The notes beneath the pieces are model-generated. The model was not told the DNA's origin. It did no database searches and worked only from the letters and a program-made list of their open reading frames with translations. The position numbers and the translations under genes were made by a program. A DNA stretch of 64,000 bases from Tubiluchus corallicola (Eukaryota; Animalia; Priapulida). Shown piece by piece: positions 1 to 64,000 of the stretch (positions are counted from its first letter, which is position 1; each line of letters opens with the position of its first letter). Where the stretch lies: NCBI GenBank assembly GCA_030141605.1, contig JAQGDQ010000296.1:124001-188000 (forward strand), written 5' to 3'.

Positions 1-112
1 GTCAAGCTACATGGAATGGTTGGAGGAAATTCGTCACCACATCATTCTCCTCTGCCTACAACTGTAGAAGTGCCAGAAGATTATCTTTCCATGTCTCCTA
101 CATCAAAATCTT
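1..112 (+). CDS. IRS: IRS/chico-like adaptor, internal exon (5' end outside window)
   Basis: Frame 1 reads VKLHGMVGGNSSPHHSPLPTTVEVPEDYLSMSPTSKS with a YLSM motif; GTAAGT donor at 113, phase 1. Confidence 0.8.
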
Positions 113-1455
113 GTAAGTAGTTTTATGTGAAAACTTTTGCTTTAAACTTGTCAGGTTAAGTTCAAAAATAGGTTTATAACTCAGGGTAATGTAAGAAAAA
201 ACGAATGCTGAAGTCCCAAACAATGTGTTTCTAAATATCTGTCCCAAGTATTAACTAAGATAGCATATTTGGTTTTTCAATTTTTAGAGAAATGTGGTTT
301 TTCTTAGACCATAATGAGTTTTTTAAATATAAAAATATTTTTGAGCATTTTCAAATTTTACTGTTCTATTTCTACTACTGGTTATAGCTGTGTTTTACCA
401 TTTTTCCTTTGCCATTTGTTGTTGGTTAAAGTGTAAGTGTACACATTAAAAAATATCATTAGCAGTCACATTTCTTACAAAAAAAAACACATGAGAATGT
501 TTTAATATTCTATCTACTGAGCCCAATTAGTGCTATATATAATTAGTGCATTTACCTTATGGTGGCGTTATTGAGGCAAAATGATATAATAATAAAGAAG
601 TTCATTCTTCACAAAGCCAGTGGGTTCCATCAGAAATGGGATGCGTGTTTATTTAGTTGTATTGTTGTGCCACTAAGCTGCCATTACCTGTCCTCTTTTG
701 TGTTTAGATGATTTTCTGTCTAGCATAAGCAGATGTCATTGCCCTTTTGCGCATTACTTAGTTTGATGATAAATTTAATGACAACACATTGTGATGTGTT
801 TTAATCCCAGCGCTGGTATTGCCATTGTACTAGCTTTCTCTATTAGTTAGTATAGGAAAAAATGAGAAAGTTAATGCATGCTAAATATTTTTATAGTATG
901 TGTTAGCTGGCTTTGAAATGTACCTTTATTATGGAAAAAGGCCTAACTGAGTAAAGTAAAGTAAGTTGCAAAATAAAAACATGCCTGCTAACAATTTTCT
1001 TAGAATTTTTCATGCATAAATTTTATGCAACATATGCCACTACAGCAAAGTAGTCTAAGATATAACGTAGGTTTAGCGACTAATGGAAGTGGTTCAATAA
1101 CATTTTTTCTGTATTTGTGCACATGATGTGATTACACGTTATTGCTGGTATTCACATGACCTCAAAATACTTCCAGTGGCCGAGTGTTAATGTTAGATAA
1201 ATGCGTAATGCATTCATTATGGTTTGATTCTGAGTAACTATGCGCTATATGTGCTTTATAAGTTTATGTGGGATGTTACTTTTATTACATTCTCTTATGT
1301 TTTGTATTTTCTGTACTTTCAAACACTCGTGTTATATCAGGCTTTTAAAAATTGTCTAACAAGTATACTGAGCTTCGTATAAACTTTGCACTTATATAGT
1401 TAAAGAGAATTGAAAATGTGGAAAGTATTTCTAACTATTTTTGCCTACGAAACAG

Positions 1456-1611
1456 CAAATGAGCAGGAGACTGGGTATATGGAAATGTCACCTTCTACCA
1501 GCAAGCCACCAAGACCAGACACAAATCGACACCATGAGCACAAGGCATTGATGTCACCTGGTTCAGAAACTGGCAATCCTTATTTGGAAATGACTCATAG
1601 TCAAAGCTCAG
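1456..1611 (+). CDS. IRS: IRS/chico-like adaptor, internal exon
   Basis: AACAG acceptor ends at 1455 and GTGAGT donor starts at 1612; 156 nt, phase 1-1; encodes GYMEMSP and PYLEM. Confidence 0.85.
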
Positions 1612-4305
1612 GTGAGTATTAGTGTTACTGTAATACGAGCAATTATGTGAATGTTTTTAAAGGTTCTCAAAGTTGCCAACATTTTCTTAACAAATTACTA
1701 AAAGTTGCTTTGTTTTGATGTACATTTTGAATGTAAACAGTTTAGGTACAAAATTTGCTACATTTGTCAGTTTTGCCATGTAGGTTATGAAATAGCTTGG
1801 TTTCGCAATTCAAAAAATTTAATTTATAGAAAGGTAAAATGATTTGATACATGGACGTCAGTGTATCATCTTATTAAAGCTTAACTTTAACGTACAAGCA
1901 GTTTAATAATTTTAGTTTTACTGGTCGTAATTATAAGATTGTTACTCACATTCTTATTTCACTAGCAACTACTGTGGGGCAAAATTTCAATGCTGCTTTG
2001 TTTTCTGTTGTTATGGTGGTTAGTAGCTTTTTAGGTCCCCTGACTTTCCAAGTTGGGGAACCTTATACAATCATATAGCATCTGTTGTCCATTGTCTTCT
2101 CACAATTTGAGTTAAAGCGAGTTATACCTGAAAAACTGGAGTAGCGTTGAGATTTTTATGTATGGAGTAACTTTTGGGACAAGATAATAATCAAGATAAA
2201 AGGTCATGTAAAAAAACAGGCATAAACAGGTAGAAACCTTAACAGCTACACAGCAATGTTGGGTATAATTAGGATCTGAATGAGCTCAATGCGAGGAATT
2301 AGTGAGGCTTGTCATGTCATGTACTGACAGCTCAGCATAGGCAAAAAGAATGTTACACCTTGCTCTGGGAAGGGAGGTAAGGAGGAGGTATAGGATGGAG
2401 GGTACAGTGGGAGAATTTGAGTCAACTCAATGTAATCATGTGATCTGTCAATGGTTAACAATTCAACATTGACAAAAATATTTTTATTCCCTCTCCCAGG
2501 CTGGGCGTGTGAAGGATTCCAATAGTTGAAGGTTTTGCTCTGCTAGGTGTCAAATGCTAAGTAATGGGTAACAACTTCTGAGCAATGGCCTATAATGACT
2601 CTTTCCCCGGATGAGGGAGAGTGGAAGGGAGGATCCATGATGGTATAATGGGAGAATCTGAGTTAGCTCAATGTGACCTGCCACATATTGGTACAAAATG
2701 TTTTGTCCAGGATCCAGGATTTGAACAATTTCAACTACAGTAAATCCTTGTTTAATGACACTAAAGCATTCTAGCCAAATGCATTCTTGAGCATAACGTT
2801 GTTAAACAAAACAATGCTGTCCATAAGAAATATAAATGCATTCAGGGACAAAAATCGATAGTGTTGGCTATGTACAAGTGTTAAGTTGCTGTAGCCAAAC
2901 AAAAATTACTGAAACATAACTATACAAAAGTCTTTAATAATGTTATAGGAGAAAAATCATTAACACTTGGCTCATAAATTAATAACTTTATATAATTTAT
3001 TGCTTACAGTTATACATTATGTATTTGTTTAATTAAAAAACTGAGTAACTAAGTACGAAATCTAAAATCTTACTTTGATACAAAGGTCTTTCTACCTTTC
3101 CAACTATTTTCCTTGATTCTATCTCCTGGTTTTTTTATAATAAATCCGGGGTTGGATGTTTATAAATCGAATAAACATCTGCTTAGATGTTTTCCTTTTT
3201 TCAGCCGCACTTCCTTACAACATTGAATCGTGTTTGCTACTTCCCATCTTACTTTCGAGCTGTGTTTGCTATTAGGGTCGTTTTCACTGTTATCTTTGCC
3301 ACAGGTGGACTATGTAACATGAAAACATGTTATCAACTAGAGAAATTTGCCTAAATGTGAAAAAACAGTGAATTATCCTGTTCTGGCTACCTGCTGCAAG
3401 TTTAGTTGGGCAAATTATTACAGGTGTGATAACAATTGTCATCAGGGTTAAGTAGTGGATTTCATTTACAGAATGTGAGAGCAGTGAACAAGATTTAGTG
3501 CTTGAAGTAAGGCTAAAAAAATCATTGTTAAAATGAAACATACCACGTTAAGTAAAATAAGTGTGATAAAATTAGCATCATGAAAGCAAAATGTTGATAA
3601 GCTGGGTGCAATTAAGCGAGGACTAATTGTATAGTGCTATACAGGGTATAACAGTGTTATAGGATATATAACAAGTGTACATGGTAGGTTATGGATGAGA
3701 ACTTTTGGGTGATGACGTTCAATGACCCTGGGACACACATAAAAATTGCCAAATATAGCCAGAAATCGCCAACTATAGGAAGCTAGCTATATGAAATTTG
3801 GTCATGAATACCATTTAGCCTTGTTGACCAAGATTCACTGCTGGGAAATTATTGGTCTTTGCATTCTTTTGCTGCCTATGAAAATTTGTGAATCAAATTT
3901 AACCAAAAAGAACGATCTTGTGTCAAACATCAAGGTTGTGAAAATGTTGAAGATGAGAGTCACAGAATGTACAGCATCACTGATGCCCTGGTTGTAAAGT
4001 ATAAATGATTATACAACTTTCTTTAAAATACCTACAGCAATAGTACTTAGTTAATCAAGTGCTCGAAATGCTTGAAACATCATAAAACAGTCGATATCAC
4101 ATATGTTTAGATTTAATTATCAGTTTTCTCGGTTTTCTAATATATGTAAAAACACATTCAAACTTGGCGAAATATAGTTTGATGGATATATTAATTTTCC
4201 TGTCACAGAGTGTAACTCATACTCATCAACATTTTTTAAAAGTAGAAAATTTTCTGGGATTTTGTTATATCTCATTCAAGTTTGGTAAATTGATTTTTTG
4301 TATAG

Positions 4306-4662
4306 ATAGCGGAACATTTTTGCAAAAATCAAAAGACAAAACTTCAAATATCAAGGCAGCAGAAGATTCGTCCTACTTAGCAATGAATTCATCTGCATCT
4401 AAGCTAGAGAAAGATGATATAGACGTTGGCTATGTAGATATGGCCCCAATCTCACGACATCAAAAAACAAAGCCATCTTCCAGTGAGCATGGAAGTCTTG
4501 ATGCTGGGTATTTGGATATGGAACCAGGTTACAAACCTCCAGGTCACTCTGAGCCATCCGGTTATCTAGACATGGCACCAGGAGTGAAATCAAAAGATGT
4601 ACCCTCTTACTATGACATGTCTCATTCATTGAGCTTGCCACCTGTAGAAGAATCTGATCAAG
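4306..4662 (+). CDS. IRS: IRS/chico-like adaptor, YxxM-cluster exon
   Basis: TATAG acceptor ends at 4305, GT donor at 4663; 357 nt, phase 1-1; encodes YLAM, YVDM, YLDM, YLDM, YYDM (PI3K p85 SH2-type docking motifs). Confidence 0.88.
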
Positions 4663-4961
4663 GTGTGAATTTTTATTTTGTACTAATTTTTATTGTTAAA
4701 CTTGAGTGATGGTCAAATTCTCACAAAATGTTGAAATTACATTGCATAAAAAGTTTGCTAATTAATGTTTAGGTGCATTTGAAATGTGAGAATGCAGTCG
4801 TTCAGATAACTATTCTTTTACTTATGGAAGTTATCGAAAAATTAATTTTGTATGTACCACTCAGGCTGTTTTAGTATTTTTTGTAAATTTGGTATTTTCA
4901 ATAACGAACTAAATGGCGTTGCTTTATTTTTACATGTTTGTTTTATGCATATGATCACTAG

Positions 4962-5150
4962 ATACGCCTGGTTATTTGTCAATGAAGCCTGGATCGGTTA
5001 GCAGTTCTGCCTCATACGTGCCTCATCATGCTAAAGAATTTCACCTTGAAAAAGTTCACAGTTATTTAGCACCTTCTGATGATGGGGTACAGCGTTCACG
5101 ATGTTATTCGTTAGGTGATAAAACTGCTGCCCTCCGTAAACAAATACAAG
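4962..5150 (+). CDS. IRS: IRS/chico-like adaptor, internal exon
   Basis: CTAG acceptor ends at 4961, GTAAGA donor at 5151; 189 nt; encodes GYLSMKP, FHLEKVHSY and RSRCYSLG. Confidence 0.85.
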
Positions 5151-7523
5151 GTAAGATAGCAAGTTTCTTTAAGTCATGCAATAGAACATTATATCAAGCA
5201 TGGTTTATTGCATATACACCGGTACTATGATCACACAAAGCACAAACATGATCATTCATACCTTTAACCCATATAATAGCTTTGAATACAGCTTACTTGG
5301 TTATTCCTATTGCTTTCATGATTATATTGATAAATTTTTGTGGTGTACTTCACCTTTGACCTCCGATTGCATATTAATTATAGTTAAACTTGAAACGTCA
5401 TTTCTGATACAGGGTCGAGATTTAAAGTTGTTAGGCATGCAGCATGTAAACTGGCGAACAATGATTTTGCTTACTGTGTTAAGACAATCTGTTTTAATTT
5501 ATGGGTCACTTATCAGCTGGCAGTTAGCTATAACAACTGGCACTTAGCAACACATGTCTGCAGTACAATCATTTTAATGACCACAGATAAAACAACACTG
5601 ATTTATTTTCTGATAAATATAAAATGTCAATGATTAAAGATAAAAGAACCATGCTTTCAGTTTCTGATAAATATGAAATTATTTCTGAAGTAAGTCATGG
5701 ATAAAACCCTTCGGTAGTTTATGTAGAAAAGTTGGCACCATGCTGTCAGTACTAGTCTGTTGAGATGTTGAACTGATTCATGAGTTTACTTTATGAACTT
5801 TATAAACTCATTTCAGTTACAGTGAGCAGGTGATGTTATAGTGCCAGAATGTAATCATTTTCTCACCTGACTGGTTTTTATTCCATTGCTCAACCAGATT
5901 TAGCTGGTTCGAGTTTTCTAGTTTAATCAAGTTATTACACAATGTAGTATACATGGAAAAGCAGTCAATAATAAAGTTTTGAGTGTGTTTGTAAATAAAT
6001 TTGCTTTATGTGTTGCTATACGCATTGTCAGTGCTTTTCTCACAATCTGTTACTGATTCGTGAAGCGATAAACACTTAAGTTACTTTGCTTCAAGACTTG
6101 TACAAGAGACAAGCACAAATTTGTGTAAATAAGTGATTGACTTTTTTGATCTCCCAACGACTTTACTGAATGTGCACATGTAAACGTACATTTAAAACTA
6201 AGTGTGTACCCACAGATTATTGCGAAGTATCTCTTATTGTAGTCACATAAAATATATTTCATTGAATTTGAATAATTAGTTTTATTTTGCATTTTTTGTT
6301 GTACTGCTTCAAAGTAGTTGACAGCATGTTCTTAAAGTACTTTACATCTTCTATGAACCACACACTGTATGAATATTTATGCAATGCAATTACTATTAGT
6401 TGCAATGGTTGACTATTTAGTACATATATACATATTAGCCAAGTATGCATATAGAATATCTCAGTTATAATGTACTTTTTTGCGTCCTTATCAGGTTTGC
6501 TGTAATGATTTTATACTGTAGTCATTATTTAGCAATAAATCCAGCCCATTTCGGTTCTTCATCCATTATCCATATGTCAGTAGTTTGAGTGTCTCAGGCT
6601 GAACTATTCTCATTTGATATCACCTGTAAGTGAAACTATCTTATTATTTCCACTGTATGCTCATATGAGGAAAAAGGTATATGCGAAGGTAAAAAAGGAT
6701 ATTGTAAGTTTGCTTAAACACCAGCGCCTTTATGCTTGCCAGTATGATTGTAAATATTTGGGTAATCCAATAAATGTCTGAAAGGTGTGAATTCCATGTA
6801 GCACTACCCTCATGGCTGTAATAATGAAGTTTTTTGTTTCTGGGTTTATGTCCATCCCTGAAAACTAAGAGAGGTATCGAAATGAACTGCTTTACCAATC
6901 AGAGGTCAAATTGTAAAGTTCTATGAACATGTACTTTGAGGAAGACTATGAAATGTAGTACAAATGACAAACTTGTTGGTAATACATCAGAATTGTTGTC
7001 AGTGGACTTATATTTTGTTTGCTATATGGTCATATACATGCAAAAATAGTGAAATGGCTTCTGTAAGGTTGCTTTAGTCCCTCACTTAAAGTGCTGGTTC
7101 GGCAGTGTTCATTTAACATTTGGTCTGGAGTGTTCTCGAATGAGGCTTTCCACATCTACTTTTAATGTTCTGTACCAACTTAAAAATTTTATGTGGACAG
7201 AATTTGAACCCACTAGCTAACGCATGAGATTTGTTCAGTAATATGGGCAGCTACTATCTAAATTATTTTAATCCCATTTAAAGTGGAGATACTTGTGTGG
7301 CACCTTAGTACTGTGTGTATACTATACAGTGTGTATAAATTGACCTTGCTTTTTAAATAGGTTGCAAGACATTTAGATCTCTACATGCACATAAGTAGTG
7401 ATCATACTTTTTAAGATGTTGCAAACATAAACTTTAATACAACTGCTTAATGCTGGTAGCTTAAATTAGTTCAAATGTCTTTTCATTGTAAGTCACCCAA
7501 ACTTTAACTTTGTTTTGTTTCAG

Positions 7524-7814
7524 CTGATGTCTTGAAAGAAGAAGAAGTCAGAAAAGGTCGAGCATATTCCATAGGGAGTAAACCTCAACCTTCTACTGCA
7601 AACAGTGTGAAAAAGTTTCTGGAGATTTCTCTTTCAGAAGATCGTAAATGTGCAAGTGCACCACATATCAATGAAGATGAAGTGGACGAGTTTGCTGCCA
7701 GTTCCACTGACGACTTAGTGAAGAAGCCCATACTGCATTCTTACAAAGGAGAAGACCTGGTAGAGTTGGATTTTGAAAAAGGTAGCCAAGAAAGTTTGGA
7801 CCAGGCTGCTAGTG
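7524..7814 (+). CDS. IRS: IRS/chico-like adaptor, internal exon
   Basis: Polypyrimidine-TTTCAG acceptor ends at 7523, GTGAGC donor at 7815; 291 nt; encodes RAYSIGSKP, resembling the RAYS[IV]GS motif of invertebrate IRS/Chico. Confidence 0.85.
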
Positions 7815-8137
7815 GTGAGCATGATAATGATTTTATGTGAGCTTATTTCTGTTAAAACTAGCATGGATTTTGCATGAAATCCGTGCAGCTTGAATCTCCA
7901 AGAAAACCTTATTGTTCGCTATTGCGCAAAAATATGTAACACCATATATTTTGTCTCTGAAGCTATTATTTATTTCACATTGTACATTTTCGCAACGTAA
8001 TTTGCCTTTGTGCTAAACTTCAACATTTGTAATTGTAACAAATTGTGTGTAATTCAGCTTGTGTTCGTCAGTGTTTTAATCAATTTTTTCAGTGTTTTTA
8101 TTACCATGCTTATAATTAACATATTTCACTTTTTCAG

Positions 8138-9579
8138 ATACATCACAAGACGTAGATTCTGGCACACCTGGTCGATCTCCAAAATGGGGTAGTCCTGATT
8201 CAAATCGAAGGCATAATGTAGGAATTAGATTACGCAAAGGTTCATGCAGTGAGAGTGAACCTGCTCGTAGCAGACAGAATTCACTAACAGAAAGAAGTAT
8301 TCGCAGTCGACAAAATTCTATTGGCGAAGTATGTATAAATCGGTCCCGCAGAAATTCCCTTGATAAGTACCCAAGAAGGGGTTCTACATCAAGGGTTGCA
8401 TCAGATAAAAAAGGAAAGGTTGGTACCTGTAATGAGGCTACAATTCAACCTCAGTCAAATGAACAAGGGGCCGCAGGTGAATACATTAACATCGATTATA
8501 ACAAAGATAAAAACTCAAGTAAGAAACCCATTCAGATTCAACACACTGATCGACATGATTATATTAATATATCTCCCATTAACCAGGCCAATAGTACAAG
8601 TAAAAAACCCACCGAAAGTTATAAAGGTGATGGAAGTTCATCAACTAACCTAGAAATGGGTGGAAAGAAAAATAGAGCCAGTAGTGCTGGTAAAGATGCT
8701 GCTGACTCCACAATTAAACATTCTGTTAGGGCTTCCAGTGAACCAAAAACTACTAGAGAAGATGATACCTATACAACACTTTCCTACAAACCTATTACTG
8801 CAGTCACCACTCTCCCTCAACAAACTGTCTGTAGCAAAACTCCACTGTTTATTGCCCCGATTTCTAAACTGGTGTCACAGTCAAGTCCGCCACAGAAAAA
8901 TGTTTCTATCACTAAGCCTTTAAGTAAAAAGAGTTCTGATGTTATAGCAAGCAGTGAAAAGGAAATGTCCCCAGACTATGCAGAAATGAAGGATTTGTCT
9001 TTGCGAAGTATTGGTGATCCATTTAATCTTGGAACTACCCCTGTAATAGATATCCCCGAAGAAGCAAATGAAAGCAGTGTTGTTGTGGAATCACTAGATC
9101 CCATAACAGCTGAACAGTTGCCTCCACCAGTTCATCGTCAAACCTCTGAACCAGCAAAAACTTCACCTAGTCAGAACCCTGTGAATTTAGATTCTACCAC
9201 AGTTGGTTTAAAGCTGAATCGTGCATGTAGTGCACCAACCGGCGTAGCAGTTTCACCACGGCAGCTCAACAGGCTTAGCCAAGAATATACTAGTCCATAT
9301 GAGAACCTCAACCTGACCGTAAACCGTACTTCACCACGGTCTTCAGTTTCTAGCGAGAAAGATTTGAATTATGCAACATTAGATTTAATGCCCACCGATG
9401 AATCGCCACGCAGAAATACCTCATCAAGTGACTTACGCAGAAGCAGGAATAGTTCAGCTACTAGTGGCAGTGATTCAGGCCCAGAGACATTACAATACAC
9501 TGAGATAGACTTTACGAAATCTGAGGGATTGCGACAAGTTGCTAGCACTTGTACGATGAGGGAAAACAGATTTCACTGA
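8138..9579 (+). CDS. IRS: IRS/chico-like adaptor, last coding exon
   Basis: TTTTCAG acceptor ends at 8137; frame stays open into the listed ORF 8656-9579 and ends at TGA; contains YINI twice and YENL (Grb2-type YxN), YAEM, and C-terminal LNYATLDL and LQYTEIDF (SHP2-type tail motifs of IRS/Gab adaptors). PH/PTB domains would lie upstream of the window. Confidence 0.88.
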
Positions 9580-10484
9580 TTATGATGTATTTCTGTCCTT
9601 TTATGTTGTGCCTGTAGTAAGATTATCCAGTGATAATAGTGTTGTGACGAATTCAGTTATGTATAGTACTGTGTGCATAAGTCCTTGAATGAAATACAGA
9701 AATTTATCAACTGTTTACCAGCATTTGTTGCATTTTGTGCAAGTCTGTTAATTTGTTGTATGACATTTTGACATATAAATTATAGCAAAATTAATACATT
9801 AAAACAGTGTGTAATATGTAACATTCAATATTATCTGTTGTTATTATGATTGTGTTAAGGGTAATTGTTTGACTTCCATCAGCACAAATGTAATAAATAT
9901 GTATATGTTGTACACTTTAATTCTGTAACACATACTTTAATAGAAAGTAGTAAGATATAGTCACAGATTGTAAAAAAGCTTTATATAAATTGTGCTTCAG
10001 TTTTGATTGTGGCTTTCTTTTATGTGATAATGTAGAGATTATAATATGCCATTATAGCGAATTTTTGTCTCTATGTTATATCGAAGTTTATATATGTACT
10101 TATGCTTGATTATGTTAGCAAGGTTTTATTACTCGCTATTAAATTTTCTTGTATGACTGTTGACAATGAAATCTCGTCTTAATATTTTTAAATGATTTTA
10201 ATGATATTACAGTTCAATACAATTTGACACGTTTTTTTAATAATTTTTGTGTAATGTCTGAATTCTGTTTTCTTGTCCAAAATTAAATGTCCAACATAAT
10301 TGCTCTTGAACAGCCAGCTTTACATGTTAATTAGAAACATGCTATTGTATTATTACAATGATAATCAAAGAACTGGTGTATTTATACATGGTATTATTTA
10401 TGAATATTGAATTATATTAACACTTTAGACTGTTTTGGCACTTATGATGTGATAGACGAATTACTCAAAAAAATCTAGAATGCC

Positions 10485-10490
10485 AATAAA
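10485..10490 (+). terminator. Candidate polyadenylation signal of the IRS-like gene
   Basis: AATAAA about 0.9 kb after the stop, in an AU-rich putative 3' UTR; other sites are possible. Confidence 0.35.
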
Positions 10491-12442
10491 AAATAGTTAA
10501 AATTCAGTATATAAAACATAGTCATTGGTGTTGGAAATTTTATCCAATGATTTATTACCACTTTGTGGAATTTGAATAGAAAAATACCAAACTTTTTGTA
10601 TATAAGTTACTGAGAATCTGTTTTATTAAGATTTGTGTTGTGCATAGCTTCTCTTTGCTCTGGAATTGCACTAAATGTTTGTTTGTTTGTTAAGAATGAA
10701 CGAGTCTATAGTTTTTGTAAATAGTTGAAGCAGCCTTGCTGACTGTGTGCAGTCTTTGTTTGAAGATTGCATACAGGGTCAGCCTATTAAATCAAAGGAC
10801 ATGGACTTGCAGGTGGAACATGCATTATCAATGGTACTGTATGATGGTCCCTGTATTTTAGTTATATTCTTTTCTTGGTTCAACCAAATGTGTTTCTGTC
10901 TTGAGATGCTGTTCAGAAATACCCGTTGAGGTTGTTAACCACTTAGTGGCACTTACCTAAGTGCTAGTTAGCTTAAATAACGAAGAAAAGAATTTGAACA
11001 TGTTTATTATAATTATTCTAAGTAATGTTGTAAGTATTTAATATTGTTGTTAACGCTTTCTGTACTGTAGTTCTACTTTTACTTGCTAGTTGCTATAGTT
11101 TCGTGTTTCATCCTCAGTCTGTTTTGCATTTTCTTAGTTTGTGTCAACGTGTGTGAAGGATTTTTATCAGTATTTCTAGTGGTAAAATTGTTATTAATTT
11201 TAATTCTTGTAAGTTTTTCCAAATTTGTAAAAAGCTGCTTTTTGTTAGATTTATGTAAGTTTCTCTATGTAATAAGGGATTATCAGTTGTGTGCGCAGAG
11301 TATTACAGATTAGTGTATATAATAGTAAGTTGTAACTGTATATAATTATTCTGAATTATTAGTGTTCATTTGCTTGTAATGAAATTGTGTCATTTAAATA
11401 ATATAATTAATGTTGTTCTTGATGACTACATGTTCGATTTTTTATTATAAAAAATGAGCCAGCAAATTGTTTCTAGTTTGGTTTATTTTTATATTAATTT
11501 GAATATAAACAGGTTGACATATAGTGCAGAAGTTTTAGCAATTTAATTTATGGCGTGCATTGTATCTTTGCACCAGCACAAAATCGCTCGGAGTTTTGAT
11601 CTTTTTGGATAGTCCTTTAAAACAGACATCATGGTCGGCCTTATAACGCGTAGGCCTTACTAGAATTTTTTTTGGTAGGCCTCAGATTCCTTGCTAAAGT
11701 CTGTAGAATTACAAAAATATGCCGTTATAGATTTTATATTTCTGTGACAGAATGGAAAGCAGTTAAAACGTGTTAAAACAACAACACTTTTTTTATTAAA
11801 ATGAACCTTGAACTGAGGTCGGCGTTCTAACTTGTAATATGCTGCGTTGGGCACAGTAAAAATGGCTCCAGAAAAAGGGCGCAATTTTTGAAAAATAGGG
11901 AAAAATGACACGTAAAATACGTGTTTAGGGTTAAGATTACTGTAAGGATATTTTTCCTTCTGTCAACTAAGTTATGCTCCAACGCTGATTGTTTGCTTGG
12001 TTACTTGTTTTTATGCTGTTATACGACAGTAAGTATATTACGTAAAACTACTTAAAGAGATCTTCACGAAACTTTGTAAAGAAAGTGGATAGGGACAGAA
12101 ATAATGCACTTTGAAGTATGCGAAAACTGCTAATTTTTTTAGGCCCGTCTGTTTTTCACAAGACGACCAAACACCGTGTACAAAAAATATGAAGCACTTC
12201 ATAGACGTCTCAGAGGTAGTGCCATAGCTTTAGAAAAAGGAGAGCTTGGCTACAAAACACGATAATTAATTCTTTTTTTATCTCCACCAGGACAAACAAC
12301 TACGAGTTAGTTCTGTAGGGTCCAGAAAATCTCGCTTGAAAAACTTCGTAACGCTGTCTATAATATTTGATTATACATGTACATGTATATAGTCTTGTAA
12401 GCTGACTTTGTATAGATACGTATATTTGTCATTCTGTCATCC

Positions 12443-13061
12443 CGGTGCGCCGTCAAAATGGTATAGGAAAAAATGGCGCAGTAAAAATGGCACAAATAGA
12501 AAAGTAGGTAAAAATGGAGCAGGAAAAAATGGCACGGTAAAATGACACAGGGAAAAATGGCAAGGTTAAAAATGACACAAATGAAAAAGTAGGAAAAATG
12601 GCACAATTTTATTTTGATGCAGTTGATTTCTATAATAAGATTAGAATGGGATCAGTAGGAAGCAGATCTTTGACAAAGCCGAACAATCCTAAACTTATTA
12701 GTTTGATTTTTCTGATTAAAAAAATTAAAACAAAGATAAACAAGCAAACATACCAAAATATGCCTATATTGATATTATGTATGAGTACGGACTAACAAAA
12801 TATTTGTTCATTAAATAGATGTTATAGTCAATACTGCACGAATGTTCCATATAGTGTTTATCTACCTTTTGAACAATTAATTTTCGCGAATGTAATAGGC
12901 TGACAAATATATACCTACCATTTTTACCCGTGCCATTTTACCTACTTTTCCATTTGTGTCATTTTTACCTGTGCCATTTTTACATACTTTTTCATTTGTG
13001 CTATGTTTTCTTGTGCCATTTTTACCGTGCCATTTTTTCCTGTGCCATTTTTACCTACATC
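12443..13061. mobile_element. Foldback/MITE-like element with inverted arms made of ~15-bp tandem units
   Basis: Left arm 12443-12606 repeats GGTAAAAATGGCACA-like units; right arm 12914-13061 repeats the reverse complement TGTGCCATTTTTACC; AT-rich core; no clear TSD. Confidence 0.7.
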
Positions 13062-13069
13062 TATTATAC

Positions 13070-13545
13070 TGTTACGGGGGAGGGGGGTAAATGCCATTTA
13101 TTTTCTACCTCCTTTCTACATTGTGGTGGTTCGACCCATTACGAAGCCATTGCATAGCAGCTATAAGTAGCTGTGATGGAATGGCCTCGTCGGTTCAGCG
13201 GGCTGAGGGGCAGGCGCGTTTTCCGTCTCACCACCTATTCTGTAATGACAGCCGGCATGGAGCAAGATGGGGTAGACATCTGGCATGTTACTTAATTCAG
13301 TAATTTTACTCTTACTGCTGTTTTTTACGTTTTCTTCTCAACTATGCGACAACCTGCGTATCAGCACCATTCGCTCTTCATTACATTGGTGGCAAGTCCG
13401 GGGGGGGGCAGTCCTAAGCTCCCCTAGCGGATTCCAACTTGCAACCTTAGATCGGCAGCAGAACCGCACCGAACCGCCGCTATAACATGGAACCGCCGGA
13501 ACCACTGTGCAGTACAACGGATTTCTTTCATCGTCAACGGTAGCT
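13070..13545 (+). mobile_element. Possible truncated LTR-element 5' end
   Basis: Starts TGTTAC; ATTACA ending at 13385 is followed by TGGTGGCAAGTCCGGG (PBS-like; loosely similar to the tRNA-Pro PBS); short MEPPEPL frame at 13487; no partner LTR or TSD seen. Confidence 0.3.
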
Positions 13546-13994
13546 GTGATTTGTGTGGGTTCACAAAACGTCTTAGTTGGTTTTTTAAAAACCGGAGCTT
13601 TCAGAGTCCTCATTAGCAGGTTACGTGCCTGTTTCACAGTGGTCGCGTGAATTACGTACGAGAATACTGTTTCTGTATGCTGCTGTATGACTATTTCCTG
13701 TGGCCTCGTGGAGGAATGTGTTTACCTACGAGGATTCAGTTCTAGTATGCTGTGAATAGATGTCGATTTTAAAGTGTATGGTACAAAGTGTAGTCTGTAC
13801 TTGCTGTAGCAGCATCTGGACTGTCGTTTTTAAGTTAGTGATTGAAACAGGTTACGTGCTTTAGGTCATAGAGAAGCTAAAGAGAATCACTTAGATTTTA
13901 CGAGAAGCAGTAAATGTTAGATACTAAACTAACTATAAGTATCTTCACTTACTGCTCCTTTTTTCATTAAGACGTTTCATAAAGGGGATGTCCC

Positions 13995-14200
13995 TCGGTT
14001 ATACGGATACCCCCCCCCCCCCCCAACTAGTCCGTTATAACGTGGGTTACTGTAACCTGCAGTAACTGGTATTTTGGCAGCGATCACATTTGCATTGCAT
14101 TGTTGTGCGTACACAAAAGAACTGTCTGCTGCGGGGCACTCTGAGGCGCGGAGTCCGATTGGGAGAAATCGGTCCAGTTGGGCTAAGGCCGACCGTAAGA
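13995..14200. mobile_element. Adjacent ends of DNA-transposon-derived MITEs
   Basis: CCGTTATAACGTGGGTTACTGTA resembles a TA-flanked CAGTA-type terminus (Tc1/mariner-pogo style); GC-rich GGGGCACTCTGAGGCGCGG...GGCTAAGGCCGACC resembles a second MITE end. Confidence 0.35.
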
Positions 14201-14563
14201 GAAATAGACGTTTGAAAAGGACTCGCCAAACAAGTTTTTTGATGAATAGAATAGTAGCATGCAGAGACAGTATTTCCACAAACAGTTAACGTCATATAGT
14301 AATACAAAGTTCTACAATAATAATTACAGCTGTGAACACACATCATTATGACACATTTTAAGCTGTGTAGCACTATCATTCGCATTGTAATTAATTAATA
14401 TAATACTGGATAGTGTACTTGCTTAGACCTATAACTCTGTGTATTTGGAGAGAAATCCCAAATCTGATATAAATTTTCTTTCGAATTAGAATTTTTTAGA
14501 GTAAATTGGCAGCCTATAAAACAAATTCTACATAAAAATGTAAACGTAATTAACCGATGGCAA

Positions 14564-14568
<5 letters not shown>

Positions 14569-14630
<62 letters not shown>

Positions 14631-14690
14631 TTTATATTACATATATATCCACACACATATATATATGTATATATATATATGTGTGTATGT

Positions 14691-14750
<60 letters not shown>

Positions 14751-14803
14751 CACACACATATATATATGTATACATATACACACACATATATATATATATA
14801 TAC

Positions 14804-14834
<31 letters not shown>

Positions 14835-14835
14835 C
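14569..14835. repeat. (TA)n/(TACA)n microsatellite
   Basis: Directly visible. Confidence 0.97.
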
Positions 14836-15568
14836 AACGACAGTTTTATTCTCATTTTGCAAGCATAAGTAATTAGTTTAATCAATATAATGATATAATA
14901 TAATTGTAACAACAGTCAATAACAACAACAACAGCTGATAGTCTATAACAGTGGTATTATATTAGCTTATAGGCCACAAAACATTCCATTTTCGCAATAA
15001 TTATAAAGTAACAGTCGCTAGAGCACTCCGAAACGAAAAAATTAACCAATTGATTTATGTTTCCGAATTTATCTTTCTCGAAACATTAAAAATATGTGTG
15101 TTTTAAGAAAAATTGTATTTTTTGTAAAAAAAAGTTTCATCCTTGCAGCAAACGTTAACTCTTTGCCAATGCGAGTGCAAGATCAAATACCATCTCGCAT
15201 TTTTTGCAAAAACAATATTGGTTATGATTTTGGTACAATAGTACCACAATCTGTTATCGTAATTTGGCAGAGGTAGGTCTTTAACCCTAACACAATGACG
15301 TCGCGGCGTTTCCTCGTACTAAACGAATGATTCGTCATTGTCCCAATACCTAATACAACAAGGGTTGGCAACCGTAAGCCTATAGTGTACTTTGTTAAAT
15401 TATTGCGCACAAGAACCGAGGGATTAGAATTTTTAAGCTTGGATCTACATCTAATTAAAATCGAAAGAGCTGTCAGTGAACCTGGGGAACAAATGTCAAA
15501 TGTCAAGAACTGGATATAATGAGCTATATCATGCAATAATTAATTAAGATATGAAAAGGTCAATACTG

Positions 15569-15571
<3 letters not shown>

Positions 15572-15602
<31 letters not shown>
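15572..15602. repeat. (TA)n microsatellite
   Basis: Directly visible. Confidence 0.95.
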
Positions 15603-15604
<2 letters not shown>

Positions 15605-17767
15605 TGACATGACGCACAGCATTAAAATTTTTCGCCATGGATTTCAGCTTCTTGATTGCTTAAATAATTTAGCTTCTGAATTTGTTCTTAAAAGTAAACA
15701 GCAATTGTGATATTGATGCTTATATACTGTATATTGTATTAGATCACTAAGTTATGAATCATTGACTATTAGTGTATTACGTACCTGCAAACGATGAAAT
15801 AATATTATAGTTACGAAACCTTTCTGTAAATATGTTTGTAAATATGAATGTAATGAGTCTTCATCTCTTGTTATTGTTCTGTTTTATGATTACATAAATT
15901 AATTGTGCATATAATTTTTTATGGGAACAAAAGTAGTGAAAATTTACTGTTAGGTCCGGATTTACGTAACTGAAAACGTGACATTAAACAACTGAATTAG
16001 TGAGTTGCTGTTTTAGGTGTTACGTAAAAAATGAGGAGGGATAAAGAGGAAAGATAATAGTAAAAGTAGAATTAGACCAGAAAGAAAACAATATTAAAAG
16101 AGAGAGTGCGCGCGCGCGAGAGAGAGAAGAGAGAGTGTGTGTGAGAGAGAGTTGTAGAGTGAGAGTGAGAGAGACTCCAGGAAATCATAAAGAATAATGA
16201 GCAAGAAACAGGAACATAAGAACTAGAAAAAACCAAAGTGCTCACAAAAGCGCAGCACAAAAAAGCCTAATATTTGACGTTCAATTGTGCTAATACAGTA
16301 CTTTCATTACTGTATTATACCATCAGATCGCTGGTTTGGTATACTGATTTAATTTGAATAGGTTATATATGAAACATAATACTTTGAATAATGAACTCAG
16401 CCTGCTCTGCCTAGCTACAAACTACATTAAGAGCTATGTATATGCGCCCTATAGATTACATTAATGGGATGCGTATATTATAAAGCCAACACCATGGCAA
16501 GGCAAACAAATACATTTTAACATTAATTAGCTTACGTAACTTTATAGCACAGCGACTATAAGTAAAACTACAAATTATAATGGGTATTACGTAATACATA
16601 AACGCATGCATTCATATTACAGTTAGATGTTATAGCAATCGTGCTCCGTTAAAGTAAAACAGCAATAATGTACACATAACGCTATACAATACATATGTGA
16701 TATACTATACTGCTTCAGAGTAAGCTACACACAACTTAAGGGCATTTTCTAATTACATGTGACATAATTACACACTATACACAGCGCAATACGTTGCAAC
16801 AAAATCAATGGGTATAACATGTTTTTGTTACAGTCTTTCAATATCCTGAATACCTGACAATGATGTGCGGTAACGAAAATTTGGGGGTCAATTTACTTAA
16901 CGTTTCAGTCGTAGACCCAGCGTTATTCTTACCCAGCAGCATTGTGACTAAGTTTAAGGCTGACAATGGCGTCAATAAGTGTAACAACAGCCCTGAACTG
17001 TTTTAGTCTTAGCACTAATGGTTTTATGCATTCAAGAATTTCATTTACTTTGTACATTGACCAAATACTTTACGTGAACACAAATGATCTTGGCCAGTAA
17101 TTAGATTAGATATATATTTTTAGTAGCCATTATATGTTTGCATCACGCATATACATGTACCTAACTAGGCAAAAAAAGGCAAAATTTTTACTAATGCATT
17201 GGGTGTTGCTGTTGTGTGGGTAGCTTAGGGAAAGTACCGATTGGGAGAAACCTTGCACTTCTCACGAAATCTAAATAGACATACATCAATCATCTGACTG
17301 GGACCATCTAACTTTTATCGACTTCATTCCTGGGCGTTTTCCCATTTTTTCAAACTAAGGAGCATAATAATAACAAGATATGGGGCTGTGCATTTTCCCT
17401 TTGCTGTGTGAATACAATCGTGTAGTCATAATACAGAGGAAGGAAAAAAATCGCTTACCGGCAATTAATGAAGGTTCGATTAACCGTAACGCAAGTTCAG
17501 ACGTCTCATGAATTATTTTCAGTTAACCGCACATCACTAGCAATTGACTCGCATTAAATAAATAAATTAATTACATATATAGAAGAAGCGTGCTTTCCTG
17601 CAGAATTATCATTTGAATAACTTTAATTCCTGGCCATCAATATCTAGCTACTATTAGGATAATTAACTTAATATAACAGAAAATTCAATATTTTTTGCCA
17701 GTGCAAATATTAAAAAAATGTGTTCGTATGAGGCACAGAGAAGAGCAGCAAACTACAAAACATACTC

Positions 17768-17895
17768 CTTTTACAGCGTTTTCTCTCTCTCTGCTTTACA
17801 CTTTATATTGTTTGGGTCACATTCAAAACAAACTACTTTTACAGCGTTTTCTTTGTATTACACTTTATGTTGTATGGGTCAAATTCAAAGCAAAA
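17768..17895 (+). repeat. Degenerate ~68-bp tandem duplication
   Basis: TTTTACAGCGTTTTCT...TTACACTTTAT.TTGT.TGGGTCA.ATTCAAA.CAAA occurs twice. Confidence 0.75.
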
Positions 17896-20084
17896 TATTC
17901 TGTTTTTGAAAAAGGCCTAACATGATAACAGTTGAAATCACTGAAAGTTGTTCGAGTGCTCATTTCTTATAGATTTTTAACATACCATGTTTCACTTTAA
18001 TTAACGCCTATTTGCTTCTAGAATGTATCATCGTAAATAAGAGATAATTGACAGTTAAATGGATCTTGTTGCGCAGTTGAATATAATCTCAGTGAATGAC
18101 AAGTTAATTTTTTTCTGAATAAATCAGGAAATCAGGAAAAGAGTACAAGTTACAAGCAGGCCGTTGTTAAGTTTCATTTTAAGATCACGAAGACTTGCAG
18201 GTTCTTGTATTGACAGCAATTATACCGTGCAGGCTTCTTAATCACAGCATTCTGAATCAGCAATGCAATGGGCAGAATGCTATTTAATTAACAGTGTGTT
18301 GTGTGATTAGATAAATGTCCCAAGGATGAGTGTGACCGCATTGAGAGACGCTTGGCATGCGGATGATGCTGTCAATGGAATCATAAAATAAACTACTTGG
18401 TGCTAGTAGCACCCTACATGATTTGAATACCTAATTTATAATGTTATAATAACATTAATAAGTGAAAAATAGCCTGTTTCGACTGCTGTCGTTGTGATAT
18501 TACATTCCACGGAAGCTCGACCTCTTTAATCATATTTTGAGTTTGCGTTGGCTTCAGTGTCCTCCAAAGATATCTCAAAAATGATTTGCAGTTGGACAAA
18601 TAACAACGGAACTAATACTCGGAAATCACTGTTAATTTCATTTTTCGCTCCCCAAAAATGTTTTGCTGATAATTTATTACAAATTACTTTAGCATGAGAT
18701 AAAACAACACAGCCCGCTTAAATATTCATACGCTCACTGAAATTTAATAAGCAAATTAAGCAGTCTGCAGTAGCCTCGACGTTTACAGCCACATCGCTAT
18801 TCATTGCCATTTTAGATTTAGATGCAATAACACCGACGTTAATCCAGTAATGACAATTAAACAGTATTTTATATTTTTCCGACTTACACCTTATGAAAGA
18901 TTTATACGAATTTAATGATTCTCGATATAGTAAGAGTCAAAGATGCTGCGATTTCAATTTTTCTTATAAGTTTTGGTTTCCAAATAGTCTGTAAAACGTA
19001 GAAAATGCATTGGCAGCTGAGGACAGAATCTAGAGACTGCCGAAAATCTCTAATTTGCAAAGTAAAATCGTATTCAACGAGTGCAAGTAATCGCCTCAAA
19101 GCCCATTTCATACACACAGAAACAAAACATTTAACTATATTTTTGGTTCTGCATAGTTTAACATTTTTGACCACTTTACTGAGACGCATACAAACCTTAT
19201 ATGTTTACTGGATGATTGAACCGCATCAGCTTCTCTTCGTCTGTCACCAAAGTAGTAACAGAAACCGTCGCTCAATTACCCAGTGGTCTCTGGTTTCTAT
19301 TTAGTCTCGTCTATGCAGCTGTTACACACAGGAATCAGTAATAAATTCGGTAGAACAATTAAGGACAGTTAAACACTTCAATTTCTTATCGTCCCAACTT
19401 CTGGTTTATGTAGTGTTATTTGTAAATGAATGACAGCGACTTTGTTAAATTTTAATCGTTGACTACTTTTGTACCTTTATCGTCATCCCTTGCATTGCAG
19501 ATGTGGAGAGCCGAGAATTATTTGGCTCTTCGATGTTTTGAAACATGGGTTGGGAATAAACTATCCTATCAACTATCAACTAACTGCCTATTTTGCAAAT
19601 TGGACGACTCATACAGATGCAGATAAATGTTCCTCTAATACTTTTAAAATAAAAGTCTGTTTTGCAAAATCCACTGTTTAATATTTCACCCAGCAGCTAA
19701 TAACTTGAAATCTCTTGCTAGGTATCACCTGCTGTTTTCGTGTACATAAATCACTTTAAAACAACACAGTGGGTATAACATTTTAAACTTGCTCTTCAAC
19801 AATATTCATTTATCATTTAGTTCTACTGCTGTCACACTGCTTACAGAATAGAAAGCCTGCTGACATTGGGATTAATGGAAAGTTCTAGAGAGTCCTCGTC
19901 AAGCTGTGTGAGGATTGTTTAAGACAAGTATTAATCCATCACGTAGAATGCCTGATCGAAAACGGCTGAGCGCTTATAAAGGATAAATTTACATTAATAT
20001 TTATACAAGTTGATGCCCTTTACGATAGCCGTGTAAATTATATACGTGAAATCAATGATAACAGCTTGAGGTGTAAATGGGCTC

Positions 20085-21404
20085 CTATAAATGTGTGGCA
20101 TTGGGATTTTTCTCCGTAGTGGACAGAGCCTTGCCGTTTTTCAGGTCCGCCAGCAACATGGCATTATGTTCATATTCCGGCATGAGTTTATTGTGACCAG
20201 TGGTGGTCACGTGAGTAGTTTCACCGTCTTCGTCGTCCTCGGAGTCACCCGCTTGGTTTCTAATATTTTTCAACACATTACTGCGCGATCCTCTAGCAGG
20301 AAATACGCTGGCTTCAGCTGCCAGGCCTTCACTCGTCTTTGCACACTTGAACGCCTTGATAAAGCTCTTGCGAAAGTTGTCGCTAAGGAAGGCATAGAGG
20401 ATTGGATTGATGGCAGAATTTGCATAAGCTAAAGCGTATACAAACAACGATACCCAGACTCTAACCTCGTCTGGTTCATTCCCACCGCGCCCTAAAGTTA
20501 TAACCATTTGTAAGCACCAGTATGGTAACCAGCAACAGATGTACACCGTTATAACAGTCAGTACCATTTTAGTTACTTTTCTGTGTGATTTCTTCTTTTC
20601 CTTAGACCTCTGAGTTTTTGGTCCCAATGTTTTTAGTCTTCGCAAAACAAGACAGTAGAAAACTAAAGTCAGCGATACAGGTATACCGAACCCTAACAGA
20701 AACGAGTACCATATGAAAGCAACTTCTGCTTTTATAAGTTGTCCTCCTGGCCATAAGACTGTGCAGGTCGTCATTTTTACCCCGGGCGCTACATCGTATT
20801 CATGTGCTCGTGCATACATTGCAACGGGAATCATCACCAGTATACTAATAGTCCATGTGAAAGCACACACCAATTTAGCATGGAGTGGTGTACGCCATTT
20901 AACTGACCGCACTGGCTGACAGACAGCAAGGTATCTGTCACTACTCATCACTAACAGAAATAAACTACTTGTAAACTGATTAACGACTGCCATTATCATG
21001 TACACTTTGCACATTACCGAACCGAACAGCCATTGGTTCATCAAATACGTGGTTATCAAAAACGGTATGCTCCACAAAAACATTTCGTCGGCCATTGCCA
21101 AATTCATGATGTACAGATTTGTTACTGTTTTCATTTTAGCAAAGCGTAACACGACATATACGACTAAACCATTACCTACCAAGCCCACTACACATATGAT
21201 TCCAAACAGGAGATTTAGAAGATACTTTGAGATTATTGCTGTCAGTGACCCATCGTGCATGGTTGGATCTGCCGTCATGTTGGTCTCATTGAAAAACGTC
21301 ATGTTCTGGACAGCCGCGTCAACAATATCCAACAAATGAAAATCTGTCTTCTTCAGTAAATTTCCTTCGGATTGTTTCATTAACTTCTCTGTGTTACCAT
21401 CCAT
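20085..21404 (-). CDS. AstC-R: Somatostatin/allatostatin-C receptor family class A GPCR (single coding exon, ~439 aa from first ATG)
   Basis: Seven hydrophobic segments; GNGLVVYVVLRFAKMKTVTNLYIMNLAMADE, SDRYLAVC, KKKSHRKVTKMVLTVITVYICCWLPYW and NSAINPILYAFLSDNFRKSF are SSTR/AstC-R signature motifs; N-terminal N-glycosylation sequons NMT, NET, NMT. The ORF track starts at a GTG (21488); the first in-frame ATG is at 21404. Confidence 0.93.
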   Translation of the reverse strand: MDGNTEKLMKQSEGNLLKKTDFHLLDIVDAAVQNMTFFNETNMTADPTMHDGSLTAIISKYLLNLLFGIICVVGLVGNGLVVYVVLRFAKMKTVTNLYIMNLAMADEMFLWSIPFLITTYLMNQWLFGSVMCKVYMIMAVVNQFTSSLFLLVMSSDRYLAVCQPVRSVKWRTPLHAKLVCAFTWTISILVMIPVAMYARAHEYDVAPGVKMTTCTVLWPGGQLIKAEVAFIWYSFLLGFGIPVSLTLVFYCLVLRRLKTLGPKTQRSKEKKKSHRKVTKMVLTVITVYICCWLPYWCLQMVITLGRGGNEPDEVRVWVSLFVYALAYANSAINPILYAFLSDNFRKSFIKAFKCAKTSEGLAAEASVFPARGSRSNVLKNIRNQAGDSEDDEDGETTHVTTTGHNKLMPEYEHNAMLLADLKNGKALSTTEKNPNATHL

Positions 21405-24281
21405 TCCTTGCAGATCGCATTCAGTAATTTCCAAGCAATCGCTCTGGTGGTCTTGTGTTTGTTTTAGGGTCAAACAAAAGTACCACAAATTGTCGCGGGT
21501 TACTGTCTTTATATGTTAGTAACTAAGCTGTAGATAGTCGCTTCAAATAACACAATTTTTATTCTATTAAGGTGATTTTTAATTCACTATCAGCCGAAAA
21601 ATGTTTTGTAGCCTTCTGTATAACAATTTATACAGCTATGGCGAAATCTGACTTACATTTATCTGGATGCTTTAATGATTGCGCCTCCGTGAACAGCTGC
21701 CAAAGGCAGAGCTCTTATAGATGTCGTTCATCTATGTAGGTTTTGTGATACGGAATTCAATAGAAATTGGATAAATATTTGAATACCATATGACATGATC
21801 GTGTCTCAAGACTTAGTGGCTTTCATCCAGAAAAGTTAACACTTTATGTACTTAAGCACGGGACATAATAGACAGCATTTGAAAGCGTACAGATGGTGGT
21901 GATTGTTCTGTGTAACCTCATACAAGAGAATTTCACTCAAGTGATGGTTCTCATTGTGCTTTAAATAATCCGTTCACTCTCTCGGCTGAGTCGAATTGAA
22001 CCCGGGAGAGTATAATCACTGTCTAGCCCAATTCTGTTGAATGTCAAGTTAATCTTCCACATCCGGTAATGAAGGAATATCATGTTTCTAGTAAATATTA
22101 GACTCTCAGCTCGCATCACCTATAACAAAAACAACATTATTTTTACGACTATTAATTATGAAACCTGATTCATGATCAAACGAACGTTTTTTGCGTCTAA
22201 TGTACAATAGTCAGTTGCAAGAAACATGGTTGTCTTTTTTCTCAGAGGCGCCTGTTTGGGCTCATTCGCCCTTTCTACTGAAATTTGCGTAGAAAATGCT
22301 GAAAATTACTTCTGCGATGGTGACGTAATCTGAGCAAAACTGAGTTTAAAAACAGTCAAACAGACGACTGAATGAATAGATGAGCGAACAAACGAACTAA
22401 TGAAAAAGCGAATAAAAGCACAAGTCAAATTAAATTAATAGTCCAAAAATCTCAAAAAATAATCAAATAAATAATCAGACAAGTAGGCGGATAGGTACGT
22501 AAACACAGTAAGCAAACACGCATGCTACATTCTCAAAAGGGTAAGACACGTGACAGTGTCAATATAACAGTTAGAACACGCCTTTTATAATTTATAGGTT
22601 ACTTCTTGAAACTTCGAGATTAGTTAACGCGTAATTAGAATGCTAAAAATTACCCACGACCAGTAATTTCAAGAAGCAAAGCTAGGCAAAATTACTTAAC
22701 TCTGCACTTGCTGTTGCACAACAAATGTCGCACATTACGAGAATATCGGTGACTGTCACTGACAAATATAATTGACCTTAATAATTCGATAGTACTGACA
22801 AATTGTGCCACAGCGCCATCACAATGAACAGTTTCAACAATTATATTGTTGTTAGGCTTGCCTCATTCGCTGTAGCTGCTAGAAATCTATACACATCTGC
22901 ATAATTATAAATTATTCAACTCTTTATATTATTCATCAACTGCACAGAGGCGATATTTGTGTTAGAGTTATGTCTTTTACTGAAAAAAGTCCCAATGTTT
23001 GAATTCCAAATTTTGTTAAACCATCATTTCTTTTGCCCACCATTAACTTTTCTATCTGTTCGTGAAATAATCTTTTGTGGGTCGCTATTTTTTATCAGTT
23101 CACAACCAAACTGTAAAATCCATGGTTTACTGCCGGCAGTATAAACTCACAAATTGTTAAAATTGAGAACAGTGAGATTCAAGAACAATTACTGCTTTTA
23201 AGCTTTTATAATAATCAAGTTCCTTGGGCTTTGCTGTGCCTCTGCATTTTTGTAATATTGTTATCTTATGCAATTTGAGCGTATGGTGTGTTTTACATTT
23301 CTTACCTAATTCTGTATTCAACTATTTTATTGCAAATTTCAAATACACTCTATTGACCTGCCATAGGCCTAAAGGACGAACTAAAAATGCTGTTTTTTAA
23401 CATTGTGTCTATACAGAAATGTCGATATAAAATAGTGCCGGTTAAAATATACAATATTATATGAATAAACCCTAATTTGAGGTCAATAATGGGTTTATGC
23501 GGATGTATTGTTTTTTTACGCACCACTAGAAATTCCAAATCAACATTAATAAGAAACAATAAACTATTTTGATGTCCGGATTAATGGCATAACTCATGAC
23601 TGTGTTAAGGCTTTTCAAAAAATGCAATCCAGAAAATGAAAGTTATACATAAAAATAGGAAAACGCGAAAAAATAACAAGACCAATTTAATTATTTTATT
23701 TAAGAAATGTAGTTATGTAATTATGAGCCGTTAAGTTTACGATTTCTGATTTTCAAACTGTTAGATCAGTTTAAATGAGCTGCCGATTAATTAATTAATC
23801 ATTACTTGTCAAATTACTTTTATCATTAAACATAACAAGTTGTTTTTCAGTAGTACACTTTAGCTTACTATACTAGTAGTATACTATAGCTATTACTGAG
23901 TAACAAGACTAACACAGGGTTGTTATTTTATTATGGTTGAAAGAAAGAGAAACACATTTAATGATATTCGCGTGTTTGGCCAAGAGGCAGCTGAGCTTTC
24001 GCTTGTTGAAAGATATAGTCCACCTAACGAGCATTTAAGCGTGCCATGAGCTAAACTTGGTGCAAAATTAATGACTAAGGGCGGAAATGACCTCAAGGAA
24101 AGATTTACGTTAGCCATTAGAAATGGCGACTAACACACCGATAAGTACAGGCAGTTGTACAGCTCAAAATTTTTAATCTTTAATGAAAGTTGTGTGAAAG
24201 CTTTACCAAATTTTACAAACGTGCAGATCTGTACAAGCAGCTACATCATGTCACACACTCTCCCCTGCGTACTTTCTCCTT

Positions 24282-24315
24282 TCTCTTTCTCTTTCTCTTT
24301 CTCTCTCTCTCTCTC

Positions 24316-24360
<45 letters not shown>
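24282..24360. repeat. (CT)n microsatellite
   Basis: Directly visible. Confidence 0.95.
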
Positions 24361-24573
24361 GTTTTGGTCCTATTTTCTTTTTCCTCTGATTCTTTAAATA
24401 TTAAAGACGGCTACTATTGCTATAAGTACTTACTACTAAATTTTTTATTAATTTTCTCCTTCTTTATTTTCTTCTCTTCTTTTCTTATGACGCAACTTTT
24501 TTTCAGACATAGAGACTGCTCTCGTAACTTATTGTGCATGTACTCTTTGGGACTAAAGTGGTACGTCTGAGTA

Positions 24574-24797
24574 CGGTTTGGCAACTTCCTCGCAACTTGT
24601 TACGCAAGTTAACTCTCACCAACTCTCGCTGAATTTGCAATAAGATGCGAGAGAAGTTGCCAAGCCGTTCACACGTGCAACTTTGCTCTCAGAGAGAAGT
24701 TGCTCATTAAGATGCGAGAGAAGTTGCCAAGCCGTTCACACGTGCAACTTTGCTCTCAGAGAGAAGTTTGAACGCGAAGTAAGCGTTCACGTGTCGC
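24574..24797. mobile_element. Small palindromic MITE-like relic with an internal 67-bp tandem duplication
   Basis: CGGTTTGGCAACTTCCTCGCA pairs with TGCGAGAGAAGTTGCCAAGCCG; the unit TAAGATGCGAGAGAAGTTGCCAAGCCGTTCACACGTGCAACTTTGCTCTCAGAGAGAAGTT starts at 24641 and again at 24708. Confidence 0.65.
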
Positions 24798-26322
24798 TAA
24801 TAGAGCTACAGGCGATTGTAAGTGTTTCAACTAGATAGGAACATACATTTCCTTGGAAGTAATGCTCAGGTGCAGCCCTAGTACAGCTGCGTTTAGCAGA
24901 GGTCATTTGATTGCTATGACTCATTACTATCAATGATGGTACAAATCCACAGTTAATTAAAGTCCTAACACTACAGATGCCTCACATCACTATATGTTCC
25001 TTCCCCAGTGGTCAAAGTAGTCTAAAGTAGCTACTCTTCATAGCTGGCCAACCAAGCTCAAGATTTCCATGTTAGATCGTTCACACTAGATTGATTCTAA
25101 CCAATTAGATTAATTCTATTTTGAATAATTTTCAGTCTGAAATTTCCATAGGTGATTAATTAATTATTATAATCTTAATGTCATTATTTGTATTAGTGGT
25201 GGTACAGTCCCACAGTTAATTGATACCAAACTTGAATGACAGGAAATGTGAAAAAGTTGAAGGTTCCGATTCGGTTACAAAGATGTTGCGTCTTTTCTTG
25301 CAACCATTTTGGATTTTCCAAAAAATACATCTTTAGTCCACTAGGTTTTTTCGGTTAAAACCTTGATCAAAAATGCGATTGGACGCTTAAGTGGCGTGGG
25401 TTTTAGTGTACCGACATAGCACATTACGTCATATTTAAGAACAGCACAAGCCCGAAGTGTCTGAAGTGAATAAATTCATAAATTATCAAATAAAGCCGTA
25501 CTTAAACTTTGCAGTGAAAAGCCAGTTGATAATAAATTTTGGCAACACTGAAACGATGTAAAAATTAGAAAACCAACATTCCAGAACAATATCCGTGTTC
25601 TTTGTTTACAGCATTTTCATCGCAAATTACCATACGCATTGCATAAATATGCTGATAAAACCACCCAAGCCAAATTCAACATTAAATCAAAAGTGTAAAT
25701 ACAGTAATAAAATCTAAATTACAACATACGCCAGTCATATTGGATTTTCTTGTGTCTGTGGTGGATTTCTGCATTCGGTGCAATATTTGAATTTTATGAC
25801 CATTGTCTACAAATATGGAAAATTTTACTATCAAATGCAATATTACGCATTCAGTTATTTACGTCATAAACTCATACTATTTTGCAAATTACCTGTTTCG
25901 ACCACTCTGTATTTATTGTAACTGTGGTTATTCACAATTAGGTTGGTTGAAGCACAAGAAAACACGCTTCAAAAATAAAGCTCAAAAATTCCTCTCGAAA
26001 TTTTGTATCACTTAAATGTTGTCTTATTGTGTATACAGAACTTGTGTTGGCAGTAAACGCTGTATAAAACTAGAAAATTTAAATTCCCGCGACGATAGTG
26101 GGGTGGCCATTTTAACGGTAAGTCGTTTGAAAGAAGTTTAGATAACATTAAATAACATTTCTAAAGTTAGAAAAAGTAATCAGAGCATTTTTCACTCTTC
26201 ACTAACTAAGCAAAAGTTTAAATTCTTATAGTGACAACTTTAATTGAACAGTGTATGTTCAGCTAGCCTTTAACTACAAAAGAAACTCACAAATAATCAT
26301 ACAGCTATAAAGTCATATATGG

Positions 26323-26350
<28 letters not shown>
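26323..26350. repeat. (TA)n microsatellite
   Basis: Directly visible. Confidence 0.9.
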
Positions 26351-26353
<3 letters not shown>

Positions 26354-29181
26354 TTTATGACGGTATAACGGTATAAAGTTCAAATCTACGTTAGTTTTAC
26401 TTTTTCGCATTTCATTACTTCTCCCGCTTTTGGTTTTAATGATTAATTATAATGCATATTTTTCATAATTAATTAGCAATTTTCAAATTAGGATCGCATA
26501 ATCACATTGGATGAGTAGGGGTGACATAAGCAATGCGGGCTTCTTCTTTGGGTGGTCCACTCTATTCAGGTCCCATTGATCTCTGGTTTGTTTCCGCTTT
26601 AAAAATTCTGATCTTCATTTGTCGGGCATATAGATTGATAATGGAGTGTTGATGTCCGCCCGGCGAATGTGGTGAATGGTGCGTTATTCCATCAGTTACT
26701 GCAGTTATACGACTCAATTTTACTCCTTTCTTAACCTTCATTGCAAATTTTATAAAAGCTAAGTGTAGTGCAAATATTTTACAAGGTCAAAGCATTACTA
26801 TGAATAGCTGGTCTACGGCGGGTTTATTCTACAATCGATGTGTAATCTGATTTGTAACCTATTGAACAGAGCACTGTCGTGCAAAAAAGAGTCATTGCAC
26901 GACGATTCATCTTTTTTTCTCACTTTTCTTGAAACGTATCACATGTGAATGTCAACTGCATTGCACTTTCATGTTTCATGGTTATAGCGTTACTAAAAAG
27001 ACATCCCTATAAAGGTCATCCTAGACCCAGAGAAGATTATTTTATGTTCCAACTTTGCAGTAAAGCACTTATAAAAGTTCAAAATATTATTTAAAATTCA
27101 GAAAAGTCCCTTTTCTGCAACAAGCGACTTTTCATGGAGATTAGCAGAAATTGCAAAACATTTTAGGGAAAAAACATTCGTCATAATTGTTTCCTAGCAT
27201 CGTAGTCAATAATCTGCTTCACTGTCGCTTCACGGTCATTTACTTGTTTCTTCACAGCTGTCATTGTTGTATAGTGGAATTGCGTGATGCACATGTACAA
27301 AGAAGTTGATAGTTTCTAGAGTCTGTGACACTAAGGTTCTGTTTTAATGTTCTATTATTCGTAAAGCTGACATTTATTGATTGATTGATTGGCTTACTGA
27401 GTGACTGATTGACTGACTGACTAATTACCTAGCTGCCTGTCTGTCTGCTAGGCCGGACGACTGACTAACTATCCAACCGACCGATTGTTAATTGATGTTA
27501 TGTCTATTTATGGCATTATCTGGGTGTCGTTGACGTTATTACTTCATTGTACTTTTCTTTGATGCCTCATGTTCTTACGTGTGAATCACTATAGCACCTT
27601 TTTAAAAAAAACAAGCCATAGTTTATCTTCATTATTGCTTTGCCTAGGTTTGCAGATGTCGCAAAATAATGACCAAGACCCGAACTGCAAAAATGAATTG
27701 CAGCAAATTATCCCCTCACCGCGCTACCTTATTAGCATGCGAAAGCCAGTCTAGATGGCTTCAAATCACCCATACGCGGTCACGTGACCTATTCTGGCTT
27801 CACACACTAATCACTCCGTTAGTTTCGGTGATCAAAGCGAGAAATCAGAGGCACGAAATGGCTTTAGTAGGCTTTCTACATTTATGGTGCAGTAATTGAT
27901 ATAGTCGTTTCTCTGTATTATGGCTTCTGTATCTATGGGCTAACAAATTACTATAACCTTATGATTTAATTCTCTGCGCTACGTGCCTTCTGCATCTTTA
28001 TCTATTGATAATTGCATTTTCTATGAGTGTTAATTAAAGATCGCTAAAGAATGTTCTCCTTGGTTCGAATCGTATTTGTGTTAACACAACTACTATATAG
28101 CAATTTATTACTATTCACATTAGTGGTTCAGTTAAATTTTACTAGGCTGTAGGATTGGATACTTGTTGACAACAGATAAATTTCAAAATCTCTGTTCACT
28201 CTGATCATAATGTCAGAAAAAAATAATCGTAGTCACTGGCGTTTGTGAAGAACAAACTCAGTTTCTTTCAAAACGGCTGCAAATTGAGATGGAAATAAAT
28301 TGCGACGAATTAAAGTTGATTGATGAGAATAAGGTACACCGGCGAACTTCAAAGGCAGACTTAAAATTATATGGAAACAAACAAGAATCAAAGCCGCGCT
28401 GAAGCTTTTAAGTTTATACAAAGACAATGAATTGCGGAGAACTGAGACGTGAAACTGCGGAACGATAATGATACAGTCAACTGGAACGTCATCTCCAAGA
28501 AGAATTGCTGGCTCGCTGTCATGCAAAGCTTGATAAATGCACTTCACTGTGTTATATGCGAGATTGGCATGCAATTTGCTCACATAACGGGTGACCAGAA
28601 AGTTATAGCTCGTTTAGTTCGTTAAAGAAAACTAAAAGATACACGCTGCGCTTTGCTAATTTGTCTTCTAAAAACAACTACAGCGAACAGAATAAAAGCA
28701 GATATGATGACTGATGAGGTGGCTACATAGAAATTAAGCCGCATGCTCAACTTGATAATTTTGATTCAAAATCTTTAAGCCTTTCAGTTCATGGCTCTCT
28801 GTCTCTCGTTCCCTCCCTCTCCCCAAAACTTTTGGAAGGTTAAATTGCGAAAGGGTAACTAGGACTAGGTTTCCGAGGCTGGCAAGAAATTTCGGTTAAA
28901 TAAGTTCATTTTACTGTCGTTGTCCGCTAGCTTGAACGTAAAGAGTCAAATTTTTTGAACCGACGGAATGATGCGGTATTGCTTGAAGCTATCTCTCTGC
29001 CACAGACAAGCTTAAAAGATTAAGGTGGAATGAAATCATATTAACTGCACGAGAAAGAGAAATCACAGAATAAAGCAAAGGAAACGCATTTTGAATGGCA
29101 AAAGAAGAATATGTGAGGTGTAGGAGCAAGAGTGGAGAACTAGAAGAGAAAGAGGGAGAAATAGATAGAAACAGAGCAAGC

Positions 29182-29367
<186 letters not shown>

Positions 29368-29798
29368 CGCGAGTGTTTGATGGAACTGACCGATAGAGAA
29401 AGAATTTTTTTTTAAATGTTTGTTAATAATATCCTGAGTTAACATTATTTACTTTCTAGCTCGTCATTATAGACAAAATGTGCAAAGGTCAGACATTGTT
29501 TGGGTAAGGATAATAAACGATGAATGTAGCATGCATGACCCATTTCTTCAAGAGTGACCAAGAATGCTCAACACTCCATTCCAAACATCAAGTCCAGACA
29601 TAAGTGTGTACATTAGTTGTTTATTCTGTTAAGAATACATATATTTAAATAATTTCATTGCTGCATATTTTATGAATTAATAACTTCAAATTAGTACAAA
29701 CACAAGCAAATCTCTTAAAGTAACATTTCACTAACACAGTTAATTTCAGTAATTAGCCAAATCAGCAAAAATTATCAAATTAATTAAAAGCAACTTAC

Positions 29799-29979
29799 AT
29801 CCTTGCCCAAACATTAGAGCACCTTTAGAAAAACAGTGACAGACTGCAGACAGCAGGAATCAATACAGTTATCAAGCCACAAATCTATAATTCACATGTG
29901 ATCAGTCCTAACATATCAAGACCAAGTGTGAGCAGCATTTCACAAAGCCAGGTACTAAAGTCGTCAACCATGAAATCAC
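29799..29979 (-). other. Possible non-coding 5' UTR exon of the GPCR
   Basis: On -, a pyrimidine-rich acceptor TTACCTCAACTTACCTGTCAG and a GTAAGT donor at 29798; a strong acceptor TGTTGTTTTTGTTATAG lies at 22120 upstream of the GPCR ATG. Inference only. Confidence 0.25.
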
Positions 29980-31439
29980 CTGACAGGTAAGTTGAGGTAA
30001 CTGCCTGCTGGCCTCAGAGGGCAGCACTGTCCTGTACAGGCCTTACTTTTAAACGTTGGTTAAGATTTTGTAAATGAAAAAAACTTTAATTTTTAAAATT
30101 CCACATTACCACATTACATTACGACAGTTGGGTCCAATTTAGTTGTGAGTGTCCTATACTTTTTTACTGTTTATTTAAATCTCTAACGCTGGGAACGGTT
30201 TTGATAATTACGCTATACCGCCTTGCATTAAATCATTACGCACACATATAATCTACCCATACGATTAATGGAGTGAGCTGTTAATTGCGGTAAAATTTAG
30301 TTAATCTTGTCATGTTAAAAATTACGTACACTTACTTCAGCGATGCGACTATAATTTATCAGTTTTTGGCTTAATTTGTTTTCAGACATTTTTGATTTAT
30401 TGGACTTGCAATAAATTTTGTCAGATGTGCACGCCGCTTCGAAGAAATTGGATGCTGTCCGCAAATGAAGTTAAAAGAATTGCCGTTACAATAGTTAAAA
30501 CAACTTGAAACCAGCCTAGCTTAACTTCTAAACATGGAACAGAGTTTTTCGTCATTTCATTGTTAAGTGTCCAGTTTCCCAATTTATATTCCATGTTAAC
30601 GCGCAAACAGAGAGGGCTGGAAATTTGCAGGAGTAGGACTTTAAAAATGGTATGGTGACCTCGGTCAAAGGGTCAAGGACACTGGACATTGGGTATTTCG
30701 ATTGTCATTGAACTCCTCCTAACTAGGACTTTGGGTTAAATGCGATTTTTTCCTAGGCATTAGATACCTGTCTGGGTACTGGTAATGTACTTGGGCTTTT
30801 AAAAAGTTGGAATTCTTCAAGTGCCTGAGAAAGGAACTAAAATGTATAATATTGAATGACTTTAAATCACGAAGCTTGCGGGGTAGACACCCGGGCGAGG
30901 GGCACATGCAATTGTGTAATTAGAAAGCCTGAAATAGTTTAAGGCCCCGAGATAGGAGCTAAAATTTGAAAATAAGGGCACTGTGTTTTAGTGATTGTTA
31001 TTAATTCGTAAACGCAGAGGGTTGTAGTTATAAAATCTGTCGTGTAGGTACCTGGAGTAGTACCTTCGAAATGGTATGTATAAGTACAAGTATATATAAG
31101 TACAGTATAAGTATAAGCATAAGGACAAGCATAAGCATAAATATAAAAATAAGTAAGTATGGCAAGTCGTTGGAAACAAGTTTGGATAACACTGTATGCA
31201 GTTTAAAAACAATCAGAACATTCGTAGCACACTCTTCGTAACTAAGCAAAGTTTATATTACCTTATATTGTCAATAAGATCAATAACGTTTTTAGCGAGC
31301 CAGACTTGCATTATGTAACAAATTTTGTGCCATTACTTAACAATCATTATACAACCATTTCTGCGTCATTACGTAACAGTTACAATGTAACAAAAATTAT
31401 GCATTATGTACAAGCTAATGCAGCGTTGGCTTTTTGTCT

Positions 31440-31945
31440 GTGAATAGGCATTGTCGTGGTCTGGGTCAGTTTCTTTCTGTTCTAGATGTGGGTCAGGTTG
31501 GAGCTCAATTGGGTTTGTGTTTGATTGTCTGTCTGGAGGGCTGAACCATCCCAAGACCAGACCTCTGAAGAGCTGCCCTAGAGAGACCATTTAGATATCA
31601 GACCTCTGAAGATCAGACCCAGACAGACCTGCCACAGACTAGACTCTGATAGATCAGGCCTGTTTATCAGAAGTCTTGTCTTTGGCTGTTCTGTCTGGGG
31701 TTTGGTCTTGTGATGTCTGGCATGTCACCTGTCTGCTCATCTGTCTAGGGTTGCTCTTCACGGGTCTGGTCTGTGGTTTGATATGGCCTATGATCTGTCT
31801 GGGTTTTGGTCTACCTGAGATATGATCTATCAATAGTCTGGTCTGTCACTGATCTGTGTGGGGTCTGGTCTATCTGAGATATGATCTATTAATTGTCTGA
31901 TCTGTAGCTGATCTATCTGGGGCCTGGTCTTCAGAGGTCAGACCT
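31440..31945. repeat. Degenerate GGTCTGGTCT/AGACCAGACC-rich repeat with internal direct and inverted copies
   Basis: GGTCTA.CTGAGATATGATCTAT.AAT.GTCTG.TCTGT..CTGATCT occurs twice (~31808 and ~31867); CAGACCTCTGAAGA occurs in both orientations. Confidence 0.6.
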
Positions 31946-32630
31946 ATCTTTAGTACTTTTAGGCTATAAACGCTCGCCTCATCTCAAGTTTGTTTCAGTA
32001 TTTGCCCATTACTTGTCTATCAACACTTTGCAGGTTTTCATGCTTCTCTTGAGTGCTGTGTCGGCCGCGATTTTTGCGGAGAAAATAGGTGGAAATTGCA
32101 GAAATGACGACCAATGCAGCGTGGCGTTACACGTTTCACTCGCATATTTTTATTCAACAGAGTTGGCTCCGACGTGACTGTGAACACTTTTAATCGCTTT
32201 TCGCTTTTACTGCGATTAATTTCAACAAGTATATTCGATAATTTACAACATTGCTATAAATATTGTAGTAAACTAAATTACACTTACTGCGCAGACATGC
32301 AATTTAAGTTGCGCAATTAAAAGTTGCAAAATCTGTAATTATAAAGTCTACGAGAACGAGCAGGCATAGACAACTAAAAACTACGCAATCAAACCTTGCA
32401 ATTTCTCTCAAACTTTTAGTTGCGCAATTGTACTAATGTACTGTTGTCAATAAGAGTGCGCAGACATAGGTAATTTTTAATAGATAAATGACTATGTTAT
32501 GAAATATGCCCGCGTAAGCTTACATAGAGCAGCCCATAGGTAACCGTCGTTTTTCTGGGGTAAATGTTTTTTCTCCACTTGCTGTCGAGATGTACAGCCC
32601 AATGATTGTATGTCGTTTCACCAGTTCTAA

Positions 32631-33090
32631 ATTGGCCAGTTTATCTTTTCGCAAGTGTATTTTTTCGCCAGTCTAGTTTTTTCCAGTCTACCTTTCCACT
32701 AGTCTATTTTTTTGCCAGTGTATCTTTTCACCAATCTATCTTTTCGCCAGTGTGTCTTTTCGCCAATCTATCTTTTCGCAAGTCTGTCTTTTCGCAAGTG
32801 TATTTTTTTGCCAGTCTACTTTTTCCCCCAATCTATCTTTCCACTAGTCTATTTTTTGCCAGTGTATCTTTTCATCAGTTTATCTTTTCGCCAGTGTGTC
32901 TTTTCGCCAGTCCATCTTTTCGCCAGTCTATCTTTTCGCCAGTGTGTTTTTTCGCCAGTCTATCTTTCGGCTGCGTATATTTTCTCCAATCTGTCTTTTC
33001 GCCAGTTAATCTTTTCGCTAATGTATCTTTTCGCCAACTTATCTTTTCGCCAGTGTATCTTTTCGCCAATCTACCTTTTCGCCAGTCTCT
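32631..33090 (+). repeat. ~16-17-bp minisatellite (consensus ~ATCTTTTCGCCAGTCT)
   Basis: More than 20 degenerate copies visible; source of repetitive ORFs 32606-33142. Confidence 0.92.
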
Positions 33091-35537
33091 CGTGACTAAC
33101 ACTGAAAACCTAACTTACCTTGAAGTCACCATTGATCATTAGGTACCGACATGGTTTCATTTAAACGGAAGTTATTTTTGTGAACGGAAGATATAAGTCA
33201 TACAGAGGCGTGCCATATATCATTGGACTCGCAATAAAATGCACCGTGTGATGATGCACCGGGTCAAAATCGCACACCGAATTTCGTTTAGCCAGAAAAT
33301 GGAAATAAATAGCATGTCCAGTTGAAAGTTTGACATTCAGAATCTACTGTTATTTTCGTTCTGCGATGTTTAGTTTTCGAGATACACATCTTTTTGGAAC
33401 AACTCAAAAACTGGACAGAGCTACTCCACCAAATTTGGTGTGCTTGTAGCTAGCGTAGGGGGCCACTTTTGCTTATAATTTCGGGTCGTGACATTTTGTC
33501 TCGTTTCTGTTATGAAAATCGTCAAAATATGTCCCTTTGAAAAATCATTACTCTTACAAAAGCGCCACCTACCAAGATTGCGCCCAGTGGTGTTTGCGTT
33601 GCCAATTCTCTATTCAATGACATGTCGCATGTCGCCACCGCCACGGTCTGCCACGCTACGGCCTCATGTTTTTCTGGACTCGTATCGGTACCATGCTTAT
33701 ATAACAGGATCGACATGGTTTCCTTTAAACTGTGCAAATTGGGGGAAGTCGTATAGGGATATGCAAATATCATACATCGTACTCATCAGTAACAAGTAAG
33801 TAACATCAGTGTCAGATCAATATCATCAGCATCGGGTAGGTATCATCAGTAACTGGTAAGTATCTTCGTTAACAAGCAGCTACCATCTATGTCATACAAC
33901 ATGCCGACAGATTTCTTTTCTGCAAGCGAACTACTAGATTATTGTTACGACGTGAGGACGTCTGCACAACTCGACAGCTTAGGGCGGACACCTGAACGAA
34001 CTCAAAGGCAAAAATTTTGTCTACTTGGCTTCAGTCACATGATATCGTAATGTAGACAACAGTGACACTGAATATAGAGGTAAAATCTGATTTCAAAACA
34101 GGTATATCATCAAGCAGTTCAACAATTTCTTTATGAACATTAAAAATAATTAATAGTAAAATTATACGGTTTAGGAACATAACCTGGCCTATAAGAAGCC
34201 TGAGCGTCACACTGGCGAAAAGATTACTGGCCAGAAGATAAAGGGCTCTCTTGGACACTGTTTAACTATAATTCAAGAACCATAGAACTTATGAAGACGA
34301 AACACTGCGCGTGGATAGCCAGTATGGCGGACATTACTGACTTCGAATGAAACGTCGTCAACTGCATTATTTAGCAACAGTGAAAAGAAAACCCTCATTA
34401 TGACAGTACTGTACACTACGAAATTTTCAATCATATTTAAGGTCTCAAAAAACGCCAACTCTTTACCACTATTAGCAGAAAGACAGTTCTATTTTTAATG
34501 TTAACTACGTGATTCAAAATGCCTTCCTTTAAAAGTTACTGTTTCCCAATGTTGAAAATGTTAATTTTATTGTCATAAGTTTTAAGTATAGTACCAACAT
34601 AGGCCTAGTAAAACGGCCGCAGCGCGGAAACCGTTTACAAGTGGCAGCTACGTAGCACATGGTTGGATAGAGAATTAATCGGACTACTGCCACTTGTCTC
34701 CCTGCTGCCAGGTGGCGCTTTTGTCCTGAGTGACATAAGTAATTCTGGTAAGGTCCAGAAATGTAGAACCTCGTGGTCCTAATAGCATCTGGACGTAGTA
34801 ACGCAAGGACGTCTCTATCTCTCGAGTGTTAACCACGTGATTCCAGAAGAATTTCTTCAAGAGCTATGGCTTCCCAAATTTTTCCGCGCATCTTATTCTA
34901 CATTTCATTGCGAATCCAATGATATATGATACTTTATTACTTATAAAATCAGAAATCCAGAGCATAACAGCCAGCTTTTGTAAAGTGAAGTCAGAATTGA
35001 CTCTAGAGTTTTTTCAAATAAAACTGTCCTAAATTTGCATGTTTTTAGGATCAGGCTTGGGGGCCACTGGCATTTGTCCAGCCTTGTCCAATGGGCGTTA
35101 CGCCACTAGGTGGCAGCCATGTGGCACGTTATTGATAGGGAAATTGATTGGACAATCACCACTCGGCGCCATTTTGGTAGATGGTACTTCAAGTTTTATC
35201 AAAGACGGACATATTTTGATGATTTTAGGGTCATAACTCAAGGGGTCAAAAAGATGCGTACCTTGGAAACTAAACATCGCAGAACGAAAATAACAGTAGA
35301 TTCTGAATGTCAAATTTTCGACAAATCCTATTTATTATCATTTTCTGGCTAAATGAAACTCAACGCGCAATTTTGACACGCTGCATAAGATTTTACGTTT
35401 TATTGCGAATCCAATGATATATGGCACGCTTCTGTAGGACTTATATCTTCCGTTCACAAAGCGTTCAAATGAAATCTAATTAGCAATGGTGACTTCTAGG
35501 TCAGTGTCAGTCACGATACTGGCAAAAAATAGACTGA
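33075..35537. mobile_element. Long imperfect inverted repeat (foldback element, or two inverted copies of one non-autonomous DNA element)
   Basis: 33075-33640 is the reverse complement of ~35100-35537, e.g. TTTGACATTCAGAATCTACTGTTATTTTCGTTCTGCGATGTTTAGTTT vs AAACTAAACATCGCAGAACGAAAATAACAGTAGATTCTGAATGTCAAA. Confidence 0.8.
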
Positions 35538-36713
35538 TACTACGTTTTATAGCCAATCGAATGTATTTTGCACGCCCCTGTACGTTATAGCTTCTTTTAC
35601 ACAGGTGTCGGGAAATGGTACTTATTTCCCGAAGATAAATTAAATTTTGTGTCTGTCTATAAAATCGCCCCTAAATTTCTCTAGCATTTTTTCTAATTAG
35701 TGAATTTTGCTTTAACAACGGTCTTATAAGTCAGCCTTAAACTTAGATTTGCCCTTAGAATAGATTTGTATGTAGTTCCAGACCATACAAGTATGCATTG
35801 CATGAAGCCGACTATTTAGATTAATTTATGAAGGAAAAGTTTATATAAGGCCGCGCGACATGAACAACGTGGACGACTCTCTTAGCTTTTACTGGCTAAC
35901 AGAGCAAGTCCCTGTATATAAGCCTGTAGTGCTAAATTATAGTTACAATTATGGCGCACCTAACTTGAATTTATATTGTGCCTTTTAAGGTGATTACCGT
36001 GCTTTGTGCTGCTTTTGTAATTGGTGATATGTATGTAAGCTAACTTCTTATATTTATGAAATTTGTAATGTGTGAATCATACTATTGTTCTGAAGTTATA
36101 AGTGTATAGAAATGTTACTTGAATGAAATAATGTCTTTTATTGTGGCCGCATTTTAATCTACCCATGGCTGTTTTTATTTATTGTCTTGTGAACTTTTGA
36201 TATAGGAAGTACGAATGACTAAAGAAAATGATTAAACGCTCAATGTAGTGAGACACAAGCAATTAAAAAAATACATATCGAAGTTTTCGTTAAAAATGGA
36301 TAATCGCATAACCCTATCTTAACAGCAATCATAAATATATTTCTGGCAGTTTCAGTCCTGTTACAAATAGATTACCATGTTAATGTACCATAGGTTTCTT
36401 CCCTGAGTTTTATTAATATAAAAATCATATACAATAAAACTAATTTTCGATAACAGGATTTAAAGAAAACAACATCGGTTTTTGGTGTTTGCCCATATCT
36501 TTGTTTCGACGACGCTGACGTACATGTATTAGTGCTTACCCCTTATATTCCTGGTTACGTGCCTGGTGGAGACTGTCTGGTAAATAATCCTCTGTGTGAT
36601 AATGGATTAGTACAGAGTTCGCGCAAACACTGGTTGCATGATTGCGTATTTGTTGATAATGAAAAACAGTCAGTTAAGGAATTTAATTTGAGATAATGAA
36701 CCCAATATTGGTA

Positions 36714-37000
36714 GCATCTCGTTACGGCGCGTAGCTATCTCGTTATGACAAAATAGCTATTTCGTTATAACGAGGTAACGAGTCGTTTTAATAATATAGT
36801 TATATGTCAGTAACATATTATAATGAAGTGATATCTCGTTACAGTGAGATAGCTATGTTGTTATAACGAGATATCTCTAAGTCCTTACTACGAGGTAGTA
36901 ATTGTTTGTTATAACAATACTCGTTATAAAGAAGTAGTGTCCCGTTATGACGAGTTAGTAAGTCGTTAGAACGAGACAGCTATGTCGTTGTAAAGAGATA
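36714..37000. repeat. Array of palindromic CTCGTTATAACGAG-like units (MITE-like)
   Basis: Roughly ten degenerate ATCTCGTTAT/ATAACGAGAT units. Confidence 0.75.
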
Positions 37001-38084
37001 ATTATATTTTTCTTCAAAAGTAACACTAACGGATATCCATCGACCCATTTGTTAACTACCAAAACAGCCCAAAATGATTAGTTTAACTTCAGTGGTTGGT
37101 AATATTAACGTATACGTTGGAAACTTTTGGAAATAATAAATTTAACACTCTCTGTACATTTCTGTGCAGGTTTGTAAATTACAACAACAAAACAGCAAAT
37201 AGAAACGCACAATTTAAGATTATTTGAGTCACTCATTAAATTGTCTTACGCGAATAAAACCATGGGCAGCTGCTAACTGCTTTTCTCATTTCTTGTCTAA
37301 TGGCTATTTTCTCTGAATAACATAGCTTGATTTTTCTCCACTTTTTATTTTGTTTAGAGACATTAAGCTATTTTTCAAAGGAACTCGGGTGACTAATCAT
37401 CTTGAAGGCCAAGAAGGTCGAAGAAATGACGGCTATTGAATTTGCGTACGTGTCTCAGAATTGGAACAGGACTAACCTGGTTTTCTGCCTTTTCTTTCTT
37501 CTTACAAATTCACAGCATGTTTCTGGCCTCTAAGTTTTGCAACATGAGCTGACCTAATGAATATACTGAAGATCTAATGTAAGAACAGCTTCTTATGCCA
37601 TCAACGTTGTGAGAATATATTACACTAACGAAATAGTAGTATAGAAAATGGCATTGTGAACGAAGTACGTATTTTGACATCTATTTTTAACATTAAACTG
37701 TGAAATGAGGTATGTTCTAACTAATCTGCAGCAAAAATGCGTAGCAGAGCATCATATTTTGGCAAGTTAAACTTTGACGTTGCCTTTTAAAAACAGTTAA
37801 ACTGGATTTTAAAACAAAATAGCTTACAGATAATGACGAAATGCCTTTGAAGTATTTTAATTAGCAAAGTAGCATCTTCTTATAAGGATTTAAGCCTGGA
37901 CTAATTAGTCATCTGACTAATTATAGACGAATCAGTGTCCTTCAAGGAATCTTAGTGGTTTATAAGTGTTAACCAGTTTCGCAGACTAACTAGAAAAATT
38001 CACATTTTGAAAAACTATATCGTGAAACCAGCCAGTTTTGTCAGATGATTACTTACTACAGGTCTTTTATAACATAGGCTTTAT

Positions 38085-38170
38085 TATTGTTGATGTTGAT
38101 GTTGTTGTTGTTGCTGCTGCTGCTGCTACTATATACTGTTGTTGTTATTGCTGCTGCTGTCTTTACTGTT
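38085..38170. repeat. (GTT)n/(GCT)n trinucleotide repeat
   Basis: Directly visible. Confidence 0.85.
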
Positions 38171-40989
38171 GACACTCAGTCCAATTACAATTTACAGTTT
38201 TTTGCTGGGACAGTAATTTTCTCTTTGTAATATAAACCTAAGTAAGCGAGTCGTTATTATTAAAAACGATTGTAAGTGATGCAACTCCTAGCATGCTTTA
38301 ATGCACGAATATGCGCGAATGCGATGTGCGTGTGTACAAGCGAACTACACTAATTTTGTGAGCAAATGTTTTGAAAGCTGCTGTTGCAACTCGTACGTCT
38401 CTTAATCAAGTAATTTTGATCATAGACTTTGTAGAAATTCTTATTTAATTAAACATCGTGGTGATGTCACAAACTCACAGTTAATTAAAAATGTTAGGGA
38501 AAACTTAAGAGTGCACCATTTGAATTGTTTTTACCGCGATGCTTAACAAAGATTTTAATATAACACTGCTAACAAAGTAATTTATAGTATACCTAAATTT
38601 TTAAAAATAGGTATGTAGCAGCGTATTGTCCTGATTGACACTACTCAGTAGTAGCAATTGCCCTCACTAACGTATGTTTGTTACACTGTCTCAAAAAGTT
38701 GTTGATTATTGTATTTATCTATTTATTTGTTTGTTTAGTATAATCATATTTTTATATAGTGCACGAGTTCCATGCATACTTAATTCTCTTATGAGTTCTT
38801 GTAATCTATGAACGTTTGTTTAATCGATTGCAGAAATAAAATAAAAATTAAATTAAAACTAACTTGTTACATAATAAGTTTATTAAACAAAGGTGGTCTC
38901 ATAAGATGATTCAGTGAGCTTACCACTGCTAACCGATTATTTCTTCCATATGTTTAAACCTTCAACTATTCCTACCCGACTTAGCCAAAAAATGTACGCA
39001 TCAATAGGTTTGTTTTTAGCGACCAATTGCAAAATAAGGGAGCTCCTAAAATGTTATTGAAAATTAAAGAATTTATTTAAACTTGCATACATAAGCAGTT
39101 ATTGTTATTAAATGGTTGGGGGGCAAAAACTAGAGAAACTGAACATGACGAAATTCTTCTGTTGCTGATTAATATGAAACTACCCGCTCAGAACTTACCG
39201 CTGAATAAATCATCCTGTAATTTGTGAGGAAAAGTCATCAACATTCCCATGACGACCTTCAGAAAACACTGCAAATTACCACTACTGCGTCTTATAAATA
39301 CACTTAGTCATTTTCATTTCGTCTATAATGAACAGGTAACATAAATAATAGGCGAGCAATTACTCCACTAATGACGCGTGTGACTTGCACGCTTGTGATT
39401 CTGATTGTGGCAGCCTTGAAGCGGTAAAGCTCCGCCCGTCAGTTTGCTAGAGAAACCCACAGAGAACGGAGTTTTGATCCGTTCCACGTGTGACTTTACA
39501 GACAGCCATCATTACAGGAAACCATTCGAAATTGTGCACAGAAACACGTGTTTCAGCAACGTTTAGACTGGAACATGTGTTCAATAATTTGTGTCAAACA
39601 CACACGATCACCAACATACAACGGAATGCAGATCTCAATGGGGAAAGGCAAACAGGAACTTTTCCTCCGAAAAGGATTCTATTGATGTTACCTATTTAGA
39701 AGTCTCCTTCAGTTTTTGCATTGCGCATTTTCATCATCTAATATCTTTTTTTTACTAACCGACAATTCGGAAGTCATTAACTTCTGTGGCTCTTAGCGAC
39801 CAGAAGTAACACAGTGCTATCAGGCACTATATACGCCTAGCATGATTCCGAACTCCTCGTCTCTTTTTTAAATTAAAATAACAGCGTTGCAAGACACAAA
39901 AGAAAGTTAACAATAAACACGCAAAAGACGCTCTATCTAGCATTTTACTTTTTGAAGATGTATTTTCATTGAGGATGAGCAGTTTTCTTCCTGCATACAG
40001 TTTCTCAAAGCATTCAATTAAGTAAGTGTTTCTTGCAGCAGGAAAGCGAGTATAGTTTTTCTGCAAGCAATAAACATGATTTAAACTCGAGCGTGAAACG
40101 AGCTTCAAGTTTAGCGCATCATAAACTGCGACAAACGAGCGCGAACCATCAATAAGATTTGATTGGGACAGATATCGATGCGGCACAGGGAGTTTTGAAT
40201 CCTGCTGGACGCACAGGAAGCCACATTTCAACAACAGTCGGTTCTGAATGCTGCTAGACGCCCAGGAAGCTGCATTCAACAGAATCATGCGCCTGATTAG
40301 CATCAACCGACTAATAAGCCCGATTTAAACCCAAACTACACCAAAGGTGCATACCAGCTATAGGACCTAAAAACCTTAACACCAAGTTATTACAGAACAT
40401 CAGAACCGACATATGACATTTAAAAAAATAAAATGCTGTTTTTGAAAAAAAATATTAAAGTAAAGATAGCACCGCTTCATTTAACAAGAATAATTGAGCT
40501 AGATCTAAAATAGACCGGGCGGTCGTTACCTGAACGTCAGTGATTTTTAAACGACAAATTACGAGAGTCGCTTTCCATTCTGAACAAAACACGCACACTC
40601 GCCGTTTTGTGCGCGTTAATAGCGGCAGAACTGCAAATTCACGCGAAAAATGGAATACAAAAAATTAAGGGGTGAATGGTTGAGGTTATAAGAGACAAGT
40701 TTAAAATTTTGTTTTCTTAGCACGTCGATATATTGCATTTACTTGCAGCAACACACGTAGCTAAACACGTGAGCAGACAATCACACGCAACTTTCTCTCA
40801 TTTCTGAAGTTGGATTACTGGATTAGTCTACCAACAGTAAACAGCATTACTTGACGATAGAAAGAACTACACGAAATTTACCTGTTATTCTGTAGGAACT
40901 ACTTTTTAACAATGAAATGCATGAAATTGAATTCCTAGCGTGTGCATAGTTTTGTCTATGTTGACATTTTTGGAGCAAAAATGACAATG

Positions 40990-41900
40990 TTTCTTTGTTG
41001 TCTACATTGGCAATTTGGAGCAAATTTTTGTGCCTCTTTCGCCTGTTATTCGACCTTGTGATACGGTTTTCATAACCTCCTGGCACTGATGACGCACAAA
41101 ATGGTATGAAAATGTGCATTGTTTGAGATTTAAAAACTTTCTCAACACACTTAAGTTAATTTCCAAATCATATTTTCCCATTAGAATCATAGGCTCTTTT
41201 GAATTTACTAAAATAATTGTGAAATAACGCTAGTCTTTTATAATTATTCTTTGTTGCATTGGCAGTATTCCTGTTTCAATTGTGACTGATACTATAGTAA
41301 TAACTTATGAAGAATCCTTTTCTGCGTTTTCCATACTCGCTATTTCCTCATACGTCATTCCACCACAGTTTCTGAGTTGCATAGCACACTTGTATTATGA
41401 CCAAGTAGATATTGCGACTTTGTTTCCGCGCGATTTAAATCTACGTTTCCATAACAAATATTCCAGTTGTGTTTATATTTCTCCATACTAAAACATTTTT
41501 CTCATATATTCAACATTTCTTCTTTTTTTGTAATATTCATGCCTTTTTGCCACTTTGTTGCCGCCATTTTATAAGGTTTGCGAAATAAATCCATTCGTTT
41601 GAAATCAAATATCTGAGTGTAAACCACACAGATTACATGAATGTCCAGTGCTTCTTGGAAAACGTAACCAATACTTTTTATTAAAGTAATTTACTACAAA
41701 AGATTTTAGCAATTGTTAAACTACAGAACAGTTAAATTCGGCAGCGCATGAAAAGAGCTTTACAGATCAGACAGGTTTTAACAAGGGCGCTTGTGTCTCG
41801 CCTTTCAAAAAGCTGAATCTAAAGATTCTGCAGCAAACAAGAGGGGTTTATGAGAAATTGCAAATGAAAGTGGATTAAAAGATGGAAAACATCCAAGGAT
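40990..41900 (-). pseudogene. Heavily decayed RTE-clade LINE 3' region
   Basis: Minus-strand peptides LNLKQCTFSYHFVRHQCQEVMKTVSQGRITGERG (cf. RTE C-terminal RxLxYFGHxxR...IxxGxxxGxRxRG), TSVLCNSET (cf. SVLLYGSETW) and LRYLIS (cf. FKYLGS) occur in the expected order. Confidence 0.35.
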
Positions 41901-42990
41901 ATTGCTTAAATGGCTCGCTAGTGATTTGCTAATCTCAAAGAGGCGGAATTAACGAGAGAATAAAGATGATTAAATGTGTTTAAACTTCGTGAAAGTTGTT
42001 TGAAAATATGGAGTTATTGCAATTGAACGTGAGAGTGAAATAAATTGAGTTGTCTTTCTTGATAATCCTGCAGTCTGATCCATTTTAACTAAGTCAAAGG
42101 AGCTTCATGAAACCCTACGGAAGACTTAAATATTGAATTTACAAAAAACTTTGCAATGAATAATTAATTATCATTTTAGCAACATTCTTGTGGCTCTCTG
42201 GTTAGCTAAAGACACTTTTCACTTTCAGTTAGAGCTACTATAATAAGCAAAATGCAAAAAAGCCAATGCAAACTGTGGTATATTGTTAGAATTTTGCTTC
42301 ATCATCGGTCAATCTACTCTAACTTTACAGTCAGTAAACATATTATATCAATTTGGGGAGGGGACAGGTCATTTTGGCTTGAGCGTTTGAGCCCCAGACA
42401 CTTGGGCGCCGGCCCACTTGGGCCCCAGATATTTGGGCGCCAGTATAATGTTTGTGCAGCGCTACAAAACGCGATATCTATAGCTGGCTTATTAAGTGAA
42501 TCCTCTTTGACTGTTACAAGCATAGTTACAGTATTAATTTTTTAAATTTACCTTAAGTTTTTTCAACAAATAAATAATTACTTTCGTGAATAGGATCATG
42601 TAATTGATATAAGAAATAACTGAAATACTCTTCATGTGTAAAAAAAACCCTGTCCCTGAACCTTTCACAAGAGATGCAGTAAAGAAACTTAATTGTGAAA
42701 GTGATAATAACGCATTAAACATTTTTTCTCATTAATTCACCTGCTTTCTTTCGCATAGGCAGCTATAATCAACGTGACTTAAAGGATTCTAAGCGCTCAA
42801 TGAATAATTGCACGTTAACTAGGTTATCCTCGGCTTGCTTGGAACAATCTGGAAATGCCAGGGTGGCGTCTTCTGTCTGCGAATTTTACAACTAAATGAA
42901 GAACTATATCTCACTGTCCACGTTACTGACAGGCTTTGTAACCGGACGCCATTGCATTTTCTCATAACAATGGCGTTAATCACATACTAT

Positions 42991-43342
42991 TGTAACGGAT
43001 CCGGGTCCTTTTCAGGCGCCGATCCGTCTCCTCAGAATGTATCGAGCGGCATACAAGTTATGAAAGTATTACAGCAGACGAGAAAAGTAAAAAGAGTACG
43101 AATGCAAAATAAATTAAACTTTATTGCACAACCGGTAACTCCAAAAGAATGACATGTGAACAGACTTTGTATAAAAAAATCAGCAAACCTACAGCAATCA
43201 CCTTTACAGACAGAAAGGCCAGGTTGGAATCGTCAAATTACGGCATGCATTCTGTTTTATACAGGTACATTTGCATTACTGGGCTTCTCGACTATACCCA
43301 TTACTAACATTATGGGGTTAGTCAAAACCCGTCTTCGTAACA
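42991..43342 (-). repeat. 3' LTR
   Basis: TGTAAC...GTAACA on +; sense-strand AATAAA at 43125-43120; adjacent to the PPT. Confidence 0.95.
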
Positions 43343-43355
43343 CTACCCCCTCCTC
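43343..43355 (-). promoter_or_regulatory. Polypurine tract
   Basis: Sense GAGGAGGGGGTAG immediately before the 3' LTR. Confidence 0.9.
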
Positions 43356-44248
43356 AATTTCCATTTGTCCACAAATGGGTTACAGCAAATGCAAATGCAA
43401 TTAAATTTTACTCTAGTTGAACCCAACAAAAGTCATTCAAAGTTGAGCAAATCAGTTTAACAAAATAATCAAAATTGTAAACAGCACTAGTACAAATATG
43501 TAAAATCCCGGCTTTAGCAAATCTATCCAGGTTAACAGATCAATGATCCACTTCTTGTGAGTGCAGTGTATCGATATCTATCGAGACTGTCCCAAAAACA
43601 ATACAGTCAGTCTTTAAACAGAAACCAGTCTTTGCACATCACGCTATCGGCAAAACAGGCCTTGAAACAAAAAAGCATTCTACTAGTTACTTCCGAGGCA
43701 CTGAGACAACCTCTATGATGTGGTACATTGTGAACAGTCTATAGAAGTTCTCCTGGGGCGTCGGTAGGGATTCGAACCATCTGTCTGCCCGGTGAAATAA
43801 AGTAGTTGCGATACTTGCGAAGGTGTAGGGTACTCCAGCCATGTGCTACAACGGTATTGTACTCCTAGCCATAAACCATGTCTTTGACGGTACTCCATAA
43901 TAGACTCGTGTCCGTCATAATAGACTCGTGTAGCAATCGAAGTTTCGACCTGTCTTCCCTGAGTGAACGAAATAGGCATACTGACAAGCTTACTGCAACA
44001 GACTCGGCACATAAAGAGGAATAAAGACGAAACAAATTTACAAACAAGGTACTGCTGTACAACAACAACAGCAAAGTAGAGAAAAACGATTAATCTTTTT
44101 AAACTGCTTCAACGTTCTGGCTTCGCAAAAGCTACCGAAAACCGGTTCAACTTTGACCAGTGACGTACAGTTAAAAAGACGAGCATCAAGTGTTCACAAC
44201 TGCATAATCTTAGCTAGCTGAACACAACAGAGCCCCATGTTGAAAAGC

Positions 44249-44491
44249 GTGTTCTGGCATCCTAGCCATTACGGAACACTAAACTACCATTTAAAAACAG
44301 TGTTCTGGCAACCTAGCCATTACGGAACACTAAACTACCATTTAAAAACAGTGTTCTGGCATCCTAGCCATTACGGAACACTAAACTACCATTTAAAAAC
44401 AGTGTTCTGGCATCCTAGCCATTACGGAACACTAAACTACCATTTAAAAACAGTGTTCTGGCATCCTAGCCATTACGGAACACTAAACTAC
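44249..44491. repeat. 51-bp tandem array (~4.75 copies) inside the LTR element
   Basis: GTGTTCTGGCATCCTAGCCATTACGGAACACTAAACTACCATTTAAAAACA at 44249, 44300, 44351, 44402 and 44453 (partial); one substitution in copy 2. Confidence 0.97.
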
Positions 44492-44789
44492 GGTGACTCG
44501 CTATACATGCAAAGTCACAAAATGGCTGTACGTCTCCTATTCCTAAATACAGGCTAATATCGCCTCATTGGGAACTCGATAAAAACATAGAACTGTTTAA
44601 GCTAAGGCCGATGCTGCCTGTCGCATAAAGGCCGTTCAATTGCCTTTCAACATAAAAGGTAAAAACACGAAACTGTCTACAAAAACACAAAAAAACACGC
44701 CGAGTAGTACAGACAAGCTGTCTGCCTAAAGCAAAATGCAGCACTCACCAAACCCAATAATGTCGATCCATTCCAGGCGGCAATTTCGG

Positions 44790-44807
44790 ATCCCACTTCT
44801 GACACCA
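44790..44807 (-). promoter_or_regulatory. Primer-binding site complementary to the tRNA-Leu(CAA)-type 3' end
   Basis: Sense TGGTGTCAGAAGTGGGAT begins 1 nt after the 5' LTR, a known Gypsy-type PBS. Confidence 0.9.
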
Positions 44808-44808
44808 G

Positions 44809-45160
44809 TGTAACGGATCCGGGTCCTTTTCAGGCGCCGATCCGTCTCCTCAGAATGTATCGAGCGGCATACAAGTTATGAAAGTATTACAGCAGACGAG
44901 AAAAGTAAAAAGAGTACGAATGCAAAATAAATTAAACTTTATTGCACAACCGGTAACTCCAAAAGAATGACATGTGAACAGACTTTGTATAAAAAAATCA
45001 GCAAACCTACAGCAATCACCTTTACAGACAGAAAGGCCAGGTTGGAATCGTCAAATTACGGCATGCATTCTGTTTTATACAGGTACATTTGCATTACTGG
45101 GCTTCTCGACTATACCCATTACTAACATTATGGGGTTAGTCAAAACCCGTCTTCGTAACA
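44809..45160 (-). repeat. 5' LTR
   Basis: Identical by eye to 42991-43342; sense TATA-like GTATAAAA at 45080-45073. Confidence 0.95.
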
Positions 45161-45370
45161 CTATTAATCAGCCTTGAACAGTACCGTAAGCCAAAACCTC
45201 AGAGCGACTCCTGGCGCCGTCGAGCGCACTTCATTAGTGAATTATAGTCTGTTCTATATGTGCTTCACACTCATCTTACCCATGTTCTTACATTTATAAT
45301 AAAAGGTTTCTCTAAAACCATACTGACTAGTTTCGGGTTGTTATTCGTCGTTGTTATACTACACATAGTC

Positions 45371-46620
45371 TAATACTGAAGGTGGAGAAAGTGCAGAAAG
45401 GCAATTAACTGGTTTTAATAGTGTTATTAAACATAACAGTTACGAAAATAATCAATCATTAAAAAGTTAATAAACAAAAATAAAAAATAGGTACAATTTC
45501 AAGTTTTGTTGGTGCCCAAATGTCTCGTGCCCAAGTGTCCACGTGCCCAAATGTTCCAGGTCCAAATGGCCGTGCCCAAATGTCACGTACTCCAATTTGG
45601 GACATTTGCGCGCGAACTCGATCACGCAGAATACATTACATTTCTGTTTTGCCCTGCAAATCACACTACAAATGATTATAATGCTACTAACCTACCTAAT
45701 ATAGTACAAACTAGACTTATGTGGGAATCCTCGTCCACTGCCATACTCGCTAATTACCATAATTATAAGATTTAAAACATCAAAAGGTTTTTATAAGAAA
45801 AGAAATAATTATTTTCATGAGTACGGTCGTGTAAAATTGGATACATAGTTTAACTCACCGCGTGTAAATACACTGCTTCTGAATGCATAATATTATCATG
45901 CAAAAAAGTGCATTTCGCACGAGATTCAGCAAAAATGGCTGAAGCAGTTATTGTTGATCTTCATATTGATAAGTATACTCATTTAATTGGTTTACTACTT
46001 GATCTAGCTAGTCGTTTTCGGCTTAACACCTAGTTATAAGCAACTAATGGAATAAATAACGCATTCTAGGTTTCTTCTAAAACACACCAAGCATTCAATG
46101 AATGTATGTAGTATTGTGATATAATACTAGTTGTATTGCTGCACTAGTTGTACTGACACTAAATTTTGGTGTGAACAGATTTCTTTGTAACGCACATTTC
46201 TGTTATTTGCTGTATTTGTGATGCACTAGATAATTTTTTGAAATAAAATGCTATCATATTTTAATAAAATGCTGATGTAAACTTTTCTTCTTCTTTTTTG
46301 CTCGTTTCAAAAGCTACACATAAAATACTGAATTAAGGTGAAAAACCAGAGAGTGCAGCTAATTGACTGGCTTTAATTGTTTTATCACATATTACTACAT
46401 ATGTCTAATTTAGTGAAGCCATGGTTCTTAAAAAATATTGCGAGAGTTAGGAAGTTGTAGTAAATCACTAAAAATTTAATAAACAAAAATAAAAAATAGG
46501 TACAAAATTAAATTCTATTGATGCCCAAATGTCTCGTGCCCAAGTGTCCCATGCCCAAATGTCTCGTGCCCAAGTGTCCCATGCCCAATTGTTTCTTGCC
46601 CAAATGTTACGTGCCAATAA
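45371..46620 (+). repeat. Two direct copies of a foldback/MITE arm with 15-bp GTGCCCAAATGTCTC units
   Basis: TAATAAACAAAAATAAAAAATAGGTACAA...TGCCCAAATGTCTCGTGCCCAAGTGTCC occurs at ~45468-45593 and ~46477-46617, each preceded by similar upstream sequence. Confidence 0.75.
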
Positions 46621-48114
46621 ACTAACATCGTAAAGAGCGTAAGACGCTGCAGACAACTGTGCAAGTTTAATCAAAATCTGATAAGCGATTGCAAAATTAT
46701 TAGCAGTTTAAATTGGTAAAGTAGTTGACAGGCCGGTCGATCGCAATACCGAAAGCTTTTCTAATCAAAACAAGAAAATTTCGTTGACTTATCGTACTCA
46801 ACAGTGGCAGGACAATTTTTTAGAATGGTTTCTGGGATCGATAGTAACGCTCAACATACGAGAAAGGAAATACATTTCTATATGTCTATTTCTAAAATGA
46901 CAGTCCTCAAACTGGTAACATTGGACACTGAACGCACAGAGAATAATTACCATTACGTAGAAAAATGTGGAATGGAATGCCGGATTTACTCTAATAGCCT
47001 ATTAATTACAGCAGGGCAATTGCATCGTGTCAAGTATCCAGAACAGTTGAAGAATGAGAGAAATTGCACAATTAACACTGGATGGACGCAATGCAATCGC
47101 ACAGATTACATACATGAATAGTATATGTTTATTTTTCAGTAGTTTCCTTTCCTCACCTTTCTTTCCATCCATGCAGCTTTCTGTGAATCAGTCGAAGAGT
47201 TAGTAGATCTATTTTTTATTTAAATTTATTAAAATTACCCGATAAAATCATAAAAAACGAAAAATGACAGTGTCCACATATGGATAATTTACAATAATTG
47301 TCCACACTCACATAAAACAATATCATATCTCAAGTTCATGCCTAACTAGATAGGATTGCGTATTGACCGGTCCGACGTTCCGTTCGTTCACGCCAGTTTT
47401 ATTAATTAAAAGTTTTCAGTACTAAAATCAATGTTGTCTTTTAAGTAGGCTGTTCTTGTACTAGAACTTGGATCTACGATTATAGCTATAAATAAAAACT
47501 TGTTCCACTGAGATGGAAACGCCTGAAAAACCTACAGTTAGATCAGATCAATGGACGTGTCTTATGACCTTGCAGATAATAGCCAGTAATTAAACGGCAA
47601 CGCGTACAAGCGGTGGCTGGTAATAACATCTACAATACTCGTTGCAATACGAGAAATTCTGTAAGCTCACCGAACAAAACATCTAATGCACGAGAGCAAT
47701 ATCGAATTTCGATGCGCGGTTCTCTTTTTTCTCATCTTGCTGACTGAGGAATCCAATCTATTTAAATCTAGCATACTCAGCGTGATGTAGGATTTACCTA
47801 TCAGCAAAGTTGTTGACACAGACAGCGCTGTTTTACAAACTCAATTGCAGGCAATCAATTTATATTCATATCGAAAACCCGGGATGGAAGCGCTGCGAAT
47901 TTTCGACCGGAAGACAGCCACTGTAAATATGAAGAGATTTTCTTTTCGGATCAATGAAAAAAGGGTAGAACAAGGACGATAATGACCTTGGCTACAAGAA
48001 AAACAAATTGAATTTGTTTATCTGCAAAGACCTTTACAAAGCAAACGTATTTGTAATTGTCTGTGAAGTACGTTCTTCAATAATGTGCTAAGTTAGCAAC
48101 CGATTTCACTCATT

Positions 48115-48195
48115 GATTAACTAAGTGACTAACTGACTGACTGACTGACCGACTGACTTTTCGACTGACTGACTGGCTGACTAACTGACTGACAA
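48115..48195. repeat. (GACT)n microsatellite
   Basis: Directly visible; a similar tract lies at ~27378-27490. Confidence 0.85.
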
Positions 48196-48776
48196 TCTCC
48201 TATCGATAGACTGATCACTTGATTGAGTGAATGCGAGTGACTTAAGCCTGATCCAGTAGCTAAATAATTAATCATCCAACAACTGATTAAATAGCTGAAT
48301 GATCTAATCCTTATCTGCTTGATTCACTCGTGCACTGACTGCCTGGCAGGGTCTAACTGCATGTTTACATGGATGTTGACCTGACTGACAGGTAAATGGA
48401 GTCCTGCGAAGTTCACTGACTACCTAAGCGTTGTCTGCCGGCTGACAGGAAAATCGGTGGATGGTTAAGAGTTTGAATAGACGAAATAAACACAGACAAC
48501 ATGCTTAGTGTTTCAAGGGAATGAAGCCACAGCATCTGAATGGCAAGTTTATTTACTGTTTGCCTATGATTGTTTACAGATGTCATGGTACATTGAACTG
48601 ACCAACAGCTGCTTCCAAGATATAAAACCAGCTTAAGAAATTCTTAACCTAAGGTTGCAGGTGTATTTTTTACGAGTTTGCCTTATAAAAGTGCAAGTTT
48701 GTAATAGCAATAAGCTTAGGTGTAAGCTACTTTATTCATAACGAATAAAAAAGTGGCACCGGGAGAGGGGGAGGGA

Positions 48777-49134
<358 letters not shown>

Positions 49135-50544
49135 AGATACATTTAATCTTCCCTGCTCAGTACAAGGTTAGAATTGGTACATCAACAGTAAATAAATGAG
49201 TAGCTAGTAAAATCCACTCTATTCGTACATCGAAATGTCAGATCTCATTGCTCTTATAGGCCAGCAACTACGCACTTTAACAAGTTTTCGGTTTTCATTA
49301 TCGGGTCTTGCAGGGTATTCTGTTCATGAGTAAGCACCTCATTCAATCCTCGCACTTACTCGCGGCTTCAGCTTTCTGCTAATAAATCGTGTCACAAGTT
49401 GAATGATAAACCAACATAGACAGCGTAAATAAAGCATGCATTATTCACAGATATCCCTGCTGTTCTCTATATAGAAGATGGCCATGCCTGCAAATTATGG
49501 CTATACCTTAACTGGTGTTGCCTGTTTTGTGCGCAGTTTAGCTTTTCAGGGACAGACGTTACTTTAAGTAAAAGTAGAGTGATTCTTCAAATCTTATTCC
49601 GATTAACTTATAGTGAAAAATGTACATTTTGTTACTTTTAATTGGACTCACCAAACTGTTTTTGATATTCTCTATATATAAAGATGAAGATCAGTGTGTC
49701 TGTGTGTTATTTATGCACACCCACTTGCTGCTGCAGCGTGCCACCAAACATGTTACGAACCATAAGTTTTTTGATGCTCCATAAGAACCAACATCGCACC
49801 AGACAAATCTCAGATATGTCAGTTTAGGTCAGTCCCCCAGCATGAAAGCCAAAATGGCGTCCACTTTTAGGACATTGTACTATATATATGTGCTGAAGTT
49901 CTCATTATGGTATTATTATGGTATAACGGAATCATTCGATAATTATCGCAATGCTGTTACATCCGCGAATAAACACCAGAAATTTTCGTGCCCTTAGATT
50001 TTTCCAGAGATACAGAAGTTTTATGCTGTTTCATTTTATCTTTACAATCAATGCACACTGTGAGAGATAATTTAATAAATAAAATGAAGTGAAATGCGTT
50101 GCAAACTGAGACTTGTAACTCTCACATTAGTTGAACAATGATTTGCAAAATGTCATTATAATCAATTAATGTTTAACTCCTTCAGCAATGAGAGTCATCA
50201 GCAATTTCTAAAAATAAGCGGTCGGTCATTTTCCAAGTGACCTCCTAAAAACTAAAAAGCACATGTAAAGAATGTCATTATTTTTGTAATACATGTTTCA
50301 AAAAGTTAAAAAAATAGTTTTCACTGAGATGTAACACTTTGCAGGTACGCTCCTAGGTATATGACTGTTACGGAAAGGTGTACATTATAGACTGCAGCAT
50401 TGAGCCTTTGACAAACGTTGTTTTTTCAACATAACTACTCGCTGCTATACATTAGAAAGCTCTGTTATGCTGGATTCTACTTTGCAGTATACTTAAAAAT
50501 AATTATTTTTTATGACATTATTTCCGAATGTGAACAAAAGGAAG

Positions 50545-50865
50545 GAAATGTGAGAGAGTCCGGAATGAGCCTAGATTTAAACTAGCATGCTTTGGATTAC
50601 AAGTTCAACGCTGCGACCACAAGATCACAAAAATTAATTAATTTGTTACTTACGTGCCATTTTAACTCTAAATTAATTACGAAAAAGGAAGACTAATTAA
50701 TTCGTAATTACTCTAGGATACAAGTAAGTTTACATTGAGATACTGGTTGTTGAGGGAGATTAAACTAAGACTGAAACTAAGAATGTGGTCTACTGTTCAG
50801 GACTAGTAATTTCTAAACCCCTAGTTCAAATCCAGTCTCAGCTATGATTTTTTCACATTTCCTCT
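50545..50865. mobile_element. Two degenerate tRNA-derived SINE-like heads in opposite orientation
   Basis: The - copy (~50545-50628) and + copy (~50780-50865) share TGTGGTC...CTAGTT.AAATC.AG.CTCA...TCACATTTCC, including a B-box-like GTTCAAATCC. Confidence 0.45.
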
Positions 50866-52317
50866 GTTTCCATCAAGTTTGGGTGTCTGTTGTTTGTTAA
50901 GAACAAAACAGTATAGACCTTGCTTGCGCAGTCTGAAAAACCAGCGAGCAATACTGGAGCACAATAATCAATTTTAATCATGGTAACAAACTAATGAACT
51001 CTTGACTTTGACAACTAGAAAACAGCAAAATTTCTCATGAGGTCAGAGCAGTTAAGTTACAAATGACAATTTCTCTTGGAAACAACAAAGACATTTAATC
51101 GTATAAGTAATGTCCTGGATATCATTGAAAACAAACGTCAGTCAGGCAGTTTATATCACAATTAATGAATCCCTGGGCTAATCAACAATCAAAGTTTTCT
51201 TTGTGCAATGTGACAGCATTGCCCCTATTGTTTCTTTTAAACTTGATAACATGTTTGATTGTGTGTTTATTTGTAGTGTGTATTATCTTAGTCGTTTTTT
51301 CCTGCGTAAACTGAGATACATTCGTTAGAAGTTGATGTAGTTATTGAACGTAATATTCATCTGAACTAAAAATTGCTTCTACACTGTGTTTATATAGATG
51401 CATCCATTGAACATCTTGCTGTTGGCTAATTACGGTAGTAGCATTTGATACATTTGTAAAGCGTCCTCAGGAAAATCGCCTGTTATATATATGGTCTGCA
51501 TTAAATTAAGCGCGAGCAATTTGTTATTCATCGGGAGGCACAATGCTGACGGATCGCTCCGAACAATCAGTTTGTCTTTTCCGACAATAAATCTGTATTA
51601 GTTCCTTGAGCTTTATCTGCGTTTCAAATGCCAAGCTATTTTTACAGAATGCCTATGTATGACTTTATGAGAGCAATTTCACATTATTACTGGTTAATAA
51701 AGAAAGAGTTATGAGGCAAAAACGATGAATGCTATTGAATGGGTAAGATCTACAACATTCATATTCAAAAGGCAGGGTTTGCATAGCAAAAACTGTTTGC
51801 AGGTTGAATTAACATTTTGCAGTTTTCCTTGAGTGGTTGCTGGACGAATTTTAATTTAACGTTATAATGTCGTTTGAATCTACTTGATCGTTCTACAATT
51901 TCCCGAGACAGTTACATGTCTTAACCATTATAGCACCCCGCAGCGCTTAAAACCGCCCCGAAGACACTTAAGAGTCGCAGTCGGTTCGTTGATTGCAATC
52001 TTTTGTGAAAAGAGAAGGCCAGATATAATTTTCATATTCGTAAAGGATTTTGATAAAACTGCAACGTTTTTGTGATTTTGACTAAGATATTGTTTTAATT
52101 TCGTGTGTTGTTTGTACAGTACAACACACTGAATTCAGCATTCATCGGCAAGACCTTTGCAGCAGAGCTGAATTTGTTTCATAATCCGTGTTTTCAAATC
52201 CACCACCTTGTGATTGACAATACCAAAAATTAGATATTGACTGTGAACGGCGCTGTTTCGCAATAAATATTAACTTTGTGGCTAATGAGTTGAAAAAAAG
52301 ATGCTAAAAAATTGTGA

Positions 52318-52385
52318 ACTTATCGGGACTTGAACCAGAGACCGTTACTAGAACTCCCATGCTCTCCCAGCGCTGTCTACCCATG
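52318..52385 (-). mobile_element. tRNA-derived SINE-like relic
   Basis: Minus strand GGTAGACAGCG...CTGGTTCAAGTCCCGA with A/B-box-like spacing; no intact cloverleaf. Confidence 0.35.
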
Positions 52386-53870
52386 TTCCAGTAGGCAAAT
52401 ACAAACAAAATCAACTTCTTTAGCCGCAAGGTTAATAGCTGTGGAATAAACCGCAATGAAATATTAACTTCCAGGATTCGCAGTCATAATCTAATTCATG
52501 CAATTGACAGTTTGTATGTTGTTCTATTGCTCTAATATTTTACTCACAATAAAACAGAAAGAACACTACAAATTATGTCTGTTTGTTTAAGATAAAACTG
52601 GTACAATAACTTACTTTCATATGCAGCAGCGGCAGTAGGAGGAATAATAGCAACAACAAAAATGCGTCCTGTTAGAAATTAACAAAGTGGGTTAGAATTT
52701 TGACAGATACAACAGTTTGTTTACTACATGCTCGAATTTTGCGTGTTAAACGTACGGGTTCGGGTTTGAAATTAATATTATTTAATCCGATTAGAAAGAA
52801 GCTTTGGCGTTTCTACTTCGATAATGCGTTTTTTAGTTTTCTTTTGTTATCTGAATTTTTTTAAATCTTAGTTTTGATCCAGTGAGTGACATGAGTTTGT
52901 TATTAAGGGATAGTCTGACTGTGAAAAAGTCTTTTGTTTTGGAAAAATACGGTTTTTAGATTTGGTCAAAGTATAACTATAATCATGCCAAGAAGCTTGG
53001 GCATAAGGTATTGGAAATTGTGTCGAAATGAAGAAACATTGGTTTTGAAAGTTACAAGTTTCAGTTACATCTACTCTATTTAAATTCAACGTTTAACCAG
53101 TTTCACCACGTGTCTTTGACATGGCAAATTGAGAATATAAACTTGAGAATCAGTTTCCGGCTCTGTGAAAAGCAAAGCGATATCTTTGACACAAAACAGC
53201 TTCCAAAATGTTTGCCAATAACAAGAAATTAAACCTAGTTTTCAGCTGATAACTAATACGGTTGTAAGAAATTAGAGCTAATAATTGGATGATTGGCCGA
53301 TAAGTCGATTGGTTGGTGAACTGTTACGAACCGGTTAAAGTTAAATTAAGGCTTGCCATGATCAAAGGTTTTTGCCCAATTCCATGTCAAATTCAATTTC
53401 ACTTTTTGAAGTCTTTGGTCGACTTACTGGTAATATAGCCACTAATTAGGCCTATATCGGTGCCATGCTGTGGGAATACTGGCGACTAGTAGAACGTTTT
53501 GATATGAGAATAGCAGTCAAGAGCGAGTTTTGAAGATCAGCATCGTATTTAATGAATCATTCTTATTTTACTTGCTTGTCTACCTCACTTACCGAGTCTA
53601 ATAAATTCCAGAAAAAACATTTCGGAATGCATAGCTCTAATATCTACTACTATCGTATTTCAGCGCAGCAGTCTTTTGCGCATGCGCACACTCACACATC
53701 ATTTTACCCTTAATTTCATACTCCCATTATTTTATGCTTGCATAAAATTGATGATCCAAATTCAGACATTGTAAAATACATTTGTATTTTTCATACTCCG
53801 CTAATTAATTTGCATAAAATAGCTGAAATTATATACAATAATGGTTACTACTGCATGCTCTCTACTTGCT

Positions 53871-54776
53871 TCACTTTTTAATTTCATTTTTAGACCTAGT
53901 AGGAGAGCCATGAGGTGACGGTGATATCATTACGACCATAGTGGTTCTGTACGGAGTTGGCGAGTCGGCTCTTACATCATTTGTTGAACCAGCTGCAGGG
54001 AGATTAGCCACACTGGCTTGTAGAGTGTTAGCAAAATCATTGTATTCATTTGATCGGAAAACATCAGCATGTCCGAAATTTACTTGAGAGCCAATATTCA
54101 AATGAGAACCATCTTGGAATTGTGATCGTTCAGGAGATTGAAATTTGGCATTGGGATTTAACACGGGACGATGTTGAGGTCCAGCATCGTAATATAAATA
54201 TCCATCATTTGCACCTGTGAGTTTTGCCACTTCAGCTTCTACAGATGATGCATCACCCGCCTCATCTGTAATACCCTCTTGAGAGCGTCGCCGGTACGGT
54301 ATAGGTGGTACTGGTGGGTATTTCTGTATTGGTTTCAGTTTTGGTGCATGATCTGATACATAACCTGACAGCTCACCAGGCAACGTGGCCAGCACTTCTC
54401 TAAAAGCGCTCTGTACAGATATGGTTTCCTTGCTGAGGTCACTGAGAGCTGAAGATGCAGTCACAAATGTCTTGTTTATCAGCGTCCTGCTGGCATCTTG
54501 GGCGTCACATTCCTGGCTTAGGCTCTCTATATAGTTATCCAGTGGTTCTTTCTGTTTGATTAGCTGTCGTTCATATTCCAACCATAACTGTTCTTGATCT
54601 TGTAAACAAATGTCTAAGTTGGTAGCTGTAAGCGGCGAGACTTTCTGATAAATTGTGGACATCCAATGTGACAAATCTCTGTGGGATTTTCGTACGGCAT
54701 GAACACTTTTTACATATGTCTTAAATGCCTCGCGAAACCGCTCGCCGTTATTGATATGATTTCTAATTTGTTCCAT
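53871..54776 (-). CDS. Intronless divergent amphiphysin/BIN-like protein with partial BAR domain and Pro-rich low-complexity tail (~301 aa)
   Basis: GERFREAFKTYVKSVHAVRKSHRDLSHWMSTIY and QEQLWLEYERQLIKQKEPLDNYIESL align by eye with BIN1/amphiphysin BAR helices ([57 protein letters not shown]); 900-nt open frame in AT-rich DNA; ATG at 54776. Confidence 0.65.
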   Translation of the reverse strand: MEQIRNHINNGERFREAFKTYVKSVHAVRKSHRDLSHWMSTIYQKVSPLTATNLDICLQDQEQLWLEYERQLIKQKEPLDNYIESLSQECDAQDASRTLINKTFVTASSALSDLSKETISVQSAFREVLATLPGELSGYVSDHAPKLKPIQKYPPVPPIPYRRRSQEGITDEAGDASSVEAEVAKLTGANDGYLYYDAGPQHRPVLNPNAKFQSPERSQFQDGSHLNIGSQVNFGHADVFRSNEYNDFANTLQASVANLPAAGSTNDVRADSPTPYRTTMVVMISPSPHGSPTRSKNEIKK

Positions 54777-55865
54777 AACATAACATTGCACTTAACAACT
54801 CTATAATTTTGACGATATTAAATTTGTGACCACAGTAAACTGAGCAGAGAGATCATTTTTAAAAAAGTTTCCTACTGTTATGTCGGCCGTGCAAAACTGA
54901 TATCTATGACAACCGCTTTGAATGCGTATTACGAAGTGATGCGCTCTAACATAGCAACAACTAAGAAATAATAACAACATTATTGGCCATAGTGCCGAAC
55001 CTTAGAAGTGCAAGTATTTTTAAAAGTTCAGAAAACACATATTCTAGTACAACTTCTCAACCAATTGCTCATACAATTCAAAAGTGGTCCACACTTTATG
55101 CAAGAAATTATACTGCACCGTTTGGACCATTACCATTTGGTAATTACATGCACTTTTATTCTCACAGTTATTCTTAATAATTTTGAAAATTGGAGTCCGG
55201 CAATGTTATCAGTTTGGCAGTGCAGTCAAATTATGTTAATGCTGCTATGTTTTCTGAAATGTTGTATAGGCTGCATATATGCTTTTAGGTTGTATAGGCT
55301 ATGTATTAAAATATAAACAGGGCACTAAATGACAAATTTATAAATCCTTTCTGAATTTTCACTGTCATTTCAAACTTTAAAATATGATACAGCAGAACAT
55401 GTTCAGGCGTAAGATCCAGTAGGGTAAATGGCTACAAAGCAAACGTATATACAGTATTTTAAAATCGGAAAATATTTTACATTATTAACGCTATAACTTA
55501 TATCAAAAGGAGAAATTTTTAGCTAAATAGCTAAATGTACGCTAGTTGATTACTGAATAACTGTTTGCATTTTCTAGTTTTACGGCTCACTGTAAACCAA
55601 AATAACCCCCCTTCTGTGGTTTCGCGAAGCCTGCCCGTGACTGCCCCCTTTTTATTGGGATTGCATTGCCCCCGGGAAAACAAAATGACAAAATGCATTT
55701 ACTTAAGATATCTGAAATTGTTTGCTTTTGTTTGCTGGTAAAGGTCTATAAATATTTAAATATCATTCATAAATAAATCCATACGCCCATGTAACTTGAA
55801 TTATTTTTGTACTTTTCGGGTTCTTGTGTTTGTAATGTGTGTTGTAGGTAATACCTCCTCACCGC

Positions 55866-56056
<191 letters not shown>

Positions 56057-57924
56057 GTTTCCACTGATCTTTCTCCTCCACACACTTTTTAACTACCTAT
56101 AATACAGAATCGATAACTTGTTAAATAGGCCTACATTTTACATATCATTATTGATACACATTACAGGAAACTTAAAATGTAAAAAGGAAGAAGGACAAAA
56201 CAATCATTTGTCATATGTGGCAAGCCCCAAAATTTCTACAGTCAGTCGCTTCAGTATTTCTGTTGAAGCACCGGTATTATGACCAGGTGACCTCACTTTC
56301 AGATTTTTGCTGGGATATATATTTATTATTTGTTTTACCTTTATAAATATGACTTTAAATAAAATTTCATTTCTGATGAGAGCTGCATCTCAAGCGTACA
56401 TAGATGCATACGGAAGAGGCCATGATGAACACGTGCACTCGATCTATATAACTGTACGCTGTTTTTATCTTTATCTATTATAATTTCTGCAATATGCCTT
56501 CGACATATCGTTGTAAAATTCATAGCGCGCATTAATACGCAAGACGTTCCACGCATATAGAATGTGTTACTACGGGTGCAGCATTGTCAAGAAGACGTCA
56601 AACGCAGAGTTTATGCACAACAATTGTCAAGGTAAAAACCGCTAACAGAAATTTACCGTATGCTTTGATGGAAAATTTACGCATATTTGATTTTCACAAA
56701 CTCTGCATTGATTTGACGATGGGTGACGTGCAATTTCTGATGTAGCTTGCGCATGCGTGTAGAATATGACCTACTTATTTTATAGAAATAACTGTGAGCA
56801 TACTGTTTTTGATTTCGCAGTAATTTTATTTTTTGAGCGGGTTGAAAAAAACGAGGTACTGCTTTGGCATGTGGCAGGATCAAACGAGAAGTTTAAGAGC
56901 AATTGGTTACACATAATATCTATATATAGTGATGAAAAAAGTGTATGGCGGCCGTGTAACTTAGAATGTTTGCAACAGAGCAATCTAGGCAAAATTCTGC
57001 AGATTTCTGGAGTACCTTCTGTTACCATTCTGTCCTACCGGTTTATCTTGGCAAGCAGACAATTGGCTTTAATGGATGAATTAGATATTTGTGTGTTACT
57101 TTAAAAAAGTTGATAGTTTCATGCATCCCGATTGTTGTAAAGTTTATGTTTCACCATTTCACCATGTGCGTGCGCGCGCGCATGTGTGTGGGTTTAAATT
57201 CGTCTCAATGTTATTTATATTTTTATTTTGAAACAAACATTGTACTTGGATTGTTCCTCTTTTGATAATCCTGGACTTCGTATCTTATTCCTGAGATACT
57301 CGGCAGCTACAAAAATGCTTGCCTGTTGCCCAAGTCACCTCATTAATTATGCAGTTATTTTAGTCAGGTTCATCAGGTAGTTAGGTTCCAGTTAGGTTCA
57401 TCAGGTAGTGGGCCTGTTTGATAATATGGAATTTTATAAAGGGATTTTAGTCTAGGCACCAATTAGGGGGCCTGCTTAATAATATGGATTTTTGTAAAGG
57501 AATTTTTATAACTATTACTTAAAAAAGAAGCTTCCTGTGTAACGTAATGAAGACAGCACACTGAGATGACGGAATGCGTGTTGACGTTAGAGTAACAGCT
57601 GAGTCATTGTGAGGTTTCAAACGTAGTTGAAGGGCTTTGGTATGCTTGCAATATGCAGCCGCATGGAGGCTCAAACTACGTAAATTGGTATCGAGACTTG
57701 TGAAAGAAAACATCTGAGACCTAGCTCTCCGCCAGTTGATATATAAGACAATTCATCTTACATCTTCATAAATATACAGAAGAATTCCTGTATACTGTGT
57801 TATTATTAAAGTATTATTTCATGTACTTACTTATGGACATAGTAAACTATGTTTTTATTATGTTGAAAATTGGGACGCGATTTTAAGGCCTATGTATTAC
57901 TTATACGATCGTAGCCAAGAACAC

Positions 57925-58420
57925 TTATTATTATAAATCACAACCAAACAACGAGTCAATTACAACCCTCAAATGGAATATAACGACGGAAAGAACAGGG
58001 TTATACCAAATTTTCAACAACCTGAAAGATACTTATTTTTAACATTATCGAAGGAGAGAAGAAGATTTGAAGATCTTTATAAAAAAGTCTGTCGAGACAG
58101 AAGAAAAGAAGCGTACGACAAAGAAAATATATAAATTAAACAAAAAGCCTAGGCTCATTCTTTTGCTAGTTTGTAAAGTTGAGCTAATTTTAATATTTGA
58201 GAAAAATGTTAGAAAGCTTCAGCAGTAAAATTATGATAAGTGCCTCGTGTAATCACTCAAATTTAAAGTCGCGATCATTTCACTTTTGGGCGCAATCATT
58301 TTGAACGAAAATGATAGTCCGTGTCACATAACTACAATATCACCATCTAGGTATTATTGATACTTATTGTTATTATTATTATAAATTATAACCAAACAAC
58401 AAATTAGTTACAATCCTCAA
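57925..58420 (+). repeat. Dispersed ~50-bp direct repeat pair
   Basis: TTATTATAAAT.A.AACCAAACAAC...TTACAA.CCTCAA occurs at ~57925-57972 and ~58372-58420. Confidence 0.6.
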
Positions 58421-60259
58421 CTCATCCATTACTGATACTGCTCCTTGTCGTCTTTCATTATTATGTCTAGCTTATGATAATATAGCAGCTACGCACACAA
58501 TACTGTGATCCTGCTATAACTCTCAGTAAAGTAATTTTTGGAACTTGCGGCGGAAGCATGACAGATAAATCATGTCATTTATTTCATAGACACAAAAGCG
58601 CTCTGGGGACTACAAAGCTGAAATGTAAATAATCGTTTTGCTTGCAATTTAATTTCAAACCGATGCTTAGATTAAGAGATATCCGGCTTATTTCTTACAG
58701 AATTTCTTACTTTAACTGTTCTGATTCTTGAATGCGGTAAAAAATTTGCTATCCCTTCTTTCTTTCGTAGGTTTCAGATTCTTACTCCTTATTTGAGAAA
58801 ACCAAACTACTTACACAATTTTAGCAAGATTTCTAACATCAAAGATACTAGATACCAGCTTTCACTTATCCGCACCAAACCATTATTTCTTTAACTCATC
58901 AAACCCTTTTATTATCTTCAGATAAGTTACTAATAATGAGTAAGTTTTTGATGTCATACTAAATGAAGAGCATTTAATGACGTGTCTAGGACAATAATGA
59001 CCTTCTTGCTGATAAGAAGCATGGTTTTCCCTGCTCTGTTTCCTCTGAACCAGTTAATTACCGAGTATATGAACTGAACTTGAGGCAAAAGGTCAGGAAG
59101 ACTCATGGATTTTAAATATGCCGAATTTTTTTTGTTATTTTTTTTGGTCTATTTTCAATATTTTAAAGTAAAGCTAGTGTAAGCTTTAAAATTAAAAATT
59201 TTATTTAGTGTACGTGTGAGAACTACATTTCGTTTTCCACTGTAAAAATAAAACCAAGAGCAAGGATGAAAAAGCCATGACTAAATTATTGCACTAGAAC
59301 GGCATGATGATAATGACAATGTAGCAAATATTACATAAGTTGAGAAATACGTCAGACTAGGCTTATACGATTTCAACTGTAAAAAAATCATTTTTACCTC
59401 AACGTTACGCTGTTTTAACATAATGAAAACCTAATATAGCTAAAGTAACATAGGAAAATAGCACCATAATGACTAATTTTTAAAGACTATTTTACAGCTC
59501 AGCTTATATGCCAAACTACTTTTATATATCAAACTATATCAAATTTTGGCTTATTCCTAAATCATTTCACTGTTGCTAATTGCGAAGAAAGGTTAGGTAG
59601 GTATAAAGGCAGGCTCATTATCTAAAATTACTTGAATAGATGACCTTTAATACTACAGGCTTTGAACCGCTACAGATTACAGCCTGTAATTATGCACATA
59701 CACGTCTTTTACTGTAAATGAAAATACAAGTTTTAACTACGTTTCCTACACTTCTACCGGACAAACAAACAAATTAACTAACTAACTAAATCAATTGCAA
59801 AAGATGTCAGAATCGTAAGTTAACATCATAAGTACGAGTCGTAATAAATTTCAATAAGTAATATAATAATTAATTAGTAGTAGGTGGAAATATAATCTTT
59901 TTCCTTTCTAGTTCTCTTCGAATAAAGATTAAACCCAACAGCTGGTAATCAAACAGCGCCTAATGAAAATCAGGAGTGGGATGCAAACTGATTTTCTCAT
60001 GTTTGATTTCACTTGCGTGACAAAATGTCTTTGAGAACACGTGCAGCGTGAAGGTATTTTAAAATGTTCATTAATTCACCTCACATCCGGAGCTTGTTTA
60101 AGCAATAAACCATGGGTTAAAGGTTGACTACTGAAGCCATCATTGCTGTAGTTAACAATGCTTACCTGCAAATGGTCTCCGATGAAGCCGATGGCGTTCT
60201 GTGCAGCTTCACGGGGTTTCTTGGGTAAAAAGGCTGAAAAACGAGACGCTTGATTACAA

Positions 60260-60930
60260 TTGGAGGCCATAACTTCGATTGCATACGAAAATTTTATGTT
60301 TTTGCAGTAGTAGGACGTATTACTCCATCTGAAGATATATTTAATTTTACAGTCTCGAGCGTCATAAGTTTTGATTGCTGACTATAAAATTTCGTTTGGC
60401 CTAATGATTTCATGTTGACGAAGACCTCGAGCATGACGTTCTGGTGGATACAGAAGATGTTCAGACGTTCAGCGCTCACAGAATATTGGCATCAGTTCTT
60501 GCCCTTTTTTCAAAATTGGACGAGATTGTCCGTGCCGATATTCCTCTTGGTGTCGAAACCAGCATCGCTGTGCCCGTCTTCCGAGTAAACGGAGGTGATG
60601 AGTCTATTATGGATGATAGCCTCCGTTTCAGAAACAAAAGATACAATCTCAATGGGTAAGACAGATTGTCTTGCTATAGATTTAAAGAGTAGTGTCTTTA
60701 AAATACCGTTGATTTTCTTGAAGGCTTCGCCCTCCCATGTCGAAAACTGAGTGATGAATTTCCAGGTTAGGTATAAAGGCACCTCTATCACTTCATTAGA
60801 TTTTTGCTGGGGTACTCATTTAGCAAAATCGAACACAGACAATCAGATCCAGTACAGTGAAATGGTTTACGTGTGCAAGCGAGGGCAGGTCTTTCTACTT
60901 CGGTGCTTTATAATGACATCCCTCGAAATG
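60260..60930 (-). pseudogene. Decayed BEL/Pao LTR-retrotransposon integrase core and C-terminal (DUF5641-like) region
   Basis: WKFITQFSTWEGEAFKKINGILKTLLFKSIARQSVLPIEIVSFVSETEAIIHNRLIT matches the BEL/Pao pattern WKFxPxxAPWxGGxxERxxxxxKxxLxxxxG...EIEAxxNxRPLT; followed by QF*KK (cf. FWKRW) and SSDGVIRPTTAKT (cf. GxDGxVRxxxVKT); stops present. Confidence 0.75.
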
Positions 60931-61589
60931 TGACACCTCGCTAGCCCATAAAAAGAGAAGAAAACACAAAAAACGCAATAGCAACAGAGTAAAAATTAAT
61001 TATTCAAAATAGTGTGGGTAGATTGCTTTTAATTATAGATAAATTAATGCCATCGTCTACAGACCGGTTATCGTTAGCTGGTGGATTTTTGTCCTCCACA
61101 TGATTCGCAGATCGTATGCACAGTGGTATCCAGAAAAAGCAGGTTTGCTAGTGACCAGATGCTGGTAACCTTCCCTTTAGTTTCTACTGCTCATGTACAA
61201 AGTTTTACTGCATGGACTTGTGTGGCAATAAGTAAGATTTTCTTAATCTTAAATGTCAAAGTCAAGGTCATGCGTCATAAAGACTCTCCCCTTCCCCTCC
61301 CCGAAACTGTGATACTGCTATAGACAGTTGTTTAATGATTAGACTCTAATTAGTTGAGTTTACGTGATCCAAAATTCAACAATGAAATTCATTTAGCAGC
61401 TTGACACCTTATTTTCTGTTGAACTGACATTAGTTACTAATTTTTTTTAAAAAATTCCTTCAAATAAGAAATGAAACTGTGAATAAAAGTGATATCTTTG
61501 CAGTACTCGTAAGTTTCTCACACAAATTCAGCTTACATTTGTTTGTTTCTTTTTAATTTTGCTAGATATTGAGAATTCTAAAGTGCTGC

Positions 61590-61860
61590 ATACGCGACAG
61601 TTTGGCGTTTTGGCCGGGTGGATATTGTCAGAATCTTCTTGCAATTGATAATCTTCAGCAGCTGAACATTGCGACACGCGATATAAGACCCATGGCAACA
61701 CGAACCGTTGTATAAATCTATTCTACAACATTCATCGACCCAGTCTGCAAGGCATAGATCGAAGAAGAAAAGTGTGCTTGTGGAGAAAGAGCAATGTAGC
61801 GTTATTGTCACATGCCTGATGAGGTATGATGACGATATCGACCTGTTTGTTGGCCACAAA
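61590..61860 (+). pseudogene. Possible decayed Merlin/ISXO2-like DDE transposase fragment
   Basis: Across frameshifts reads FWPGGY...PWQHE-VV-N-YSTTFIDPV, resembling the Merlin pattern SDxWxxY...YxHxTVNHSxxFVDPxTG. Confidence 0.4.
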
Positions 61861-62189
61861 GAAAAACTTTCAGAGCCATGTATTCTATCGAGGACAAACC
61901 GGGAGATCTGATGAAAAACGTTAAAATGCCAAAAGCACGGAAGAAAACAAAAATCGTCGTCAGTGGAGAGCGCCCGTCGGCCAGCGTGAGAGAATAAGTA
62001 ACGTGTTCTTTTCCTGCTTGCTCGCATTTTACTCGCTAACTCATCTATTTACTAGTCCGCCTTCGACTGTATAGAGTGTACAGTTGAACTTTTAAACGTT
62101 TGGCTAGATCGAAAGTTTTAACAGCTTACCACGTATTAGAAAAGCAAAAAGAGCATATTAAATGGCATGATTAGTATAAGATAATAATG

Positions 62190-63830
62190 CTAAGAAAATA
62201 TGGAGGAAGGTAAACAGGAAAGGAAACTTAAAAGCAAATGACATTGCTGAGGCATTGCAAAACGATTTGTAAAAAAATTACTGTTGACGTAAATGTCTTA
62301 GCACAGTCATTTGAAAGTAAATCCACTCTCCCTATCACAAACTCGATTTATAGTGATATACGATCAAATGTTTATATCCTAGTTTTAGATGACGAAATTT
62401 CACAGAATGAGGTACTTGAGACTGCTAAGTTGTTAAAAGGAAACAAAAACTCTAGTGATGGCTGGTGTGCAGGACTGATAAATACGCCTAACGTCTTGCA
62501 AATGATGATGCCTGTATTATTGCTTTTACTAAACATGACTTTTTTGTGTGCGGCTTATCCTGTAGCTTGATGTGGAGCTGTTATAATAGCATTGTTTAAA
62601 AAAAGGTGATGTAAACGATGCCGGTAATTACCGCGGAATTTCATTAGTGAGGCTTTTAGCTAAAATGTATGATATTATTCTGTGTGAAAGATTTAAATTG
62701 TTGCTTAAACCGTGTTATGAGCAATCTGTTTTCAACCCGGTCGCAGTTATGCGGAACATGTATTAACTTTAAGAATCTTAATTACACTGGCTAAACGTGC
62801 TAAAATTGCTTGCTTTATTTGTTGCTTTTCTTGATTTTAGCGCAGCATTCGCTCGAGTTGCATGGCGGATATTGTTTATGAAACTTGCTAAACTTGGAAC
62901 TGGTGCAACGTTCTTAAATGCATTAATTGCTATATATACCTATACGGAAAACATTGTCTTTTTTGATAATATAGCATCAGACCCATTTGTGTCAAATGCT
63001 GGAATTCGACAGGGCTCCCCAAGCTCCGCATTGTTGTTTATCGCATACATAAATGACCCGATTGTTTTATTTCGTAATACGTTTGCTCCTGAGTATATTA
63101 TTCATATGATTCATATCTAAATTCATGCCGTATATTCATACCACTATGTATAAGAAAAAATGTCTTATTTGCCTGTGTAACCAGCACATTATTGCATAAC
63201 TGTGAGACATGGGGGAGAGAACCCTGTAATCTGCTATGAACAGAGCATATGAAAATCGTAAAAAGTATGGTTGGGGTCAGATGACCGGTCACTAATGATA
63301 TAGTACTGTTTGATTGTTTGGTGTCCTCATTAGATTTCTTAATTGAACAAAGACAAATTAATTTTTGGAGTAGTATCATGAAAGGGAATAGTGAAGATAT
63401 GCTAAAAGGATTAATCTTAGATTGCCAATCTCAGAACAACTGTAAATATGTAACCTATTATAATTATATTTAATGAATTGTATACGTTTACCAGCTTCTC
63501 GAGGAAAGTCAAAATACGTGTACTACGTAAATATTAATCCAGATTTTGTGTAAGGGTTTTACGATGAAAGAAAATTGCTTACTGATGCTTATAAAAACAT
63601 TGTACGTTTGCGATTACTATCTCACGATTTAGCTATCGAAAAAAGTCGTTGGCAACATAAACCTAGAGAAGATAAATTATGTGAGTTTTTGTAAACCTAT
63701 GCTACTAATTGAGGATAAAAAACATTTCATTTTGAATTGTAAAAGAACAACATTAGCACGTAAATACGTAAATTATGTGCTGTTGAGATTTGTAACTTTC
63801 GAGATTTAATCGGTAATGTTGATGTTCATG
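62190..63830 (+). pseudogene. Decayed non-LTR (LINE) reverse transcriptase ORF2 3' part (RTE-X/Daphne/CR1-L2-like)
   Basis: KKGDVNDAGNYRGISL, VAFLDFSAAF, GIRQGSPSSALLFIAYIND, ACVTSTLLHNCETW and C-terminal RLLSHDLAIEKSRWQHKPREDKLC...EDKKHFILNC; frameshifts and stops. Confidence 0.9.
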
Positions 63831-64000
63831 GAATGTTTGCTTTGTGCTCGGGTGTACTTTTAAACATAAACGAGCAGTGCGGTTTATAATATAGGTAAAT
63901 AGTTCATTAGTTGCATGTAATTACATTCATAATTTCTTAAAAAACTATAGGGTGCAGATTTCACGCGGTATATGTCACGAAATTGTAAATGTATTTCTGT

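What the first reader, a model, noticed from the sequence alone, without database searches (positions are those of the whole stretch)
42991..45160. Young, intact non-autonomous LTR retroelement with structured cargo instead of gag/pol
Seen: 352-bp LTRs identical by eye, CTAT TSD, tRNA-Leu PBS (complementarity extends to ~23 nt with one mismatch), PPT, LTR TATA and AATAAA, and an interior with no gag/pol ORF. Established: identical LTRs imply recent insertion, and TRIM/LARD elements use the Gag/RT/IN of an autonomous partner. Inference: this is an active parasite family of a Leu-primed Gypsy element. Its interior combines a hairpin array, splice signals, a small ORF and a tRNA-like motif, a layout I do not recognise from described families. 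Best candidate in the window for an undescribed system.
Basis: partly seen in the sequence, partly recalled or inferred. Interest (0 to 1): 0.8.

Follow-up and report, generated by a model that had tools for sequence, protein, structure and literature searches.

The report
Young gene-less LTR retrotransposon, priapulid worm
This is a real, recently inserted, repeated 2.2-kb jumping element with no genes of its own in a worm that is likely a priapulid; it likely borrows the enzymes of a Gypsy retrotransposon, which is a known kind of parasite, and only a 25-base tRNA-end fragment inside it stays unexplained.

Summary
The element is real. It lies on the minus strand (42991-45160) with identical 352-nt LTRs, a CTAT target duplication, an 18/18 tRNA-Leu(CAA) PBS, a PPT and no gag/pol. 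The host is likely a priapulid. Public contigs show a repeated family in two studies, and one contig carries the exact empty site (skip 2174 = element plus one target copy), so the insertion is likely polymorphic. Gypsy elements in marine metagenomes share the LTR end and PBS; the actual partner was not found. The 'structured cargo' is mostly not supported. The small ORF has no relatives and is near chance length, a donor motif also occurs on the other strand, and the interior folds no better than background. The 51-bp hairpin array is real, but interior arrays are known in such elements. A 25-nt tRNA 3' end with CCA in register is beyond chance and unexplained; it is likely a captured scar. 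Leu-primed, 4-bp-target non-coding LTR elements are described in ants (PbTRIM) and tapeworms (ta-TRIM). Verdict: new member of a known kind. The scan's earlier notes held no look-alike DNA.

The parts
42987..42990 (.). target site duplication CTAT, left copy
   Evidence: removing the element plus one copy gives the empty site seen
42991..43342 (-). 3' LTR, 352 nt, AATAAA at 43120-43125
   Evidence: motif placed by the 1818-nt LTR offset
43346..43355 (-). polypurine tract, 3 nt before the 3' LTR
43713..44012 (-). 99-codon ATG frame (131 codons stop to stop from 44108); likely not a gene
   Evidence: one-base insertion at 43947 in a common variant
43754..43778 (-). 25-nt tRNA-like 3' end (B box, acceptor-side strand, CCA in register), without the 5' half
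   Evidence: no tRNA gene called
44249..44491 (-). tandem array, 51 bp x 4.8, each unit a predicted hairpin
44677..44748 (-). possible 72-nt leader intron (donor 44748, nearest acceptor-like site 44677); prediction only
   Evidence: a donor match of the same kind also lies on the + strand
44785..44807 (-). primer binding site for tRNA-Leu(CAA): 18/18 at 44790-44807, mismatch at 44789, four more matches
44809..45160 (-). 5' LTR, 352 nt; TATA-like box 45073-45079; U5 inverted repeat 44813-44845
45161..45164 (.). target site duplication CTAT, right copy

Best explanation
This is a recently inserted, repeated, gene-less LTR retrotransposon (a 2.2-kb 'long TRIM') in a host that is likely a priapulid, likely copied and integrated by the proteins of an autonomous tRNA-Leu-primed Gypsy element. 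Shown: the cis parts (LTRs, PBS, PPT, 4-bp target duplication), absence of gag/pol, many near-identical interior copies, and an exact empty site. Inferred steps: Pol II transcription from the 5' LTR; packaging by a partner's Gag through the leader next to the PBS; minus-strand priming by tRNA-Leu(CAA) and plus-strand priming at the PPT; integration with a 4-bp stagger. The interior is most likely loosely constrained spacer. The 51-bp array is likely a slippage expansion that may add packaging stem-loops, the ORF is likely incidental, and the tRNA 3' end is likely a scar left when reverse transcriptase jumped onto a packaged tRNA; its orientation fits such a jump during minus-strand synthesis.
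For: LTRs identical, CTAT both sides. PBS 18/18 to tRNA-Leu(CAA). No coding relic. Run X1: six listed interior contigs with 0 differences at depth 1674-2689 against 187.5 for the unique flank; run X4 (another study): seven listed element contigs at 23-155 against 5.2-8.4 for flank contigs. X1 contig joins 42985 to 45160, skip 2174 = 2170 + 4, depth 123. The same 24-nt LTR end plus PBS occurs in 16 metagenome loci; of 5 loci scanned, 3 encode RT and 2 show the Gypsy order RT-RNase H-integrase. Contigs in X1, X4 and X5 share the leader next to the PBS at lower identity and run on unlike on both sides (records 4, 14, 19). Precedent: PbTRIM and ta-TRIM; animal Helenus families with 4-bp targets are tied to Gypsy.
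Against: No autonomous partner was seen in this host: no genome is held, and contigs show only up to 30-40 unlike letters. Gypsy dependence rests on shared ends and target length only. The empty-site contig has 30 letters on its short side, the tool marks 'between: not known', and the target is itself a repeat, so it could be a near-identical empty paralogue. Contig depth is not a copy number. The tRNA end (0 of 5000 shuffles) and the 4-nt PBS extension (0 of 16 other loci with this PBS) are not explained by simple decay; the template-switch origin is untested.
Confidence: 0.82

Rival explanations
1. The interior is selected functional cargo: the tRNA 3' end acts as a tRNA mimic or B-box (Pol III / TFIIIC) signal and the hairpin array as an amplified packaging signal, giving the parasite an edge over its helper.
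For: B box plus CCA in exact tRNA register, 0 of 5000 shuffles; 22 of 27 viral loci with the degenerate motif are 3' ends of called tRNAs. The motif lies in family contigs of X1 and X4 with 0-1 differences. The array unit folds with z -2.45.
Against: No 5' half and no cloverleaf (z +1.78). T runs every 51 nt upstream would stop a Pol III genomic transcript (termination at T runs is recalled knowledge). 3 of 47 interior windows fold at z below -2 against 7 of 120 background windows, and the array folds as well or better on the antisense strand. Copies are too alike for conservation to mean anything.
Confidence: 0.1
2. The element carries a small spliced accessory gene (donor 44748 joined to a downstream acceptor, 99-131 codon ORF), like MaLR- or Bhikhari-type elements with one ORF (recalled, not checked here).
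For: One consensus donor 42 nt after the PBS, three acceptor-like sites, and an ATG frame of 99 codons reached by 17 of 500 shuffles.
Against: 0 hits among 1.84 billion representatives, none in two word-index searches, no Pfam family. Neither of the two downstream acceptors found is in frame with the ORF. A one-base insertion at 43947 is carried at depth 1918 of 5401 in X1 and 149 of 545 in X4 (75 indel rows hidden, so a compensating change is not excluded). A variant replacing 43953-44013 removes the ATG.
Confidence: 0.05
3. It is a plain internal-deletion derivative of an autonomous Gypsy element still present in the genome, the interior being that element's 5' and 3' untranslated regions joined together.
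For: The LTR is several times deeper than the interior (75,726 at 43197 against 4,201-13,788 in interior bins of X1), so other interiors or solo LTRs share it. Related leaders exist.
Against: No gag or pol relic in any frame. At 97% likeness only 1% (X1) and 3% (X4) of laid records run on into unlike sequence, and no listed loose end marks a long parent (40 rows hidden).
Confidence: 0.25
4. Assembly artefact or single-copy chance structure.
For: Identical LTRs can arise from consensus collapse; no listed contig spans the whole element.
Against: Target duplication, exact empty site, repeated interior in two studies, and correctly placed PBS and PPT.
Confidence: 0.02

Closest known systems
PbTRIM of the ant Pogonomyrmex barbatus (PMC3532108, passages)
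   Same: non-coding interior, tRNA-Leu PBS, PPT, 4-bp AT-rich target duplication, young copies, solo LTRs
   Different: 480-781 bp with 152-184 bp LTRs; this element is 2170 bp with 352-bp LTRs, an interior array and a tRNA end. Sequence homology not tested.
ta-TRIM of taeniid tapeworms (PMC4558846, passages)
   Same: TG...CA LTRs, tRNA-Leu PBS, PPT three bases from the 3' LTR, mostly 4-bp targets, interior without long ORF proposed to hold a packaging signal, partner proposed from shared ends and PBS
   Different: about 1 kb, 198-bp LTRs, 9-nt PBS four bases from the LTR; here an 18-nt PBS one base from the LTR. Sequence homology not tested.
Helenus / Ajax (TRIMp3) (PMC10886601, parts 1-4 of 6)
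   Same: non-autonomous LTR element with small-RNA-derived sequence; animal Helenus has 4-bp targets and Gypsy-type PBS, some Leu; Ajax is Leu-primed
   Different: their tRNA or 5S part lies in the LTR with promoter boxes; here the LTR has no A or B box and has TATA and AATAAA, and the tRNA part is a 25-nt 3' end in the interior
1.5-4 kb non-autonomous LTR families ('long TRIMs') of sugar beet (PMC13570524, passages)
   Same: size class between TRIM and LARD; 10 of 115 families hold internal satellite-like arrays; solo LTRs and reshuffled LTR/interior modules common
   Different: plant elements with 5-bp targets; no homology implied
Autonomous Gypsy elements L004 and L012 from metagenome contigs
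   Same: identical 24-nt LTR end plus PBS; L004 has a similar PPT spacing
   Different: they encode gag-pol, come from other organisms and match the element only around the PBS; they show the class of helper, not the helper

Membership tests
non-autonomous LTR retrotransposon (broad TRIM sense) | two LTRs with TG...CA ends | tested here: met
non-autonomous LTR retrotransposon (broad TRIM sense) | PBS after the 5' LTR and PPT before the 3' LTR | tested here: met
non-autonomous LTR retrotransposon (broad TRIM sense) | 4-6 bp target duplication, single at the empty site | tested here: met
non-autonomous LTR retrotransposon (broad TRIM sense) | no gag, protease, RT or integrase | tested here: met
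non-autonomous LTR retrotransposon (broad TRIM sense) | dispersed copies with distinct targets | tested here: inconclusive
   repeated by depth, and one other flank behind an LTR end in X4; full-length copies could not be counted
Gypsy-dependent element | autonomous Gypsy in the same genome sharing ends, PBS and target length | not testable with these tools
   no genome held; shared ends seen only in other organisms
TRIM in the strict sense | under 1 kb (1.5 kb at most), terminal repeats of 100-250 bp | tested here: not met
   2170 bp, 352-bp LTRs; definitions
LARD | longer than 4 kb | tested here: not met
TR-GAG | retains a gag ORF | tested here: not met
Helenus / Ajax | tRNA- or 5S-derived promoter inside the LTR | tested here: not met
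   no A/B box in the LTR; no Rfam or ARAGORN hit
retrozyme | hammerhead ribozyme in the LTR | tested here: not met
   no ribozyme family at E up to 5; a lone core-like heptamer at 44853
Troyka | CG...CG ends and 3-bp target | tested here: not met
PbTRIM, ta-TRIM or any Repbase/Dfam family | sequence identity to the family | not testable with these tools
   no repeat library or family sequence on hand

The most novel reading that the evidence does not exclude
A Gypsy parasite that carries a tRNA mimic in its interior: the captured tRNA 3' end, the extended PBS and the multiplied hairpins together let its RNA outcompete the helper for Gag and reverse transcriptase, a design not among the TRIM, Cassandra, Helenus or retrozyme types seen in the searches made here.
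Probability: 0.08. Interest if true: 0.65.

Novelty: new member of a known kind. Interest (0 to 1): 0.3.

Why it matters
As it stands: a likely still-moving non-autonomous LTR family in a phylum for which the search here listed none (11 of 12 papers listed; Repbase not searchable). It is useful for repeat annotation, as an insertion marker, and as a warning that such elements yield false small ORFs. If the interior tRNA end or the array proved functional, it would give a testable case of how a gene-less element wins packaging from its helper, which the ta-TRIM and Helenus papers leave open.

Tried and rejected
No genome is held, so no copy count or partner search was possible. No other copy of the element in the window. 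ARAGORN found 0 genes in the window; Rfam gave one chance match, E 2.8. The ORF had no relatives, nor did a second frame read with X at its stops; the ESM Atlas gave no answer. The exact 22-nt tRNA-like motif is absent from prokaryote genomes, and the degenerate motif ends tRNAs of many isotypes, so no isotype was assigned. The Gmr1 clade (integrase before RT; recalled) was considered as helper, but the two complete loci scanned have integrase last. Hammerhead, Helenus, Troyka, LARD and TR-GAG were rejected (membership table). No RNA holder was listed; the short pieces in run X6 are no evidence on expression. X4 shows no joint across the site and no cover at 43998-44345 at 97%; a 96% contig covers part of it at 85%; this says nothing about absence. 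The scan's earlier notes gave no look-alike stretch and one unrelated fungal element. Literature searches for an interior tRNA fragment or B box in such elements listed no matching paper by title and abstract start (listings only).

Full report
Observation. The sequence at 42991-45160 holds two 352-nt repeats with 0 differences, TG...CA ends and CTAT on both outer sides. The element reads on the minus strand: one base after the 5' LTR comes an 18-nt PBS, and a 10-purine tract lies three bases before the 3' LTR. The LTR has one TATA-like box and one AATAAA, and no A or B box. The 1466-nt interior has no Pfam family in 6 of 6 frames read with X at stops, and the gag-pol frames of three autonomous elements find nothing in the window. 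Zero differences in 352 nt bound LTR divergence below 0.85% (95%), that is under 0.4-2.1 million years for assumed rates of 1e-8 to 2e-9 per site and year (rates assumed, not measured).

Host. A GPCR of the window has its best named hits in Priapulus caudatus (59-62% identity, 504-513 bits); after the top four hits the score falls to 394 bits. The host is therefore likely a priapulid other than that species. No genome is held.

Family and polymorphism. Four runs from two studies hold the stretch, and no RNA holder is listed. I laid 4 of 6 listed runs at 85% and 2 of 6 at 97%. X1 may be the source of the window; X4 is from another study. In X1, unique flank contigs have depth 187.5-188.2, six listed interior contigs with 0 differences have 1674-2689, interior bins sum to 4,201-13,788 at 85%, and the LTR reaches 75,726. 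In X4, flank contigs have 5.2-8.4 and the seven listed element contigs 23-155. Depth is not a copy number, but the interior is plainly repeated and the LTR much more so. One X1 contig joins 42985 to 45160, skipping 2174 bases, exactly the element plus one target copy, at depth 123. This is the empty site, most simply a second allele in the same sample. The target lies inside another repeat (15 contigs with loose ends at 42937, depth about 7,300 right of the element), so a near-identical empty paralogue is not excluded. Diverged copies of that repeat also join across the site, one with the length expected for a single target copy (table 5c). Most LTR copies in X1 differ from the window at 43197 and at the matching place 45015, so both LTRs of this copy share a minority type, as expected after one round of reverse transcription. 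Tables of both calls were cut (274 and 99 rows hidden in tables 3 and 5; 505 pieces).

Helper. The 24-nt LTR end plus PBS occurs in 16 metagenome loci. I scanned 8 ORFs from 5 of them: 3 loci encode RT, and L004 and L012 show RT, RNase H, integrase in Gypsy order. One viral-collection contig with the PBS has pol and an env-like ORF (env-likeness by inspection). Their DNA matches the element at E below 0.1 only around the PBS. In the host's runs, contigs of X1, X4 and X5 share 180-245 nt of the leader at lower identity and continue unlike into a different LTR, two of them also into a different interior (records 4, 14, 19). These are relatives, possibly the helper, but the tool shows too few letters to tell. 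Gypsy dependence is thus an inference from ends, PBS and 4-bp target, the same reasoning used for ta-TRIM and Helenus.

Cargo, item by item. ORF: 131 codons stop to stop (36 of 500 shuffles reach this), 99 from ATG (17 of 500); 0 hits among 1.84 billion representatives, none, and none for the neighbouring frame. A one-base insertion at 43947 is common (1918 of 5401 in X1, 149 of 545 in X4), and a variant replacing 43953-44013 removes the ATG. Splice signals: one donor consensus on each strand; of three acceptor-like sites, the two near the ORF are out of frame with it, and the nearest would make a 72-nt leader intron. A fourth AG near 43994, missed by my filter, would be in frame by my hand count; this is untested. 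Folding: 3 of 47 interior windows and 6 of 71 element windows have z below -2 on the sense strand, against 7 of 120 background windows. The array (51 bp x 4.8) folds into one hairpin per unit (z -2.45 for one unit, -3.32 for two) but as well or better on the antisense strand. In sugar beet, 10 of 115 non-autonomous families hold such interior arrays (PMC13570524, passages). tRNA-like motif: B box followed by CCA at the exact tRNA spacing; 0 of 5000 shuffles, 28 of 5000 for the B box alone (the pattern was chosen after seeing the sequence). Of 27 viral loci with the degenerate motif, 22 are 3' ends of called tRNAs of many isotypes. The 5' half is missing and the region does not fold (z +1.78). 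It is a real-looking tRNA 3' end, not a tRNA gene. The four extra PBS matches occur in 0 of 16 other loci with this PBS, so they too are somewhat unusual.

Mechanism. Shown: cis signals, lack of genes, repetition, empty site. Inferred from the known LTR cycle: Pol II transcript from the 5' LTR, packaging by a helper's Gag, tRNA-Leu(CAA) priming, PPT priming, integration with a 4-bp stagger. For the tRNA end I favour a template jump of reverse transcriptase onto the CCA end of a packaged tRNA during minus-strand synthesis, which gives tRNA sense on the element's sense strand as seen; a SINE relic or a selected B box remain possible. The array is likely a slippage expansion near the leader that may add packaging stem-loops.

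Comparison. PbTRIM (Leu PBS, 4-bp target, non-coding, young; PMC3532108, passages) and ta-TRIM (Leu PBS, PPT three bases from the LTR, mostly 4-bp targets; PMC4558846, passages) work the same way but are half the size or less. Helenus and Ajax carry their small-RNA part in the LTR (PMC10886601, parts 1-4 of 6), which is not met here. biv-TRIM lacks a typical PBS (PMC6934838, passages). Troyka, known from Priapulida, has CG ends and 3-bp targets (PMC12440569, passages). Retrozymes were seen only as a search listing. By size the element falls in the unnamed 1.5-4 kb range, described as a continuum. I did not open supplements; the Helenus and Troyka family lists there, and Repbase/Dfam, could already hold this family. 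Searches for priapulid LTR elements and for interior tRNA fragments (listings only) showed no description of it.

Verdict. A real, young, likely polymorphic family; a new member of a known kind; interest 0.3. The cargo claim rests on one unexplained 25-nt motif, a 4-nt PBS extension and a modest hairpin array; I give 0.08 to a functional tRNA-mimic design.

Noticed in passing
window 44799-44803 (runs X4, X1): A PBS variant with two substitutions and one inserted base has depth 114.7 of 558 in X4 and a matching loose end in X1: a repeated subfamily with an altered primer site.
   Followed up: no
window 43533/43534: Copies in X1 and X4 carry about 50 extra bases here that the window copy lacks (loose ends on both sides).
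   Followed up: partly
window 44813-44845 and 42995-43027: The U5 end is an inverted repeat; 8 contigs in X1 and contigs in X4 keep the stem arms with a shorter loop, a hint of a conserved LTR-end structure.
   Followed up: partly
window 42937-42990 and 45161-45330: The insertion target is an older dispersed repeat with diverged empty copies; its class was not determined.
   Followed up: partly
window 42301-42450, 45454-45600, 46463-46615 and 12509-13072: Short 15/30-bp tandem arrays; 45454-45583 and 46463-46592 are 84% alike; probably a non-autonomous DNA or rolling-circle element family.
   Followed up: no
window 20085-21515 (-): Intronless somatostatin / allatostatin-C type receptor, best named hits Priapulus caudatus.
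   Followed up: partly
window 62232-63120 (+): Broken reverse transcriptase fragment (Pfam RVT_1, E 2e-8), LINE-like by inspection.
   Followed up: partly
window 4086-9579 (+) and 53871-54791 (-): Exons of host genes: the first with repeated tyrosine-methionine motifs like an insulin receptor substrate, the second BAR/amphiphysin-like; both by inspection only, Pfam gave no firm hit.
   Followed up: no
L001 1-8383: Viral-collection contig of a Gypsy-type element with pol, a 609-codon env-like ORF and the same tRNA-Leu PBS.
   Followed up: partly
run X5: A run with the same species label shares the LTR (about 90% alike, depth 150) and a related leader but almost none of the interior or unique flank.
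   Followed up: no
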